Below are positions 1 through 64,000 of a stretch of 64,000 nt of DNA, one piece after another (positions within the stretch are counted from its first letter, which is position 1; the number at the start of each line of letters is the position of its first letter). The notes beneath the pieces are model-generated. The model worked only from the letters and a program-made list of their open reading frames with translations, did no database searches and was not told the DNA's origin. The translations under genes were made by a program, and so were the position numbers. Where the stretch lies: the NCBI GenBank assembly GCA_965261735.1, contig OZ253470.1:1920001-1984000 (forward strand), in the 5' to 3' direction. This DNA comes from Alphaproteobacteria bacterium (GTDB lineage: Bacteria; Pseudomonadota; Alphaproteobacteria; SHVV01).

Positions 1-1035
1 GGCGATTTCGCGAACCTCGGCCCAGAACAGGGCCAGCGTTTCGCCCGGCAGCGAGCCGGAGGTGTCGATGATGATGGCGATGGTATCGATGCCCTCCGAG
101 TGCATCGAGGGCAGATAGAGGCCGCTGTCGATGAAGCGCCGGTTGGGAACGCTCCAGCTATAATCGCGGCGCGCGGCATCGGTCATGTAGCGGCGCAACA
201 GCGACCGCCAGTCGAGGATGCTGCGATGCGCTTGCCGGATCGTCTCCTCGACCGCGCCCGGCGCGTTGCCTTGCGCCCGGGCGAGGCTCGCTGCCTGATG
301 CATGGCCTCGTCCCACGCCTGCTCCTCGGCGGGCGTGTCCAGAGGCGATTCGCCGGACTGGCCGGTGGCGTCGCGGCGCTCGTCCGCGTCCATGACCTCG
401 CCGGTGCCGCAAGGGTCGTGGCTGGCGGGCATTTGCCCGGATGGTTCCGAGCTCGAGCTCACGTCACTCACACTCGATTCGTCCTGCTCTTGCGGTTCGC
501 AGTCATCGGTTGGATCGGACGGATCGCTTTGGTCTTCGTCGCCGTCACCGCATTGGGGGCCGGCAGCGCTGCCACTGTCATCCACATCGCTGGATGAAGA
601 CGCATCGCCCGGATCCTCCCCATCGTCGGACGGTTCCGGGAGCCGGTCGTAGGCCTGCTCGGCGCTGATGCCGTCCCAGGCCTCGGCCTCGGGCGGCAGT
701 GCGAAGCCCGCGTCGCGCAGCAGGCCGTGGGTGACCAGCTGAGAGGCCCGTTGCCAGCGCTCCGGGTCGCGGCCGCCCCGCCGGGTGTGATGCTTCAACG
801 CACAGGCCAGGACCACGCGCGCAAGCGCGGTCTTGATGTGATCGGCGTCCGTGTCCGCCACCCATTGGGGCGCGTAGCGAATGTCCTTGCCGTCACTGCC
901 CAGGGTCTCGCGGGTTTCGTCGGGGCGGATCGGCAGCCTTAACGCCAGGCTGCCGAAAAAGGGCTGGTCGCGCAGCAGCGCGGTCACGCAGTCGCTGACA
1001 CGCCGGGCGGATTCGGAGCGGGCATGGGCGGCCAT
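1..1035 (-). CDS. DUF2201-type protein (N-terminal metallopeptidase-like domain + C-terminal VWA-like domain), runs off the window edge
   Basis: Manual translation from ATG at 1035 (TGATG overlap with upstream gene): PFFGSLALRL..TLGSDG..ALKHHTRRGGRDPERW; in-frame C-terminal DWRSLLRRYM..SWSVPNRR..LYLPS..IAIIIDTSGS (MIDAS motif). Confidence 0.85.
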   Translation of the reverse strand, partial: MAAHARSESARRVSDCVTALLRDQPFFGSLALRLPIRPDETRETLGSDGKDIRYAPQWVADTDADHIKTALARVVLACALKHHTRRGGRDPERWQRASQLVTHGLLRDAGFALPPEAEAWDGISAEQAYDRLPEPSDDGEDPGDASSSSDVDDSGSAAGPQCGDGDEDQSDPSDPTDDCEPQEQDESSVSDVSSSSEPSGQMPASHDPCGTGEVMDADERRDATGQSGESPLDTPAEEQAWDEAMHQAASLARAQGNAPGAVEETIRQAHRSILDWRSLLRRYMTDAARRDYSWSVPNRRFIDSGLYLPSMHSEGIDTIAIIIDTSGSLPGETLALFWAEVREIA

Positions 1036-1946
1036 CAGGCTGCCTCCCTGTTTGGGATGTGCCCGTCCGTGGCGGCGGGCGCGAAGTAGCCCGCGAATTG
1101 CGCCGTGAGCGCATCGGCGTCGCGCTTGACCTGCCGACGGAGGTTGGGATCGAAGCGGCCAGACGGGCGCAGGGCATCGGGCTCGATACTGGCGAACTTG
1201 TCCTTCACCTCCCGGCACAGCATGGCCAGGTCGTCGTCGGCGAAGATGTTGAGCCGGGGCACGACGTCCACCAGCTCCCTGATGTTCTCGATCAGGCTGT
1301 CCCGGAACACCAGCGGTTTGCCGTTCTCGTCCTCGCGCAAGCGTTCGCCGACACGCTCGACCGCCTCGCCGAGGCGGCGGTAGAGATCGCGCTGGGCATC
1401 GTTGAGGCGGGTCCGGACCTGTTGCTCGATGTCCCGCCTGACCCGCTCGGTCTCGCCCTGGGCCAGATCGGCCATGAAGTGGCGCGCGTCGGGGACCGGG
1501 ACGATGCGGTAGCGAATGGCGAACTTGCCCTGAAGCGCCTCCGTGTCGGGATAGTCTTCCAGGCGGAACAGCCGGCCGAGGTCAAGGCGGGCCTGGTCGA
1601 CGTAATCGTCGTAGTCCTCGATGAAGCGGGCGCGCTCGCGCACCACGCGCTCGACCAATGTGTCCAGCGCCGCGGTGTAGCGGTCGTAGTTGGCGACGGT
1701 GAGCAGGCGCCCGCCCTGGTCGTCCCAGGGCAGGGTGTTGGCATAGTGGCTGGTCCTCGCATTGCTCATGGTCGCGGCCAGCACGGCGAAGGCCTGCTTG
1801 GGCAAGAGGCGTTTGTTGTAGCGCCCGGCATTGGTGTCGGCGTCGTGATGGATGGCGACCTGTTGGCTCGCCTGGCGGTCGTAGAGCCTGCCGGACCAGG
1901 AGTTGATCCGCAGGCTGACGAGCATGGCGTCATGTGTGAGGTTCAT
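1035..1946 (-). CDS. DUF3150-like hypothetical protein of AAA/VWA gene clusters
   Basis: ORF with AGGAG RBS; MLVSLRINSWSGR..AGRYNKRLL..TLPWDDQGGRLL..DYPD pattern; sits between the AAA and VWA genes. Confidence 0.65.
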   Translation of the reverse strand: MNLTHDAMLVSLRINSWSGRLYDRQASQQVAIHHDADTNAGRYNKRLLPKQAFAVLAATMSNARTSHYANTLPWDDQGGRLLTVANYDRYTAALDTLVERVVRERARFIEDYDDYVDQARLDLGRLFRLEDYPDTEALQGKFAIRYRIVPVPDARHFMADLAQGETERVRRDIEQQVRTRLNDAQRDLYRRLGEAVERVGERLREDENGKPLVFRDSLIENIRELVDVVPRLNIFADDDLAMLCREVKDKFASIEPDALRPSGRFDPNLRRQVKRDADALTAQFAGYFAPAATDGHIPNREAA

Positions 1947-1969
1947 GGCATGGGTCTCCTGGGGTGGGG

Positions 1970-2995
1970 TCAGCGGGTTTTGGCGGCGGCCCACTGGATG
2001 AAGGCCTGGGTGTGCTGAAGCGCGGGCTCGCGGCGGATGCAGGAGCCGACGAGGAACTCGCCGACCTCGCGCCGGAGCCGTGTGGCGTAGGTGACAATGG
2101 CACCGAGATTGATGTCGTCGGCCATCCTGTAGAGCGAGCCGCAGAGCGCGATCAACGCGCTGGCGTTATCGGGGACCACGGCGCCTTCGGGATCGTCGAT
2201 GACGGTGCGGGGATGGGGCAGTTCGTGCCAGACCTGCAAGAATGCCGAGAACTCGACCGCCGCGGCCTCGCCGACGGTGCCCCGGAACAGTGCCCGCTCG
2301 GCGACGGGATCGAGGCCGTTCCGGCGGTGCACGATGTTCGAGACCATTTCCCATGTCCTCGGACATGGAAAAGCTTTCTCCGTCGATTGGGGGTTGAAGG
2401 CGTGCAGCAACTCGGGGCGCATCGACACGAAAAAGAGGACCTCCGGAGCAATTCCATTCGCCGCACCCCAGGCACACCAGTCCGACGCATCGACCCGGAT
2501 CTCCAGGTGGACGAAGCGCGAGGCCAGCGGCGTCGGCATGCGGTGGACAACGCCGCGGTCGCCCTCGCGGTTGCCGCAGGCGATCAGCGCGGCGCCTTCG
2601 GGGAGTTCGTACTCGCCGCACTTGCGGTCGAGCACGAGCTGATACAGGGCGGCCTGCACCATCGGCAAGGCCGAGGGCAGTTCCTCCAGATTGATCAGCC
2701 AGCTTCCGTCCGCGTCCGAGGGCGGCAGGAAAGCGGGCGGCGCCCAGCGGGTGCGGTCGGCGCTGTCGCGCCACGGGATGCCGCGCAGATCGACCGGGTC
2801 CAACAGCAGGGCGCGGACATCGACATACTCACGGCCGGCTTGCGCCGCGACCTGCTGGGCGATCTGACTCTTGGCGCACCCTGGGGCACCCCAGACCACC
2901 ACCGGTTGGCGGGCTTCGACCAGCAGCGCCAATGTGCTGGCGAGTTCGCTCGGGCGCAGCGAGTAATCGGCGGAGATGGTATCGGGCTCGGTCAT
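1970..2995 (-). CDS. MoxR-like AAA+ ATPase
   Basis: Walker A-like GAPGCAKS, DLRGIP, Walker B-like LINLEEL, ACGNREGD, MPTPLASRF, PCPRTWE; start chosen at MTEPD (GGAG RBS). Confidence 0.85.
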   Translation of the reverse strand: MTEPDTISADYSLRPSELASTLALLVEARQPVVVWGAPGCAKSQIAQQVAAQAGREYVDVRALLLDPVDLRGIPWRDSADRTRWAPPAFLPPSDADGSWLINLEELPSALPMVQAALYQLVLDRKCGEYELPEGAALIACGNREGDRGVVHRMPTPLASRFVHLEIRVDASDWCAWGAANGIAPEVLFFVSMRPELLHAFNPQSTEKAFPCPRTWEMVSNIVHRRNGLDPVAERALFRGTVGEAAAVEFSAFLQVWHELPHPRTVIDDPEGAVVPDNASALIALCGSLYRMADDINLGAIVTYATRLRREVGEFLVGSCIRREPALQHTQAFIQWAAAKTR

Positions 2996-3206
2996 GGCAT
3001 GCTCCAGGCTGGCACGTGGGATGGATGAGTTGCGGCGCGGGCGGCCCTCTCGGGCGCCCCGCCTTTTGCCCCGCCTCCGGCTTCGACACCGGCTCTCGCC
3101 GGCCTGTGGCCCGGCATGTGCTCGGGCGGGGTTCGTGGAGCGCGGCCGGGAAGCGGTCGCGGTGCCGCCGTTCAGGGTTGCCGGCGGTGGGACGCCGTCC
3201 TGCCGC

Positions 3207-3644
3207 TTACGGTTCCCGCCCGTCAGGCCGGTTCGCCGGCTTTGCCGAAGCTGTGGCGACGGCGGGCTTACCGGCAAGGATGCGAGCAGCGGCTTCGAGT
3301 TCGGGTCCCGATTCGACGATATGCCCCGCGGCGCGCGCGGCTTCGGCGTAAATGGACAGGGGAAAGGCCGCGGCAAAGTGAATATCGCGCTCTATACCGA
3401 GCCCGAAGGGTCCCCGGTATTCGGTCAATTCGAGCAAACCGATTGACCCTAATTCGGGTGTGCCCAAGCCCAAATCAGCCAGGCCGAATCCACATTCGTC
3501 CGGGAATTCGGGATCGAGTTCCGAGAGCAGCCAAGTGCCCGCGCGGCATGGGTTGAACAGTTTGACCACGGGCTTATGGTCGGCGCCTCTTCGTGTCCCA
3601 TTTGCAAGCAGCTTCGTGCGCTGTTCTTCAGTGAACAGTTTCAT
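3207..3644 (-). CDS. DUF2958 family protein
   Basis: PVVKLFNP..TWLLSELDP..FGLADLGLGTPELGSI..IERDIHF motifs; GAGGA RBS before MKLFTEEQ. Confidence 0.85.
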   Translation of the reverse strand: MKLFTEEQRTKLLANGTRRGADHKPVVKLFNPCRAGTWLLSELDPEFPDECGFGLADLGLGTPELGSIGLLELTEYRGPFGLGIERDIHFAAAFPLSIYAEAARAAGHIVESGPELEAAARILAGKPAVATASAKPANRPDGREP

Positions 3645-3810
3645 GGAATGGTCCTCTCTAATATCGGTGATCGGGATGCAGCCGCACCAAGGCCGTCCGC
3701 GGCGAGCCGAAAACCGGCCCCCGGCCCGGAGTGGCGCAAGGCAGGCGGATAGCGATGGATGAATGCCGTCGGCGGTCAGCCGGCCGGCGTCGTTCCGGTA
3801 TCGCCGGGAT

Positions 3811-4275
3811 TCAGAATGAGCACGCGTGCAGGGCCTCCGCTGACGGCACATCCGGAGCGCCATCGGCTCTGCGGGCGATGGTGACCAGAGGCTTGTTGCC
3901 CGGCGGGGCCGGCGGATCGGCGACCTCCGTCGTGACCGTGCCGGCGTCTTCGACGAAACGAATACGGACGGTGCCGCCCGTGACCTCGATGCCGCCGGGC
4001 GGTCGGAGGCCGGTTAGCGTGACCACGGGCGGTTCGCCGTTCTCAGTGAAACGGTCGGGAACGGGGAGCGCGGTATCGCCCCAGGGGTCGGCATCCATGC
4101 CCTCGGCCAGGGCCTCGACGAATGTTTGACTGGCTTGGTCGATGGACTTCCAGTGGGGATCGTCGCCGGCTTGCTCGATGGCCTTTTCCAGCGCCGCGTC
4201 GAGGGTATCGGCTTCGATCGTTACAGTGTTGTGGTAGTGCGATGCGTAGCCGCAACAGACGGTATAGTGAGTCAT
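3811..4275 (-). CDS. hypothetical protein
   Basis: 154-aa ORF with ATGA overlap to the upstream ATPase gene. Confidence 0.6.
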   Translation of the reverse strand: MTHYTVCCGYASHYHNTVTIEADTLDAALEKAIEQAGDDPHWKSIDQASQTFVEALAEGMDADPWGDTALPVPDRFTENGEPPVVTLTGLRPPGGIEVTGGTVRIRFVEDAGTVTTEVADPPAPPGNKPLVTIARRADGAPDVPSAEALHACSF

Positions 4276-6062
4276 TGGGCCGCCTCCACATTACCGGCAT
4301 CGGTTGTGGCTTCCGTGCATGCGGGTCCGATATCGACGCTGACCTTGCCGCCGCGCACCACGATGGTGACCGTGCGGTCGCGCGGCATGAGCCAGAAGAT
4401 TTCCCGCCATACCGCATCGGCGATGGTGCGCTGGCGGGCTTCCTCGACCGAGCACATGAGCTTGAGCGACATATGCAACGCTTCTTCTTCGAAGCGGGTG
4501 AGTTGCGTTTCCCAGGAGTCCGCCTCCGCGTCGTCGCTGGGACTGAAGAACGCGGCGCGCAGCAATCGGGCGAGTTCCTCGGGCGCGATACCGCTGTCCG
4601 CGGTCACCAGGGGCAGCGCGTCATGGAGCGATGACCATGCCTCGCCCGCGAAGGCGAGATCGGCGGGGACGGCGATGCTGCCGCACTTGCGGAAGCAATG
4701 GCGTGGCGATTCGGGTTGATGCAGAATATTCAGGTGCATCACGATGGTCTCGGGCCGTTCCGGCTCGCCGCCGTCCTCCCCATTGAGGAAACTGTCAAGC
4801 GAACGAACGGCGCCATCCACGGTGACAAGGGTCTCGATGCCGGTGACGCGCGCGAGCGCGTCGTACCAGGGATAACCCTCGAAACGCGGCTCGGGGGCTA
4901 ACAGCCGGAGCGCGGGCTTCGATCCGCCCTGGAGCCCGGTAAGGCCGAGGGCGCGGTGGAGCGCCTGGGCCTCGGGCGGCTCGGGGTCGGCCTGCATCAT
5001 CAGCGCGCCGGAACCCACAGCCGTGAAGGCAGACCGCTCGTCCCAATAGTCGGTGTCGGCGATGGCGGGACGCCAGGGACGCAGGTCGGCGGGCGGCTCG
5101 GGCATCTCGATCCCGGCCTCTTTCGCCTTGTGCCAGTCGGTCCAGGTAAGCCGCGGAGCCGGATCGGCGTGCGCCATGGCGCGGTAGACGGCAAGCCGCG
5201 CGGCTTCGCGCATCTCTTCCAGAAACGGAGTCTCCACCGCCTCTTTCCTCGCCGGCAATACCAGCTCCAGATGGGGGCACGAGTCGATGTCGGCTCGTGC
5301 CGACCAGACACCGCCTTCCACCGTGTCGATCTGGGGCAGGCGTACCGGCAGGGTCAAGCCATGGAAGTTGACATCGGGGACGCGGTAGCCCGCATGGCTG
5401 TCCTTGAAGACGCCGAACACGAGGCCCTTCCATGGCTCGGCATGGAGTGCGCCATCGAGGAAGGCGCGGCGTTCGACGGTCTTGCCGTCGATGGTGACCG
5501 GCAGGGGATAGTGGCGGGCAGCGGTCTCGAGAAAAGCGCGGACCGCGTGGGGCGCCTCGGACGCTTCGAAGGTGACCGCGGTTCCATGGGGCCAGGGGGC
5601 GCTGTCGTCCGGGACGACATGGGCCGCATCGCGGCCGAGGAAGTGAGCGGGCTCCAGCACCAGGCGGCAGCCGGGGCTCGGATCCTGGCCGGGGACGCGC
5701 CAGCGCAGGGTGCAGCCCCGGCGCGAGAGGGCGAGGAGGCCGAACCCGGCGGGATCTTCCGCCTCGGCGATGCCGGCCTTCCAGTTGCTTTCGCCGAAGG
5801 TCAACAGGACGGCGGGATCGGCGATCCCGTCGCCGTCGTCGGCGAGGGTAACGCGGGTGGTGTCGCCGTCCTGCTCGATGGTTGCAGCAACCCGGTTGGC
5901 GCCGCCACGGCGTGAGTTTTGCAGGGTCTCGGTGAAAATATCGGCAAGGCCAGCCGAAAACAGCCGTGTCACCTTGTCGATGGCGCTGTCGCCGACCCGG
6001 GCGTGGATCGTGGCGGAACCATTGCCGGCCTCGGCCGTAACGGCATTCTGTGGGGTAGACAT
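4272..6062 (-). CDS. GHKL/HATPase_c-type ATP-binding protein of mobile elements
   Basis: N-terminal ETLQNSRRGGA, DDGDGI, PAGFGLLAL, GTAVTF Bergerat-fold motifs; AGGAG RBS. Confidence 0.75.
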   Translation of the reverse strand: MSTPQNAVTAEAGNGSATIHARVGDSAIDKVTRLFSAGLADIFTETLQNSRRGGANRVAATIEQDGDTTRVTLADDGDGIADPAVLLTFGESNWKAGIAEAEDPAGFGLLALSRRGCTLRWRVPGQDPSPGCRLVLEPAHFLGRDAAHVVPDDSAPWPHGTAVTFEASEAPHAVRAFLETAARHYPLPVTIDGKTVERRAFLDGALHAEPWKGLVFGVFKDSHAGYRVPDVNFHGLTLPVRLPQIDTVEGGVWSARADIDSCPHLELVLPARKEAVETPFLEEMREAARLAVYRAMAHADPAPRLTWTDWHKAKEAGIEMPEPPADLRPWRPAIADTDYWDERSAFTAVGSGALMMQADPEPPEAQALHRALGLTGLQGGSKPALRLLAPEPRFEGYPWYDALARVTGIETLVTVDGAVRSLDSFLNGEDGGEPERPETIVMHLNILHQPESPRHCFRKCGSIAVPADLAFAGEAWSSLHDALPLVTADSGIAPEELARLLRAAFFSPSDDAEADSWETQLTRFEEEALHMSLKLMCSVEEARQRTIADAVWREIFWLMPRDRTVTIVVRGGKVSVDIGPACTEATTDAGNVEAAQ

Positions 6063-6093
6063 GCGGGTTCTCCTGGTTGTCGATGCGGGAATG

Positions 6094-6130
6094 AAAAACG
6101 CCCCACCGGACTGAAGCCGGCGGGGCGTTG
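6094..6130 (-). terminator. probable intrinsic terminator downstream of parB
   Basis: Minus strand AACGCCCCGCCGG-loop-CCGGTGGGGCGTT ending in a T run. Confidence 0.55.
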
Positions 6131-6153
6131 TCGTGAGGGAAGAACGCGGTGGT

Positions 6154-8712
6154 TCAGCCGCGGCGCAGGAAGGCCGGTATCTCCAGCAACTCCACTTTGT
6201 TGTCGTGGCCGTTGCCGCGCGGCGAGGCCAGGACCTGTTCCGGCTCTACGGACACATCATGGCCGCCGCCCGCGATGGTGATGCGCATGGCGTCATGATC
6301 GGCTGGGCCGGCGTCTCCGGCAGGCGGATCGATTGCTTCCGGCGCGGATTCTGGCGTTGGCGCGGCATCGCTGTTTTTGGCCGAGGCGAGGGCGGCGGCG
6401 CGGCGTACGGCCACGGTGGGAGCATCGATGCTCTCGACGACGGAATGAACGCGTGCGTTCATGGGCTGCTGTGCCTCCACCGGAACGGGATCGGTGTCAT
6501 TGTCCGCCGGAGCACTGGCCTCGGGATCCCTGGCTTGCGAGGTTTCGGCCTCGACGCCCGATGGATCGGGGCCATCATCTTCCGGCGCATCGCCCAACGG
6601 CGTGTCTGCCACAGCCGGTTGCGGTTCGGGGGCGGTTGTCCCCTCGTCACTCACCGTGCCTTCGTCATCGACGGTGCCGGTATCGAAGGCGCGGAAGCCC
6701 GGCGGCGTCCAGGCGATCGCCGCGGCGCGGCCCTCGGCCGTGACCCCGGCGGGCACGCCGCCGCCGTGGGCGAAGGCGTCCTGCATCGCCTTCGCGATGT
6801 CTGCCTTCTTCCGCTTGGCCTCGGCTTGCGCCCAGGTCTCGCCCAGCGTCTCGCGGGCGACGGCGAGGATGCGGTCCTTGCGCAGCCGCGACCACAGCAG
6901 ATCGGCGGTCCAGATCTGATCGCGGTTGCCCCGGACGGCTGCGGCGAAATCGATGCCGAGGCGGGCGACGGTCGCTTCGACCTCGGGCCGGGCCTTGGGT
7001 TCGAACGCCAGTTGACCCTTCAGCGTGCGCGCGACACAGGACGCGAACAGGGTCCGTTTGTCCCGTTCAGAAAGCGCCCGCAGCTCGGCGAAAGCCTCCG
7101 CATCGGGCAGGCCGGTCCAGTCGAGCTTTTGTCCGGCACGGTCGATCTCGAGGTGCTTCTCGCCGACATTGGTGTTGCCGAAAGCATCGTCGTTGACCCG
7201 CATCGCCGGACGGTCCGGCGTCTCGGCCGCCCTGATATCGAGTGCGTCGTCATGGTAGCCGTTGGTGAACACGCCGCGGGCAAGCTGGAACAGCAATAGA
7301 TCGAAGGCTGCCTCGAAGTCGCAGGCGAGTTGGCTCTTGACGATGGCCGTGCGGATGGCCCGCAAGTCGTCGGCAAGACCGATGCCGACGCCCGCTTCCT
7401 TGCGCGCCTCGGCTTCCGCATCGCCGGGCGAAGCGAGGGGAGCCCCAAGTGTGGGAGCGTCGATGCCGGAGATGGTGTTCTCCTCGTCGCCGGTATCGTC
7501 GTGTCCGGCCGCGTCCGCTTCGCCTGATTCGCGAGCGGGCATGTCCTCGGGCCTGACCAGGCCCTGGATCAGCTTGAGCTCGCCGTCGTTGCCGACGGTG
7601 ACGATGCACCCGGCGATGGCGATATCCTCGCGCCGGTAGACCGCGCGGGCCTCGATCGTGCCCTCGATCTCGTCGAGACGCGTCTCGTTGGCATCGGCTT
7701 CCTCGACCAATTCTTCGGTCCAGCCGTCGTCGTCCATGTTGGCGAGTTCGTCGTTGCGGGTCCTCAAGCGTTCGATCTCGGCCTTCTCCTCGTCCGTCGG
7801 CTCGGCCGGTTGCGGACGCACGCGCCCGAAGGCGGCGGTGGCGCTCCAGTCCATGTCGAGCCGCGCCTCTGCCCATTTCCAGCGAGTCTCCAGTTCCCTC
7901 GGCGCCGCCTGGAGGCTGTCCATGGCGAGCTTGTTCAACAGATCGGGATCGTCGAACCAGATCCCCCGCTCGTCCTCCTCGGCGAACAGATCGCGGTCGA
8001 TCTTGCCCCCCGCCGCCTCGTAAGCCTCAATGCCGACGAAACGCGCGATGGCGGATGTAGCGGCTACCCGGTCCTCGGTCAGTAGGCGCTTGATCTGCCA
8101 GGCGCCGGGCCGGTAGCCCTGTTGGCTCACCGTCTCCCAGACCGCGCTCTGGTGCGCCTGATCCGTGGTGACGGCGAAGGCCATCAACGTTTCCAGATCG
8201 ATCTCGCCCGCCCGGTAGGCCTCATGCAGCACCGGTGCGGCGTTGCCGAGCCGCAGGCGTTTCTCCACGGTGCGCTCCGAGACCCCGAAGCGCGCCGCGA
8301 TGGCGGCCGCCGTGCTGCCCGCATCGGCAAGGCGGCGGAACGCCTCGACCTGATCGGCCGGGTGCATGGCGGCGCGGACAGTGTTCTCGGCCAGCGAAAC
8401 TTCTTCGGCCGCCACGATACCGCCGATCATGCGGCAGGGCACGGGGTGGTCCTCGTCCAGCGCGCCCTCGGCGGCCAGCGCCTGCATCGCGGCCAGCCGC
8501 CGTCCGCCGGCGATCACCGCGTAGCGCCCGATACCGTCGTGGCCGGGTCCTATCGCGCTGGCAATCAGGTTCTCGAGCAGCCCGTGGGCTACGATCGAGG
8601 CCTTGAGCTCGGTGAAGGCTGAAGCGTCGGCCGGCGTCTTGCGCACATTGCCGGGAGAGAGTTCGAGTTGGGGCAGCGGGATGTCGCGGATTTCGCGTTC
8701 GGGGTCGGGCAT
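6154..8712 (-). CDS. large ParB/RepB/Spo0J N-terminal domain protein (ICE/plasmid type)
   Basis: IPLPQLELSPGNVRK..ELKASIVAHGLLENL..AGGRRLAA..SLAENTVRAAMHPADQ + HTH; GGAG RBS before MPDPE. Confidence 0.85.
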   Translation of the reverse strand: MPDPEREIRDIPLPQLELSPGNVRKTPADASAFTELKASIVAHGLLENLIASAIGPGHDGIGRYAVIAGGRRLAAMQALAAEGALDEDHPVPCRMIGGIVAAEEVSLAENTVRAAMHPADQVEAFRRLADAGSTAAAIAARFGVSERTVEKRLRLGNAAPVLHEAYRAGEIDLETLMAFAVTTDQAHQSAVWETVSQQGYRPGAWQIKRLLTEDRVAATSAIARFVGIEAYEAAGGKIDRDLFAEEDERGIWFDDPDLLNKLAMDSLQAAPRELETRWKWAEARLDMDWSATAAFGRVRPQPAEPTDEEKAEIERLRTRNDELANMDDDGWTEELVEEADANETRLDEIEGTIEARAVYRREDIAIAGCIVTVGNDGELKLIQGLVRPEDMPARESGEADAAGHDDTGDEENTISGIDAPTLGAPLASPGDAEAEARKEAGVGIGLADDLRAIRTAIVKSQLACDFEAAFDLLLFQLARGVFTNGYHDDALDIRAAETPDRPAMRVNDDAFGNTNVGEKHLEIDRAGQKLDWTGLPDAEAFAELRALSERDKRTLFASCVARTLKGQLAFEPKARPEVEATVARLGIDFAAAVRGNRDQIWTADLLWSRLRKDRILAVARETLGETWAQAEAKRKKADIAKAMQDAFAHGGGVPAGVTAEGRAAAIAWTPPGFRAFDTGTVDDEGTVSDEGTTAPEPQPAVADTPLGDAPEDDGPDPSGVEAETSQARDPEASAPADNDTDPVPVEAQQPMNARVHSVVESIDAPTVAVRRAAALASAKNSDAAPTPESAPEAIDPPAGDAGPADHDAMRITIAGGGHDVSVEPEQVLASPRGNGHDNKVELLEIPAFLRRG

Positions 8713-8876
8713 ATCGGTCTCCGGGATTGCGTGAATGCGGAACCGGGCGGGGACACCCTCTTCGGCATCCGCCCTCGCCCGCCTTCGGCTCAAGCTCTCG
8801 CTCTCGGCGATGTAACGGAACCGGATGGGGCCGGAACGGCTGGGCCGTGCAAGGACGGTTGAATCGATCCCCGCCG

Positions 8877-9320
8877 CTACTGCGTCGGGCAGGTCACCAT
8901 GGGCAAGCGCGGCGCCAGTTCGATACCCGCCACGCGCCATCGGGATGGCGGCAGGCGCTGCCGTGTGCTTGCCCGGTGCCGCCCGCCGGCGCTCACGGTG
9001 AGCTGATGTTCCCTGTAGTAGATTCCGCCGGCCGATCTGTCAGTGTGGGTCGGCGTAATCGCGCCTGCGTTGCCGGTATTGGGATTGTGCCAGCGCGAGG
9101 GCGCCCGGCTTGGACGGGTCTCCAGCGCCGCTTGCCGTGTTCGAGCCGCATAAAGCTTGTCGAGCGAGGCGTCGATCCCGCTGCCGGGAAACAACCCCGC
9201 CATGGTTCCCGCCACCGTGGTCGCGATCCCGAGCTTTCTGGCCGTGAATCCGTACACGCCCCCAGCGATACCGCCGAGCCCCCGCGCCGGCCATCCGCTT
9301 CACCCCATGATCGCCGGACT
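8877..9320 (-). pseudogene. degenerate RT0821/Lpp0805 (17-kDa surface antigen-like) gene, 5' end cut off by IS ends
   Basis: IDASLDKLYAA..WHNPNTGNAGAITPT..YYREHQLTV fragments with frameshifts; paralog of 59000-59480. Confidence 0.65.
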
Positions 9321-9322
9321 GT

Positions 9323-9701
9323 TGTTAAGCGTGGAAAATTGACCCCCTATTGGAGTGCGCCCCTGGACCCGGACAGGTGATGTATAAGGAGTTAACCGGG
9401 GACGCCGGGCTTTCAGAGGATGAAAGCCATGGCAAAGCACCGCACATACAGTATCGAATTCAAGCGGCAGGTGGCGCAGGAGTTTCTCGCCGGGGAGAGC
9501 CTTCACGGGCTCTCCCGGCGCCACGACGTCTCGCGTAACTTGATCCGTGTCTGGGTGGCGAAGCTGGAAGCCGGCACCTACGACGAAGATGCCGAGGCTG
9601 CCGATCTCCTGCAGGAATACGAGGCGAAAACCGCAGCCTGATCTTGTCCACCCTCAGGGGCGCACTCCAGATCGGGGGTCAATATTGAAAGCCGTTTGAC
9701 A
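9323..9701 (+). mobile_element. nested miniature IS: IS21-like ends enclosing an internally deleted IS3-family element (9351-9669)
   Basis: Outer TGTTAAGCG..AATTGACCCCC / GGGGGTCAATATT..CGTTTGACA; inner TGGAGTGCGCCCCTG / CAGGGGCGCACTCCA; OrfA fragment MAKHRTYSIEFKRQV. Confidence 0.75.
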
Positions 9702-10041
9702 TGCTGGACGACGGATATCGCACCCATAATGAGCAATGGGCGCAAATCGCGCTGTCCCATGGCTTGGTGACGTTGCATGTCACCAAGCCGTAATCCGAGT
9801 CAGATCTTCCGGGCGCGACCGTCGGGGCACCGCTCCCGACCGCGCAGGCACTACTAATAACCTGGCCCGCATGGGCCGGAGCGCATTGGCCTGGATCTGG
9901 TGGTACGGACTTGACTACCCGGCCACTAATCCAACCAAATCAGACTAAACCCAGCGAAACAAGCATCATTTCCGTTTACTCCGGGTCGATTGGGTGAGAT
10001 ACTCAACTCTTAAATTAGGCTGCCTGTTGAAAGGCCGCACC

Positions 10042-10293
10042 ATGTCCGACCGCTGGGTCTCCGTCGAGGAGATCGCTGAGTATCTCGGTGTCAGCAAAGA
10101 CACGGTCTATGGGTGGATCGCGAAGAAAGACATGCCGGCCCATAAGGTCGGGAGGCTTTGGAAGTTCAAGACCGACGAAGTCGATGACTGGGTAAGGCAC
10201 GGAAAAGCATCGGAGGATCACAAGGGAAGCGAGGCGGCCGAGCCCATTCCACAGAAGGGGAAGCATGCGCGAGGAGAGAAAGCGGATGGCTGA
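10042..10293 (+). CDS. excisionase-like (HTH_17) DNA-binding protein
   Basis: MSDRWVSVEEIAEYLGVSKDTVYGWI..MPAHKVGRLWKF..EVDDWV. Confidence 0.9.
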   Translation: MSDRWVSVEEIAEYLGVSKDTVYGWIAKKDMPAHKVGRLWKFKTDEVDDWVRHGKASEDHKGSEAAEPIPQKGKHARGEKADG

Positions 10294-11383
10294 TGTCGCG
10301 TGCGTCGATCTTTTCTGTGGGGCTGGGGGCCTCACCCATGGCCTAATTTCGGAAGGCATCAAGGTCGTCGCGGGCATAGACGTCGATGAAGCATGCCGTC
10401 ATCCCTTCGAAGCCAACAACGCAGCGCGATTCATCAATGAAGACGTCGGGCGCCTAGCTCCGAAGCGCCTCAACGAGTTGTTCGGTGCTGCTGAAATCCG
10501 AGTACTCGCCGGCTGCGCCCCCTGCCAGCCATTCTCTACCTATGCCCAGCGCTACGATGTCGTTGGGAGCCCCCGTTGGGGCCTGCTCTACCAGTTCGGA
10601 CACCTGATTAAAGCTACACGTCCAGACCTGGTCACGATGGAGAATGTTCCGTCGGTGGCCAAGCACGCGGTGTTCGACGATTTCGTCGAGACGCTGCAGA
10701 AAATGGGATACCACGTCCACCACGGGGTGGTTGATTGCTCCCTTTATGGGCTGCCGCAGAACCGGCGACGCATGGTGCTGCTCGCCTCCCGCCTCGGTTC
10801 CATCGAACTGGTCGCCCCGACACATGCTCGCCCGACGACCGTTCGCGCGGCGATCGGCAAACTCGCGCTGATCGCTCAGGGTGGGGCCCATGCTAAGGAT
10901 CCGCTGCATACCGCGTCCAAGCTCTCCGACCTGAATCTTGAAAGAATTTGTGCCTCCCGACCGGGCGGTACATGGCGGGACTGGCCCAAGCATCTCGTCG
11001 CCGACTGCCATCGGCGTGAGACGGGCCATACCTATCCGGGCGTCTATGGCCGGATGGTATGGGATGAGCCCGCTCCGACTTTGACGACCCAGTTCTACGG
11101 CTTCGGGAACGGCCGGTTCGGACATCCCGAACAGGATCGCGCCATCTCCCTGCGAGAAGGGGCAATTCTTCAAGGCTTCCCCAAGTCCTATTCCTTCATA
11201 CCCGACGGGGCTCCCGTTCATTTTAAGGCCTTGGGGCGGATGATCGGGAACGCGGTACCGGTCAGGCTCGGTAAGGTGATCGGCCAAAGCATCGCGACTC
11301 ATCTCAGTATCGATTCCGAGAAGACGAAAGGAAAGATGAAGGGAGACGTCGCGAATGTCGCGCGTAAGTCCCTCGTCGCATGA
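10286..11383 (+). CDS. dcm: DNA (cytosine-5) methyltransferase
   Basis: DLFCGAGG, PCQPFS, ENV, PQNRRR, GNAVP motifs; GAGGAG RBS. Confidence 0.95.
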   Translation: MADVACVDLFCGAGGLTHGLISEGIKVVAGIDVDEACRHPFEANNAARFINEDVGRLAPKRLNELFGAAEIRVLAGCAPCQPFSTYAQRYDVVGSPRWGLLYQFGHLIKATRPDLVTMENVPSVAKHAVFDDFVETLQKMGYHVHHGVVDCSLYGLPQNRRRMVLLASRLGSIELVAPTHARPTTVRAAIGKLALIAQGGAHAKDPLHTASKLSDLNLERICASRPGGTWRDWPKHLVADCHRRETGHTYPGVYGRMVWDEPAPTLTTQFYGFGNGRFGHPEQDRAISLREGAILQGFPKSYSFIPDGAPVHFKALGRMIGNAVPVRLGKVIGQSIATHLSIDSEKTKGKMKGDVANVARKSLVA

Positions 11384-11795
11384 GGCCAGCCGTCGAATGG
11401 CCCGCGTGCGGCAGAAAGGCACGCGAGCGGAGATCGACCTTCGCAAAGTTCTGTATGCCAGGGGCCTGCGCTATCGCCTGCAGGTGGCGTTGCTGAAGAA
11501 CCCCCGACGCGTCGCGGATATCGTCTTCTCCAGTGCGCGGATAGCCGTGTTCGTCGACGGATGCTTCTGGCATGGCTGTTCCGAGCACGCTTCGTGGCCA
11601 AAGAGCAATGCCAATTTCTGGCGCGAAAAGATCGAAACCAATCGGTCGAGGGATGCCGATACCGATCGGAGGCTTGATGCCCTTGGTTGGAAGGTCGTCC
11701 GGATCTGGGAACACGAAGACGCCAGCGAAGCCGCGAACCGCATCGCCGAGCTAGTCGACGCACGCAAGAAGAATGGGACTGGCCAATGTCGATGA
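11355..11795 (+). CDS. vsr: very short patch repair endonuclease
   Basis: SRRMARVRQKGTRAE..DIVF..VFVDGCFWHGC..FWREKIETN..GWKVVRIWEHE. Confidence 0.95.
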   Translation: MSRVSPSSHEASRRMARVRQKGTRAEIDLRKVLYARGLRYRLQVALLKNPRRVADIVFSSARIAVFVDGCFWHGCSEHASWPKSNANFWREKIETNRSRDADTDRRLDALGWKVVRIWEHEDASEAANRIAELVDARKKNGTGQCR

Positions 11796-14700
11796 CCGCG
11801 GATGAAATGGTGGCCGAGGTCGCTCACGCGACTGCCCCCGAGCCGGGCCAGCTGGTCGAGGCTCGTCGCCGCCAATGGATAGTCTCCGAGGTCGATGGAG
11901 GTTCGGTTGCACCCGGACTCCCCAAGTGGCATCTCGTCCGCTTGGCTTCAATCGACGAGGACGCGCTGGGCGAAGAAATCGAAGTTCTCTGGGAGCTCGA
12001 GCCGGGGGCGCATGTTATCGAGCGGGCCGGGCTGCCGCGCATGACCGGGCTGGATGACCCCTCGACGCTTCAAGCCTTCCTCGATGCGGTGGTTTGGGGC
12101 GCTGCAACGAACGCGGATCGCGGCTATCTGCAGGCACCATTCCGCAGCGGCGTCAGCATAGAGGACTACCAGCTGGACCCGCTCGTGCGCGCGATCGACA
12201 TGGCGCGCACCAATCTGCTGATCGCCGACGACGTCGGCCTCGGGAAAACCATTGAGGCCGGACTCGTCGTTCAAGAGATGCTGCTGCGGCATCGTGCCCG
12301 CACCGTTCTCGTGCTTTGCCCGGCCTCGTTGCAGGAAAAGTGGCGCGTCGAGATGCAGGAGAAGTTCGGGCTCGAGTTCCGGATCGTCGACACGGAATAC
12401 GTCAAGCGCCTGCGCCGGGAAAGGGGCCTGCACGCCAATCCGTGGACGTCTTTTCCCCGCCTGATCACTTCGATGGACTGGGCCAAGCAAGGCGAAGGCC
12501 TCCGTCTCCTGCGCGATGCGCTGCCTCCGCACGTGAGCCATCCCCGAAAGTTTGACCTGTTGATCATCGATGAGGCCCATAACGTCGCCCCCACTGTCGG
12601 CCGTTATGCTGTCGAAAGCCTCAGGACACGGCTGGTCCGTCTGGCCGCGCCACACTTCCAGCACAAGCTGTTTCTCACCGCCACGCCGCACGACGGTTAC
12701 ATAGAATCCTTCACCGCTCTGCTCGAGCTCCTAGATGATCAACGGTTCGCGAGAAACGTCCTCCCAAGCGACCCGCAGCTCGCCCGGGTCATGGTCCGCC
12801 GGCTGAAGAGCGATCTCGTCGATGCGAATGGCAAGCGCATCTACCCCGAGAGGCGCCTGGAAGTGCTGCAGATCGATTATTCGGATGAAGAGAGGGATGC
12901 TCGGCGGCAGCTCGAAGCATACATCAAGAGTCGCGAAAGCGGGGCTGATGGTGGGCGTGCCGTCGATCACTTCGTGCACCAATTGCTGCGCAAGCGCCTC
13001 TCATCGTCTCCCGCGGCATTCGCAGCCACGCTGGAACGGCATATCGCGACGATCGAAGGTCGGGCGTCGAGCCAGCGCAGCCAGAAGAAATTCGATGATC
13101 GTATCCTTCGGCGGGCGATAGCGAAGACCGAAGAGGACTACGCAGACGACGCCCAGCGGGACGCCGCCGAAGCAGAAGCTATCGAGGAAGCCGGGAAATA
13201 CGTTCGACCGCCAACCGACGAAGAACGCCAGATGCTCGACCGGTTGCGCTCATGGGCCCAGCAGGCGGCTCGCCGAACGGATGCCAAGGCCAGTGCTTTG
13301 CTGGACTGGCTTGCCAAGCACCTAAAGGACGGTGACCGCTGGACGAACGAACGGGTGATCCTGTTCACCGAATACCGCGCCACTCAGCAATGGATGCAAG
13401 AGATCCTCGCCGCCCAAGGTTTCGGGGCTGAGCGACTGGCTCTGATATACGGCGGCATGGATCCGAAGGAGCGCGAGGCCGTGAAAGCCGCGTTCCAGGC
13501 CAATCCCTCGGAATCCCCTGTGAGGATCCTCTTAGCGACGGACGCTGCGTCGGAGGGAATCGATCTCCAGAACCATTGCCACCTGATGATCCACCTCGAA
13601 ATTCCCTACAACCCAAACGTGATGGAGCAGCGGAACGGCCGTATCGACCGGCACGGTCAACGCGCCAGCGAGGTCGTCATCTGGCACCCGGTGGACGCCG
13701 AGGGTGGCCACGGAGACGACATCCTGCGTGCCCTCCGGAAGCTGGATGCGATGCGTGCCGACATGGGGAGCGTCAACCCGGTCATCGCGCCTCAACTGCC
13801 AGACCTACTCGAGGGTCGCCGCCGCGAACTCGACACGCGACAGGCCGAGGCCCGGATTGAGAAGTCTCGTCGTTTTGTGAAGGCCGAGCGCGATCTTCGC
13901 GATCGTGTTGCCAAACTCCATGAGCGGCTGAACGAGACTCGGCGCGAGCAGAGTTTGGTGCCCGATAACATCGAACGGGCCGTGCGTACCGCCCTGCGTC
14001 TCGCCGACAAGCCCGACTTGGAACCCGTCTCCCTATCGGGAACACCGGATGGGACCGTCTTTCGTATGCCGCCCTTGTCGGGGTCATGGTCCCGATGCCT
14101 GGAGGGGCTCGAACATCCCTATACCCAGAAGATACGCCCCATCACCTTCGACCACGATGTCGCCAAGGGACGTGACGACGTGGTTCTCGTCCATCTGAAC
14201 CACCGTCTGGTCCAAATGAGCCTCCGCCTCCTGCGTGCGGAAATCTGGGCGCGAGACGACGTGAAGAAGCTGCACCGTTTCACCGTTCGCTCGTTACCGG
14301 ATGGGCGGATCGAGGGACCGGCGGTGGTCGTGATGTCGCGGCTGGTCGTGACCGGCGGGAACCATCACCGTCTGCACGAGGAACTCACCGAGGCTGGGGG
14401 GTATCTCCGCGATACCGGCTTCCGGCGGGAGGACAGGGTTACGGAGGTCCGCCGCTGGCTCAAGGAATCGCAACCCGCAGCCCTGTCGGATTCGACGTTC
14501 GACGCCTTGCGGACCCGCTTCGATAAGCAGCGTGATTCCGTTCTGGCCGCCGTCGAGGCGCGCTCGAAGGACCGATTGCGCTTCCTCGTGAACACGATCG
14601 ATACCCGGAAGCGCAAGGAGGCCGACGACATCCGCCAGGTACTGGACGATCTCGAACGAGCGCTGAAGACCGAGATCGCCGCAGAACAGCAACCCTTGCA

Positions 14701-14905
14701 GCTTTCTCTGTTCTCCGAAGACGAACGCAGCCAGCTCAAGCGTGACCGGGCGGCCCTCGAAGCGCGCCTGGCCAGAATCCCGAAGGAGCGCGAGCAGGAA
14801 CTGCGCGCGATCGAGGAACGGCACTCCAATGCCGTCGAGCATACCTTCCCAGTGGCCGTCATTCTGTTGGTGCCAAACTCCCTCGCGACGGAGAAGCGCG
14901 GATGA
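11792..14905 (+). CDS. drmD: DISARM SNF2-like helicase DrmD
   Basis: LIADDVGLGKT, DEAH, LTATPH, TDAASEGIDLQ, EQRNGRIDRHGQ; ATGA overlap with vsr; operon order. Confidence 0.92.
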   Translation: MTADEMVAEVAHATAPEPGQLVEARRRQWIVSEVDGGSVAPGLPKWHLVRLASIDEDALGEEIEVLWELEPGAHVIERAGLPRMTGLDDPSTLQAFLDAVVWGAATNADRGYLQAPFRSGVSIEDYQLDPLVRAIDMARTNLLIADDVGLGKTIEAGLVVQEMLLRHRARTVLVLCPASLQEKWRVEMQEKFGLEFRIVDTEYVKRLRRERGLHANPWTSFPRLITSMDWAKQGEGLRLLRDALPPHVSHPRKFDLLIIDEAHNVAPTVGRYAVESLRTRLVRLAAPHFQHKLFLTATPHDGYIESFTALLELLDDQRFARNVLPSDPQLARVMVRRLKSDLVDANGKRIYPERRLEVLQIDYSDEERDARRQLEAYIKSRESGADGGRAVDHFVHQLLRKRLSSSPAAFAATLERHIATIEGRASSQRSQKKFDDRILRRAIAKTEEDYADDAQRDAAEAEAIEEAGKYVRPPTDEERQMLDRLRSWAQQAARRTDAKASALLDWLAKHLKDGDRWTNERVILFTEYRATQQWMQEILAAQGFGAERLALIYGGMDPKEREAVKAAFQANPSESPVRILLATDAASEGIDLQNHCHLMIHLEIPYNPNVMEQRNGRIDRHGQRASEVVIWHPVDAEGGHGDDILRALRKLDAMRADMGSVNPVIAPQLPDLLEGRRRELDTRQAEARIEKSRRFVKAERDLRDRVAKLHERLNETRREQSLVPDNIERAVRTALRLADKPDLEPVSLSGTPDGTVFRMPPLSGSWSRCLEGLEHPYTQKIRPITFDHDVAKGRDDVVLVHLNHRLVQMSLRLLRAEIWARDDVKKLHRFTVRSLPDGRIEGPAVVVMSRLVVTGGNHHRLHEELTEAGGYLRDTGFRREDRVTEVRRWLKESQPAALSDSTFDALRTRFDKQRDSVLAAVEARSKDRLRFLVNTIDTRKRKEADDIRQVLDDLERALKTEIAAEQQPLQLSLFSEDERSQLKRDRAALEARLARIPKEREQELRAIEERHSNAVEHTFPVAVILLVPNSLATEKRG

Positions 14906-17900
14906 GCAACGATCACGAATGGATGAACCTCATCGAAGCCTCCGGGCCTTTCCTAGCGGTGCCCGTACTAAGGGATGTCTTTCCCCAAGGTCTCGAAGCT
15001 CTGCCTTCTGGGCGACCCCAGCGGCTGCGTCGAACGTATGAGGAATGGCGCGATGCAGTCGACATGGACGACCTCGACCTTTCGGCCCTGCACACTGCCT
15101 GGATCGACGACGTGCTGCTCACTGCGCTGGAGATGGATGAGATGGTGTTGCGCAAGGGCGCGACCCTGCCCGAGCGCCTGACGGTCTCGATGCCTGAACA
15201 CGGGGTCACGGTCGCGCCCGATCTGGCGGTCGTGAACCAGACGAACTCCGACGAACCGCTCCTGCTCATCCACGTCTACGAGCCCGACACCGATCTCGAC
15301 GCGACGCGCCGCTTCGATGGCCTCGCAATCACACCGGCCGACCGGATGGTCGCTCTGCTCCGGGCGACGGGATGCCCCACTGGCATCGTGACCAATGGTG
15401 AGCGCTGGATGCTCGTCCACGCGCCCGTCGGCACCGTGGCAGGCTTCGCGAGCTGGTATTCTCGCCTTTGGGGCCAGGAGCCGGAAACACTGCGCGCCTT
15501 CGTCAGCCTTCTGGGCGTCCGTCGATTCTTCGGCCCGGATGATGGCAAGCTGCCTGCGCTCTACGAACGGTCTCTGAAACACCAGGACGACGTGACCGAA
15601 GCACTGGGCGAACAGGTCCGGCGCGCAGTCGAAGTGCTCGTCCAGGCTCTCGATCGCGCCGACCAGGACCGCAATCGCGATCTCCTGCGCGACGTCGATC
15701 CGCGCGAGCTCTACGAGGCCGGCCTCACGGTCATGATGCGGCTCGTCTTTCTGCTGGCTGCAGAAGAACGCGCCCTGCTGCTGCTCGGCGATCCCCGCTA
15801 CGACTCCTTTTATGCCATCTCCAGCCTGCGGATGCAGTTGCGTGCGGATTCCGAAGAGATCCTCGAGCATCGCCGGTCCGCTTGGTCGCGGTTGCTCGCC
15901 CTGTTTCGTGGCGTCTATGGAGGCATCGACCATCCGACGCTGCGCCTTCCGGCGCTCGGTGGTTCGCTGTTCGATCCCGATCGCTATCCCTTCCTCGAAG
16001 GACGCAAGAAGGAGACGAGCTGGCGAAGTGATCCGGCCGAGCCGCTGCCGATCGACGACCGAACAGTTCTGCTCCTGCTGGAAGCGATCCAGACCTTCGA
16101 AGGCCGCACGCTCTCCTATCGCGCGCTCGACGTGGAGCAGATCGGCCACGTTTACGAGGGTCTGCTCGAACGGACGGTGAAACGCGTCGAGGACGTGACG
16201 CTCGAACTCGATAGCGGCGCAAAGACCAAGAGCCCGCGCGTGACGCTCGGCGAGATGGAGTCGGCACGCCTGGACGGCCCGGCGAGGGTCACCGAACTGT
16301 TGAAGGAGCGGAGCGAACGCTCGGAGTCCGCCATTCGCAACGCCCTGGAGCGGGCGACCGACGACCGTCTTGCCGCGCGCCTGCTCACCGTTTGCCGCGG
16401 TGACATCGGTCTGCGCGACCGCATCCTGCCTTACGCAGCCCTGCTGCGGACGGACCCTTGGGGCTATCCGCTCGTCCATCACAAGGGCGCCTTCGTCGTC
16501 GTCCTTGGCGCCGATCGGCGCGAGAGCGGCACGCACTACACGCCGAAGAGCCTGACTGAGAAGATCGTCGAGGAAACCCTCACGCCGGTCGCCTATCGTG
16601 GACCAGCCGATGGCAAGGCGCCCGAGGAATGGGAGTTGAAGAGCGCCGAGGAACTCCTGGATCTCAAGATCTGCGATCCTGCCATGGGCTCTGGTGCTTT
16701 TCTCGTTGAGGCCTGCCGCTGGCTCTCCGACCGGCTGGTCGAGGCCTGGTCGGTGACCGAGAAGAGTGGCAGGCGGATCGACAGCGAGGGCCGCATCGTC
16801 GAACAGGGGGATATCGCGGGGTTCGAGCGCCTGACGCAGGATGCCGAAGAGCGTGCGATCCTCGCTCGGCGTCTCATTGCTGAGCGATGCCTCTATGGCG
16901 TGGATCGCAACCCGCTCGCGGTCGAACTGGCCAAGCTCTCGCTCTGGCTGACGACGATGTCCAAGGGGCGGCCCTTCGGTTTCCTCGACCACAACCTGCG
17001 CAGCGGCGACAGCCTTCTCGGCATTCACGACCTCGGTCAGCTCGTCGAACTCGACATGACGCCGAAGGGTACAAAACAGCTCAGGCTGTTCGGGAGGGGT
17101 ATCCAGGCGGCGGTGGAAGAGGCGATCGCCTTGCGAATGCGCCTAAGGGCCATCCCCATCCGGGATATGCGGGATGTGGAAGCAATGTCTGCGCTCGACA
17201 CAGAGTCCAAAGCGGTATTGCAGAGGCCAATTCTGGTTGCGGACAAGTTACTCAGAATATCTATTGATCTCTCAAAAAAATCCCGTGTGCTCCGAGCTGA
17301 ACTGCAGGTCCTCGCATCCAATGCGGATGATCTATTCTCGCGAGAGAATAATCCATCAAGATACGAGGAAGAGAATTTCTTTCACTGGCCTTTGGAGTTT
17401 CCAGAGGTGTTCATGATAGGCAGCTGTGGATTTGATGCAGTTATAGGCAACCCACCTTATGTCAACGCGGTCGTACAGTCTGATGCCGATGTCACCGGCA
17501 ATCTAAAAAAGTTTTTTGCGAGCAATTACGAGTCCGCCACGGGAAGCTATGACCTCTACGTTCTGTTCTTTGAGCGTGCGATGCACGTCAGCGCAAGCGC
17601 TGGCACTGTTGGCTTCATAGTTCCAAATAAAATACTTAGCGCTGAGTATGCAGAATCTCTCAGGAAGATTCTTGTGAGGGATGCCGAGATACAATCAATC
17701 TCCGACTACTCATCAATCAGAGTATTCTCGGCAAGCGTGTATCCAGTCGTGCTCGTTCTTAGGCTCCTAAAGACACACGCCGATGCTTTTGTAGAGGTGG
17801 TGCAAAAGAGTCCACGTCAGCCTGTGAGGCAATCCGCCTTCGCGAATGCACCGTCCTGTCTTTGGGGATTCATCCTAACAGATTTCGCCGAAATCATTGA

Positions 17901-18597
17901 AACTGCGCTGGTTGACACTGTCGAGCTAGGTACAAGAGCCTCAGTTTCGGGCGCAGCGACCGTCGCAGAAGCATACGAATTGATTTCCGCTCTAGAGGAA
18001 TCTGACACGCAGGAAATCCCGTCGGGCTTCAGCAAGTTTGTTGTTAGCGGAAACATTCGGCCATTTCGCGTCACATGGGAAGATGCGCCGGTACAATATC
18101 TGAAACGGCGCTACACGAAGCCAATTGCCAACCTAACCGCTATCCCTGAAAAGCGACGTAATCAGGCGTTGAAGCCAAAGATAATTATTTCTGGAATGGC
18201 CAAGCGACCTGTCGCGTTTGAAGATTCAAAGGGTGAATATTTATCTGGCAAGTCTACTGTTATCATTATTGACTCCAAAGATGGCATAAACCTTAAGACC
18301 ATTACCGCTGTGTTAAATTCAAAACTTGGGTCCCTCATCTACTTCGGGCTTTATAGCGGCCTTGCTCTATCTGGAGGCTACCTAAGATTTGGCCCGCCTC
18401 AGATATCAGCTTTCCCAATACCTAAAGACCTGGAATCGACGATTTCCCACGAAGAGGCCGTTGAAGATCTCGAGACGCTGATCTGCCAAGCCTACTCCGT
18501 TGATGTCGCCAGTGTTGAATCGGCATTTGAAAGAAACTTCGGGGAAGTTGGTGACCAAGACAGCTCTCTGCCTGAGGACGACGGAGATGAAGGGTAG
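14902..18597 (+). CDS. drmMI: DISARM N6-adenine methyltransferase DrmMI
   Basis: GTHYTP, DPAMGSGAFL, NLRSGDSLLG, GFDAVIGNPPY; located between drmD and drmA. Confidence 0.9.
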   Translation: MSNDHEWMNLIEASGPFLAVPVLRDVFPQGLEALPSGRPQRLRRTYEEWRDAVDMDDLDLSALHTAWIDDVLLTALEMDEMVLRKGATLPERLTVSMPEHGVTVAPDLAVVNQTNSDEPLLLIHVYEPDTDLDATRRFDGLAITPADRMVALLRATGCPTGIVTNGERWMLVHAPVGTVAGFASWYSRLWGQEPETLRAFVSLLGVRRFFGPDDGKLPALYERSLKHQDDVTEALGEQVRRAVEVLVQALDRADQDRNRDLLRDVDPRELYEAGLTVMMRLVFLLAAEERALLLLGDPRYDSFYAISSLRMQLRADSEEILEHRRSAWSRLLALFRGVYGGIDHPTLRLPALGGSLFDPDRYPFLEGRKKETSWRSDPAEPLPIDDRTVLLLLEAIQTFEGRTLSYRALDVEQIGHVYEGLLERTVKRVEDVTLELDSGAKTKSPRVTLGEMESARLDGPARVTELLKERSERSESAIRNALERATDDRLAARLLTVCRGDIGLRDRILPYAALLRTDPWGYPLVHHKGAFVVVLGADRRESGTHYTPKSLTEKIVEETLTPVAYRGPADGKAPEEWELKSAEELLDLKICDPAMGSGAFLVEACRWLSDRLVEAWSVTEKSGRRIDSEGRIVEQGDIAGFERLTQDAEERAILARRLIAERCLYGVDRNPLAVELAKLSLWLTTMSKGRPFGFLDHNLRSGDSLLGIHDLGQLVELDMTPKGTKQLRLFGRGIQAAVEEAIALRMRLRAIPIRDMRDVEAMSALDTESKAVLQRPILVADKLLRISIDLSKKSRVLRAELQVLASNADDLFSRENNPSRYEEENFFHWPLEFPEVFMIGSCGFDAVIGNPPYVNAVVQSDADVTGNLKKFFASNYESATGSYDLYVLFFERAMHVSASAGTVGFIVPNKILSAEYAESLRKILVRDAEIQSISDYSSIRVFSASVYPVVLVLRLLKTHADAFVEVVQKSPRQPVRQSAFANAPSCLWGFILTDFAEIIETALVDTVELGTRASVSGAATVAEAYELISALEESDTQEIPSGFSKFVVSGNIRPFRVTWEDAPVQYLKRRYTKPIANLTAIPEKRRNQALKPKIIISGMAKRPVAFEDSKGEYLSGKSTVIIIDSKDGINLKTITAVLNSKLGSLIYFGLYSGLALSGGYLRFGPPQISAFPIPKDLESTISHEEAVEDLETLICQAYSVDVASVESAFERNFGEVGDQDSSLPEDDGDEG

Positions 18598-18603
18598 CTC
18601 TAT

Positions 18604-21600
18604 ATGACTAATTCTTCTCTGAGCCTTTCATCAGCGGAAGGCGCTTGGCTCTGCAAAACCGCAAATGCAAGTAATCCTTACACGGTCCGGGTAGATGTCG
18701 GCCCGACCAATCACAGCGCGATCGCTCCGGATGACTGGGCGCTTGTTTTGCGACACGATGAAGCCGTCGCGATCGTCGGACGTATCCTTCGCATCCGCTC
18801 GGACCTCGATGGCGCCACGTTCCATTTCGACCGTTGGCACCTCGTGGAGCCAGCCGTGCCGCTCGCGGCCCTCGGCATGACCGCGCCGACCGGTCCGGTC
18901 GCGCGGCTGCTATGGGGCGAGTTTCTCCGCATCCTGCCACTCCTCGGCGTCGCCGACCCACACGGGGTGCCGCTGATCGACGATGTCGTCTATACCCGCG
19001 ACCTCCTCGAACACGCCGTGCGTGACGATCTGCTCGGCCCCGCTGGTGGACCCCACGAGCTGATCAAGGACATGAGCGTCCGCGACCGCTACCTCGTCGG
19101 CAAGCTGGCGCCACGTCGGCCGGATGACGACCAGGCGGCTCGGGTCGAGCCTGCCTCGGCGGCCGAGGAGGCTGGTGACCTCGAGGACGAGCGGGCGGCG
19201 CCACTTCACGAGCCTGGTGCCGAGTTCGCGAGCGCATCGGGCCGCGTGGAGCCCGAGGACGATGCGCTCGACGAGATCGACACCACGAACAATCAGTCCC
19301 TGGTCCCGTCCAGCATGGGCCTCACCTTCTGCGTGGCGCTCGACGTCGAGAAACTGACCATCGATGCACGATGGGGACGTTACGAGCGTGTCCCCAACGA
19401 TGAGCACGACATCGTCAAGACCCGCAAGAACCGCGCAACCGGCCACGAGGAGGAGGTTAAGGTCAGGGTCTGGCAGCGCATCCCGTGTGGTGGCGTGGTC
19501 ACGCTGCCACTTGTCGACGGACAGATCCAACCATCGACGCCAGATCGCGATCAGCCGGACGTCCGCCTGCAAGGCACGGTGCGAACGAACAACAAGGGGG
19601 AACGGCTCGTCACACTGTTCCTCGTGAACGGTCAGTTTGAACCCGACGACAACAAGGATCGGGCCTGGCTATTCCAACCTGAGATCTCTGTCGAAGCCAC
19701 CGAGGACCAGACCGAAAATTCGGTGTTCCGGCGCCGCCCATCCAACGAGGTCGTGGTCGACGACCCAGAACGCGACCGGCTCGCACTCATCTATCGCAAC
19801 CGCCTGGAATTCGCGGTTGGACATGGGGTGTCTGTCCATGCCGAGACGACCCTCGAAGATCCGACGAAGGCGCATCTCGTCCGAACCGAAATCATCCCCT
19901 GCTACGAAGTCGCCGTCACGGAAACCCCGGGTCTCGACCCGATGGACCGTCCAGCCATGCGCCGCATGCTCGACGAGGGCTGGCTCGACATGACGCGACT
20001 GGCGGAAATGGCGCCGGACGCGCTGCGCGAGGCGCTCTCGTGCCTTGTCGACGATTACGCCGTTTGGATTGGCGAGCAGAAAGCGCGACTGGGGTTCGAG
20101 ATCACCGGCTTTGACGATCCGGGCAAGGACGTCATCGAGCGCTGCGAGGAGATCCTGCGCCGCCTTCGGGAGGGCATGAAAACTCTCTTCGCGGATCCGA
20201 AAGCGCTGGAAGCGTTCCGCTTCGCCAACCGGTCCATGGCGATGCAGCGTGTCCGAAGCATCTACGCTCTGAAGCGCAGACGAAACGAGACCGTGGATAT
20301 GACCACGTTGGACGTGCCGAAGAACAGATCGTGGCGCACGTTCCAGCTGGCATTCCTGCTGCTGTCGATCCCGTCGCTCGCCGATCCGGCTCATCCGGAC
20401 CGGACGAAGCCAGTCGAGGCGTTCGCCGATCTGCTCTGGTTCCCGACGGGTGGTGGCAAGACCGAAGCCTATCTCGGCGTGGCGGCTTTCGCCATGGCCA
20501 TGCGCCGCCTGAAGAAAGATCTGGGTGGCTTCGACGCTTCCCGCGGCCTTACCGTCATCATGCGCTACACGCTGCGACTGCTGACGCTGCAGCAGTTCCA
20601 GAGGGCAACGACGCTTCTCTGCGCGATGGAAGTCATCCGTCGTGCAGACGGCAAGACGTGGGGCAAGGAACCGTTCACACTCGGCCTCTGGGTCGGCAAT
20701 CGTGTGACACCGGGGACGACCGAAGCGTCTCACCAAGCTGTCGAGGCTATTCGAAACAACGACCGCAACAAGGCGGGCATCGCTTCGCCTGCACAACTGA
20801 CCAGCTGCCCTTGGTGCGGTTCGGAGATCTACGGTGGACGCGACATTGAGGTCGACAGGATCGCCGGCAGGACGCTGATCCACTGCGGGGACAAGCTCGG
20901 TAGTTGCGATTTCTCGAAGGCGAAATCCAGCGGCCAGCCTCACCCGGGGCTTCCCGTGAAGGTCGTCGACGAGGAAATCTATCACCGCCCGCCGACGATG
21001 ATGATCGCGACCGTGGACAAGTTCGCGATGATGGCTTGGCGCCCTGAGGTGCGGAACCTGTTCGGCCGCGTCGATCACGAGTGCGGACGCCATGGCTTGC
21101 TTTGGCCGAACCACGACTGTGGCACCGGGCACCGAGCCAGAGGGGCACATCCCGCCACGAGCGTGAAACCGGTTCGCGCGATAAGGCCACCCGAACTGAT
21201 CATCCAGGACGAGTTCCATCTCATAAGCGGCCCGTTAGGCACTATGGTCGGTCTGTACGAGACGGCCGTCGACGAGCTGAGCAGCTGGGCTCTGGACGAT
21301 ACGAAGGTCCGCCCCAAGGTCGTCGCCTCCACAGCGACCGTGCGGCGGGCCGATGATCAGGTGCGCAATGTGTTCATGCGCCGGATCTCTGTGTTCCCAC
21401 CTTCGGGACTGGACATCGAAGACAACTTCTTCTCGGTCCAGAGACCGATCAGCGAAAAGCCCGGGCGGCGGTATATGGGCGTCTGTGCACCCGGCAGCTC
21501 GCGTCCTGCGGTGCTGATCAGGACCTACACGGCGTTCCTGACCGCCGCGCAGGGGCTGTTCGATCGGTTCGGCCCGGTGGCCGACCCCTATATGACGCTC

Positions 21601-22593
21601 GTCGGCTACTTCAACTCGCTGCGAGAACTCGGCGGTATGAAGCGGTTGGCGGAAGACGACGTCCAGACGCGTTCGTTCCGCGTCAATATGAGCTTGGTGG
21701 ACCGACCGGGGCTCTCCCAGCGGCGTGTCGAGGAAATCAGCGAACTGACGTCGCGCGTCTCAAGTCAGGACATTCCGCGATACCTCGATCAGCTCGAGGT
21801 TCCCTTCGAAGGAACCTTCGATCCGGCACAAGGCAAGTGGGTGACCAACAGGAAGCCCGGAGAGGCCCGGCCGATCGATGCCGTTCTTGCGACGAACATG
21901 CTGTCGGTCGGTGTCGACGTGAATCGTCTCGGGGTGATGGTCGTAAACGGTCAGCCCAAGGGAACGGCCGAATACATCCAGGCGACCAGCCGTGTGGGCC
22001 GCACGCCGCCGGGACTCGTGGCGACCGTGCTGACTTGGGCGCGGCCTCGCGACCTGTCGCACTACGAGACGTTCGAGCACTACCACGCGACCTTCTACCA
22101 GCATGTCGAGGCCCAATCCGTCACCCCGTTCTCACCACGAGCGCTGGATCGAGGGCTCACCGGCGCGATGCTTTCGATCATGCGCCACACCTATGATCCC
22201 TTCGCGGCGAATGATGGAGCTGGCGCCATGAACAGTCCAAGTCTCAACGAGATGCTGGAAACGATAGGCGCCGTCGCAGCTCGCACCTGGGAAGTCACCG
22301 AGGACTCGGGGAAGAAGGCTTTGACCGAAGCCGAGATGAAGAGCCGAGCCGACGAATGGGCCAATGAAGCGGGCGTTGGCGGCCGTACGCTCGTCTACCA
22401 GAAGCATGGCGCAGGTCCCACCGCCTATCCGCTGCTCTCAGCTCCGGGCATCAAGCCTTGGACCGACTGGACCGTCCCAATGTCGATGCGCGAAGTCGAG
22501 CCCGGTGTGAGGCTCGTGATGGAGGACAACCGATCAACCAGTGATCCGACTTGGCGACCGCGGGTGACGAAGCCCGAGGAGGATCAGCAATGA
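18604..22593 (+). CDS. drmA: DISARM helicase DrmA
   Basis: DLLGPAGG..RDRYLVGKLAP, FPTGGGKTEAY, YTLRLLT, QDEFHL, ATNMLSVGVDV, YIQATSRVGR, MSMREVE. Confidence 0.93.
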   Translation: MTNSSLSLSSAEGAWLCKTANASNPYTVRVDVGPTNHSAIAPDDWALVLRHDEAVAIVGRILRIRSDLDGATFHFDRWHLVEPAVPLAALGMTAPTGPVARLLWGEFLRILPLLGVADPHGVPLIDDVVYTRDLLEHAVRDDLLGPAGGPHELIKDMSVRDRYLVGKLAPRRPDDDQAARVEPASAAEEAGDLEDERAAPLHEPGAEFASASGRVEPEDDALDEIDTTNNQSLVPSSMGLTFCVALDVEKLTIDARWGRYERVPNDEHDIVKTRKNRATGHEEEVKVRVWQRIPCGGVVTLPLVDGQIQPSTPDRDQPDVRLQGTVRTNNKGERLVTLFLVNGQFEPDDNKDRAWLFQPEISVEATEDQTENSVFRRRPSNEVVVDDPERDRLALIYRNRLEFAVGHGVSVHAETTLEDPTKAHLVRTEIIPCYEVAVTETPGLDPMDRPAMRRMLDEGWLDMTRLAEMAPDALREALSCLVDDYAVWIGEQKARLGFEITGFDDPGKDVIERCEEILRRLREGMKTLFADPKALEAFRFANRSMAMQRVRSIYALKRRRNETVDMTTLDVPKNRSWRTFQLAFLLLSIPSLADPAHPDRTKPVEAFADLLWFPTGGGKTEAYLGVAAFAMAMRRLKKDLGGFDASRGLTVIMRYTLRLLTLQQFQRATTLLCAMEVIRRADGKTWGKEPFTLGLWVGNRVTPGTTEASHQAVEAIRNNDRNKAGIASPAQLTSCPWCGSEIYGGRDIEVDRIAGRTLIHCGDKLGSCDFSKAKSSGQPHPGLPVKVVDEEIYHRPPTMMIATVDKFAMMAWRPEVRNLFGRVDHECGRHGLLWPNHDCGTGHRARGAHPATSVKPVRAIRPPELIIQDEFHLISGPLGTMVGLYETAVDELSSWALDDTKVRPKVVASTATVRRADDQVRNVFMRRISVFPPSGLDIEDNFFSVQRPISEKPGRRYMGVCAPGSSRPAVLIRTYTAFLTAAQGLFDRFGPVADPYMTLVGYFNSLRELGGMKRLAEDDVQTRSFRVNMSLVDRPGLSQRRVEEISELTSRVSSQDIPRYLDQLEVPFEGTFDPAQGKWVTNRKPGEARPIDAVLATNMLSVGVDVNRLGVMVVNGQPKGTAEYIQATSRVGRTPPGLVATVLTWARPRDLSHYETFEHYHATFYQHVEAQSVTPFSPRALDRGLTGAMLSIMRHTYDPFAANDGAGAMNSPSLNEMLETIGAVAARTWEVTEDSGKKALTEAEMKSRADEWANEAGVGGRTLVYQKHGAGPTAYPLLSAPGIKPWTDWTVPMSMREVEPGVRLVMEDNRSTSDPTWRPRVTKPEEDQQ

Positions 22594-24431
22594 GCAGAAC
22601 TCCCGTAGGAGAAATCCGACCGAGCCAGCTGCTTTGGACCTACGGTCCAGGAGCCTTGATCGACCTCCCGAACATGTCGGTGGTCACGATGGGGATCGAT
22701 CGCTGGGAGAAAGACAGGTGTCAGCCGATACAAGAGGCACGGTTGCTGGCCAATGTCCGGAGCGTGCTCGGTCCCCAGGTCGATTCATTGCGTATGCCCC
22801 CTATCGGCGAAAGGGACATCGTAGATCCTTTTTCAGCGGCGGCGCTGATCGGCGTGCCCGTAAAGCCCTTCCCGAGATGGCTGCGCTGCGTGAAATGCGG
22901 CCTGCTGTCGCCCTATGATGCCGGGTTGTTCAAGCTGAAAGAGAACAGGTACCGCCCGGAATCGACGCGCTTCGTTCATGAGGGTTGTCGAGGATCGAGC
23001 AACAATCAAAGGGCCAGAGATGCCGATGCGGTTCCGGCCCGCTTCCTGATGGCATGTCGTGCTGGGCATCTGGATGACTTTGCGTGGCACTGGTTCGTTC
23101 ATGGCGGGCCGAGCACATGCCGAGCAACGCTGAGATTCTTCGAGAGCGGCGCATCGCTGCAAACCGAGAACCTGTGGGTCAAGTGTGACGGCTGTGGCGC
23201 ATCGAAGAACATGGCGCAGGCCTTCGGTCAGGCAGGTCGAGATAATCTGCCGGGCTGCCGAGGGCGACATCCGCACGTGGATCGGTTTGAGGACGACTGC
23301 AGCGAGGAACCCCGCGCAATCCTTCTGGGCGCGACCAATGGCTGGTTTCCCGTTACGCTCTCGGTTCTCGCGATTCCGCAGACAGGGAGTCCTTTAGCGC
23401 AACTGATCGCGGACGGCTGGACTTTCTTCGAAGACGTCAGTTCCGCCGCCGAAGTCGCCTTCGTCATCAAGACCCTCAAGAAGACCGCTCAGCTGCCAGG
23501 CATCGAGCAGTTCATCGACGAGCATATCTGGTCCGCAATAGAAGTCCATCGCAATGGCGGATCGACCGTCGAGCAGAGTGATCTCAAAGGGCCGGAATGG
23601 GATGTGCTGACGGCCGACAACCCGCCCACCGACTATCCGCATTTCATGAGCAAAATGGTCGGCATTCCTTCGGGCTTTGGTTCGGCGATCATACGCGTTC
23701 TATTGCTGGAGCGCCTTCGTGAGGTGAATGCACTCCTTGGGTTCACGAGGGTCGAGTCCCCAGACGAGGGCACGGGAGATGACGCAGCTCCAAGGGCACC
23801 ACTCGCACGCGCCGCGCCGAACTGGGTACCGGCCACGCAGGTCCATGGGGAAGGCATTTTCATCCGCTTCGATGCCGATGCTATGAAGGCTTGGGCGGAC
23901 AAGGATCCCGTGAAAGCGCTGGATGCTCGGCTCAAACAGGGGCACCGCGGATGGCGTCACAAGCGAAATCTCGACCCGAACCAGGGTTATCCGGGTGTTC
24001 GCTTCGTCATGCTACATACCCTCGCACACATGCTGATCCGGGAACTGGCTCTGGAGTGCGGCTACAATGCCGCCAGTATTCGTGAGCGGATATATGCGGA
24101 TGTCGATGATGGCAAAGATCAAGCCGGATTTCTCATCTACACGGCTGCGGCAGACTCCGATGGAACTCTGGGGGGACTGGTAGAACTCGGCAAGCCTGAA
24201 AATCTCGGCCGACTTCTACGCCAAGCGCTGGACCGCGCCCACATCTGTGCCTCCGATCCCCTCTGTGCAGAACATGATCCGAGCAAGGATCAGTCGCTTC
24301 ACGGCGCAGCGTGTCACGCCTGTTCGTTCGTCTCGGAAACTTCATGTGAGCGGGGAAATCGCAACCTCGATCGGTCCTTGGTCGTACCGACGCTCGAAAA
24401 TCCCGATGCAGCATTCTTCGAGACTGTCTGA
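22590..24431 (+). CDS. drmB: DISARM DUF1998 protein DrmB
   Basis: RPSQLLWTYGPGA, HTLAHMLIRELALECGY, CASDPLC..ACHAC..SETSCE. Confidence 0.93.
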   Translation: MSRTPVGEIRPSQLLWTYGPGALIDLPNMSVVTMGIDRWEKDRCQPIQEARLLANVRSVLGPQVDSLRMPPIGERDIVDPFSAAALIGVPVKPFPRWLRCVKCGLLSPYDAGLFKLKENRYRPESTRFVHEGCRGSSNNQRARDADAVPARFLMACRAGHLDDFAWHWFVHGGPSTCRATLRFFESGASLQTENLWVKCDGCGASKNMAQAFGQAGRDNLPGCRGRHPHVDRFEDDCSEEPRAILLGATNGWFPVTLSVLAIPQTGSPLAQLIADGWTFFEDVSSAAEVAFVIKTLKKTAQLPGIEQFIDEHIWSAIEVHRNGGSTVEQSDLKGPEWDVLTADNPPTDYPHFMSKMVGIPSGFGSAIIRVLLLERLREVNALLGFTRVESPDEGTGDDAAPRAPLARAAPNWVPATQVHGEGIFIRFDADAMKAWADKDPVKALDARLKQGHRGWRHKRNLDPNQGYPGVRFVMLHTLAHMLIRELALECGYNAASIRERIYADVDDGKDQAGFLIYTAAADSDGTLGGLVELGKPENLGRLLRQALDRAHICASDPLCAEHDPSKDQSLHGAACHACSFVSETSCERGNRNLDRSLVVPTLENPDAAFFETV

Positions 24432-25192
24432 TGGAAGCGATGCTGATCCCAGCTACGGACCTCGTGGCCCTGTTGTCTCCGTCGAGGATCGAAGCACTTG
24501 CTGATCGTGTCCGCGGCTCGCTGTCGGCCGAGAGAGATGGGAGCCTGCACCAGCTTGTGACCACGCCGGCTGCTCGCGCAGCACTTGATCGTCTAATCGT
24601 CACTTGGAAGCAGACGGGAATCTCAGGCGATGTATTGGCCGGTATCTTGGTCGGCGCGGCGTACGCCCGCCAACAGGCACAGCGCGAGAGCAATCTCGAA
24701 CTCGTTTGGACGGGCCCGACGACACCCTTCGTCGCCACCCGTCGCACAGAGCAGGTGCTTTTGGATCTCATCCGTCACGCGCAGAGCGACCTCTTCCTCG
24801 TCAGCTTCGTCGCATATGACGTCTCCTCGGTCGTCGACGCATTGAACGCTGCAGCCGCTCGCGGCATCGACGTCCGAATTCTGCTGGAGACGTCCACGAG
24901 TCATGGCGGGAGCCTGTCTGTTGATCCTGTCGCCACGATGCGGAGCTGTGTACCTCTGGCAGCCTTGTATGTCTGGACAGGCCGGCCATCACCGTTCACC
25001 GAAGGAAGGGTTCACGCGAAAGTGGCTGTCGCCGACGGGAATATAGCTTTTTTGACCAGCGCCAACCTGACCGGACACGCACTCGAGAAAAACATGGAGG
25101 CGGGCGTCGTGATCAGCGGCGGACACATTCCAACGGGCCTGCGCGCACATCTGCACGCCCTCATAGAGACGAAGATCATTCGTAAGATTTAG
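24431..25192 (+). CDS. drmC: DISARM phospholipase D-family nuclease DrmC
   Basis: LVWTGP, HAKVAVAD (HKD), TSANLT..NMEAG; TGATG coupling to drmB. Confidence 0.93.
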   Translation: MEAMLIPATDLVALLSPSRIEALADRVRGSLSAERDGSLHQLVTTPAARAALDRLIVTWKQTGISGDVLAGILVGAAYARQQAQRESNLELVWTGPTTPFVATRRTEQVLLDLIRHAQSDLFLVSFVAYDVSSVVDALNAAAARGIDVRILLETSTSHGGSLSVDPVATMRSCVPLAALYVWTGRPSPFTEGRVHAKVAVADGNIAFLTSANLTGHALEKNMEAGVVISGGHIPTGLRAHLHALIETKIIRKI

Positions 25193-25712
25193 CGGGGGTA
25201 TACATCACTCTTGGCACGCGCGCGCCTGATCCCGCATGACGGCGTAGTCGCTCAACATCTCAGCAATCGCAGACCATTCTGTTATTCGGCGAGGAAATTT
25301 GGGTCTGTCGCGGTCTCGATGATGTCAGCGGCTTATGGACGCCAGATCGACAATCTGGAGGCCTTCCAGAGCCAGATTTTGGGGATGTGCCGATCAGGAT
25401 GTGCTCAGAATTCGCCTCGTCTTGTTGCCCGAAGCCACCATCATTAAGATTGAGTCAGACCCGAAATTTGACCCCCCAGAATCAAGGGATCTCAAAGTGT
25501 TAGCGCGCCGATCGGCGTCGAGCCTGCGCGCCGAATAACAAAGGCGGTCGCCATCGCGGTGCGCAACGCTTCGGGACGTCGGCGCTGGTCGAAGCTGGAC
25601 GAGTGGCTGGCCCATCCGACGGGCGGTGCGGAATCCGGCATACCCGCCGGTACCGGGGTACAGCAGGGATCGACGTTGACCGGCGCGATGTCATACGGAT
25701 AACTGCCGGGCC

Positions 25713-26417
25713 ATGACCGACACGGACCCGGAACTCGACCGGCTGCAGGGCGTGCTGAACGCTATTCCCGCCGAACGCGACGGCATGACCATCGCGGAGC
25801 TGGATGGCTATGTCGCCGCCCTGATCGTCTGCCCGGAGATGATCCCGCCCTCCGAATGGCTGCCGGAGGTCTGGGGCGGAGAACACGAATTCGGGGATGT
25901 CGCCGAGGCCGAGGCGACGATTGCCGCGGTGATGGGGCATTACAACCGGATCGCCCGGGAACTGGCGGAGCATCCGGAGGATTACGCACCGGTCCTGGAA
26001 ATCGACCCCAACGGCGGCGAGACCTTGTGGGAACCGTGGATCGACGGCTTCGAACGGGCCATGCGGCTGCGTCCGGATGCGTGGGAGGAGATCGCACTGA
26101 GCGACGACAAGGAGGCGTCGGCGTCGGTCAGCATGATCGTTGCGCTGAACGATTTCTATTACGGCCCGTCCGAGTTGACGGAAGAGGCAGAGGACGAGCT
26201 CGACCGGCTTGCGCCCGGAATGGTCCCGGAGTTCGTGCGCAATCTGAACGCCTGGACGAAGTACCGGCAAATCGGGAAGCGCGGCAGGGGCGGCGCCGGG
26301 TTTCATGCCCCATCTGTCCATGACGATCCGCCGGCATTCGGCCGCAAGGTGGGCCGCAACGAGCCCTGCCCGTGCGGCTCGGGCCGCAAATACAAGCGCT
26401 GCTACGGTGCGCATTGA
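25713..26417 (+). CDS. UPF0149/YecA family protein with C-terminal SEC-C motif
   Basis: [26 protein letters not shown]; [17 protein letters not shown]. Confidence 0.88.
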
Positions 26418-26580
26418 CCGGGCATTTGCAACGACGCGAAGACGGAATTCTGCCGGCCGAGACTAGAGCGTGGTGCCGTAGTGGCCGCAGAGAACTCAGC
26501 AAGCGGGCCGGAATTGCACGAAAGCGAACATTGCGCTGCCGACCCGTGCGGATCGAAGCGGGTGCGGGGGAAGGAGCGGC

Positions 26581-27177
26581 ATGAAGGAGGTGCCATTCAG
26601 GGTTTGGTTGAAGGTCGAGAGGGGGATGAGCGCCGGCACCGTGGGCAGTCGAATCAGCAACTGCCGGAGAGTAGAGCGACATGAAGGCGATCTCGACGCC
26701 CACTACGATTCCGACGAACTGGACGGCCTGTTGCAGCGCCTGAATCCGGAAGAGCCGGCGCACGGGATCGCGATTGCAGGAGACGTGTACAACGGCACGG
26801 CGACGCTGAAGAACGCGGTCAGCCTCTATTGCGATTTTCGGAAAGGTGGCAGCAGAACGGTTTCTTCGGGGGACAATCCGGAAAAGCGACAGCCGCGACA
26901 GGGGCGGAATCGGCGATCGCGAGCACAATGGCCCCCCTGGCCGCAACCGAAGGACGAGGATCTCCTCGCACTCGCCCGGCACCATGTGGAGGACACGCTG
27001 TCCCGGATCTACAACGCGGCCGAGGATCAGGGGCAGATCCCGGAAGCAAGCAATCCCTGCCGACTGGTGGTCAAGTACAGGGAGCGCAAGCGCGAGCGGT
27101 TCCTGACCGACGAGGAGTTCCGGCGGCTCGGCCGGGTGCTCGACGAGTCGGAGACCTGCAAGGGGGTAACCGGGTAG
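26581..27177 (+). pseudogene. chimeric ORF: hypothetical N-terminal domain fused to an internal tyrosine-integrase fragment
   Basis: AAGGAG RBS; C-terminal SNPCRLVVKYRERKRERFLTDEEFRRLG resembles SNPCRHVKRFREEKRERFLSDVEYQRLG of the integrase at 30433-31578. Confidence 0.6.
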
Positions 27178-27595
27178 GCACGCACGCATCTACCATGTGC
27201 CTGGCGGCCATTACTACGAACGCACCAGGATCAGTCCTTCAAAGGTGAGCACTGGTTCTGCTCGGAGGCCGAGGCCCGGTCAGCGGCGTGGCGCAGATCG
27301 CAGCGGTGATGCCGAGTGTGCCGAGCAAGGATTGCAAGTCATCTTGAAATCATCGGCAAATGTCGTTCTCGGCTATTGCGATCCCCGAAATTGGATCACG
27401 CCCTGATAACACAGACTTTTTCGAGGCTTTTTGACTCCGGCGTTGGCGCTGTTCTATCCAACCATCAATAACGCCGTTTGTAGTGCCGCCGCCAGCCCAG
27501 CGCAGCTCGGCGAACTTGCGATAGCCGTAGCGGCCATTATCTTGTCCCGCCCAAAAGCACGGTGGCGGCGCGGGGTCAGGGACGGGTTGTAGACG

Positions 27596-28849
27596 TCATC
27601 GCCCGAACGGCACCGCGCCGATGTCTTCGATCCGTTCGTCCCCGGTGAAGCGCCAGATGCCGATGTGGCCACGGCGCAGATCGCCGTTCTCGTCCCAGTC
27701 CATGCTGCCGGCGGCGCCCTCATAGTCGATTTCTCCGCCTTGGGCGAGAATGCGGAGCGCATCGGCCACGCCTTGCGGGCCAGCGGACACTACCGTGCCC
27801 GGACCGCCTCCAACCGCGCGCAACCGGTCGCGGATCGCCGCTCCATTCCCGCTGTTGGCGGCCTGGGCCGCAAGCGCCAGGGCGACCGTAGCGTCATAGG
27901 TTTCCTTGACATAGGCGAGCACCGGCAACGCGCCGTACTCGGCGACGTACGCTGCCTCCCAAGCAGCGGACGCCGTGTTACCGGGCGCGGTCGCGGGTCC
28001 GGTGCCGTACATGCCGCCGAGGCGGGCTCCGCCTATGGACTGGACCAGTCTCAGCCGTTTGGCGGCGTCGCCGAACGTGAAGTGGTCGCAGAGGCCGTTG
28101 TCGATCGCCTCGCGGACCATGATCCCCGCCGCCGTCTCGAAGGCGATCACCACTAAGGCTTGTGCCCCTTCGCTCGTCGACTCGCGCAGTTCGGCGAGGA
28201 AACTGGTTTGGCCGCGTTCGACCGCGACAGCCTTGATTGCGCCGTCCCAGGCGGCTTCGAACGTGCGGGCAAGACCCCGCCCCCACGCGTCGTCGATGTA
28301 AAGCAGGCCGACATTGTTGAAGCCTCGCTCGCGCGTGACGCGGGCAAGGACCGGTCCCTGCGAAATATCAGAAAGGGCGGTTCGAAACAGGAAGTCGTTG
28401 TCGGTGGCCGCGGTCAGCTTAGGGGAGGTGGCCGAGAAGCTGATGGTGGGGACTCCGGCCGGGCCGATCACCCCCTCCGCGATCAGCAGCGCGTTGGCGC
28501 TGGCGTTGGGGCCAACGATGGCATGCACGCCCTCGACCTCGACGAGACGTCGCGCTACCGCGACCGCCGTCTCCGGGTTGGCTGTGGTGTCGCCGACCGC
28601 GACCGACACGGCTCGGCCGAACACGCCGCCGCCGTCGTTGACATGCTTGATCGCGAGGTCGAACGCCCGCTGCCTGTCCCTGGCGGCTTCGGTCGAGCCG
28701 CTGCTGAAATCCATTAGCAGCCCGATCTTGAGAGCATTGGGTCTGTCCGACTGCGCTACCGCGGGTTCCGCTGCCGCGCCGGTTAGCAATATTCCTGCCG
28801 CGCCCAGCAGCATCCAGACCGCGCGCCCCACGAACGGCGTCCTATTCAT
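27596..28849 (-). CDS. ABC transporter substrate-binding protein (branched-chain amino acid/LivJ-like)
   Basis: Signal peptide; ISFSATSPKLT..FLFRTALSD; IDYEGAAG. Confidence 0.88.
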   Translation of the reverse strand: MNRTPFVGRAVWMLLGAAGILLTGAAAEPAVAQSDRPNALKIGLLMDFSSGSTEAARDRQRAFDLAIKHVNDGGGVFGRAVSVAVGDTTANPETAVAVARRLVEVEGVHAIVGPNASANALLIAEGVIGPAGVPTISFSATSPKLTAATDNDFLFRTALSDISQGPVLARVTRERGFNNVGLLYIDDAWGRGLARTFEAAWDGAIKAVAVERGQTSFLAELRESTSEGAQALVVIAFETAAGIMVREAIDNGLCDHFTFGDAAKRLRLVQSIGGARLGGMYGTGPATAPGNTASAAWEAAYVAEYGALPVLAYVKETYDATVALALAAQAANSGNGAAIRDRLRAVGGGPGTVVSAGPQGVADALRILAQGGEIDYEGAAGSMDWDENGDLRRGHIGIWRFTGDERIEDIGAVPFGR

Positions 28850-28996
28850 CGGGATTCCCCATGTGTGAGCCTTCCTTGGCACCCCGCCTCGACGACCTCC
28901 AGAAACGACGAAACACCGCCGCCCCACGCACGCTTCACAAGCTCGACGTACATTCCCGGGCTCAGGGGACACCGGCCCGTCGTCATCGACGGGCGC

Positions 28997-30184
28997 CTAC
29001 CAATAGTGGACCGTGACGAACTCGCCGTTTCTGATCTCGACCTCGCGGTAGCTGCCGGCCGATTCGCCAGGACCGATCAGCTCTACCGCGGAGCCGCCCA
29101 CATAGTCGACCTCGCCGCCGTCCTTGAGGATGCGGAGCCCCTTTGCGAGCTCACCTGGGTAGATCTTCTCACCCGGCGCGTTGGCGACGGTCATGATCTT
29201 CTCCTTGTAGAGCGCGGGATTGGAAGAACCGGCAGCCTGCATTGCAAGCATCAGGAGAGCGGCAGCATCATAGGACTCTGCCGCATAGGGTGCGCTTCCA
29301 TTCAGGTTGTTGGCCTCGCCGAGTTCCTTCATGCGCGCTGCGCCCGGCGTGTCGGAACCGGGAAGTTGGCCGAATGACCCCTCGAGGTCGGCGCCGAGGT
29401 TCTCAATGAGGGAGTCCCCGATCATGCCGCTCCCGAGGACGAATAGGTCGAAGGCGCCGGTATCGAGCGCGCTACGAATGATTCCGAGACCGCCCTGATC
29501 CACGTAGCCCGCGACCACGAGAGCCGTACCGCCAGCCGATGCCAGGGTGCCAACCTCGGCCAAATAGTCGGCCCGCCCGTCTTCGTGAGCAAGGCTGATG
29601 GTAATGTTGCCGCCGCGAGCTTCGAACGCGGTTGCGAACGCATTGGCGAAGCCCTTCCCGTAATCGTTGTTGGTATAAGTCAGGGCAACGTCTTTGATGC
29701 CGCGTTTCATGAGTATTCTGGACATGATCTTGCTCCCGCGCGCATCGGACGGTGCGGTGCGGAAGAAGAGCCCGTCATCCTCGGCCGTCGAGAGGGAGGG
29801 CGACGTCGCCGACGGCGAGATCATGACCATCCCGTGCGGGCGCGCCACGCTCTGCAAAATGGCCCCCGTGACGCCCGAGCAGTCGCCGCCGATGATGCCC
29901 TTGACCTTGTCTGCGGTGACGAGACGCTCGGCGGCGGTAGTCGCTGCCGCGGAATCGACGCATGTCGAATCCGCCCGCACCGTGGCGACAGTGGCGCCGT
30001 TGAGCAGGAGCTTAGAGTTCGTGACTTCCGTTACGGCAAGCTCTACCGCGGCGGCCATCGGTGGCGTCAGGGATTCGACTGGGCCGGTAAATCCGAAAAT
30101 GACGCCGACCGGGATTGTCTCCTGGGCGGACGCGCTCGTTACCATTGCGGCCAACGTGGAGATGGCCATGAACAGCTTTCTCAT
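28997..30184 (-). CDS. ABC transporter substrate-binding protein (branched-chain amino acid/LivJ-like)
   Basis: Signal peptide; ISPSATSPSLS..FFRTAPSDA; VDYVGGS. Confidence 0.9.
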   Translation of the reverse strand: MRKLFMAISTLAAMVTSASAQETIPVGVIFGFTGPVESLTPPMAAAVELAVTEVTNSKLLLNGATVATVRADSTCVDSAAATTAAERLVTADKVKGIIGGDCSGVTGAILQSVARPHGMVMISPSATSPSLSTAEDDGLFFRTAPSDARGSKIMSRILMKRGIKDVALTYTNNDYGKGFANAFATAFEARGGNITISLAHEDGRADYLAEVGTLASAGGTALVVAGYVDQGGLGIIRSALDTGAFDLFVLGSGMIGDSLIENLGADLEGSFGQLPGSDTPGAARMKELGEANNLNGSAPYAAESYDAAALLMLAMQAAGSSNPALYKEKIMTVANAPGEKIYPGELAKGLRILKDGGEVDYVGGSAVELIGPGESAGSYREVEIRNGEFVTVHYW

Positions 30185-30215
30185 GATTGGAGCCTACTTC
30201 GAGAACCGGACAGAC

Positions 30216-30380
30216 TGACGTTAATAACCCCAAAATCCGGACCGGGTGGTTCTTCATCTATGCGGCCTGAGGATGGTCATGTCCCTCATGGCCTGTGCCG
30301 GCGTACGGTAGCCGCTGCTCGAGTGGGGTTGTCGTTGGTTATAGAAAATCTCGATATATTCGAAGAGCGCAGCCCTGGAC
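30216..30380 (-). mobile_element. IS3-family 3' remnant
   Basis: Minus-strand RAALFEYIEIFYNQRQPHSSSGYRTP followed by an IS3-like right end (GTCCGGATTTTGGGG). Confidence 0.6.
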
Positions 30381-30432
30381 GGATATTGCTTGAGAATAGA
30401 TAGAGAATCGTGCCGACGCTGATTTTACCGCC

Positions 30433-31578
30433 TTACCCGCTGACTTCGGCGATTCTGCTCGCAATCCGATTGGCAGCGGATTTGACCGGATCGTTAGCGA
30501 GATGGGCGTAACGGGCGGTAGTCTGGACCTGGGTGTGGCCGAGCAATTTTCCGATCATTGGCAAACCCTCGCCGACCAGCAGCCCGCCGCTGGCGAAAGA
30601 GTGCCTCAAGTCATGAATTCGTACATCGTCGAGCGCGGCGCGCGCGCGGATGCGCCGCCAGGGATGTTGCAGGTCAGTAAGATGACTTCCCGGTTTGCGC
30701 CCCGCTATTACCCAGGGGTTGCCGTCACGCCTGTCGATGCGCTCAAGGACGGCGATCGCCGGATCGCCGAGATACACCACCTTGGCGCCCGTCTTGGAGT
30801 CCGGCAGGCGCAACTCACCCGCCTCCAGATCGACATGCTCCCAGAGCAGCTTCTGTATCTCCGATAGACGGCACCCGGTCAGCATCAGCAACCGCACCGC
30901 GGTGATGGCTGAGGCCGTCTCCGAACCGTCCACCTCGATATCTTTCAGGGCTGCGCCCAGACGTTGATACTCGACATCCGATAGAAACCGCTCGCGCTTC
31001 TCCTCTCGGAATCGCTTCACATGCCGGCACGGGTTCGAGCCGTCGGGGCGGAGATCCCACAGCTCCGCCAGATTGAACATCTTGGACAAAACCCCAAGCG
31101 TACGGTTGGCCTGATAGGGCGTGTCGCGCATATCGTAATGGAGCGCCGCGATATCGCTCCTCTGAATATCAGGCACCCGGTACCTGCCGATCCGGGGATC
31201 GATGAACAGCTTGACTGAGCGGCGGTATTCCTCGGCCGTGCTCGGCTTGCAATGGGTGGAGACATATTCCTTCAGGAACCGTTTCCCCAGCGCGATCATG
31301 GTCGGCGCGTCGGCATTGCGCCCCGCGGGGTTCTTTCCCGCTCTCGCGTCGGTGATGATCTCGGCGGCGCGGACGCGGGCATAGGAGGGGGTAACGGCGC
31401 CATGGGGGCCTATGGTCATCTTTATCACCCGGCCGCGATAGCGGGTCTTGACGATATAGACCTTGCGTCCGGTGGGGTGAACGCGCACCCCGAATCCTTT
31501 GAGGTCGTCGTCCCAGACAACGCGTTCGCGCTCTTGGCCGGCCAGTGCATCGACGGTGCGCTTGGTAATTTTGGCCAC
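30433..31578 (-). CDS. int: tyrosine integrase with N-terminal arm-binding domain
   Basis: WDDDLKGFGVRV; LTGCRLSE (R), SKTG (K), HDLRHSFAS, LLGH, TARYAH. Confidence 0.95.
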   Translation of the reverse strand: MAKITKRTVDALAGQERERVVWDDDLKGFGVRVHPTGRKVYIVKTRYRGRVIKMTIGPHGAVTPSYARVRAAEIITDARAGKNPAGRNADAPTMIALGKRFLKEYVSTHCKPSTAEEYRRSVKLFIDPRIGRYRVPDIQRSDIAALHYDMRDTPYQANRTLGVLSKMFNLAELWDLRPDGSNPCRHVKRFREEKRERFLSDVEYQRLGAALKDIEVDGSETASAITAVRLLMLTGCRLSEIQKLLWEHVDLEAGELRLPDSKTGAKVVYLGDPAIAVLERIDRRDGNPWVIAGRKPGSHLTDLQHPWRRIRARAALDDVRIHDLRHSFASGGLLVGEGLPMIGKLLGHTQVQTTARYAHLANDPVKSAANRIASRIAEVSG

Positions 31579-31746
31579 CGCGCTTTATCCCCTTGCAATC
31601 GGATATCAGGCACCTTATAGGTACCTAGAGAGAGCAAGTCAAGGCGCATTGAAGCGCACCCCTGCGCACTCGAAAGGTCCATAAAGCTACAGTTTATCGC
31701 ACTAAAGCGCACTCCAGCGCATGTGTGTCATGACGATAATTTCAAA

Positions 31747-31791
31747 CTCATAACCTGAAGGTCGCTGGTTCAAATCCAACCCCCGCAACCA
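31747..31791 (+). other. attR-like 3' half of tRNA-fMet (not a full tRNA)
   Basis: CTCATAACCTGAAGGTCGCTGGTTCAAATCCAACCCCCGCAACCA: CAT anticodon loop, T-arm and CCA; 5' half absent; adjacent to the integrase. Confidence 0.85.
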
Positions 31792-31833
31792 TCATAAACC
31801 CCTTAAAACAAACATGTTTTCAGGGGTTTATGA
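31792..31833. repeat. inverted repeat/hairpin immediately after attR
   Basis: TCATAAACCCCTTAAAACA..TGTTTTCAGGGGTTTATGA. Confidence 0.75.
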
Positions 31834-32137
31834 TTCACTGTATTTGTCAAAAAATCCTTCAGTCAACACATGGTCAACACGAGAGTGCGAGCGCGAATTT
31901 TGTATTCGCGCTCTGGTCCCGTATCTGTTCGGCCAAGCCGTGGAATCGTCCAACCTGCGGATGAGGTCGAGCGCGCACCCGCCCCATTTGCTGCCATTGC
32001 TGCTGTTCACCGCCATGCTCAATTCGATGCAGCACGGTCTGAACGAACGCTTACCTGGTCCCGGACTTCTCACGAGGCGGTTTTTGTTCGGTCACGGCGT
32101 GATGAAGGGCCGCAAGGGGTGACGGAGGACCCTGATC

Positions 32138-33015
32138 TCACCGGTTGAGAGTGCGACGCCAGTCCTTCCGCAGGGGTCGGAGCCAGATGTCCTTCTTCGG
32201 TTGATCCCGTCTGGTGTGTCGGTCGTATCGGCCCCGTCCCTTGGTGGCGACGAGAGTCCAGCCGGACGCCTTGTACAAGGCGCCGGTGAAGCGCGGGGTC
32301 ACGACGAAGGTCTCGATGAGCACGGGCGTGGTGTTGTAGCGCTCGGTCCAGTCGTCGGGCAGTTGCCGGCGGACCAGCGAGAGGATGTGCGAGCCCAGGT
32401 TGGGGATCGTGATCCAGGGCAAGATGAGGAACCGCGGATTGTCGGTCACGAGGGGAAGGTTCTTCTCGCGCAGTTGCGGCGTCCATCCGATGAAGCTGTC
32501 GCGGGGTGCGAGCTTGCGTGCCGCCGTGCTGAAGCCGAGCATGGCGAGCGGTGCGCCGTGGCGGTCGTGGACGGCGTAGCGCATCTGTGCGCCGACTAGA
32601 GTCTTGTAACCGAGGTAGTGGTAGCGGGCGACGAACTCGTTCCACCGCTTACCCTCGCGCGTGTAGCGCGCGACGGGCCGCAGGCTGAGCGGGCAGACCT
32701 CATCGAGGGTGGTCGGCGCCGGGACGGCGGCGGTTCGGTGTCCGGTCCGAAGACCATGGGCCGGCGCGGAGGGCGTGGGCATTTCGGCGGCGGTAAGACG
32801 ATCAGCCCGTCCTTGTGCATGGCCAGCATGGTCACCCTGGCCATCATGTCCTTGAGTCCGCCGTCGGGCTTGAGCCAGCCGATGCGTCGGCAGAACTCCC
32901 TGGACAGCGCATGGCGGTTGGGCGGCGGAGAGGCGGCGATGAGCGTGCGCAGCACCACCATCTCTTGGGTGGTGAAGTCGCGCCCGTAGTACCGGCACTC
33001 GGCGTCGGCCGTCAT
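32138..33015 (-). pseudogene. DUF4338 (DruA-like/IS-associated) gene, frameshifted near 32725
   Basis: RYYGRDFT..LSREFCRRIGW in one frame; WNEFVARYHYLGY..RDSFIGW..NPRFLILPW..LIETFV in another. Confidence 0.75.
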
Positions 33016-33211
33016 CCTGGCGCCATCAGGGCGCGCCTGCGTTCCTCGCTCATGGACCATGGAAGCCATGGCGACCGGTCGTCTGGCAGGTTGGCACTCC
33101 GGTCTACGCGCGGCGCTCTATCAAGCCGCCACGGTGATGCTGAACCGCGCGGGACCGAACTGGCTGAATGCCTGGGCGCTACGTCTGGCGAAGCTTCGCG
33201 GCAAGAAGCGC

Positions 33212-34172
33212 GGGAGTATCCGGAATTTTGTGCTTTGGGCCATAGTGATGAAAAAGAAAGGAGCATCCTATGGCAATCGAGAAGGAACTATTGGACCAGC
33301 TGTTGGAGGGGCGTGATCCGGAAACGGTATTCACCCAGGACGGTCTGCTTGACGAGTTGAAGAAAGGGCTGTCGGAACGTGTCCTGAATGCGGAGCTCGA
33401 CGCGCATCTCGATGCGGAAACGGCGGATGGAAAAACCAATCGCCATAACGGCCGATCGCAGAAGACGGTCCTCACGGGTACGTCGAAGGTGACGCTGGAT
33501 ATTCCACGTGACCGGGCCGGCACCTTCGATCCGCAGCTGATCGCTAAATACCAGCGCCGGTTCCCGGACTTCGACGAGAAGATCATCTCCATGTATGCCC
33601 GCGGCATGACGGTCCGCGAGATCCGCGGTCACCTTCAGGAGCTGTACGGTATAGAGGTCTCACCGGACCTGATCTCAACGGTCACCGATGCCGTTCTCGA
33701 GGAGGTGAGCGAATGGCAGAACCGGCCGCTGGATGCCTGCTACGCCATCGTTTTCTTCGACGCCATCCGGGTCAAGATCCGCGACGAGGGGTTCGTTCGC
33801 AACAAGGCGGTGTATATCGCCCTCGCCATTCTTCCCGATGGCACCAAGGAGATCCTCGGTCTGTGGATCGAGCAGACCGAAGGCGCCAAGTTCTGGCTGC
33901 GCGTCATGAATGAGCTCAAGAACCGGGGCGTGCAGGACATCCTGCTCGCCGTCGTCGATGGTCTCAAGGGCTTCCCCGAGGCGATCAACGCCACCTTCCC
34001 CGAGACTGTGGTTCAGACCTGTATCGTCCACCTGATCCGCCATTCCATGAATTTTGCGTCATGGAAGGATCGAAAACATGTGGCCAAGGCGCTCAGGGAC
34101 GTATACCGGGCCAAGGACGCCGATGCCGGCCTGGCGGCGCTGGATGCCTTCGAGGCCGGCCCCTGGGGCGAG
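33212..34172 (+). mobile_element. IS256-family element, 3'-truncated (transposase from 33270)
   Basis: Left end GGGAGTATCCGGAATTTTGTG; IPRDRAGTFDPQ, FFDAIRVKIR, VVDGLKGFPEAI, QTCIVHLIR. Confidence 0.9.
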
Positions 34173-34199
34173 GGCCGCATGTCGGCTAGATGCTCCAGG

Positions 34200-35655
34200 T
34201 TCATATCTACGTTCGGGACTCATGGCCTTGACCTGCATCGTCTCCCGCGGTGGCTGTGGCGGGGCGACAACCGGGTTCGCTGTGAAATCGAAGGGGATGC
34301 CGAAAACATCGGCGTATTCCACATTGAAGAGCCCTTCGTCAGGCCCTTCTTCGTTCACTTCGTAAGATTGGCGGCGTAGGGCACGGCCGATGACCTGCTC
34401 GCACAGAAGCTGGGTGCCGAAGGCGCGAATGCCGAGAACGTGGGTGACGGTATTGGCATCCCAGCCCTCGGTGAGCATCGATACGGAGACGACGCAACGG
34501 ATGGCGCCGCCAAGCTGGTCGGGCTTGCCGACGGTGTTCATGACCTCGCGGAGCAACTCCTGGTCGGTGATGTTGTCGCCGGCACGGGGGTCGCCGCTGC
34601 GCTCTACGATCTCGCGACGAAAGCGCTTGATTTCGCTGGCCGCCATGCCGCGAAAGTTCTTGTCGAGCGCGTCGCCGGCTTCGAGTTGCTCGCTATCGAT
34701 GAGGAGCGTGTTCGGACGCGGGAGAGGGTTGCCAGTAGTTTCGTCGAAATTGCGGAATAAGGCGAGGCGTCCGTTCACCAGGCTGGTCGTGTCGTCGTCG
34801 TTTTTGCGACGAAAACCGGAAATGAAGTCGTAAACAAGTTTCGAGATGGCTGTGTTCTGGCAAACGACGATGAAGCAAGGGGGAACTTTGATGCCCCGTT
34901 CGTCCCAAAGCTCGAAGGTCTTCTCGTAGTGGCCATAGAGAGCTTGAAGCGCCGTCTGTAAGCGCGTAGGGAGTTTAAGGGGGTCGAGTTCTTCGCCTTT
35001 GCCGCGCCCCTTCTTGGGCATGTCTTTTCGGATGTTTTCCCAGAGGTTTCGGAACATCGGCATTTCGTTGCCAGGAATATTTTCTGCGACAGGGACGCGC
35101 GGTAGTTTGACGATGCCGCACTCGATAGCATCCATGAGCGAAAAGTCGCTCATCGTCCACGGGAACAGCGTCCCCTCGGCGTAACCGGAACCCTTTAGAA
35201 AAAATGGCGTTGCTGACAAATCAATGACGCCGCTAAGGCCGAGCCTGCGATTCACTGCTTCAAGGCCCGAAATCCAGAGGCGTGCTGCCTCATTGGCTTT
35301 CTCCGCCTCTTTCCTCTCGTCACCTTTCAGATCTGCATCGTCGGCGTCTTTGAATTTCTCCCGATAGCAATGGTGCGCTTCGTCATTGATGACGAGGATG
35401 TTCTTCATGCCCATCAAGCCGGGCATAACCCGCTGGAGCATTTGGCCTTCCGTCTCCAACATCTTCAGTTCCTCGCCGCCACGTCCTTGCAGGAGTTGGC
35501 GCCCACCTTTGGACAGGGCGATGCGCTCGCGCAGCTTGAAGGCGTGGTAGTTGGTGATAACGATCTTGGCCCGGTTCACGTCATCGAGCATGTCGCCAGG
35601 AACGAGTTCGCGGTTGGCGTAGTAGCTATCGGGATCATTGGGCTGGAGGCGGAGC
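34200..35655 (-). pseudogene. internal fragment of a type III restriction Res-like helicase
   Basis: ITNYHAFK, INDEAHHCY, DLSATPF, SVSMLTEGWDA, CEQVIGRALRR; Walker A region and C-terminus missing. Confidence 0.8.
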
Positions 35656-36020
35656 GCGTAGGGTACTGGCAAGAGGCTGCCGGGAGCGGGGATCTGCATG
35701 AAGGGTCCGGAGAGCGGATCCCGAACTACGAGGATCACGACTGGAACGAGCAGCGCGAGCATCTTGCTGAAGATCTGGCCAGTTCGTCAGCGGTGTTCCA
35801 AAGGCCCGTGTTTCAGTTCTATCAGGCGGCAGCAGCGCATCGCGTGTACGTGCTGAGAGATCTTCTGCCGGGCCACGGATTGCTCGGTAACTGACCGGCG
35901 GGCGAGGCATGCAATTTGGGCTTGCCCGGGTAATCGGAGTAGGGATGCGGTCAGCATCGGCCGGCGGGAGACCATGACGCGATTTGGTTCAATGCAATCC
36001 GTGGACGGGGGAGAGGGGTT

Positions 36021-36887
36021 GTGAACGATAGGACATCGGGAGCGGCCGCTGGCGCCGTCGAGGCGGGAAAACCGGCTGCGGAGGCGAAAATACCGACAGC
36101 CAGGCCCGACGACGTGAAGCCGGGGCGGGATTTGGAAGATCTGATCGCAGAAGCCCGGGCGCTGGCCCTCTACGTTTCACGTCACGGCGATGCGCTGTCG
36201 AGCGACAATCACAAGCTGCACGAGGAGCTGTTGGCCGCCATAGCGAAGGTGGTCGATGAACCGTCCACGAGCGGATGGCGGGAACTGATGACCGCATATG
36301 CCAAGGTAACGGCGGTGACGTACAAGGACCGCGGGGTGAATGGGCGCACAATTCTCGATACCAAATTGGCTGGCAACACCAGATTCTGGCGTTTCGGATC
36401 GCCCAAGGATCGGCCGATACGCATTGGTATCCTGTTTTTTGTTCTTGCCCTGTTACTCGAACTGTTGATGCATTGGAGTGGCGGTGTATCGGACGCCACG
36501 ACGCTGGGCTGGATTGGTAGCTTGGGTCACCTGATCGGCACGACGCTCTCCAATCTCTTGTCACCCGCTCTATGGGGTGGCCTCGGGGCCTGTATCTTCC
36601 TGACCAAGCGGATATCGGACAAGCTGTTCGAACTGGCCTATGAAGAATCCCGCATGCGGGGCGATGTCACGCGTATTTTCCTCGGGTCCATGCTCGGCGT
36701 GGTGGCGGTGGTGCTGATCTTTCCCGACTTCACCGAGCGTGTCGTGCTCGGAGATGCGAGCCTCGGCCCGGCAACGGTTGCTTTTGTCGCCGGACTGGGT
36801 GTGAAACCGGTCTATGCGGCATTCGAGTCGTTGAGCGAGGAGCTCGCGCGCCGTTTCAGCGGCAAGAGACAGGCGGACCAGGGATGA
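36021..36887 (+). CDS. uncharacterised membrane protein (soluble N-terminus + about 4 TM helices)
   Basis: GAGAGG RBS + GTG; hydrophobic segments IGILFFVLALLL, ALWGGLGACIFL, RIFLGSMLGVVAVVLIF, VAFVAGLGV. Confidence 0.75.
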   Translation: MNDRTSGAAAGAVEAGKPAAEAKIPTARPDDVKPGRDLEDLIAEARALALYVSRHGDALSSDNHKLHEELLAAIAKVVDEPSTSGWRELMTAYAKVTAVTYKDRGVNGRTILDTKLAGNTRFWRFGSPKDRPIRIGILFFVLALLLELLMHWSGGVSDATTLGWIGSLGHLIGTTLSNLLSPALWGGLGACIFLTKRISDKLFELAYEESRMRGDVTRIFLGSMLGVVAVVLIFPDFTERVVLGDASLGPATVAFVAGLGVKPVYAAFESLSEELARRFSGKRQADQG

Positions 36888-37867
36888 GCGGGTTGAGATT
36901 GGTTCTGGCGGTCTTGTCGATTCCGGTCTTCCTGGCCGCTGCGTCAACGAGTTTGGCTGGAGGCCGGCCGGTTCAGGAGCCCCCGAAGGGCTACGACCAT
37001 GACCGGTTTGCCCCGAAACCCGACATATTGCGCGTGTTTCGGGGTTTCGTGGTGAGCTTCGATTCCAAGGATGACGATGACGGCCGATCGGGTGGCGATC
37101 TGCTGCGTGTGCCGCATTGGGTAAGCCAGGAACTGAGGAGTTGGGAGCCGCCGAAGGCGGTACAGGATGACGCCGCCGCTTGGTGTCTCGATACGCTTCG
37201 TAACCGGCCGAAATGGTTTACCGATGAGGATCTGTTCGAGACCGGCGTCGCCCCGAATGACGATAGCTACCGGAGCAGCGGGTTCGATCGAGGTCACATG
37301 GCGATGAAGCTGCTCGTCGAAAGGCTTGGACAGGACGCAGCCTACAATACGCATACGGTACTGAATGCAATCCCGCAGAGGCCGAAGTTCAACCAGGGGA
37401 TATGGCAGAACCTGGAATTCCTGACGGGTGCATGGGCGCAGAAGTACGGAAAAATCTGGGCAATTCAGGGTCCAGTTTTCTACAAGAAGACGACTCTTGC
37501 ATGGATAGGAGACGAAGGAGAACGGAAGGTGGCGGTCCCCGACGCGGCCTTCAAGGTAGTTGTTCGCGAGAAAACGGAGCAGGAGAGAAGCGTGGCGAAG
37601 GAGAGAGATCGAGATGCTCCCGAAGTTCTTGCGTTTTTGTATCCACAATTGGGCCCAGGGTATTTTGAATCGAGAAAGGACTATCGCCATTCGAGATTTC
37701 TAACTTCGGTTGATGAAATCGAGGAGCTGACGGGCCTGGATTTCAAACTGTCTCCCGACTCAGCTGTGGAGAAGCGGCTGGAACGTCGTCGGGCGACGGT
37801 ATTGTGGGAGCCGAGTGAGGTGGATCTGAAGCAGCGTCGCCTGTTTCTTTCAGGATGTCGTAATTGA
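36884..37867 (+). CDS. exported DNA/RNA non-specific endonuclease (NucA/Serratia His-Me type)
   Basis: Signal peptide ending SLA; PHWVS, GFDRGHM, NAIPQRPKFNQGIWQNLE, GPVF, VPDAAFKVV, IEELTGLDF; ATGA overlap with upstream gene. Confidence 0.9.
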   Translation: MSGLRLVLAVLSIPVFLAAASTSLAGGRPVQEPPKGYDHDRFAPKPDILRVFRGFVVSFDSKDDDDGRSGGDLLRVPHWVSQELRSWEPPKAVQDDAAAWCLDTLRNRPKWFTDEDLFETGVAPNDDSYRSSGFDRGHMAMKLLVERLGQDAAYNTHTVLNAIPQRPKFNQGIWQNLEFLTGAWAQKYGKIWAIQGPVFYKKTTLAWIGDEGERKVAVPDAAFKVVVREKTEQERSVAKERDRDAPEVLAFLYPQLGPGYFESRKDYRHSRFLTSVDEIEELTGLDFKLSPDSAVEKRLERRRATVLWEPSEVDLKQRRLFLSGCRN

Positions 37868-38248
37868 TTGGCTTTGCCGCTGTTCGTTTGCACTCGTGAC
37901 ATGGGCGTGGGGAGAACGTGGTCCGATCAACTGGCGCATCAGTCAACGTCGCAAATGGTTACGGACAACAGGGGACATGCTGCGACTGGATATAGATAGA
38001 ATCCGCTTACTATACGATTTCGGTTCACTGGATAGGTAGAAGTGGTGGGTCTGAGAGAAACCTATTTGTCAACATATTTCAAAGGTGTACGACCGAGCAA
38101 AACGGCGGACGACTAACTGGCGTCACACAAGAGTGCCGTAGATCGCGAGTTGTGTATTCCGGCGGTACGGGTTCGGGGCAGACTTTGTTTCTTTGCCCGC
38201 GGCCATTCCGGGCAAGCAAGCACGAACGCGATTCGGGCCGGATCGATC

Positions 38249-38821
38249 TCAGCGCCAGGGGGCGATCAGGATCTCGTCGACCACAGAGATCGTGTCGTCG
38301 CGCCCGATCTTGAGCAAGAAGACCTCGCCCGAGGCGGGGATCCGGCCCGTGAGCGCCGTGATGTTCACCTGATGGGTAACCAGGACAACGGTTTTCCCGG
38401 GCTGCAGGCCGAGCAGGAATTGCCGGAGTTCGGCGGTCTGCCGGCCAGCCCGGTCCCGGTTCCGGAAGAAAGAGTTCAGCGCGGGCAGGTCCGCGGCGGG
38501 GCCGAGGTCGAGGAATCGGGCCGTGTCGCGGCAGCGGCACCATTGGCTGGTGACGACCCGGTCGACGGTCGCGCCGGCGGCGCGAATCGCCGCCCCGATC
38601 TTTCGCGCCTGTTTCCGGCCCCGGGCGTCGAGATTGCGCTGGGTGGCGCAATCGTCGAGCGCGAACGATGCGGGGTCTCCGGTCCCCGGCGCGAAGGCGT
38701 GGCGCAGGATGGCGACAATGCCGGGCTCGGACAGGCGGGCAAAACGCGCGTCCGCGGCTGTCGGCAACGGGGAGAGAGAGAAGGCCGCCACCAGGGCGGC
38801 GGCGAGAAGCAGGCGCGTCAT
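38249..38821 (-). CDS. exported histidine phosphatase family protein
   Basis: Signal peptide; LRHAFAPG, QRNL, SQWCRCRDTA, VTHQVNI. Confidence 0.85.
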   Translation of the reverse strand: MTRLLLAAALVAAFSLSPLPTAADARFARLSEPGIVAILRHAFAPGTGDPASFALDDCATQRNLDARGRKQARKIGAAIRAAGATVDRVVTSQWCRCRDTARFLDLGPAADLPALNSFFRNRDRAGRQTAELRQFLLGLQPGKTVVLVTHQVNITALTGRIPASGEVFLLKIGRDDTISVVDEILIAPWR

Positions 38822-38983
38822 CGGCAGCTGTGTGAGACGGAGTGGCAATCGGGGCCGGCTGGACGAATCTAGCCCCCGGATTCGGAAGCTTCCAGTCATG
38901 TTGAGCATGCAATGCGCCGGTTGACGATGGCCAATGCCGGTCCTAACGGTGTCGGGTAAATGGAAGACCGACGGAATGGGGCG

Positions 38984-39050
38984 GTGAGCGAACGGGTCGC
39001 GCGGCTGCGCATCGAGCTGCAGGAGCTGGAGCCGAAGATCTGGCGGCGCA
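38984..39050 (+). pseudogene. 5' fragment of a pRiA4b ORF-3 family gene
   Basis: GTG-SERVARLRIELQELEPKIWRR, then breaks off. Confidence 0.5.
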
Positions 39051-39077
39051 GCCCTGACAACGCCGTGTCTGGCACGC

Positions 39078-39839
39078 TCATCGGCGAAAGGACGGGTCTT
39101 CCCGATCAAGGATCTCCTGTAGTTCCCTGAAGTGATCCTCGCTCAAATCCGGATAGTCGCGCCATTGTTGCGCTGTCTTCGCCGCCACGCGGCCGGAGAC
39201 GATGCCGAGTTCCCGGCCGGTCTGCAGGGCCGTAATGTAAGTCGAGCAGGCGCGCTCGAAATAATAGAGATCGTCGAACGCCCGGGCGACCGTTTCGCCG
39301 ATCGCCATCACCCCGTGGTTGCGCATGAGCAGAATCGGCTTGTCTCCCACCAGCCGCGCGATGCGTTCGGCCTCATCATCGAGACCCATGCCGTCGAAGT
39401 CCTCGTCGATGGTTATGCGTCCCCAGAACCTCATGGCGTTCTGGTCGATAGGCGGAAGCGTCGGATCGCCGAGGCAAGCAAGCACCGCGGCATATCTGGA
39501 GTGAACATGAAGCAGGCAGCGCGCATGCGGCATGCGCCGGTGGATGCCACCATGGAGCGCCCAGGCCGTGGGATCGGGAGCATCCGGCCGCACCATCGTC
39601 GCCTTGTCTTCAGCATCGAGCAGCAGAAGCTCGCTTGCCTTGATACGCGAGAAATGACGGCCCCTCGGGTTCATCAGGAACTTCGTTCCCGTTTCGTCGA
39701 CGGCGAGACTGAAATGGTTGGCGACCGCTTCGTGCATATCGAAGCGGGCCGCCCAGCGGAAGGCGCAGACAAGAGCGATCCGCTCTTCTTCGAAGTCCAT
39801 GCCGGGCCTATCGATAACGGCGGGCTGGGCCGAGGCCAT
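39078..39839 (-). CDS. class II aldolase/adducin family protein
   Basis: EAVANHFS, HGGIHR, LHVHS, LMRNHGV. Confidence 0.9.
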   Translation of the reverse strand: MASAQPAVIDRPGMDFEEERIALVCAFRWAARFDMHEAVANHFSLAVDETGTKFLMNPRGRHFSRIKASELLLLDAEDKATMVRPDAPDPTAWALHGGIHRRMPHARCLLHVHSRYAAVLACLGDPTLPPIDQNAMRFWGRITIDEDFDGMGLDDEAERIARLVGDKPILLMRNHGVMAIGETVARAFDDLYYFERACSTYITALQTGRELGIVSGRVAAKTAQQWRDYPDLSEDHFRELQEILDREDPSFRR

Positions 39840-39978
39840 GCCATCCTTTCCCTATTCGAACGTCAGTCTCTTTACCGTAGCGGCCCGTTGGCCTGCCTGT
39901 CCATCATGCCGGCTCGCAATATCCGTGGCCGATTCACCCATTGATCCGGTACGGCGGCGGCGAAGCATTGTCAGACTC

Positions 39979-40108
39979 GCTCTGTCAAGTTAACCGGATG
40001 CACTCCGAAATCTCGTTAAATATTCGATGACTGCTTTGTTCATTTTCAATGGCGTAGCCTCATGGAGAAATGCCGAAAACAGCCTACAATCAGTTAACTT
40101 GACAATGC
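39979..40108. mobile_element. 130-bp MITE with IS6-like terminal inverted repeats
   Basis: GCTCTGTCAAGTTAAC ... GTTAACTTGACAATGC; second diverged copy starts at 43725. Confidence 0.7.
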
Positions 40109-40109
40109 T

Positions 40110-40284
40110 GGTACAACGAATGGGATTTATATCGGATAGTGCCGAGGCGATTCTTATCGAACCCCGCGACATGCTGAACCATAGCGCCGCGCAGTTGCTC
40201 GAAGAAGAAACTCTAAGCGGAGATCAACTTGCCGCAATCGTCGGGTCGCCCGCCAGGCAGCCATCCACCTCAACGGCCGACTGA
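40110..40284 (+). pseudogene. possible C-terminal fragment of an FtsH-like gene
   Basis: AEAILIEPRDMLNHSAAQLLEEETLSGDQL resembles the FtsH C-terminal helices. Confidence 0.4.
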
Positions 40285-40303
40285 GACGCCAGTTGGCGCA
40301 TAC

Positions 40304-41209
40304 CTAACCGGGTGCGTTTTCGATGTCTGCCTCCGACAGCAGCCAGTCGCGGAAGATCTTGACCTTTGGGCGGTCTGCGTTCGCCAGCGGACACATGACG
40401 TAGTATGCCTCATCAAGCGGCAAGGAGATGTCGAACGGCCTGACCAGACGGCCGTCGGCGAGCGCCGTGGCGGCTATGGCACTGCGTGCCACGGCAACGC
40501 CCTGTCCGTTGATGGCGGCCTCGATGACCACGTTCGAATGGTTGAAGGTCGGCCCGCGTGCCGCGTCAGCGCCGGCGACCCCCATCTCCTTGAGCCAGCG
40601 ATGCCAATCGGCAGATGTCTCGTCGTGTAACAGTGTGTGGTAACGTAAGTCCTCGGGTGTTCGCAGCGGATGCGGTCCTTCGTTGACCAACCGCGGGCTG
40701 CATACGAGGAATTGCTCCACGTTTAAAAGCCGGTCGCTCCTCAGCCCCGGATGGTTATCGCTGCCGTAGCGAATGCCCATGTCGACGCCGTTGCGCTCGA
40801 GGTCGATGATCTCATCGGTGGCCGATATGCGGATATCGATCTCGGGGTGCGCGGCCCGGAAACGGGTCAACCGTGGCACCAGCCAGGTCGCTGCGAACGA
40901 CGGCACGGTGCTCACCGTCAGCACACCGGATTCGTCCTGCCGGGTGAGCGCCTCGGTCGCATCGCGCAGCGCGTCCAGCGCATCCCGCACGACCGGCAGG
41001 TAGCGTTGGCCCGCTTCGGTCATCAATAGCGATCGATTGAGACGGCGAAAGAGCCGCACGCCGATGGCTGTCTCCAGCGCTTTGATCTGGTGGCTGATTG
41101 CCGCCTGAGTGACATGCAGCTCTTCGGCGGCGCGTGTGAAAGAGAGCAGACGCGCCGCGGCCTCGAAGGCGCGGAGTGTGTTCATTGGCGGAAGTCGGCG
41201 CACTGTCAA
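40304..41209 (-). CDS. gcvA: LysR-family transcriptional regulator, GcvA-like
   Basis: LPPMNTLRAFEAAARLLSFTRAAEELHVTQAAISHQIK; WLVPRL; LLHD. Confidence 0.88.
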   Translation of the reverse strand: MTVRRLPPMNTLRAFEAAARLLSFTRAAEELHVTQAAISHQIKALETAIGVRLFRRLNRSLLMTEAGQRYLPVVRDALDALRDATEALTRQDESGVLTVSTVPSFAATWLVPRLTRFRAAHPEIDIRISATDEIIDLERNGVDMGIRYGSDNHPGLRSDRLLNVEQFLVCSPRLVNEGPHPLRTPEDLRYHTLLHDETSADWHRWLKEMGVAGADAARGPTFNHSNVVIEAAINGQGVAVARSAIAATALADGRLVRPFDISLPLDEAYYVMCPLANADRPKVKIFRDWLLSEADIENAPG

Positions 41210-41367
41210 ACCTATACTATTTCAAATAAGAAAAAATAATCCAATACATGAAAAAATGTCGTTTGTCATCCGTCTCGTCCGACCATAGGTAACCCACAGA
41301 AATTGCGAGCTAAGGCGATCTTACTGAATTTTCGCCGATGACTTGAGGTTTGGGATGGATGATCGAA

Positions 41368-41673
41368 ATGAGTAAGTTTTCCTATGGGCATACGGCATCT
41401 TTGGGATCATTTGATCGAGGGCTGCGGTTCGGCCCGAATGCAACGGGTTCGGTGCGGTCCGAGCGTGGGCATGACGTCGGAGTCAGCATAGCCTGTCTGC
41501 TCGCCCACGCTGCAAATGGCGTACTAAGAATGATCGGCGTCCTGCGGGATTGGAACGAACGGGCACGCCAGCGTCACCAGCTGGCCGCGCTTGGTGATCA
41601 CTTGCTGCGAGATATTGGCATCGACAGGGATGCCGCGCGTCGTGAATCTTCAAGACATTTTTGGGACATCTAG
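41368..41673 (+). CDS. DUF1127 protein (start uncertain)
   Basis: WNERARQRHQLAALGDHLLRDIGIDR..RHFW; divergent from gcvA. Confidence 0.8.
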   Translation: MSKFSYGHTASLGSFDRGLRFGPNATGSVRSERGHDVGVSIACLLAHAANGVLRMIGVLRDWNERARQRHQLAALGDHLLRDIGIDRDAARRESSRHFWDI

Positions 41674-42046
41674 GCATGAACGCGACGATCACCGGCAGCG
41701 TTACGCCGGTGGATAGCGGATCGTCGTTTTATTGTATTGGTTGAGACTCTCGTACAGTGCGCTGAATTGCTGGTGAAACGCGATCCAGTCGATGTCTGCT
41801 CCCAACTGCCGATGAATTTCCTGAAGGGGCTTGCTGCGATCCGTCAAACGCAGGATCGCCGCCGCGTGCGGTGGTAAGTCAGTCGACGACTTTTCCAGCT
41901 AGACATGTGAGCGGCGGTGCCATGTCGGCGTGCTTCTTCTGTGGTGCGTACACCGGGGTGCACCACATCAATGGGAGTGGATCAACTCCCTTCCTTGCTC
42001 AATGCGCGATCGGACACCTGCATATCGATCTTGAGGACCGTTGGAA

Positions 42047-42166
42047 TTAGGCCTGGGTGGCGAGTGCTTTGACTGTCCCGACGAGGCGGTAGACGCGTAC
42101 AGGTGCAGTGCGGCCCTTAACCTCCATCTCTCCGACCGGCTCGATATCGAAACTGCTGTCCAGATC
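42047..42166 (-). pseudogene. C-terminal fragment of a class III adenylate/guanylate cyclase
   Basis: FDIEPVGEMEVKGRTAPVRVYRL. Confidence 0.55.
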
Positions 42167-42359
42167 CGCGTCGAGCTCCGCATTCAGGACACGTTCCGAC
42201 AGCCCTTTCTTCAACTCGTCAAGCAGACCGTCCTGGGTGAATACCGTTTCCGGATCACGCCCCTCCAACAGCTGGTCCAATAGTTCCTTCTCGATTGCCA
42301 TAGGATGCTCCTTTCTTTTTCATCACTATGGCCCAAAGCACAAAATTCCGGATACTCCC
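42167..42359 (-). mobile_element. IS256 left-end fragment (copy of about 33212-33404)
   Basis: Reverse-complement match to the IS256 left end and MAIEKELLDQLL start. Confidence 0.85.
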
Positions 42360-42494
42360 GCAGAACTCCCTGGACAGCGCATGGCGGTTGGGCGGCGGAG
42401 AGGCGGCGATGAGCGTGCGCAGCACCACCATCTCTTGGGTGGTGAAGTCGCGCCCGTAGTACCGGCACTCGGCGTCGGCCGTCATCCTGGCGCC
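42360..42494 (-). repeat. copy of the DUF4338 5' region (about 32890-33024)
   Basis: Sequence GCAGAACTCCCTGGAC...GTCATCCTGGCGCC matches the first copy. Confidence 0.85.
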
Positions 42495-42769
42495 GTATTG
42501 TGCCGGAAGGCGACAAGTGGATGCGCATGGAAGCGCAAACGCCGCGCTTCGAAGCCGGTCACGTGTTGCTGCCGAAAGAGGCCCCGTGGCTCGCCACTTT
42601 CCTGGACGAACTGCTCGCCTTCCCGCGGGGACGGCACGACGACCAGGTCGACAGCGTCTCGCAGTTCCTCAAGTGGGCGTGGACCCACTCGCAGCGGTCG
42701 AAGGCGGTTGGAGGCGGCGCGATACTTGTCACACATGAAGGCAAATTCATGGATCAGCCGTTCCCGTAA
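42495..42769 (+). pseudogene. phage terminase large-subunit C-terminal fragment
   Basis: PEGDK..FEAGHVLLP..APWL..ELLAFPRGRHDDQVDSVSQ. Confidence 0.75.
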
Positions 42770-42832
42770 TCCCGAATCGAGGATCAGGTCCTAACGAATC
42801 ATCCTTGCATATCCGGTTAACGCCCATGACCG

Positions 42833-43717
42833 CTACATGTAGGGTGCCGCCACTCTCCCGAGTAAAGCTCGGCATAGGTTGGAGCAGAGGTGTCGCCCGC
42901 GATGCCGAGCAAGCTCGCGGATATGGCGCCAGTCCATGCAGATGTAATGGATGGCGCCGTCGCGGCTGTGCGTGCACAGGTGCTGCAGGACGGTTTCGAG
43001 GAAGTTTGAGAATTCGGCCTCGGACATCTCGCCCGATGCCATGGCGAACTCCTTGTGTCGCACACGCCCAAGTCCGCAGACATTGCCGTCGATCGGGACG
43101 TTGTAGGGTGGGTCCGTGAACACCATTTGGGCCAATTCGCCGTCGAGCAGCGTCTCGAAGGAACCCGGGTCCCTTGCATCCCCACACAGGAGCCGATGCT
43201 TGCCGAGTTGCCAGAGATCACCCGGGACGGTGATCGGTGGTGCGTCGGCGTCGATCTCCGGGACCCGGTCCGCATCGTCGTCGGGCTCGGTGGGACCGAG
43301 GACAAGGCCGTCGATCTCTGCCGTGTTGAAACCGATGACCTCGATATCGAAGTCGAGGTCGATCTCGCAGAGCGCCTTCAGCTCTATCGACAACAGTTCC
43401 TCATCCCAACCGGCCAGCTCGGCCAGGCGGTTATCGGCGATGACGTACGCCTGAACCTGTGCTTGGGTGAGGTCGCTCAGCCGGATTGCTGGGATCTCTT
43501 CGAACCCAAGCAGCTTCGCCGCTGCCAGACGCCCGTGGCCCGCGACGACCTGCCGGTCTTCATCGATCAGGATGGGGTTCGTCCAGCCGAATGTCTCGAT
43601 GGACGCAGCAATCTGCCGGATCTGCTTTTTCGTATGCGTACGGGCATTTCGCGCATACGGCTTGAGGGTCGAGATCCCGAGATGCTCAACCTTGAGATCC
43701 CGAACGCGCTCAGACAT
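42833..43717 (-). pseudogene. ParB-N domain + N4/N6 DNA methylase fusion, frameshifted and truncated
   Basis: LKPYARNARTH..FGWTNPILID..AGHGR..IADNRLAELAGWD; HRLLCGDA; FTDPPYNV; loses frame after WRHIREL. Confidence 0.8.
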
Positions 43718-43927
43718 CGGACGAGCTTTGTCAAGTTGACCGGATTCACTCCGAAATATCTGTAAATTGTCGATGGCTTCTCTACGCAATTTCAATGGCT
43801 TGGCCTCATGGAGAAATGCCGAAAACAGCCTACAATCAGTTAACTTGATGGTATGGACGCCCCCTACGGCTTCACGATGAGCCATACTGGAGTGTGTTGA
43901 ACAACCCAGACAGAGGGAGCGTCCACG

Positions 43928-44947
43928 ATGGATATTACGACAATTGGGTTTGATCTGGCAAAGACGGTGTTCCAGGTTCACGGTGCTGATGGTGAGGGAC
44001 GACCGGTACTACGGCGGAAGCTGCGCCGCGGGAAGGTGCTGGCGTTCTTCGCCGGATTGCCATCCTGTCTTGTCGGTATGGAAGCCTGTGCCTCTGCGCA
44101 CTATTGGGCTCGGGAACTGCAAGCACACGGGCACAAAGTTCAGCTGATTCCGCCTCAATACGTTCGTCCCTTCGTCAAAACGAATAAGAACGACGCAGCG
44201 GATGCGGAAGCGATCTGTGAGGCAGTGACGCGTCCGACGATGCGCTTTGCACCGGCGAAAAGCGCCGAGCAGCAGTCGGTTCTGATGCTGCACCGGGCCC
44301 GAGAGCTGTTGGTCCGTCAACGCACGATGGTGATCAATGCGCTTCGCGGCCACTGTGCGGAGCTCGGACTGATCGTCGCTCAAGGGGCGTCGAAGGTGGA
44401 GGAACTGGTTGCCATCATCGAAGATCCCGGCGATGTGCGACTGCCGCCTCTGGCACGCGAGGCGCTTGGCTCTCTGGTTGAGCAGCTCCGTTCTGCTCAG
44501 GCCCGGATCAAGCAGCTGGAAGTGACGCTTTTGGCATGGCACCGCTCCAACGAGGCGAGCCGCCGTCTTGCGACGATCCCCGGCGTCGGTGTCATCACCG
44601 CGACGGCGCTGGTCGCGACGATCGGCGATGGCGCACAGTTCCGCTCGGGCCGACAGCTTTCGGCCTGGCTCGGTCTCGTGCCCCGGCAGCACTCGAGTGG
44701 CGGCAAGGATAGACTGGGACGGATATCGAAGCGCGGGGATGGCTATATCAGGCGCTTGCTCGTGCATGGTGCGCGAACCGTGCTGCGCTGGCGCCGCGCC
44801 AAGCCGGGCACGGGGCCTGGCTGGACCGACCGGCTCCTGGCGCGGCGGCCGACAAACGTGGTGCTGGTCGCCATGGCCAATAAGGCAGCCCGTGTCGCCT
44901 GGGCACTGCTCAGGTACGAGCGTATCTACCGACCGACGCCGGCATAG
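43928..44947 (+). CDS. IS110 recombinase/transposase
   Basis: GFDLAK, MEAC, KNDAADAEAI (DEDD), IPGVG, GLVPRQHSSGGK, ANKAARVAW. Confidence 0.95.
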   Translation: MDITTIGFDLAKTVFQVHGADGEGRPVLRRKLRRGKVLAFFAGLPSCLVGMEACASAHYWARELQAHGHKVQLIPPQYVRPFVKTNKNDAADAEAICEAVTRPTMRFAPAKSAEQQSVLMLHRARELLVRQRTMVINALRGHCAELGLIVAQGASKVEELVAIIEDPGDVRLPPLAREALGSLVEQLRSAQARIKQLEVTLLAWHRSNEASRRLATIPGVGVITATALVATIGDGAQFRSGRQLSAWLGLVPRQHSSGGKDRLGRISKRGDGYIRRLLVHGARTVLRWRRAKPGTGPGWTDRLLARRPTNVVLVAMANKAARVAWALLRYERIYRPTPA

Positions 44948-44959
44948 CCAGCTGGCAAA

Positions 44960-45160
44960 CCGGGATCAAATTGCGAGGGTGACGACGATTTGATGGCGAA
45001 ACAGGGTTCCACCCGAGATCGGCCAAACCCGAGGCATTGTCCGAGCATCAAGCTCGTTAGTCTGACTGGGCGTCGATCTTTCGGATTCCATCAGGGCCAG
45101 CGGTCAGCGTACCGCAGCGAAAAGGCCGGATACATGACTGCAAGCTCTACCGCCGATTCA
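44960..45160 (+). ncRNA. predicted bridge/seek RNA in the IS1111 right non-coding end (boundaries approximate)
   Basis: Loop segments match target (GGCATTGTC 45033-41, TTAGTCTGAC 45057-66) and donor junction (CCATCA 45088-93, ATACATGA 45130-37), each pair flanking a hairpin. Confidence 0.8.
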
Positions 45161-45199
45161 AATCAGTTTTCCCCTTGCAACACCGGGGGCGTCCATACA

Positions 45200-45520
45200 T
45201 GACAATGCCCGCAGCTGTTCGCTGGTCATATTAGTGAGCTTGATCGTGGGAACATGATCCATGCCGAGCATCTTTGCAGCTTCGTGCCGGCCGTGACCCG
45301 CAACGACACGATTTTCTTCATCAATAAGAATTGGATTCGTCCAACCGAAAGTCTTTACGGATTCAATAATTTGACGAATTTGTTTTGTTGAGTGCGTGCG
45401 CCCATTTTTTTGAGTGCGCACGTCGAGATCTGATACAGGCCGGACCTCGACGTTCAGGTCGCAAATCCGAGAATGTCCAGGAGGAGTTGCCGGCTTGGGC
45501 AACGAAAGGTTCCTTGCCAT
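45200..45520 (-). pseudogene. ParB-N (methylase-associated) gene fragment truncated at the MITE/IS junction
   Basis: NGRTHSTKQIRQI..FGWTNPILIDE..AGHGRHEAAK. Confidence 0.75.
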
Positions 45521-45608
45521 TTCTTGGCTTCCAAGATTAGTTTTTGAAGGCGCAAGGATTCCAAAAAAATCCAAGTGAAAAAATTCGTCTACAAAATTTT
45601 GGACAGGT

Positions 45609-46330
45609 TTATTTGTCTTTCTTCCGTGGTCTTCCGGCGGATTTTAACTCCGACATGTATTCGTCCGGGATCTGACATACAGCTATCTTGCCCGTATTAG
45701 GCCATCCTTCTGTCCATTGGGGGGACCTCCAGTCTCCGGGAACGCGCCAAATATCGCCTTGCAACGGTGGTGCCGCCTTAGCGTGCGAATGGGTCCATGT
45801 CTCGCCCCAGTGGCGCAAGGCTTCCGACTCCAGCAGAAACGCCTGGAAATCCGTTGCATAATCATATCCGACTTCCGGCTTTTCCATAAATCGGAGGTCT
45901 CTCAACACCCAGGCTCCCCACAAGTGAGCGACCGACCGATATCGGGACCAACAATCATGAAGACTTGAGCGAGAACCGGATTTGCAATGCTGGCCTGCGA
46001 CTCTTTCCACAATTTCATTACGTTGTTAAGCGTAGCCAATCCGGGGTCCGTATAGCGCAGACCGAAATAAGTTTTAAGAATCTGACCCGCTGCTGTCGCT
46101 TGGTACCATCTCTTCTCTAAATCCGTTAGTGGTTGTCCCGCACCTTCTGCAATACGTTTCAGGTCGGAATACGGTAACTCTCCTCCTCGTCGATGAAACT
46201 CCTTATGTGGAGCAGCGAGATACTGAGAGGCAAACGCTTCAGATTTCGCTTGATCTTCTTTTAGGGGATGCAACATCACACCGAGAACTGCAGCGAAGGG
46301 TTCAGGGTGAGAAAGAGGTAGAATTGGCAT
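45609..46330 (-). pseudogene. hypothetical gene split by a frameshift (ORFs 45902-46330 and 45609-46010)
   Basis: Two overlapping ORFs, lower GC than flanks, WSRYRSVAHLWGAW motif. Confidence 0.45.
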
Positions 46331-46519
46331 GATCGATCTCCGAAAATTCCCGCTGTTCCTTCAGAAGACCCCATCCACACGGAGTTATAGATGAGGTCGC
46401 GGAATGGGAATTTGTCAACGGCGGAGTAAAATGGGGCCACCGCGGCGGTGTAAAGAAGAGCCACCGGCGGCTGCGAGCTTGTCCCCGTAGATCCTATGAG
46501 GCGACTCGGCGAGCGGCGC

Positions 46520-47119
46520 TACGGTGCCGCCGGCCAGGAATCCTTCGCCGTTGTCGCGCCGCACGATGTTCCGCAGCGCCGCGTTGGCCTCCATGGTCGA
46601 GGCATCGACGCCGATGCGCTCGCCCTTGATCAGCCCCGCCTCGGCGATCAGCACCAGAACCCAGTCGAAGACCGCCGCGTGGACTTCATGGGGCAGGCGC
46701 GTGCGGCTCCGTGACAGCTAGGAATGGTCCGGTACCCGATCACGGCTCCCCAGTCGCAGGAACGCCCGCAGCGGAAGCGAGTCCGAGCAGCGCCACTCCA
46801 GACCGCGCTCGCTGTCGATGCCCTCGAAGTAGCCCACCAGGTGCATCCGGAAATAGCGCCCGGGCGGCACCGAGGGCGCGCCCATCCGGGCCGCGTAATA
46901 AGGCCGGCAGCTCGCCTCGGCAAAGGCGTCGAAGCCGCCCTCGATCAGCTCCGACTGCAGGCGGTCATAAAACACATGACCCGGAGAGCGCGGCATCTCC
47001 GACCAGCTCACCATCAGGTCCCCCTGACCATCCTTCTGCCGTCCCACCGCCATCGGCGAATCCCCCTGCAAATCAGGGAACCAGAGAATCAGACGGCGCC
47101 GACTTAATCAACGGGCTGC
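46520..47119 (-). mobile_element. IS1182/IS5-like transposase 5' remnant with internal stop
   Basis: GHVFYDRL, GAPSVPP, GIDSERG, VPDHS*, GVDASTMEANA; TIR-like AGCAGCCCGTTGATTAAGTC. Confidence 0.7.
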
Positions 47120-47619
47120 TGAGCCCCATGCTGATCAGCCCGTGCAGCGCGGCGGAGGAACAGACGAAGGTATCGAGGGCTTCATTGCGCTCGCCATCTG
47201 GCGAACAAGATGGCGCGCATCATCTGGGCGCCGACGGTCAAGAAGGAAACCTACCGGGCGCCAGCAGCGGTTGCCGCTGGTCCGGAATAGCTACCCGGAA
47301 GAGAAAGGCTGTTTAGAATTGGAACGCCGGGCTCTGCGGACACGGTCTTGAGGGCGTGATGCGCGGATAACCCCGGTTGGTGCGGTTGGGACGAAAGACA
47401 ACATAGGGGCGAAAGGTCAGAAAAACGGGGTCGGAAAAACCAGTATGAGACGCAGGGCTGTGAAGCATACCGCCTCACCGATTTGGATCCGATCCACGAA
47501 CACCATATGGGCCCGCGGCGCATGAATGCCGCTTCACAGAGGCCGGACATACGACAGTACCTGACCGCATGTCACAAGTTGTTCAAATTCCTTCTCGCGC
47601 TGCAGGGGGCGTCCACATA
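47120..47619 (+). mobile_element. 3' remnant of a second, different IS1111-group element, retaining its non-coding end
   Basis: LANKMARIIWA..YRAP* then a non-coding end finishing GGGGGCGTCCAC-ATA. Confidence 0.8.
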
Positions 47620-47790
47620 CGTCTCATGGCAGACATCGATACCGCGCTCGGACAAGAGATCTTCGACTTGTCTCAGCGACAACGGGTAACGGACATACAT
47701 CATGACCGCGAGGCGGATGATCTCGGGCGAACTGTTGAAGTAGCGGAAGGGATTTAGCCTATCTATCGGACGTTGCCGAGTATTACCATC
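47620..47790 (-). pseudogene. IS6-family transposase 5' fragment, cut at the CHET motif
   Basis: NPFRYFNSSPEIIRLAVMMYVRYPLSLRQVEDLLSERGIDVCHET. Confidence 0.85.
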
Positions 47791-48009
47791 TTGCGCTTGG
47801 CGCCGATCCGGCATTCGGGCCTGTCACGTAATCCAGCGCATCCCAAAGCCGACACCGTTTGGGGTCGGCGAGAGCCGTACTCGCTTCATGAGTTGTCGTC
47901 AGTCATTTCGTTCAATTGGCGCAAGCTGCTCGGTCTGGATGAACATAGCTGCTCCGGTGGTCTGTGCGGCGGCGGTGTGCAGGGTGAAATAGCACGAATT
48001 CGGCGCCGA

Positions 48010-48600
48010 TCAATTCTCGCCTCCGCCGGCTCCGGAAGCGGGGGTGCCGATGTGATGGCGGTTCAGCAACGGCAGCTGGGTCAGAATGAACAGGAAGGTC
48101 AGCCCCATGATGCCGAACACCTTGAAGCTTACCCAGAAATCGGTGCTCTGGGTACGCCAGACCGCTTCGTTGAGGAGCGCCATCGCGACGAAGAAAATTC
48201 CGAAGCGGAAGGTGAGCCGGCGCCAACCTTCGTCGTTCATCTGCCAGGCCGCGCCGAGGACCGGCTTGAGGAGGGAACGCCTGAAGGCGAGCCCGCCCAG
48301 CAATACGGCCGCGATCAGCCCCTGCACGATGGTCGGCTTGAGCTTGATGAAGGTCTCGTCGTTGAGCCAGAGGGTGAGGCCGCCGAAGACGCCGACCACC
48401 CCGGCGGTGATCAGCGGCATCAGCGGCACCCGCCGGCTGACAGCGTAGGAAAGCGCGAGCGCGGCCGCGGTGGCGATCATCAGTGCGGCGGTTGCGGTGA
48501 TCAGGTCGAAGAGGACATAGGCACCGAAGAAGACCACCAGGGCGCCGTACTCGGTAACGGGTTTGACGGCCCGGTTCCGTTCGCTTGTCGTGGTCGGCAT
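48010..48600 (-). CDS. ispZ: septation protein A / inner-membrane protein YciB
   Basis: EYGALVVFF, VFGGLTLWLNDETFIKLKPT, GWRRLTFR, LNEAVWR, WVSFKVFG. Confidence 0.9.
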   Translation of the reverse strand: MPTTTSERNRAVKPVTEYGALVVFFGAYVLFDLITATAALMIATAAALALSYAVSRRVPLMPLITAGVVGVFGGLTLWLNDETFIKLKPTIVQGLIAAVLLGGLAFRRSLLKPVLGAAWQMNDEGWRRLTFRFGIFFVAMALLNEAVWRTQSTDFWVSFKVFGIMGLTFLFILTQLPLLNRHHIGTPASGAGGGEN

Positions 48601-48609
48601 CGGCGACTA

Positions 48610-49332
48610 GTGGATAAGATCTGACATTTGAATCCCGAGGGGGATTCCTGCCGGACTCTCTGTGTGCGAGTCTGGCTCATGCGCCCAGGAATCAGCATCA
48701 TCTTGAGCCCTGCCGACCGTCGTCGTCTGGAGGCGCTCGTCGAGGACCGCAACGTCGCCCAGAAGCATGTTTGGCGCGCACGGATCGTACTGCACAGCGC
48801 TGATGGCATCGGCACCAATGGGATCATGCGCCGGACCGGCAAGTCGAAGACCTGCGTCTGGCGCTGGCAGGAGCGCTTCGCCCAAGAGGGCTACGACGGT
48901 CTGCTGCGCGACAAGACACGGCCATCGCGCATCCCGCCGCTCGGCCCGGAGGTGGCCGAGCGGGTGGTCGCCCTGACGCTGAGCGACCCGCCCGCCGAGG
49001 CGACCCACTGGGTCGCCGCCATGATGGCCAAGGCGACCGGCATCAGCGTCAGCTCGGTGCGGCGCATCTGGCGCGCACACGGGCTTCGGCCGCATCGGGT
49101 GCGGCAATTCAAGCTTTCGAACGATCCCGACTTCGTCGCCAAACTGCGCCATGTGGTCGGGCTCTACGTCGACCCGCCGGCCCACGCCATCGTGCTCTCG
49201 GTCGACGAAAAGTCGCAGATCCAGGCGCTCGACCGCACCCAGCCCGGCCTGCCGATGAAAAAGGGCCGTCTTGGCACCATGACCCACGACTACAAGCGGC
49301 ATGGCACGACCACCCTGTTCGCCGCCCTCAAC
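48610..49332 (+). mobile_element. IS630-family element, 3'-truncated
   Basis: Left end after CTAG; [39 protein letters not shown] then breaks. Confidence 0.85.
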
Positions 49333-49481
49333 GGAGTCGGGCGGGCACCGCGTCCGGTCCACGCTCCATTCGCCTTCGGCGGACATAGCAAACAGTCGCT
49401 GCGCGAGGAGAACGGTCGTCTGGGCGCACTGCCGAGTCACGAACTGGTGTCGGCTACGTGGATACGTTGCGGGCATTGTCA

Positions 49482-50835
49482 TGTATGGACGCCCCCGGTG
49501 TTGCAAGGGGAAAACTGATTTGAATCGGCGGTAGAGCTTGCAGTCATGTATCCGGCCTTTTCGCTGCGGTACGCTGACCGCTGGCCCTGATGGAATCCGA
49601 AAGATCGACGCCCAGTCAGACTAACGAGCTTGATGCTCGGACAATGCCTCGGGTTTGGCCGATCTCGGGTGGAACCCTGTTTCGCCATCAAATCGTCGTC
49701 ACCCTCGCAATTTGATCCCGGTTTGCCAGCTGGCTATGCCGGCGTCGGTCGGTAGATACGCTCGTACCTGAGCAGTGCCCAGGCGACACGGGCTGCCTTA
49801 TTGGCCATGGCGACCAGCACCACGTTTGTCGGCCGCCGCGCCAGGAGCCGGTCGGTCCAGCCAGGCCCCGTGCCCGGCTTGGCGCGGCGCCAGCGCAGCA
49901 CGGTTCGCGCACCATGCACGAGCAAGCGCCTGATATAGCCATCCCCGCGCTTCGATATCCGTCCCAGTCTATCCTTGCCGCCACTCGAGTGCTGCCGGGG
50001 CACGAGACCGAGCCAGGCCGAAAGCTGTCGGCCCGAGCGGAACTGTGCGCCATCGCCGATCGTCGCGACCAGCGCCGTCGCGGTGATGACACCGACGCCG
50101 GGGATCGTCGCAAGACGGCGGCTCGCCTCGTTGGAGCGGTGCCATGCCAAAAGCGTCACTTCCAGCTGCTTGATCCGGGCCTGAGCAGAACGGAGCTGCT
50201 CAACCAGAGAGCCAAGCGCCTCGCGTGCCAGAGGCGGCAGTCGCACATCGCCGGGATCTTCGATAATGGCAACCAGTTCCTCCACCTTCGACGCCCCCTG
50301 AGCGACGATCAGTCCGAACTCCGCACAGTGGCCGCGAAGCGCATTGATCACCATCGTGCGTTGACGGACCAACAGCTCTCGGGCCCGGTGCAGCATCAGA
50401 ACCGACTGCTGCTCGGCGCTTTTCGCCGGTGCAAAGCGCATCGTCGGACGCGTCACTGCCTCACAGATCGCTTCCGCATCCGCTGCGTCGTTCTTATTCG
50501 TTTTGACGAAGGGACGAACGTATTGAGGCGAAATCAGCTGAACTTTGTGCCCGTGTGCTTGCAGTTCCCGAGCCCAATAGTGCGCAGAGGCACAGGCTTC
50601 CATACCGACAAGACAGGATGGCAATCCGGCGAAGAACGCCAGCACCTTCCCGCGGCGCAGCTTCCGCCGTAGTACCGGTCGTCCCTCACCATCAGCACCG
50701 TGAACCTGGAACACCGTCTTTGCCAGATCAAACCCAATTGTCGTAATATCCATCGTGGACGCTCCCTCTGTCTGGGTTGTTCAACACACTCCAGTATGGC
50801 TCATCGTGAAGCCGTAGGGGGCGTCCATACCATCA
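49482..50835 (-). mobile_element. IS110-family (IS1111 group) element, copy 2, inverted relative to copy 1
   Basis: Near-identical reverse complement of 43846-45199; same ends and same bridge-RNA region. Confidence 0.92.
49734..50753 (-). CDS. IS110 recombinase/transposase
   Basis: 339 aa; differs from copy 1 at two visible residues (P/S, L/F). Confidence 0.95.
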   Translation of the reverse strand: MDITTIGFDLAKTVFQVHGADGEGRPVLRRKLRRGKVLAFFAGLPSCLVGMEACASAHYWARELQAHGHKVQLISPQYVRPFVKTNKNDAADAEAICEAVTRPTMRFAPAKSAEQQSVLMLHRARELLVRQRTMVINALRGHCAEFGLIVAQGASKVEELVAIIEDPGDVRLPPLAREALGSLVEQLRSAQARIKQLEVTLLAWHRSNEASRRLATIPGVGVITATALVATIGDGAQFRSGRQLSAWLGLVPRQHSSGGKDRLGRISKRGDGYIRRLLVHGARTVLRWRRAKPGTGPGWTDRLLARRPTNVVLVAMANKAARVAWALLRYERIYRPTPA

Positions 50836-51056
50836 GAGTAAATGGGCTTGAGCTATTACGCTTCAGATTGGGTGGTGCTGTTTCAGTTAGGCTGATAATC
50901 GACGACTAAAGTTTCCTTCCGTGGCGTCTCACGCGGGCGCCAGATAAATCCCCTCTAACCCACTTTCGTTAGCAGCGTTTTCTTTGGTGCGGGGCAGGAT
51001 TTGTTGAAGCCCCTACAATTCGTCGCCCCGTTCAAGTCCCTTTTCGCCCCATCACG

Positions 51057-51935
51057 TCAGGCCAAGGCGGTTTCCAACAAGGCCAGCAACCGGCTCCAGG
51101 CCCGCTCCGCCTGGGCCTCGTTGTACACGGCGGAATCCGGAGGGCACCAGCCGTGCTGGGTGCCCGCGTACACTTCGATCTCTGCCGGCAGCCCGGCGGC
51201 AGCAAAGACCTCGCGCAGCACGTTCTTGGCCTCCGGGTCTTTCCTGTTGTCGTTCTCGGCGATCGCGAACAGATAGTGCGCTCGCATGTTGTCGACGAGC
51301 AGATGAGGGCTGTCGGGTGTATCGGTCACGAGTCTGCCGCCATGAAACGATGCGCCGGCACCTATCCGGCCGGGAAGCGCCGCTGCGGTGCGCATGGTGA
51401 TGGGGCCACCCATGCAGTATCCCATCGTCCCCATCTTCCGATCGCTGGCCACCGCGTCCTGACTGTCGAGGAACCCGACGAAGGCCCTCGCGTCCGTCAC
51501 ATTGGTCTCGGGGCTCAACGAGCGCATCAGGGGAAAGATCTTGTCGCGCGTCACTTTGTCTCGAAACGAGGCGCCCTCCGGCAGGACCGGCGCCTTCATG
51601 GTGCGGTAATAGGGATTGACGACCAGCGCTGCATACCCCGACTCGGCCAGCCGCCGCCCCATCTGCTCGAAGGCGGGCCGCAGGCCGAGCGCATCGGGCC
51701 AGATCAGCACGCCTGGATGGACGCCGCTCGAGGGGTGCACGAAGTGACAGTCCGCCGTGCCGTCGGGCGTCAACACCTCGACATCCCCGGCCGCCACTTC
51801 CAGCGCGTTCGCGGCCCGCGGCAAGAGCATGGCCAGCCCCGTCCCGACCGACAGCGCCGCGAACTCGCGCCGGGTCAGGTTTTTCGGACGGCGCAAGTAG
51901 TCCTCCGCGTCACGGAGTGCTCTCTCGTCGCACAC
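51057..51935 (-). CDS. dienelactone hydrolase family protein with Tat-like signal
   Basis: TRREF twin-arginine motif; GYCMGG nucleophile, SFHGG, HGWC; GGGAGG RBS before GTG. Confidence 0.88.
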   Translation of the reverse strand: MCDERALRDAEDYLRRPKNLTRREFAALSVGTGLAMLLPRAANALEVAAGDVEVLTPDGTADCHFVHPSSGVHPGVLIWPDALGLRPAFEQMGRRLAESGYAALVVNPYYRTMKAPVLPEGASFRDKVTRDKIFPLMRSLSPETNVTDARAFVGFLDSQDAVASDRKMGTMGYCMGGPITMRTAAALPGRIGAGASFHGGRLVTDTPDSPHLLVDNMRAHYLFAIAENDNRKDPEAKNVLREVFAAAGLPAEIEVYAGTQHGWCPPDSAVYNEAQAERAWSRLLALLETALA

Positions 51936-52169
51936 GAGTGCCTCCCATCTCACCATGGTTCGCATTTTAGCCTAACACTTTTTTGCCCAGCAGCACGGCT
52001 CGCGTGGCCGCGTTTCGGCGCGGCGCTCGGGCGGGTGCCGGGATGCCGTAACAGCTCGGACCGAGAGCCGGAGCTCCCACGACCGCGCTCGGCCGCGACG
52101 CAGCCGCCAACGATAGTGCCCATGCGACCGCGTCGCGCGCGTCCACTGTTTTTCGACCCCGACCCTGGG

Positions 52170-52560
52170 GGGGGGGACTCCCCACCATTTGTAAATGGAG
52201 TTTGGCGGCTATTGTGCCCGCCGCTCGATGCCCTGGGTATCGGCTACGCGGCATGGCGTTGCCTTGGGTGTTCGGGATCGAAGGGGGTCTGGTTTTCGAG
52301 CATGGCACAGGCGACGGCGATGAGCCGGTCGGCGACGGATCGCAGGGCACGGGCATGGCCGTGGCCGCGGGCACGGAGGGCGGCGCGTATTTGGCACGGC
52401 TGGTTGGGTCGCGTTGCACGGCGACGCGCGCCCAGTGGTAGACGGCGTCGCGCAAGCGGTTGTGCGCGGCGAGGCGGCGGACAACGATCATGCTCTTGCC
52501 CGAGCGCCGGGTGACCGGGGCGGTGCCGCACAGGCAGCGCAAGGCGACCAGGGCAAGAAA
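52170..52560 (-). mobile_element. degenerate IS110-family 3' remnant
   Basis: GTAPVTRRSGKS..RLRDAVYHWARVA / ALRARGHGHARALRSVADRL..AMLENQTPFDP. Confidence 0.7.
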
Positions 52561-52949
52561 ACGCATTCCGTCCCCCCGGATCACGATGGGCCAACGCCCG
52601 TCCAGCGCGTGCGGTCGGCGCCGTCGCCCCTATGCCGCCGCCGATGGCCCTGGGGCGACCCCGAACGACAGACCTGCACGATGTGGTAATGCCATCCTGA
52701 CGTTGCTCCCGGATCCCGGACCAGGCGGTAAATTAACTGCCGACCTGGAGGGACGAGATGACAAAGCAGACGAGGCGGCGATTTTCGCCGGACCTCGGCT
52801 ATTTCTCTCAATGGGCGGCCGCCGCCCATGCTTGGGCGATCGACGTCTATCTTTCACACCTCTTCGGATGTTGAATTATTGAGGGATGGCGAGACGCGGC
52901 TGCGCATCCCCAAGCGTGTCTGTCGAATGGCTCATGTGCCGAGCCCGGC

Positions 52950-53066
52950 GCAGCTTCGCCAAACTGCGCGATGTGGTCGGGCTCTACGTCGACCCGCCGG
53001 CCAACGCCATCGTGCTCTCGGTCGACGAAAAGTCGCAGATCCAGGCGCTCGACCGCACCCAGCCCG
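52950..53066 (+). mobile_element. IS630 internal fragment
   Basis: [38 protein letters not shown], nearly identical to about 49135-49245. Confidence 0.75.
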
Positions 53067-53238
53067 GTACAGAAATTCGATGTGACCGTAAAAGGTGACG
53101 CGGTGGAACTACAAGTGCCTGCACTGGCATAAGCTAGTTCCGCTGCTTTACGAAACCTTTTTCCGCTTCCAAATATCGCTAAGCGTGGTACCGCGTGGCT
53201 GCTGAGCAAAGGAGGAATAGATGTTCAAGGTTAACGGC

Positions 53239-53472
53239 TCCCTGTTCGGCGAGTGAATTTCCCTGTTCACCCTGGAAAATTCCCTGTTAGGCCAATAATA
53301 ATTCCCTGTTCCGTGGCGTAGGGAATTGGGTCTCGATTCCCTATGATATCAAAGCCTTAGACGGCCCACTCCCGCCGATTTAAGGTCGAATCTGCAATAA
53401 TTCCCTCTATTTTCCCTGTTTAACAGGGAATTGGCGCAGAGACAGGTTCGCAGCAGACTGCGTCCACCGCCA
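53239..53472 (+). repeat. phased TCCCTGTT repeat array ending in a palindrome and a tRNA-3'-like sequence
   Basis: TCCCTGTT at 53239, 53260, 53281, 53303; TTCCCTGTTTAACAGGGAA 53412-53430; GGTTCG..CCACCGCCA. Confidence 0.75.
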
Positions 53473-53799
53473 CACTTAAGTCATTGTTATAGAATGTTTA
53501 TTCAGGACGCTGGATGGATTCGAACTTGTCCCGAAACTTCCGGGGCTGTTCGGGTAGCGGATTGAAGTCCCTATTTCTGCTTCCGTCAAACTCCTGGACC
53601 CGGACCTCGGAAACATCGGTCAATGCGCCCAATTCAGGGTGCTCCTCTAATCGTAGCTCCTCCATGTGGCTTTCACCGTCGTTTCCCGTGAAAATTCGAT
53701 GTATTCCCATAGTGCCCCTCCAGATAACATCCAAATATGTTTGAGTTCTGATCTCCGTCGAGAGTTCCTGTGTAGTGCCATAAACCGCTGAATACAGCC

Positions 53800-53962
53800 T
53801 TATTTCGCAAGGCCTAACAACCGTTTGGCGTACATGAGGCCGAGCCAAGTCTGGGCGTCGGCAAGTCCCTGCTCGGCAGCTAGGCGATACCACTTCAACG
53901 CCTCAGCGTAGTCCTGGGTGACGCCCCGGCCGTTGTCGTACATGAAGCCGAGGTTGTACATG
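53800..53962 (-). pseudogene. Sel1-like repeat gene fragment
   Basis: AMYNLGFMYDNGRGVTQDYAEALKWYRLAAEQGLADAQ. Confidence 0.75.
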
Positions 53963-54147
53963 GCGAAACGGCGGCGGTCGGTTGTACTGCGTCGACCTGA
54001 TTCCGAGTGCCGGCCACCCTCAGCAGACGGTATAGGTGCCACGTCGGTTCTGCGGGGAGCTACGTTCGGCCGATTGGGTGGTGCGCATGTCGCCCAACAT
54101 CAGGCACCTTGAACCGAGCTTAATCGTACATTCTGGAAAGAGAGTCT

Positions 54148-55593
54148 ATGTCACCCACCAACGTCCTGTTCATCACATCCGATGAGCACAATCGAGACAT
54201 CGCGGGCTGCTATGGCAACACGCTTGTGAAGACGCCCAACCTCGATGCCTTGGCTGAACGCGGGACGCTGTTCACCAACGCCTACACCAACAGTCCAATC
54301 TGCGTGCCGGCGCGTGCAAGTTTCGCCACCGGCCGCTACGTCCACCAGATACGTTGCTGGGACAACGGCAATCCCTACGATGGCCAGTGGCCCTCGTGGG
54401 GGCACCGTCTCATGGACTCGGGTCATCAGGTCACGTCGATCGGCAAGCTTCACTACCGGTCAGCGGACGATGACAACGGCTTTGTCGAGGAAGTTCTACC
54501 TCTCCATGTCGTCGATGGAATTGGCGATGCCCGCGGCCTTTTGCGAAAAGACATGTCGCGGCGAACGACGGCCAGCAACTTCGCTGAGCGAGTGGGCCGC
54601 GGAGGCTCAAGCTACTCCGACTACGATCGCAGCATTGCTGATGCGGCCAGCGGATGGCTCAACGAAGAAGCACCGCGGCATACAGACAAGCCGTGGGCAC
54701 TTTATGTCTCGTTTGTCACGCCCCATTATCCCTTGATCGCGCCGGACGAATATTTCGATCTCTACGATCCAGACGAGATGCCAATGCCTCGAATGTACAG
54801 CGCAGCAGAGCGCCCTCGACACCCCGTGATCGATACCCAACGGCGTATCTGGAACTATGACGATTACTTTGATGAGGAGCGTGTCCGACTTGCCGTCGCC
54901 GCCTATTACGGCCTTTGCAGTTTCATGGACTCCTGCATTGGCCGTGTTCTCGCAGCGTTGGATGACTGCGGCCTTCGTGACTCAACCACAGTGATCTACT
55001 CGAGCGACCACGGTGAGAATCTTGGCAATAAGGGGTTATGGGGGAAGTCGGTGCTGTACGAAGACTCGACCGCCGTTCCTCTCATCATGGCCGGTCCGAG
55101 TGTGTCGGAGGGAAAACGTGTCTCCGCGCCCGTGTCGTTGGTGGATATCTACCCGACTATCATCGAGTGTACCGGGGAGGAGGACGCTCCGGACGAAGCC
55201 CCAAGACCAGGCACGTCTTTGCTATCCGTCGCTGCCGGTGACGTTCCGGAGCGTACGGTCCTCAGCGAATACCACGCTTCGGGTTCGATAACGGGTGAGT
55301 TCATGTTACGGGTCGGCCGCTGGAAATATCATTACTATGTCGGCTACGAGCCGCAGCTATTCGACCTGGAAACCGATCCTCATGAAACCGTGGACTTGGC
55401 GGCCGATCCGGAGCATGCCGAGACACTGGCAATGTGTGAAGTTGAGCTCCGCAAGGTCGTGGACCCAGAAGCCGCAAACGACCTCGCTTTCCAGGATCAG
55501 GCAGCAAAGATCGAGGCGCTTGGCGGTCTCGATGTTATCTCCCAGCGGCAAGAGCACGGCTACACCCCCGCCCCCGGTCAGCCGATCGAGTAG
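54148..55593 (+). CDS. formylglycine-dependent sulfatase (choline-sulfatase-like)
   Basis: NVLFITSDEH, CVPAR (CxPxR), GKLH, PHYP, SDHGE. Confidence 0.92.
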   Translation: MSPTNVLFITSDEHNRDIAGCYGNTLVKTPNLDALAERGTLFTNAYTNSPICVPARASFATGRYVHQIRCWDNGNPYDGQWPSWGHRLMDSGHQVTSIGKLHYRSADDDNGFVEEVLPLHVVDGIGDARGLLRKDMSRRTTASNFAERVGRGGSSYSDYDRSIADAASGWLNEEAPRHTDKPWALYVSFVTPHYPLIAPDEYFDLYDPDEMPMPRMYSAAERPRHPVIDTQRRIWNYDDYFDEERVRLAVAAYYGLCSFMDSCIGRVLAALDDCGLRDSTTVIYSSDHGENLGNKGLWGKSVLYEDSTAVPLIMAGPSVSEGKRVSAPVSLVDIYPTIIECTGEEDAPDEAPRPGTSLLSVAAGDVPERTVLSEYHASGSITGEFMLRVGRWKYHYYVGYEPQLFDLETDPHETVDLAADPEHAETLAMCEVELRKVVDPEAANDLAFQDQAAKIEALGGLDVISQRQEHGYTPAPGQPIE

Positions 55594-55649
55594 TCGGAAC
55601 CGGAGGCCACCCCCATCCGGCTCAGCGTCGCCCAAGAAAGGAAACGGCA

Positions 55650-55740
55650 ATGGATGAGATCAGCGTCGGGTTTATCGAGAAAGCCAAAACCTCAGACGTG
55701 CGGGCCAGGCTCGTCGAATACCACGGCCGGCCGCATGCCC
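55650..55740 (+). pseudogene. possible 5' fragment of a PC4/YdbC-like ssDNA-binding gene
   Basis: AAGGA RBS; MDEISVGFIEKAKTSDVRARLVEYHGRP then loses similarity. Confidence 0.3.
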
Positions 55741-56231
55741 TGGCTCAACTCTCGGTCGGCAAAACGGAAACATGTTTCCGATGTGCGGCCTCTCGTCGAC
55801 CTTACTGAAGGGGCGGCTGGCCCAAACCCGGCTAACGACGAGCCCAGTACCGGAGTTCGCCCATTCGCCTAACGATGAGGCCAATAATAGACCTGCGGAC
55901 ACGATGTCCGCAGGTGAGACCGAATACCAGCGGGCGTTGGCTGAAACCGGGCTAGATGAACGGATTGCGCGGCGCTAGCAGGTAATATCGCATTGCCCGC
56001 AGGCCGGCGACGGCGCCGATCTTGTCGGGGGTATCCCCGCCATCCGACGCAGACCTTCCGGAAAGTTTCCGGGAGGTTGCCTCCGCTGCCACTGCCGGCC
56101 CCAACGCCCGTCGGATTGCATCGATCTCGGTCGGAAGGAAGTCCTTGCGGATGGCATTCTCCGCGTATCGCGAACGTCATCGCCAGTTCGGGAGCTTTTG
56201 GTGTCAGAGCCACCCCGAGGACGCAATTCTA

Positions 56232-57380
56232 GTGGATTGATCGGAACGAAAGAGTCCGATTTGAGATTCCGTATTGTGCGGTGTCATGCGAGTCTGTGCT
56301 ATGCGCACCGGCATCCATTTTACTGTCACGTCTGGCGACCGTCAGCGATTGCAAGCTATCGTCGCGGACCCGAAGAGCTCGCAGAAACATGTCTGGCGGG
56401 CGCGGATCATCCTGAAGAGCGACGAGGGGCTCGGGAACTCGTCGATCATGGCCGAGACCGGCAAGTCCAAGACCTGTGTCTGGCGCTGGCAGGAGCGGTT
56501 CATGCACGAGGGTGTCAACGGCTTGCTTCGCGACAGGTCCCGTCCGCCTGGCAAAGCGCCGATCCCGCCGGAGCGCGTCGCCGAGATCGTCCGCCTGACC
56601 CAGCAAGCGCCGCCGCACGAGGCGACCCACTGGACGCTGCGCGCGATGGCGAAGGTTGCTGGCGTCGCGGCGTCGACGGTCCAAGCGATCTGGAAGGCCC
56701 ATGGCCTCAGCCCGCACCGCTGGCGGCACTTCAAGCTCTCCAATGATCCCGCCTTCGCCGAGAAGCTCACAGATATCGTCGGCTTGTATGTCGATCCGCC
56801 GGCCCATGCCGTGGTGCTGTCGGTTGATGAGAAATCACAGATCCAGGCGCTCGACCGCACCCAACCCGGCTTGCCGATGAAGAAGGGCCGCGCCGGTACG
56901 ATGACCTATGATTACAAACGGCATGGCACGACGACGCTGTTCGCCGCGCTCAACGTGCTGGACGGTACGGTCATCGCACAGAACATGCAGCGCCACCGCC
57001 ATCAGGAGTTCATCCGCTTCCTCAACCGCATCGAGCGCGAGGTGCCGACGGACAAGGCCGTCCACGTCATCCTCGACAACTACGCCGCGCACAAGAAGGA
57101 CAAGGTCCGCGCCTGGCTCGCCCGCCATCCACGCTGGACCTTCCACTTCACGCCAACCTCGTGCTCGTGGCTCAATGCCGTCGAGGGCTTCTTCGCCAAA
57201 CTAACGCGGCGCAGGCTCAAATACGGCGTCTTCCAATCCGTCGTCGACCTTCAGGACGCCATCAACCGATTTGTCCGCGAATACAATGACGCAAACCCAA
57301 AACCCTTCATCTGGAAAGCCGACCCCGATCATATCATCGCCGCACGAAACAGAGGGTTCCAAACGTTGGAATCAATCCAC
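56232..57380 (+). mobile_element. complete IS630-family element
   Basis: TIR GTGGATTGAT / ATCAATCCAC, flanked by TA within CTAG on both sides. Confidence 0.9.
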
Positions 57381-57383
57381 TAG
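56301..57383 (+). CDS. IS630 transposase
   Basis: [25 protein letters not shown] (DDE). Confidence 0.93.
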   Translation: MRTGIHFTVTSGDRQRLQAIVADPKSSQKHVWRARIILKSDEGLGNSSIMAETGKSKTCVWRWQERFMHEGVNGLLRDRSRPPGKAPIPPERVAEIVRLTQQAPPHEATHWTLRAMAKVAGVAASTVQAIWKAHGLSPHRWRHFKLSNDPAFAEKLTDIVGLYVDPPAHAVVLSVDEKSQIQALDRTQPGLPMKKGRAGTMTYDYKRHGTTTLFAALNVLDGTVIAQNMQRHRHQEFIRFLNRIEREVPTDKAVHVILDNYAAHKKDKVRAWLARHPRWTFHFTPTSCSWLNAVEGFFAKLTRRRLKYGVFQSVVDLQDAINRFVREYNDANPKPFIWKADPDHIIAARNRGFQTLESIH

Positions 57384-57585
57384 GCCCCTCTACGGCCTTC
57401 CCAGTGACTTTCTATGTTCCTAGACTGTTCTCGTGGGCAGGCGGGGCCGCTACAAGAGCATTCTGGGCAATTCAATCAAACTACAGCGCTTGCGGGCGCA
57501 TCTCTGACGTAGCTCCCGCTTAACAAACGGGGTGGCATTGCTGCGCCCGTAAAGGTTCGGTCGGGCCGGTATAGGTCGACGTTGG

Positions 57586-58196
57586 GTGCGCCAGGCTAAC
57601 TGGTGCCAGTGCAGCCGGTGAGAGTCCGGCAGGAAGGAGAAGGCAAGCCACCACTTCCACCCCGAGTCATGGGCCGTCATTCGCGAGGATGGGGGTTAAG
57701 CGTTGACAGGGGCGCGTGTGGGCGGGGCTATTGAGCACCGAAATAGACCATGTTCGGGATGCCGAAGCTGACCAATGGGCTGAAGGCAACATCTGACCCA
57801 CCGATATGGCGAGGGGGGCCAGAATCCCGCGGTGTCTAAGAATCCAGGCACGCACGTACGCACTGCACCGGGACCTGGGAGGTCTCCATGCCATCCCGCT
57901 GCCGTGGCGGGATCGCAGAGGAAAGGAGTAATCCACAACCGATGATGAACGGCATGGAGAAGTCAGACTCGGTAATAGTAGCTGTGAAGTCGGTGAACAA
58001 AGGGACGCCCGTCCCGGCGGAGCCGATGGAGCCAAGGACCGAGCCCAAGGGGAATCCGAAAAGCCAAAGCATGCGCCGGACACAGGACCGGGAAAGCGTG
58101 TCACAGGCGGCCGATCGGATACGGCAGTTTGTACAACGGGAACCAGGGATGCGTCTCACGGCGCTTCTCCACCATATCACGGTCGACGCGCTGCGC
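57586..58196 (+). mobile_element. group II intron 5' fragment (ribozyme 5' domains + RT N-terminus)
   Basis: Starts GTGCG; AGCCGGTGAGAGTCCGGC, GAAGGCAAC, GAAGTCAGAC elements; MMNGMEKSD..RLTALLHHI IEP N-terminus. Confidence 0.8.
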
Positions 58197-58525
58197 GAGC
58201 GGCAGCACGCCCGTGCGGAGCGGGAACGGGCGCGGGCGGACGCGGCCGAAGCACGCTGTGAAGAGCTGCGCCGGTCAGATGTGGATGCTCGTTCCCGGGC
58301 GGGTTCTTTCAAGTGGCAGCTCGACAGCTGTCGGGGCAAGCTGGAGGCGTCCCGCGTCGAGGTGAAGGAACTGCGTCGCGCGGTGAAGGCCGCGCAATCA
58401 TCGAAGGCGGAAGTGACGCGGTTTGAGCAGCGGCCTTCGGAATCCCGCATTGAGGCCGCCAGGCAGCCCCCGGTTGTGTCGCTCACGGAGGTCAACCAGC
58501 TGCGCAAGGCTCTGAAGGTGGCGCA
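58197..58525 (+). pseudogene. coiled-coil fragment, possibly the N-terminus of an IS66-type transposase
   Basis: ARAERERARADAAEARCEELRR..ARSRAGSFKWQL heptad-rich segment; family call tentative. Confidence 0.35.
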
Positions 58526-58801
58526 GGGCACCGGGTGGTCCTCGTCCAGCGCGCCCTCGGCGGCCAGCGCCTGCATCGCAGCCAACCGCCGTCCGCCGGC
58601 GATCACCGCGTAGCGCGCGACACAATCGGTGCCGGGTTCCATGGCGCGGGCAATCAGGTTCTCGAGCAGCCCGTGGGCGGCGATCGAGGCCTTGAGTTCG
58701 GTGAAGGCCGAAGCATCGGCCGGCGTCTTGCGCACATTGCCGGGCGAGAGTTCGAGTTGGGACAGCGGGATGTTGCGGATATCGCGGTCGGGGTCGTGCA
58801 T
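58526..58801 (-). pseudogene. 5' fragment of a ParB paralog of 6154-8712
   Basis: IPLSQLELSPGNVRKTPADASAFTELKASI..DEDHPVPC, highly similar to about 8435-8712. Confidence 0.85.
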
Positions 58802-58999
58802 GTCGGTCTCCGGGATTGCGTGAATGCGGAACCGGGCGGGGACACCCTCTTCGGCATCCGCCCTCGCCCGCCTTCGGCTCAAGCTCTGGCTCTCGCCGGC
58901 GTAACGGAACCGGATGGAGCCGGAACGGCTGGACCGCGCAAGGACAGTTGAATCGATCGCCGCCGTTCCAGCGCCGGGCAGGCCGCCATGGGCAGGCGC

Positions 59000-59480
59000 G
59001 GTGCTGGTTCGATACCCGCCACGAGCCGTCGGGCTGGCGGCAGGCGCTGCCGTGGGCTTGCCCGGTGCGCCCGCCGGCGGTCGCGGTGAGTTGGTATTCC
59101 CTGCAGTAGATTCCGGCGGCCGATCTGTAGGTGCGGGTCGGTGTAATCGCCCCTGCGTTACCGGTTTCGGGATTGCGCCAGCACGAGGGCACCCCGCTTG
59201 GACGGGTTTCCAGCAACGCTTGCCGTCTGCGGGCCGCATACAGCTTGTCGAGCGAGGCGCCGATCTCACCACCGGGAAACGACCCCGCCATGGTTCCTGC
59301 CACGGTGGCCCCGATCCCGAGCTTGCCGCTTCCAACCGTGGATCCGAGCACGCGCGGGCGACTCCGCCGAGCTACGCCATCCGTTTCACGCCATGATCGC
59401 CGGTCATGTAACCGGCGAGAAACAGCGCCGCGATTACCGCGATCGCCGTCCCGATCGCCGCCGTCTTCGAATGGGTCAAT
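59000..59480 (-). pseudogene. degenerate RT0821/Lpp0805-like gene, second copy
   Basis: GEIGASLDK..WRNPETGNAGAITPTRTY..YCREYQ..GSACRQPDGSWRV with stops/frameshifts. Confidence 0.7.
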
Positions 59481-59655
59481 CGAGGGCTCCCGGCGGGGCG
59501 GCGAGAGCCGTTCTCTCGCCCTCGTTCCCGCCGCCCGAAAGGCCCCGGCCTCATTCTCTCGCCGGCGCGCCAGGTTCTCGCGGTGGCAGCGCGTCCGTAG
59601 TGTAACTTTCTGCTTGTGGACCGCTGCCCGGATCGACGCCCGGGTCTGCCGAGGC

Positions 59656-60915
59656 TCAGGTTTTAACCTTCGGAATGTCTTCCCAACGGGTTGTGTAGTT
59701 GGGCGAGCGGAACGCGCTGCTCGATCGCCAGGCCGCGGCCTGCGCCGCGGGGCCGAATTGGATCGCTCCCGGCCCCAGCCGGTCGTTGATGGCGTCGAAC
59801 GCTTCGATCAGCTTGTCGTCCCTTGGATCCTGCGTATCGAATAGCGAGATTGGCGCCCGGCCGGCTTCTACGAGGTCGAGCAGCATCACCCCGGCGCGCT
59901 TGTACGCCAGCCCCTCGCGGTAGATGTGCTTCAGAGCGGCCAGTGCGGCTCGCACGACATGCCTCGTGTTATTGGTCGCGGGCGACAGTGCTTCCGAGCG
60001 GGAGGGAGCGTGGTGTGGGCTCTTGCCGAAACGGTTGGTCTCGATGAACACGCTCACCGAGGTTGAGACAAGATTGGCCCTGCGGATCGATCGCGCCGCA
60101 TCGGTCGCGAACATGGCGATCGCATTGGCCAACTCGTCGTAGTCGCGCACTTCCGTGCCGAAGGATCGCGAGACCATCGTCGTTTGCTTGGGCTGGGGCA
60201 TGTCGTCGAAGCCTATACAGTCACCGCCGCGTAATTCCCGCACCGTCTTCAGCCCGCCGACGCCCATCTCCTTGCGGATCCAGCCATCGGGCCGCCGCGC
60301 GAGATCGAGGGCCGTCATGACGCCGTTGCGGTTGAGTTTCTTGGCGTACTGCCTGCCGATGCCCCAGATATCGCCGACTTCCGTTGACGCCAGCGCCCTG
60401 TCGCGCCAGCGCTCACCGGTGAGATCGAGAACACCGTCCGTTTTGGCGGAGGTCTTCGCGAGGCGGTTGGCGATCTTGGCAAGGGTCTTGGTCTCGGCGA
60501 TGCCGATGCTGATCGGCAGCCCGGTCCATTGCCGCACGGTGCGTTTCAGGTCCTGGCAGAATGCAGTGAGCTCTTGCGGTATTCCCGTGAGATCAAGGAA
60601 GCATTCGTCGATCGAGTATTTCTCTACCGCCGGGACCAGTTCCCCGAAGGCCTGCATCACCCGGTTGGTCATGTCGGTATAGAACTGGAGGTTGCCGCTG
60701 ATGACCGCGATGCTGTTCCGCTCGATGAGGTCTTTCGCCTGGAACGCCGGCTGCGCCATCTTGACGCCGAGCGCCTTGGCCTCGTCGCTGCGCGCCACGA
60801 TGCAGCCGTCGTTCGACGACAGGACGACGGCCGGGCGGCCCTCGAGCGCGGGCCGGAAGACCCGCTCGCAGGAAACGAAGAAGTTATTGCAGTCGGCCAG
60901 TCCGTAGACGCTCAT
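59656..60915 (-). CDS. umuC: Y-family DNA polymerase V catalytic subunit
   Basis: LADCNNFFVSCERVF, SSNDGC, YSIDEC, KTLAKIAN, GDIWGIG, RSPNYTTRW. Confidence 0.93.
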   Translation of the reverse strand: MSVYGLADCNNFFVSCERVFRPALEGRPAVVLSSNDGCIVARSDEAKALGVKMAQPAFQAKDLIERNSIAVISGNLQFYTDMTNRVMQAFGELVPAVEKYSIDECFLDLTGIPQELTAFCQDLKRTVRQWTGLPISIGIAETKTLAKIANRLAKTSAKTDGVLDLTGERWRDRALASTEVGDIWGIGRQYAKKLNRNGVMTALDLARRPDGWIRKEMGVGGLKTVRELRGGDCIGFDDMPQPKQTTMVSRSFGTEVRDYDELANAIAMFATDAARSIRRANLVSTSVSVFIETNRFGKSPHHAPSRSEALSPATNNTRHVVRAALAALKHIYREGLAYKRAGVMLLDLVEAGRAPISLFDTQDPRDDKLIEAFDAINDRLGPGAIQFGPAAQAAAWRSSSAFRSPNYTTRWEDIPKVKT

Positions 60916-61196
60916 GGCAGGCTCCGCACCACCCCGGCGACGATGCCCCAGACTTGGGCCTCCTCGCCATCGAGGGCGGCGAACGGACGCGCGGTCAACT
61001 CGCCTTCGATTGACGCGATGACGATGGAGCCCGCGCCCGGCGTGCGCGAACGGTCGACGATCAGGGTATCGCCGGCAAGGATCGCGTGTTCGGCCATGCC
61101 GCCGCCCTCGACCGTGACAAAGAATGTCGCCGCCGGACGCTTTATGAAATGATCGTCGAGGCTAAGACTCGTCGTGGGGGTGACTACGGTGAACAT
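60912..61196 (-). CDS. umuD: UmuD-like S24-fold protein, short and lacking catalytic residues
   Basis: IKRPAATFFVTVEGGGM..GDTLIVDRS..VWGIV; ATGA coupling to umuC. Confidence 0.7.
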   Translation of the reverse strand: MFTVVTPTTSLSLDDHFIKRPAATFFVTVEGGGMAEHAILAGDTLIVDRSRTPGAGSIVIASIEGELTARPFAALDGEEAQVWGIVAGVVRSLP

Positions 61197-61393
61197 CAGG
61201 CAATGGCCTGTAAATTTCCCTTATCGGCGCCGGCGGCGATTAACTTGGTTTGGCGGTAGAATACATCCAGCACATCGGTTCAAGTAGAACGACGTGAAAA
61301 GGGAAACGGAAAGCTGGCGTGTAACAGGGGCAATCAGTTGCACCAGCCGGGCCACGCGACAGTATAAGAGGCTTGAAATGAGGGGTTTAGGAA

Positions 61394-61633
61394 ATGGCTA
61401 TCGATGAGACCGGACTCACCAAAGGTCTGGTGAGAAAATTGAACGCGCTTAGGAAATCCGTCGGCGACGACCTCGCCGAAGAGGTCTTCGCAAGGTGGCT
61501 GGAGCGGGAGGCTGCCTTACAAGCCAGGAGCAAGCCAGATCCCGTGGCGATGAAGATCGTCGAGGCTCTCGCGGGCTTTGAAGCCGATAAAGCGCTGACC
61601 CCGTCTTCTGAAGTTGAGGAGCCCAATCGATGA
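61394..61633 (+). CDS. small hypothetical protein (possibly truncated)
   Basis: 79-aa ORF with RBS; overlaps the next gene. Confidence 0.5.
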   Translation: MAIDETGLTKGLVRKLNALRKSVGDDLAEEVFARWLEREAALQARSKPDPVAMKIVEALAGFEADKALTPSSEVEEPNR

Positions 61634-61950
61634 CCGCCTTTGATGACCGCAAAACAGCCGCCGAAGCCAAGTTCACGCATGATCAGGAGTTCCAGTTTAA
61701 GACCATCGCGCGGCGCAACAAGCTGCTCGGCCTGTGGGCAGCGGAACAAATGGGCATTTCAGGCGCGGATGCCGAGGCCTACGCCAAGCAGGTCGTGATC
61801 GCCGATTTTGAAGAGCCGGGAGATGCCGATGTGTTGCGGAAGGTGCTCGGCGACCTGACTGACAAAGGGATCGCGACGGACGAGAACAAGGTGCGTCACG
61901 AGATGACCCGCCTGCTCGAGGAAGCCAAAATGCAGGTTTCGACCGAATAG
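61630..61950 (+). CDS. DUF1476 / F1Fo ATPase zeta-subunit family protein
   Basis: MTAFDDR..EAKFTHD..ARRNKLLGLWAA..VVIADFEEPGD; GAGGAG RBS. Confidence 0.9.
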   Translation: MTAFDDRKTAAEAKFTHDQEFQFKTIARRNKLLGLWAAEQMGISGADAEAYAKQVVIADFEEPGDADVLRKVLGDLTDKGIATDENKVRHEMTRLLEEAKMQVSTE

Positions 61951-62032
61951 AACGCGATCATTGGGTTAAATCAACAGGCTGGCACCGCGGGATCACGGTG
62001 CGTCAGCAACGCAAAGCTATGCAACCTGAAAG

Positions 62033-62968
62033 TCATCCGGCGATGAGGAGGCGATAGGGCATGGGCTGGTTTCGTGCGGCGCTATGGACGAAACGCGGGA
62101 TCATTGTCTGGAGTTGATAGCGCCGGTTGTAGCGCCAGGCGAAGCTGGCGAGATAGCGTCCGGCATGGTCGGGGCCGAGCTTGCGATAAGTCCCGGTGAT
62201 CGCGCTTTTGATGTTGCCGAGCGTCGTGTTCACCCATTTGAACGATGCCATGCGGGCCGCCTGGCGGCCCGACCCGGTGCGGATCGCCTGGTGGCTGCAG
62301 GCGGCTTCTTCGAGTGCGCTCCAGCAGCCCAGGCGGTCCGTCACAACCGCCGCGCCGGGGGCCAGCCAGTGCTTGGCGCCGCGCGCGATCTCGCGCTTGC
62401 GGAAGCCCTTGACCGGCGCCAGCTTCAGCTTGCGCGGGCGCCCCTCGGGACTGGTCGAGACCGCCGCCACGAAGGGCGTTTTGCCCGCCGCGCCGCGGCC
62501 CCGCTTGCCGCCGGAGCGCACCCCGCCGAGATAGGCGTCGTCCATCTCGACCCGCCCCGTAAGCGCCGTCTCCCCCTCGCGCCGCGCCATCACCGCCATG
62601 ATCTTGTGCTTCACGGCCCAGGCCGTCGGCTGCTTGACCCCGAGACGGCGGCCGAGTTCCACCGACGAGATGCCGTTCTTCGCCGTCACGATCAGGTGGA
62701 TGGCGGCAAACCAGACTGTCAGCGGCAGCTTGGTCGCGTGGAAGATCGTGCCCGCCGTGGGCGATGTCTGCTTCTTGCACCGGTTGCATTGATAGAGACC
62801 CCGACCCGCCAACACGCAATGCTCCCGATGGCCGCAGCAGGGGCAGACGAAGCCGCCCGGCCAGCGCAGCCGGACCAGCGCCGCGCGGCACTGCTCCTTG
62901 GTGCCGAAGGCCTCCCGAAACGCCTCGTCGTTCAGACCACGCACGCGCGATGCAACCTTGAACCCCAT
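62033..62968 (-). mobile_element. IS1595-family transposase (element about 62024-63036)
   Basis: RWPGGFVCPCC zinc ribbon, GTIFH, VEMDDAYLGG, GKRGRG, RYNRR. Confidence 0.9.
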
Positions 62969-63253
62969 AACCGTGACCCCCTCATACAGAACATATTGAG
63001 AACATACATCCCCACAGGCGGAGTGTCACGGATAAGCAGGAACTTTTTTGCCTGCTCCTCGGTGTGTCCCCCAGCGGAAAGCACGACCTCAAGTAGCTTC
63101 AGCGACCCCCATCCCTTCGCGTATGTACCTCCACTAGCAGTGACAATTGGCCTGAGCCCCTTAACAAGAAAGCCCTCGACTACCAAATGATCGAGCGCAA
63201 GGATTTCGTTGCCCCATTCTTCGATGGAGTTTGTCGCGGGGTAGAGCGCTTTC

Positions 63254-63736
63254 TCAAGCAGCATCGGCGTCGATCTCGGGAACGAGGTCCGCGTCGTCGT
63301 CCGCCGCCACGGGGCCGATGACGAGGGCGTCAATCTCAGCCGTGTTGAAACCGGTAACCTCGATATCGAAGTCCAACTCGATTCCGGTGAGCGCCTTGAT
63401 CTCGATCGAGAGCATCTCCTCGTCCCAGCCGGCCAGTTCGGCCAGGCGGTTGTCGGCGATGACGTACGCGCGAACTTGTGCTTCCGTGAGGTCACTCAGC
63501 CGGATCGCCGGAACCTCCTCCAGCCCGAGCAGCTTCGCCGCTTCCAGGCGCCCGTGGCCCGCCACTACCCGCCGGCTCTCGTCGATGAGGACGGGGTTGG
63601 TCCAGCCGAAGGTCCGGATGGATTGGGCGATCTGCCGGATCTGCTTCTTGGTATGCGTACGGGCGTTACCCGCGTACGGCTTCAGGGTGGAGACCGCTAT
63701 ACGCTCGACCTTGAGGTCGCGAATGCGCTCAGACAT
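63254..63736 (-). pseudogene. ParB-N (methylase-associated) gene, truncated; paralog of 42833-43717
   Basis: MSERIRDLKVE..LKPYAGNARTH..IADNRLAELAGWD; stops before the methylase domain. Confidence 0.8.
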
Positions 63737-64000
63737 CGGACGAACCCCCAGCGTCGCCGAAAACGTCGGGGACGGCGTTGCCTGCCGCCGGAACGCCGGC
63801 GTCAGGGCTGGTCGATTGGAACTCGGCTCTTCGCCCTAGCGCGCCGTGCCGGATCACCGCTCACCTCACTGTCTCCAATGACTGGAGACCTAAGGATGGC
63901 GTGATCCTTGGCTGGTCTCATTCAAAATAATTAGCGTCTTTTTCGGTATTCGGACGAGAGGGTTTGGACCGAGCGCCAGGCGTCCTCGCCGTAGTCATAG

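Follow-up and report, generated by a model that had tools for sequence, protein, structure and literature searches.

Two intact genes on the forward strand, here called g1 and g2, lie in the 64-kb window (the whole stretch of DNA analysed) and share an ATGA overlap, at which the sequence reads CAG GGA TGA for the end of g1 over ATG AGC for the start of g2. Both open reading frames and the overlap are present as an earlier note on this DNA had described them. The features on which the analysis draws are the following:

34059..35762, reverse strand: truncated BPTD_3080-family restriction endonuclease (NF046055), outside the cassette and abutting its left edge
35628..35891, forward strand: DUF6765 C-terminal remnant (PF20551), about 80-93 aa, the decayed first gene of the cassette
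35651..37867, forward strand: cassette shared with other genomes (blastn), consisting of the DUF6765 remnant, an intergenic stretch, g1 and g2
36009..36020, forward strand: purine-rich stretch just 5' of the g1 GTG, a possible ribosome-binding site (read from the sequence)
36021..36887, forward strand: g1, GTG start, 288 aa (open reading frame list)
36884..36887, forward strand: ATGA shared by the stop codon of g1 and the start codon of g2
36884..37867, forward strand: g2, ATG start, 327 aa (open reading frame list)
36884-36958, forward strand: putative signal peptide of g2, about aa 1-25 (hydrophobic N-terminus)
37286-37297, forward strand: DRGH of g2, aa 135-138 (alignment)
37391-37393, forward strand: N170 of g2 (alignment)
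37415-37417, forward strand: E178 of g2 (alignment)

Judging by the ATGA overlap, g1 and g2 are translationally coupled. That they are genuine genes is borne out by 136 homologs of g1 in a large protein database and by dN/dS values of 0.10-0.32 among copies of the cassette (0.12-0.32 for g1, 0.10-0.24 for g2), ratios by which purifying selection acts on both. Between positions 35300 and 38400 we found no sigma-70-like promoter, and the count of terminators was not above shuffled expectation; the 64-kb window has no tRNA genes. Contigs from RNA libraries cover the cassette, and one from library X20, carrying a variant of about 96% identity, spans the g1/g2 junction; because DNA carry-over is possible, this gives only a weak hint that the cassette is expressed.

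The membrane protein

g1 is, by its predicted features, an inner-membrane protein of an unnamed family. A disordered N-terminus (aa 1-33) is followed by a predicted helical cytoplasmic domain (aa 34-125) and four predicted TM helices (aa 133-155, 167-193, 219-236 and 251-268), the middle two of which are joined by a basic cytoplasmic loop (aa 194-218). Hydropathy and the distribution of K+R place K+R-rich segments on the N-terminal side, in the 194-218 loop and on the C-terminal side, so that nearly all of the protein is predicted to lie in the cytoplasm and the membrane, with only two short loops in the periplasm. The helical soluble N-terminus that had been noticed earlier is thus found together with four hydrophobic helices, and the motifs GGLGA, RIFLG and AFVAG, singled out at the same time, coincide with the family-invariant residues G186, G189, L221, G222, F255 and G258.

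We found no match to g1 in Pfam, NCBIfam or PADLOC, and a search of 36 family members against Pfam at E<=1 gave no family beyond noise. Weak matches to DUF7937 (3 of the 36, best 5.9e-5, under the cut-off), DUF6766 (0.026) and fvmX1 (0.0067) were set aside as noise or as unusable. The A3 profile found nothing among PDB sequences (best E 0.032, plectin), and in the ESM Atlas g1 resembles unnamed clusters only. The AF2 model has an all-helical N-domain bundle and is of modest confidence (pLDDT 61.7), and its fold search found nothing more specific than helical bundles of a generic kind and TM bundles resembling GPCRs, the best at Z 9.3, which is under the tool's meaningful level for helical models; the model therefore shows no pore. 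The earlier note had proposed an inner-membrane sensor, anchor or pore. The predicted topology, with its two short periplasmic loops, makes it hard to see g1 as what anchors a folded nuclease in the periplasm, and leaves sensor and pore as conjectures.

The exported nuclease

g2 matches Endonuclease_NS (PF01223; 99.9 bits against a cut-off of 23, E 2.2e-28) over aa 74-288 of 327, with extra N- and C-terminal segments outside the match. D135, R136, G137, H138, N161, N170 and E178 are invariant in ten aligned nucleases, and conserved cysteines are found in a WCLDT motif and at aa 325. Among PDB sequences the protein matches EndoG (8.6e-11), Anabaena NucA (about 1e-6) and EXOG, its DRGH block aligning to the matching block of EndoG. 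A hydrophobic N-terminal segment with an AxA-like site (SLA|G) is present in seven of the eight g2-type orthologs. The signal peptide and complete NucA-type active site claimed for g2 are therefore both upheld, and from these features g2 is a non-specific DNA/RNA endonuclease, predicted to be catalytically intact, with an export signal that would place it on the periplasmic side. The genome holds no other Endonuclease_NS gene.

With the Serratia and Anabaena NucA enzymes and EndoG/EXOG, g2 shares the PF01223 domain, the DRGH His and the Asn/Glu metal site, and bacterial NucA-type members carry an export signal, as g2 does. It differs from them in its extra terminal segments and its coupled 4-TM partner; we know of no translationally coupled 4-TM partner described for NucA/EndoG-type enzymes.

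A decayed DUF6765 gene at the head of the cassette

The truncated forward-strand frame ending at 35894, which had been suspected to be a lost third component, proved to contain the C-terminal remnant of a DUF6765 gene within a chimeric open reading frame (35370-35894). The remnant matches profile positions 251-325 of 325 of PF20551 (27.2 bits against a cut-off of 26.6); in tblastn the intact DUF6765 proteins of loci L011 and L013 show 42% identity to it (E about 1e-12), and a whole-genome scan agrees.

A model of DUF6765 (pLDDT 82) was compared with known structures by VIA-align, and the top six matches, at Z 6.7-4.5, all have the Zn-PLC/S1-P1 nuclease fold: 1olp (Z 6.7, 168 aligned, rmsd 5.4), 1ah7 (Z 6.1, 156 of 245), 8cqm (5.7), 8qjl (4.9), 5fb9 (4.6) and 3w52 (4.5), the next and unrelated match scoring 4.1. 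Only three of 48,161 chains reach Z>=5, all of this fold, and none reaches Z 8; Foldseek with the same model gave nothing at E<=0.001. Invariant in 30 DUF6765 sequences are H6, D35, D36, H80, H128, D132, H136, H223 and D231. We conclude from the model that DUF6765 is probably a hydrolase of the Zn-phospholipase-C/P1-nuclease fold. The family has at least 1606 members and resembles only itself in the ESM Atlas; we found no paper on DUF6765, DUF7937, PF25592 or PF20551. DUF6765 is present in 8 of 400 other genomes of the class. Because g1 adjoins it in only one of seven intact loci, in the genome of L011, we rejected DUF6765 as an obligate partner of g1.

The cassette moves between phyla

The DNA of the cassette, about 2.2 kb, is 85-94% identical between genomes of Alphaproteobacteria and Nitrospirales, with sharp edges in blastn. 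Its likeness to the window runs over 35651-37864 in L003 (85%), 35708-37864 in L004 (85%), 35735-37877 in L002 (88%) and 35948-38053 in L001 (94%); that of the X20 contig stops at 35811 and 37933. Between alphaproteobacterial and Nitrospirales copies dS is only 0.39-0.66. These comparisons show, at the level of the DNA, that the cassette has moved between phyla and was once headed by the DUF6765 gene. The dN values of g1 and g2 are correlated (r=0.97 over 28 pairs, which are not independent), and by this measure the two genes diverge in step, as one conserved, co-inherited unit. Neither g1 nor g2 was found in viral contigs, nor g1 in phage or plasmid records.

Nucleases and lipases recur beside relatives of g1

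A g2-type nuclease lies directly 3' of g1, with the 4-nt overlap, at 8 of 26 distinct g1 loci, namely the window, 5 of the 15 genome loci and 2 of the 11 metagenome loci. The overlap is identical in L001-L005, L018 and L020, and is kept down to 51%/49% identity. Three further loci from two genera (L040, L041 and L043) have the reversed order, a nuclease followed with an ATGA overlap by a distant 4-TM relative (38-43 bits) bearing the motifs YGGLGAC, RILLG and FLAGY. Since the 4-nt overlap is also found in the reversed order, the link between nuclease and 4-TM protein appears to be old and functional. The co-occurrence of homologs that the earlier note had named as a check is thus found in both orders. 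Viewed from the nuclease side, a 4-TM gene is adjacent in four of the six other genomes that have a g2-like nuclease in a 400-genome sample of the class. In L040 a long frame gives the appearance of a nuclease/4-TM fusion, which we dismissed: the frame is an out-of-frame, Arg-rich read-through of the GC-rich nuclease gene, and the 4-TM gene there starts at an ATG of its own that overlaps the stop of the nuclease.

Other enzymes are also found next to g1. Proteins with a Tle1-like catalytic domain (PF09994) adjoin it in L004, L018 and L023, and DUF6765 adjoins it intact in L011 and L013 and as remnants in the window, L002, L003 and L004. The partner in L012 is PGAP1-like, L021 has an Endonuclease_NS of a second type and a patatin-JAB protein, and L052/L053 have an exported protein of the metallo-beta-lactamase (MBL) fold. 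No hydrolase partner is present at 13 of the 26 g1 loci, several of which have conserved housekeeping synteny. Wider sampling added 12 and then 6 loci of the superfamily, and at none of these was the nuclease, DUF6765 or a Tle1-like gene found. In the phylum sampled for the L012 genome, weak matches to the superfamily came from 5 of 350 other genomes, and none of the five was accompanied by partner enzymes.

Altogether, these loci place g1 in a large 4-TM superfamily that has no name and whose members recur beside lipid- or nucleic-acid-degrading enzymes. It comprises 3282 clusters at 50% identity, and none of 35 sampled clusters has a Pfam domain. An exhaustive search of the superfamily gave no evident fusions, the few longer members (408-491 aa) having no Pfam domain. 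The backbone of a tree of 27 g1 homologs (L022, identical to L021, was dropped, and L023 and L025 are partial) is not resolved, and is therefore compatible with a single or a multiple origin of the nuclease link. A prediction of the g1 and g2 complex from our own alignments scored 0.09 against a mark of 0.32, which counts for neither side.

Genomic neighbourhood

DISARM, said earlier to be nearby, is complete at 10265-25192. The supposed type III restriction remnant proved to be a piece of a restriction endonuclease of the BPTD_3080 family (NF046055, 1.3e-210, profile positions 209-670 of 970), which falls under the 800-bit cut-off because it is partial and has only a weak match to the PADLOC REase_III model; its homology stops at 35648-35651, about where that of the cassette begins. 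That the neighbours are mostly fragments is true of the left side, where the DUF6765 remnant and the restriction endonuclease fragment are accompanied by a truncated Mutator transposase and a partial DruA, but not of the right, where a histidine phosphatase, a class II aldolase and a LysR protein have ordinary Pfam matches. The histidine phosphatase gene, whose product is apparently exported, converges on g2.

Five of six close copies of the cassette lie within 8 kb of PADLOC defence genes, a proximity that may partly mirror the landing of mobile DNA in variable regions. The neighbours are DISARM, DruA and the restriction endonuclease fragment in the window, AbiE and a cyclase fragment in L001, BstA and HEC-05 in L002, type ISP R-M, Vsr and TIR in L004, and LmuB and a methyltransferase in L005. 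PADLOC found no such neighbours at L003, L018 or L020, of which L018 and L020 are more distant g1 and nuclease pairs. Transposases, a relaxase and Tn7-like genes are also found near g1 loci.

PADLOC-DB v2.0.0 (5027 models, 2023) includes components of Kiwa, Zorya, CBASS, Lamassu and DISARM. Neither g1 nor g2 matched any of its families at E<=0.01, and there were no matches at 1e-8 for g1 and g2 orthologs, Tle1-like proteins or DUF6765 (126 open reading frames scanned), in keeping with the earlier remark that the pair was not recognised as a named system. We found no literature joining Endonuclease_NS with a defense island and nothing relevant on a periplasmic nuclease and a membrane protein in phage defense; DUF2235 and anti-phage yielded T6SS papers only.

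A possible compartment-control module

The explanation that we prefer, put forward tentatively as one possibility, is that the cassette is a mobile conflict module (defence or abortive infection, through compartment control) in which a cytoplasm-facing membrane protein gates degradative enzymes that are kept in the wrong compartment. Export to the periplasm would give the nuclease no access to the cell's own DNA, and the Tle1-like lipases, having no signal peptide, would remain in the cytoplasm, where T6SS Tle lipases are harmless. The conserved N-terminal helical domain of g1 would respond to a trigger, upon which the TM helices of g1, rich in small residues, would assemble as an oligomeric gate or pore and so give each enzyme access to its substrate, a holin-like logic in reverse. 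In a milder version, g1 would place the nuclease at the membrane, where it would cut DNA during its entry into the cell. That this amounts to a new suicide or entry-level immunity, with a periplasmic nuclease, cytoplasmic lipases and a 4-TM sensor-gate that breaches the inner membrane on infection, we consider rather doubtful.

Alternatively, g1 could be a holin-like non-lytic exporter (type-10-secretion-like), which would carry DUF6765 and the lipases that have no leader through the inner membrane while the nuclease takes the Sec route, the enzymes then acting outside and serving the cell in feeding on other cells or attacking them. We judge this to be unlikely. Several partners do have no signal peptide: the Tle1-like and DUF6765 proteins begin at profile position 1 and the PGAP1-like protein has no N-terminal hydrophobic segment, and these coexist with exported partners (the nuclease and the MBL-fold protein). 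The g1-nuclease-Tle1 locus of L018 also adjoins an HlyD/ABC exporter pair. A Sphingomonas plasmid carries an exported nuclease gene followed by a Tle1-like gene, but that pair has no 4-TM gene at all. The tightest and oldest coupling of g1, moreover, is to the nuclease, whose own Sec signal suffices to cross the inner membrane. Pfam scans of the neighbours found no adjacent peptidoglycan hydrolase; an M23 peptidase of L020 lies 1.5 kb away on the opposite strand. With 288 aa and a cytoplasmic domain of about 125 aa, g1 differs from small holins, and Pfam scans gave no homology of g1 to holin families. In holin-endolysin systems (pinholin/SAR-endolysin, holin-dependent release) a multi-TM protein is encoded beside an enzyme that the inner membrane separates from its substrate, and the small-residue-rich multi-TM g1 next to a degradative enzyme resembles this arrangement. 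The direction would be inverted in g1 and g2, with the enzyme outside and the substrate inside; there is no muralytic enzyme, and g1 exceeds holins in size and possesses a cytoplasmic domain that is conserved.

It is also improbable, in our view, that g2 is a secreted nuclease for the breakdown of eDNA (in nutrition, biofilms or the blocking of DNA uptake) and g1 a factor for self-protection or handling, a membrane-bound counterpart of NuiA in function that would make the nuclease innocuous before its export. Exported Endonuclease_NS enzymes are typically plain extracellular nucleases, whose marks g2 bears in its signal peptide, cysteines and intact site. Translational coupling would match the amounts of the two proteins, and the cytoplasmic domain of g1 would face the compartment in which it could encounter the pre-nuclease; in L001 the nuclease has stayed intact though 13 residues of its signal-peptide core are deleted. 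In Anabaena the non-specific nuclease NucA is encoded with a dedicated inhibitor, NuiA, that could protect the producer, and the g2 nuclease likewise has a dedicated second protein. That protein is not a NuiA homolog but a membrane protein with a helical N-domain. Pfam scans of the window neighbours and of 120+55 neighbour open reading frames found no NuiA family, as the earlier note had seen, and the all-helical N-domain of g1 does not offer the fold. Relatives of g1 also pair with lipases or DUF6765, or stand alone. The apparently exported histidine phosphatase beside g2 would suit DNA scavenging, but sits outside the shared cassette, and phosphate/nucleoside uptake genes are absent from all nuclease-bearing loci scanned. 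An eDNA nuclease would also leave the defence-island context of five of the six close copies unexplained.

Very improbable is a set of interbacterial toxins following T6SS-type Tle/Tde logic, with the nuclease and lipases delivered and g1 as the immunity protein: nucleases and lipases are classic antibacterial effector types, and PF09994 proteins do adjoin g1 at three loci, but the one apparatus gene searched for, the sheath gene VipB (PF05943), was found in 0 of 5 cassette-bearing genomes (G000 and those of L001-L004; the E. coli control was positive), PAAR, VgrG, Rhs, LXG and DUF4123 are absent from the Pfam matches of neighbour open reading frames, the nuclease uses a Sec signal, and to our knowledge immunity proteins do not behave as one conserved protein acting against unrelated enzymes. 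We give the least credence of all to the notion that g1 and g2 merely hitch-hike as neighbours on mobile DNA without a joint function, because the overlap, in spite of a mobile cassette and of the half of g1 homologs that have no nuclease, is kept at eight loci of wide divergence and recurs in reversed order at three, and both genes have stayed under purifying selection and diverged in step while DUF6765 decayed.

The compartment-control module that we prefer has partial parallels among known defence systems. Kiwa (KwaA/KwaB), Zorya and the effector sets of CBASS (patatin, nuclease, TM) combine a membrane component with degradative effectors, and g1 and g2 resemble them in joining membrane protein and effector, in their defence-island location and in a lipase- and nuclease-type repertoire. 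They differ in that no PADLOC model matches them, that their cassette contains neither a cyclase nor another gene for signalling, and that the nuclease is exported.

A likeness in principle is offered by SNIPE (Saxton et al., Nature 2026, PMC13190303), an inner-membrane nuclease that spares self-DNA by its location and attacks entering phage DNA. As described there, a single SNIPE polypeptide combines one N-out TM helix with DUF4041 and a GIY-YIG nuclease, both of which lie on the cytoplasmic side. g1 and g2 would share with it a nuclease at the inner membrane and self-avoidance by location, but they are two proteins, the 4-TM g1 being partnered by a beta-beta-alpha-Me nuclease whose predicted place is the periplasmic side. 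Neither DUF4041 nor GIY-YIG was matched in g1 or g2, which have no sequence relation to SNIPE.

Whatever the function of the pair, this analysis delimits a large superfamily of membrane proteins, none of whose sampled members is covered by Pfam, reveals its recurrent partnership with exported nucleases, provides a functional lead for DUF6765, and documents recent gene exchange between chromosomes of Alphaproteobacteria and Nitrospirales. If the more doubtful reading as a new suicide or entry-level immunity is true, degradative effectors would have in the 4-TM superfamily a hub that is widespread but has gone unrecognised, and the cassette would be a module that phyla trade with one another. 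If g1 controls when and where the enzymes meet their substrates, the cell would achieve safety purely through location, needing neither an inhibitor nor the recognition of a sequence, a principle that SNIPE has shown only recently and in a different architecture (PMC13190303).

An exported nuclease gene is coupled to a gene for a membrane protein

Two genes form the pair studied here, g1 for a 4-TM inner-membrane protein and g2 for an exported nuclease:

36021..36887, + strand: g1, GTG start, 288 aa in the ORF listing
36884..37867, + strand: g2, 327 aa in the ORF listing

The ATGA overlap between them that the earlier note reported is real: the end of g1 (...CAG GGA TGA) is overlapped by the ATG AGC of g2. 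The product of g2 adds a member to a well-known nuclease family, matching PF01223 (Endonuclease_NS) in Pfam at 2.2e-28 and the solved chains of EndoG, EXOG and Anabaena NucA at 8.6e-11 to 1e-6 by sequence. Invariant across 10 aligned nucleases are D135 R136 G137 H138, N161, N170, E178 and C325 (g2 numbering), and the N-terminus combines a basic residue with a hydrophobic core and an AxA-like site, features kept in 7 of 8 g2-type orthologs. As read from its sequence, g2 is predicted to encode a catalytically intact, exported, non-specific nuclease. In the 5.03 Mb single-contig genome it is the sole Endonuclease_NS gene, and g1 the sole member of its family. In the closest relative of g2 (homologous locus L001, 8864-9808, + strand; 95% identical), an in-frame deletion of 13 residues takes away most of the signal-peptide hydrophobic core and leaves the rest of the gene intact.

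We then asked how often the two genes occur together. Searching with g1, we obtained 15 loci from species-representative genomes; a metagenome scan with the g1 family profile added 11 further loci, two of them identical. Of the 26 distinct g1 loci (the window and L001-L026 without L022), eight have a g2-type nuclease directly behind g1 and overlapping it by 4 nt: the window, L001-L005, L018 and L020. This overlap holds down to 51% identity for g1 and 49% for g2, and the dN values of the two genes are correlated (r=0.97, 28 non-independent pairs). In a 400-genome class sample, g2-like nucleases (E<=1e-20) were found in 6 other genomes, one corresponding to L001. At L040 and L041 (one genus) and L043 the order is reversed: the gene right after the nuclease matches the g1 profile at 38-43 bits over the TM core, with motifs YGGLGACV.LLR, RILLG and GFLAGY, and at each of these loci the nuclease stop and the 4-TM start codon share an ATGA. 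At L039 and L042 the nuclease is present without a 4-TM gene. A candidate nuclease/4-TM fusion at L040 was rejected as out-of-frame read-through. Because the link is kept in both gene orders, with a start/stop overlap each time, gene arrangement offers strong evidence that g1-type proteins and the nuclease would function jointly. We conclude that g1 and g2 are a conserved, coupled pair of 4-TM protein and nuclease.

Part of the stretch is contained in 21 public runs from nine studies; four of these runs were compared. In one RNA library (X20), contigs of a ~96% identical variant cover 35811-36727, 36751-37082 and 37183-37933, the middle one spanning the g1/g2 junction; they turn unlike the window at 35811 and 37933, near the edges of the shared DNA described below. 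This is a weak hint of co-transcription, since RNA libraries can contain DNA.

g1 belongs to a large, unannotated superfamily

No match to g1 was found in Pfam, PADLOC or NCBIfam, and a permissive Pfam scan of 36 g1 family members found no family. In the word-indexed database, 136 proteins, none of them named, fall within the close family at E<=1e-3; the motifs invariant in this family are VNGRT, WGGxGxC, KRxSDK, TRIFLG and AFxAGLGxKPxYxxFE. The representative clusters matched by a wider superfamily profile, which takes in the reversed-order proteins, number 3282 at E<=1e-3, falling to 1613 at <=1e-10 and to 285 at <=1e-30. Nearly all members are 260-370 aa long; none of 35 sampled members carries a Pfam domain, and no relative was found among PDB sequences searched with the profile. 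Both the pairing with the nuclease and the size of this superfamily are solid. A clear member with a YVARHGD motif (E 3e-32 to the wide profile) lies on a replicon of Vibrio sp. THAF191d (L070, 42-3848), preceded by two tightly spaced unknown same-strand genes of 648 and 258 aa.

The AF2 model of g1, of modest confidence (pLDDT 61.7), has a helical bundle at residues 34-119 followed by four long helices, and its structural matches are generic only. Family-averaged hydropathy and charge place TM helices at 133-155, 167-193, 219-236 and 251-268. Lysine and arginine are concentrated ahead of TM1 and in both the 194-218 loop and the C-tail, and the two remaining loops (~11 and ~14 residues) are acidic. 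By the positive-inside rule, this distribution suggests that g1 faces the cytoplasm almost entirely.

The pair travels on a mobile cassette

The shared DNA, a cassette of ~2.2 kb, runs from within a remnant of a DUF6765 gene to the g2 stop codon, and the flanks beyond are unrelated.

Cassette copies aligned with the window (locus, window positions, DNA identity)
L003: 35651-37864, 85%
L004: 35708-37864, 85%
L002: 35735-37877, 88%
L001: 35948-38053, 94%

All four copies come from MAGs, of Alphaproteobacteria for L001 and L002 and of Nitrospirales for L003 and L004 (the latter two on chromosome-scale records of 2.35 and 2.53 Mb). Among the copies dS is 0.06-0.66 (0.39-0.66 across the two phyla), and dN/dS is 0.12-0.32 for g1 and 0.10-0.24 for g2. 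Together with the DNA identity, these values show that the cassette was recently transferred between phyla and that both genes are maintained. The earlier note had suspected a lost third component in the truncated ORF at 35370-35894; this ORF indeed carries a C-terminal remnant of DUF6765 (the last ~75 profile positions, 27.2 bits against a cut-off of 26.6), as confirmed by tblastn with intact DUF6765 proteins and a genome scan. The cut point differs per genome, leaving ~122 aa in L003, 81-93 in the window, ~60 in L004 and ~50 in L002, while L001 has an IS in its place. DUF6765 thus belonged to the ancestral unit and was dispensable. Several loci bear marks of mobility (transposases, UmuDC, a TrwC relaxase, TniB/TniQ genes); searches of viral contigs yielded no g1 or g2, and those of phage and plasmid records no g1.

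Known defence genes lie near most cassette copies

The window surroundings contain the following features:

10265-25192: complete DISARM, with DrmMII (C5 methylase), DrmD, DrmMI, DrmA, DrmB and DrmC, all very strong PADLOC matches
rightwards of DISARM: two periplasmic binding proteins
30433-31578: phage-type integrase
32138-32998: partial DruA
33270-34379: truncated Mutator-family transposase
34059-35762, - strand: BPTD_3080-family restriction endonuclease fragment, profile positions 209-670 of 970
right of g2: histidine-phosphatase-family gene, class II aldolase, LysR regulator

An integrase and decayed defence genes (the partial DruA and the restriction endonuclease fragment) sit within 10 kb of DISARM. 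At 35502-35602, contig depth is 10-100x that of the flanks in all four runs compared, with many short contigs diverging on both sides; the interval holds a short, widely conserved motif of the minus-strand restriction-enzyme fragment, probably a helicase motif common to many organisms. The histidine-phosphatase-family ORF (38249-39109, - strand) converges on g2 and lies outside the shared cassette; a segment resembling a signal peptide (MTRLLLAAALVAAFSLSPLPTAADA) comes after an internal Met in this ORF, whose product is probably an exported phosphatase of about 190 aa. A pair of equally long IS110-family transposase genes, inverted relative to each other (43928-44947, + strand; 49734-50753, - strand), bracket about 5 kb, including ORFs without any Pfam match, which may be a composite transposon. 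No tRNA was found in the window.

PADLOC was run on 126 ORFs from 10 loci, that is, 181 ORFs from 14 loci less L012, L023, L009, L010 and the 1799-aa relaxase ORF of L013:

L001: AbiEi, AbiEii, cyclase fragment
L002: BstA, HEC-05
L004: PDC-M71B, type ISP/IIG restriction-modification enzyme, C5 methyltransferase, Vsr, TIR protein
L005: LmuB, DUF626_VIII, methyltransferase
L021: JAB-patatin protein

L003, L018, L020, L011 and L013 gave no convincing match. Known defence genes lie <=8 kb from five of the six close cassette copies, the window included, a suggestive figure that is not an enrichment test. Neither g1 nor g2 matches a PADLOC model, in keeping with the earlier note, which did not recognise the pair as a named system, and the same holds for DUF6765 and the Tle1-like genes described below. 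The case for a defence role of the cassette is circumstantial.

Relatives of g1 have other hydrolase partners

Neighbours of g1 relatives were scanned by Pfam (120, 55 and 21 ORFs) and with local profiles:

L004 (upstream), L018 (after the nuclease), L023 (upstream): Tle1-like catalytic domain beside g1
L011 (downstream, overlapping), L013 (upstream): intact DUF6765 beside g1
L012: PGAP1-like alpha/beta hydrolase upstream of g1
L021, 1946-8922: two g1 paralogs (~42% identical to g1) within 3 kb, flanking an Endonuclease_NS of a different type
L052, L053 (one genus): superfamily member with an exported metallo-beta-lactamase-fold protein immediately upstream

A Prok-JAB and patatin fusion protein is encoded near the L021 paralogs. 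On plasmid pC33 of Sphingomonas changnyeongensis (L069, 3255-5471), an exported Endonuclease_NS is followed immediately by a Tle1-like gene split in two ORFs. IS elements lie on either side and no 4-TM gene accompanies the pair, so the nuclease/Tle1-like pairing, also seen at L018 and L004, recurs by itself. Immediately upstream of the g1 homolog, both L010 (5215-8129, - strand) and L011 (5144-7875, - strand) carry a conserved, divergently transcribed trio of genes for unknown proteins; apart from a weak HTH_3 match in one of them, no Pfam family was found.

DUF6765 is itself a family of at least 1606 proteins (E<=1e-10), with a fold predicted at good confidence (pLDDT 82, pTM 0.85). Foldseek returned nothing significant. 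In an independent search, the top six matches were all Zn-dependent phospholipase C or S1/P1 nuclease structures, at modest Z-scores of 6.7, 6.1, 5.7, 4.9, 4.6 and 4.5 and with alignments starting at residue 1; an unrelated structure came next, at Z 4.1, and just 3 of 48,161 chains reached Z>=5. Given these matches and the invariant His and Asp residues, DUF6765 probably belongs, as a distant member, to that hydrolase fold.

A recognised hydrolase partner was absent in 13 of the 26 g1 loci, although three of these (L016, L023, L025) lie on short contigs, and a partner could be beyond the contig end; several partnerless loci show conserved housekeeping synteny. The superfamily is present in 15 of 400 other genomes of the class sample, with no nuclease, DUF6765 or Tle1-like gene at any of 12 further loci there. 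In the phylum sampled around the L012 genome, weak superfamily matches occurred in 5 of 350 other genomes, without a partner. These results count against a universal hydrolase link.

Possible functions of the pair

The partners of g1 are lipid- and nucleic-acid-degrading enzymes. A periplasmic nuclease would be out of reach of the chromosome; Tle1-like and DUF6765 proteins lack a signal peptide, since both begin at profile position 1, and leaderless Tle1-like lipases would stay in the cytoplasm. T6SS Tle lipases are not known to be toxic except from the periplasmic side. With its putative cytoplasmic orientation, conserved soluble domain and small-residue-rich TM helices, g1 would be well placed to sense a cytoplasmic signal; were it then to open the membrane, each enzyme would meet its substrate, resulting in abortive infection. 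Alternatively, g1 could keep the nuclease at DNA entry sites. We lean towards such gating or tethering only tentatively.

Two other readings are each unlikely. The first is that g1 is a holin-like release device for degradative enzymes. The second, that g2 is an ordinary secreted nuclease and g1 guards its producer, fits both the signal-peptide deletion at L001 and the apparently exported phosphatase adjoining g2 in the window, but does not fit the lipase partners. A T6SS-type toxin with its immunity protein is very improbable, because the VipB sheath gene was found in none of the five cassette-bearing genomes searched (the control search found VipB in E. coli), and mere hitch-hiking of g1 and g2 is hardly credible.

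With no NuiA among the neighbours scanned by Pfam, the pair is not a NucA-NuiA arrangement, and it is neither a T6SS pair nor any PADLOC system. It also differs from SNIPE, whose GIY-YIG nuclease is cytoplasmic and part of a single polypeptide (PMC13190303). In the open-access literature searched, the g1 family, DUF6765 and the g1/g2 combination were not found described. The chance that the cassette represents a new mechanism is small but real; what is new is the arrangement, in which a mobile cassette joins an exported nuclease to an undescribed membrane protein dedicated to it.

Follow-up and report, generated by a model that had tools for sequence, protein, structure and literature searches.

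The window, as the whole 64,000-nt stretch of DNA analysed here is called, contains at 47198-47619 (+) the dead right-hand (3') end of an RNA-guided IS1111-family insertion sequence. This remnant consists of the final 30 codons of a transposase gene followed by a 329-nt non-coding right end (Table 1). Every string that the first-pass annotation had listed was found again in its place when the window sequence was re-read. Its left boundary, 47120, is too far left: homology with full-length copies spans positions 79-498 of the query 47120-47617 and puts the true start at 47198. The left part of the element has been replaced by an IS5/IS1182-like transposase fragment. The 70 bp between this fragment and the remnant (47128-47197) have no match elsewhere in the same genome; 47120-47198 is matched at 84% in another genome (G057, L022).

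Table 1. Features at the remnant and its junctions, in window coordinates
Feature	Position	Strand	Details
IS5/IS1182-like transposase fragment	46534..47127	-	PF05598; 96% identical to another copy in the genome
IS1111-type transposase gene, 3' end	47198..47290	+	translation LANKMARIIWAPTVKKETYRAPAAVAAGPE, the final 30 codons, plus stop 47288-47290
Non-coding right end encoding bridge/seek RNA	47291..47619	+	329 nt downstream of tnp
Target-binding stem-loop	47428..47495	+	outer stem 47428-35/47488-95, second stem 47440-43/47483-86, internal loop, distal hairpin 47455-47471
Right target guide AUGAGACG (DNA ATGAGACG)	47445..47452	+	complementary to top strand, core CG + TCTCAT
Left target guide CCUCACCG (DNA CCTCACCG)	47473..47480	+	identical to top-strand left target + core
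Candidate right donor guide CACCAUAUG (DNA CACCATATG)	47501..47509	+	faces left end ATGG(A/G)G; one internal mismatch, 1-nt offset from core
Left donor guide ACAUACG	47547..47553	+	identical to right-end ACATA + core CG
Right subterminal inverted repeat GGGGGCGTCCAC and 3-nt extension ATA	47605..47616 and 47617..47619	+	
Core dinucleotide CG	47620..47621	.	common to target and donor; CG at both junctions of full-length copies
IS6-family transposase fragment	47620..47758	-	codons ~3-47, ends ...VCHET at junction

At its other side, the element end GGGGGCGTCCAC-ATA directly adjoins CGTCTCAT at 47620-47627. Read on the minus strand from 47620, this flank (...RYPLSLRQVEDLLSERGIDVCHET, also given as ...FRYFNSSPEIIRLAVMMYVRYPLSLRQVEDLLSERGIDVCHET) is the N-terminal part of an IS6-family transposase. 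As the first-pass annotation had stated, the gene is cut exactly at CHET, that is, after codon 47. The fragment stops near 47758 and contains neither a start codon nor a terminal repeat. An intact relative of this IS6 transposase (L056) is 231 aa long and is matched by NF033587 (173 bits) and PF13610 (5e-40).

No full-length copy of the remnant's IS was found in its own genome (G000). A scan for the guide pattern, covering one genome per species, yielded a single further locus with IS6-like guides, L060, which holds a full-length copy 95.5% identical to the remnant, ungapped, over all 422 nt. Judged from this nucleotide identity, the remnant and L060 are the same IS. The transposase of L060 (346 aa; PF01548 3e-15, PF02371 1e-21, NF033542 307 bits) belongs to the RNA-guided IS110 family, which bears out the earlier assignment of the remnant to the IS1111 type. 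A second remnant lies in the same genome as the window (G000:C1:2960513-2960718, L002) and is 94% identical over 206 nt. It likewise adjoins an IS6 gene after CHET, and this gene resumes at about residue 102 on the other side, indicating that an internal deletion took the left part of the element together with 54 IS6 codons. The third junction was found in G002, a genome of another genus in the same family, where the last 101 nt of the element are followed by IS6. The same genome contains five full-length copies of a sister element, 87% identical and encoding a 343-aa transposase.

The known features of the IS1111 family can be compared with these copies. In the available portion of PMC11187229, the family is described as having 7-nt left and 3-nt right extensions beyond 12-bp subterminal inverted repeats, a long non-coding region downstream of tnp as its hallmark, and a seekRNA in which the complement of the top strand lies 5' of the match to the bottom strand, the two overlapping in the target. 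A DEDD (RuvC-like) transposase of 330-350 aa with PF01548 and PF02371 is encoded by L060, of which the window keeps 30 codons, and the downstream non-coding region measures 329 nt. Subterminal inverted repeats of ~11-13 bp with 7/3-nt extensions are present, the right end being seen in the window and the left end in full-length copies. The latter start with ATGG(A/G)GTGGACGCCCCC and finish with GGGGGCGTCCACATA, with CG outside both ends; GTGGACGCCCCC is the left partner of the right repeat. If one CG is counted with the element, the repeats are 12 bp long and the extensions are 7 nt (left) and 3 nt (right). The left end predicted by the first-pass annotation, CATATGGTGTGGAC, is near, but not identical, to the actual CG-ATGG(A/G)GTGGAC. 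The guide order also agrees with that of the seekRNAs as far as the same portion describes it: the top-strand complement (47445-52) precedes the bottom-strand match (47473-80), with CG as their overlap in the target. Finally, insertion is specific for site and orientation, as seen at all three IS6 junctions and in the sister element, of which three copies in G002 and one in G162 occupy one istA site.

The target-binding stem-loop and its guides

The secondary structure of the RNA was examined with an alignment of 15 distinct sequences from the window, both genomes, a MAG, metagenomes and two more distant resident families. In the target-binding stem-loop, 95.7% of the cells are paired, vs at most 58% with slid partners, and four pairs show compensatory change; none of 500 shuffles equalled the observed values, and an independent RNAalifold run was made as well. 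The hypervariable columns of the alignment are only the two sides of the internal loop, exactly at ATGAGACG and CCTCACCG. A fold of the single sequence 47405-47600 (-56.6 kcal/mol; z = 0.14 vs shuffles) was no better than shuffled sequence and is uninformative. An Rfam scan of 42000-52000 returned no match at E <= 1.

The two 8-mers had already been proposed as target guides, and their position in the internal loop, where 12 guide types match their own flanks, bears this out. The guide 8-mer on its own is not rare in the window, with four matches and 2.7 expected; its significance derives from its position in the variable loop, where the guides of relatives match their own flanks. Neither of two other matches to ATGAGACG in the window (16870 and 54406) is IS6. 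The sequence GGGCAC CG TCTCAT at 54392-54413, in a sulfatase-like gene, agrees at 11/14 positions with the target predicted for the window; the site is uninterrupted, and the agreement is read as chance.

The rule was derived from the 12 guide types in 36 distinct insertions: the 5' side of the loop is the reverse complement of the core and right flank, and the 3' side is the left flank plus the core. The right guide matches its own flank at a mean of 6.47 of 8 positions (n = 34, nine at 8/8), compared with 4.00 for the flanks of other types (n = 374, one at 8/8). For the left guide, the corresponding means are 7.00 (n = 28) and 4.07 (n = 308, zero at 8/8). These guide types with known flanks make up a small, naturally reprogrammed panel on one scaffold, on which rules for predicting targets could be tried in the IS1111 branch; IS621 has been studied more.

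The strongest single observation is a Watson-Crick covariation between guide and flank at one position among three near-identical copies. The pair is U:A in the window (guide AUGAGACG, flank CGTCTCAT), C:G in the second remnant (guide ACGAGACG, flank CGTCTCGT) and G:C in L060 (guide AGGAGACG, flank CGTCTCCT). A one-letter change of the guide thus accompanies a one-letter change of the landing site, which amounts to a natural demonstration at the sequence level.

Donor-like guides had also been noted, and they fared differently. The left donor guide, ACAUACG, is supported by its covariation with the right end across three element families, in which ACACACG accompanies ACACA-CG, ACAGATG accompanies ACAGA-TG and ACATACG accompanies ACATA-CG. 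The other string, CACCATATG, is present, but its fit to the left end includes a mismatch and an offset of 1 nt, and the left end shows next to no variation among the copies. The core lies within the pairing of both target guides and of the left donor guide; the candidate right donor guide ends in UG or AG in place of CG, offset by one base. For IS621, the core is described as belonging to every guide pairing in the available portion of PMC11208160. A further candidate for the right donor guide, GATCCACG (47490-97), was rejected, as the alignment identifies it as the 3' strand of the outer stem.

The IS6 target and the deleted left flank

Combined, the guides specify the target CCGCAC-CG-TCTC(A/G)T (run together, CCGCACCGTCTC(A/G)T). 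Its counterpart on the coding strand of IS6 is CA(T/C) GAG ACG GTG CGG, or H-E-T-V-R. That the guides jointly specify these codons had been claimed from the window alone, and the claim is upheld by the second remnant, whose guides match uninterrupted IS6 exactly. Its left-flank guide, CCGCACCG, is identical to the sequence of uninterrupted IS6 genes. In a survey of uninterrupted IS6 of the same subfamily at 16 distinct places in several families of the class, CCGCAC-CG-TCTCGT was found at four, a 14/14 match to the guides of the second remnant. In this manner, the guide recovers a flank that has been deleted. The left guide of L060 likewise matches the CCGCAC-type uninterrupted site. In the genome of the second remnant itself, its guides match six intact IS6 copies of another subfamily at 13/14 positions (TCGCAC CG TCTCGT).

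The window copy departs from this consensus by one letter. Its left target guide has one mismatch to CCGCAC+CG, with U where every examined IS6 copy has G. The prediction of the missing left flank from the guide thus holds for the IS6 consensus CCGCAC (4/16 places) but not for CCTCAC itself (0/16). Either AGG was the arginine codon of the IS6 copy that was entered, or this letter changed once the element was dead. Uninterrupted IS6 copies with TCTCAT have GG or TG, not CG, at the core. Several of the uninterrupted IS6 genes (L043, L047, L050, L052, L053, L058, L094) read ACC or ACA for the threonine, which gives GG or TG in place of the CG core; such copies might be unusable as targets.

In a sample of 401 genomes of the class, the junction of the element with IS6 at CHET was seen three times, twice in G000 and once in G002, with neither base nor orientation differing. 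The element-IS6 junction is bridged by X1 record 4 and X8 record 23 with at least 31 letters on each side; the source sample may be among these sequencing runs, which do not count as independent support, and X6 record 15, with 16 letters on the left, was excluded. An RNA-library contig of run X2 has the element end and CG followed by CGCGATGAAGCGTTATGGCCGGCCAGC, which encodes AMKRYGRPA, a mid-gene IS6 motif, in sense orientation. It may represent a relative inserted at another IS6 site.

Do the three junctions record repeated programmed targeting? They could descend from a single, possibly accidental, ancestral insertion into IS6 that was then multiplied with IS6 by trans-mobilisation or horizontal transfer. 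This would suit the fact that all three are truncated remnants at one base and in one orientation, so that the left junction in IS6 is not directly seen, and that no intact copy in IS6 was found in the genome-contig pattern scan, the metagenome scans or the 401 genomes. However, the element parts are closer to one another (94-97%, 3-6 differences per 103 nt) than the adjoining IS6 parts (88-89%, 15-16 per 137 nt), with Fisher p = 0.015 in one of the three pairs, which are not independent. The difference speaks for separate insertions into IS6 copies that had diverged beforehand, but is only suggestive. In addition, the compensatory change of guide and flank between the window and the second remnant would require two matching mutations, and given the 14/14 match even one event would have been on-target. 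A single ancestral insertion is accordingly considered unlikely.

The position of the intact copy bears on a second alternative. L060 lies in an IS21-family istA gene (NF033546), at CTGCGC CG TCTCCT. The first-pass annotation had counted intact copies outside IS6 against its reading; the sole intact copy is indeed in istA, with its right guide retuned to match the site. IS6 might then be an off-target, the natural target being another gene such as IS21 istA, and the insertions in IS6 persisting since dead IS copies tolerate them. The 8/8 match of the L060 right guide to the istA flank agrees with this, as does the presence of the sister lineage in IS21-like, IS1380-like and IS5-like transposase genes. 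On the other hand, the left guide of L060 matches the istA flank at 6/8 positions and the IS6 consensus at 8/8, and three of the four known insertions of the remnant's IS are in IS6, at a single base. On this balance the off-target explanation is quite improbable. From its guides, L060 is read as a probable recent move from IS6 to a similar-looking istA site; the opposite order is possible.

The sister lineage (guides CACGGCGCG and GCUGAAGCG) is found in G002 within other transposase genes. Its copies L029, L031 and L033 in G002 and L087 in G162 share one istA site, used in two genomes, in an IS21-like gene after ...GVPEELLFDQM, beside a conserved DDE-region motif. The other two copies in G002 are in an IS1380-type gene and an IS5-type gene. 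When the flanking frames of relatives were compared with Pfam (n = 10), six contained transposase or integrase domains, one Fic and one HsdR_N, and two had no match. Survival in dispensable DNA may contribute to flanks so rich in transposases and integrases.

Copies beyond these genomes were sought in two further collections. A distant-mode search of a plasmid collection matched 144 records, none over 80% of the query, and returned no copy of the element; the matches were just IS6 genes and, on plasmids of rhizobia, RNA scaffolds of ~75% identity. A metagenome scan with a 29-nt pattern gave no match. With 20 nt of the donor segment, 22 loci were obtained. In 21 of them the sequence is a right end that shares the donor type (...GTCCACATA-CG) and has varied guides; the other, L069, looks like a chance match. 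None of the 12 metagenome loci with a visible target loop has IS6-type guides.

Proposed mechanism and suggested activity in trans

Taken together, the remnant is very probably a dead IS1111-family end whose guides were written for the H-E-T-V-R coding motif of the IS6 transposase. In active copies, the DEDD recombinase would work with an RNA encoded by the non-coding right end. Within this RNA, the first stem-loop carries the two target guides in its internal loop, and these specify codons in the N-terminal DNA-binding region of the IS6 transposase. In the downstream segment, ACAUACG matches the element's own right end, ACATA+CG, and the second donor guide would face the left end. Recombination at the CG core would place the element antisense in the IS6 transposase gene and inactivate that gene. 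Later deletions would then have taken away the left end, the greater part of the element's transposase gene and what else there was of IS6, and the remnant is presumably now without function. Being a dead fragment, the locus is expected to have no effect on the cell.

The first-pass annotation had suggested that the orphan RNA might still work in trans, that is, be made and guide a related transposase. The window copy has kept its stems and its four guide segments intact, the donor guide is one letter off the ends of a 15-copy resident family, and seekRNAs are not strictly limited to very close transposases, according to the available portion of PMC11187229. Against this, the genome has no full-length copy of the IS, and the nearest resident transposase is 63% identical. 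No promoter-like site was found in 46900-47900, and no genome site lies within one mismatch of the window's predicted target, so that with no cognate transposase, promoter-like site or near target the suggestion finds no support. Moreover, the matching IS6 subfamily remains only as seven fragments, and none of the 15 distinct resident-family insertions examined is at a CGTCTC flank. Activity in trans is thus highly improbable. For the target of the second remnant, 15 genome sites within one mismatch were counted, six of them in IS6. RNA-library runs X1 and X2 (small shares) gave contigs covering 47346-47504, 47404-47504 and 47399-47589 at 90-95% likeness; these come from relatives, since their letters at the guide positions differ, and their presence in an RNA library is no proof of transcription.

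A second IS1111-type element and related systems

The window also contains another IS1111-type element, with full-length copies at 43848-45199 (+) and 49482-50833 (-), a 339-aa transposase and the core TG. Nine of its ten right ends genome-wide are followed by TG ACA(A/G)(T/C)G(C/T)C, the tip of the IS6 terminal repeat, which is completed by left flanks like CCCATTTACTC TG. In the RNA of this element, GGCAUUGUC and UUAGUCUG match TTAGTC-TG-ACAATGCC. Guides and flanks both match the IS6 terminal repeat, and the element thus targets this repeat 8 bp from the tip. The earlier claim that two unrelated elements in the locus both target IS6 holds for the target but not for the lack of relationship: both transposases are of the IS110 family, and that of the other element is 47% identical to the L060 transposase. 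As to the target population, the VCHETVR subfamily of IS6 is present in G000 only as the seven fragments, two of which end at an IS1111-type junction; two other IS6 subfamilies, 46% identical, are represented in the genome by ~15 full-length copies.

How does the remnant's IS compare with known RNA-guided elements? As far as the available portion of PMC11187229 describes them, ISEc11, ISKpn4/ISPst6 and ISPa11 (Siddiquee et al., 2024) share with it a DEDD transposase of ~340 aa, the repeats, the non-coding region and the guide order, and natural reprogramming of guides between close relatives is known there also. As targets, the introduction of that paper names a short linear site, attC sites and REP sequences, whereas here the target is a coding motif of the IS6 transposase; unlike the elements in that portion, the window copy is a dead remnant. 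The bridge RNA of IS621, of the IS110 group (Durrant et al., 2024), also has two guide-bearing segments, for target and donor, with left guides pairing to the bottom strand and right guides to the top strand, in the available portion of PMC11208160. By the same source, the present RNA differs in lying in the right end instead of the left and in its reversed guide order; the core is CG (TG in relatives) instead of CT, and the consensus fold obtained here does not give the donor segment the form of a simple internal loop.

Other transposable elements have served as specific landing sites of IS1111-family elements before. To judge from titles cited in PMC11208160, IS1383 enters the inverted repeats of IS1384, and IS4321/IS5075 enter the terminal repeats of Tn21-family elements. 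The second IS1111-type element of the window resembles these cases in its use of the IS6 terminal repeat. Unlike them, as far as those titles tell, the remnant entered transposase coding sequence. The guides of IS1111-type elements can thus be directed against the gene body of a different transposase and not solely against repeats. A literature search found no paper on an IS1111-type element aimed at an IS6 transposase gene, which does not prove that there is none. The mechanism, the RNA layout and natural reprogramming are already described in the available portions of PMC11187229 and PMC11208160. New here are a lineage whose target is a coding motif in a foreign transposase, a clean three-way covariation of guide and flank, and the recovery of a deleted flank from the guide alone.

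A broader reading is put forward tentatively, and with more doubt than confidence. An IS1111-type clade in this bacterial family may parasitise other mobile elements, with guides against conserved coding motifs or terminal repeats of IS6, IS21 transposons and integrases that track single-base, often synonymous, variants of the target. It would thereby knock out rival transposases, the matching IS6 subfamily being left here only as fragments, and copies with ACC for ACG, which have no CG core, might represent escape variants. At a second place in the genome of L060 (L062:1480-1650), 128 bp from the sister lineage's target stem-loop lie between two IS6 terminal repeats (..TAGTCTGACAATGCC, fragment, GGCATTGTTAGACTAAATGGG), indicating that IS6 elements also cut into an IS1111-type element.
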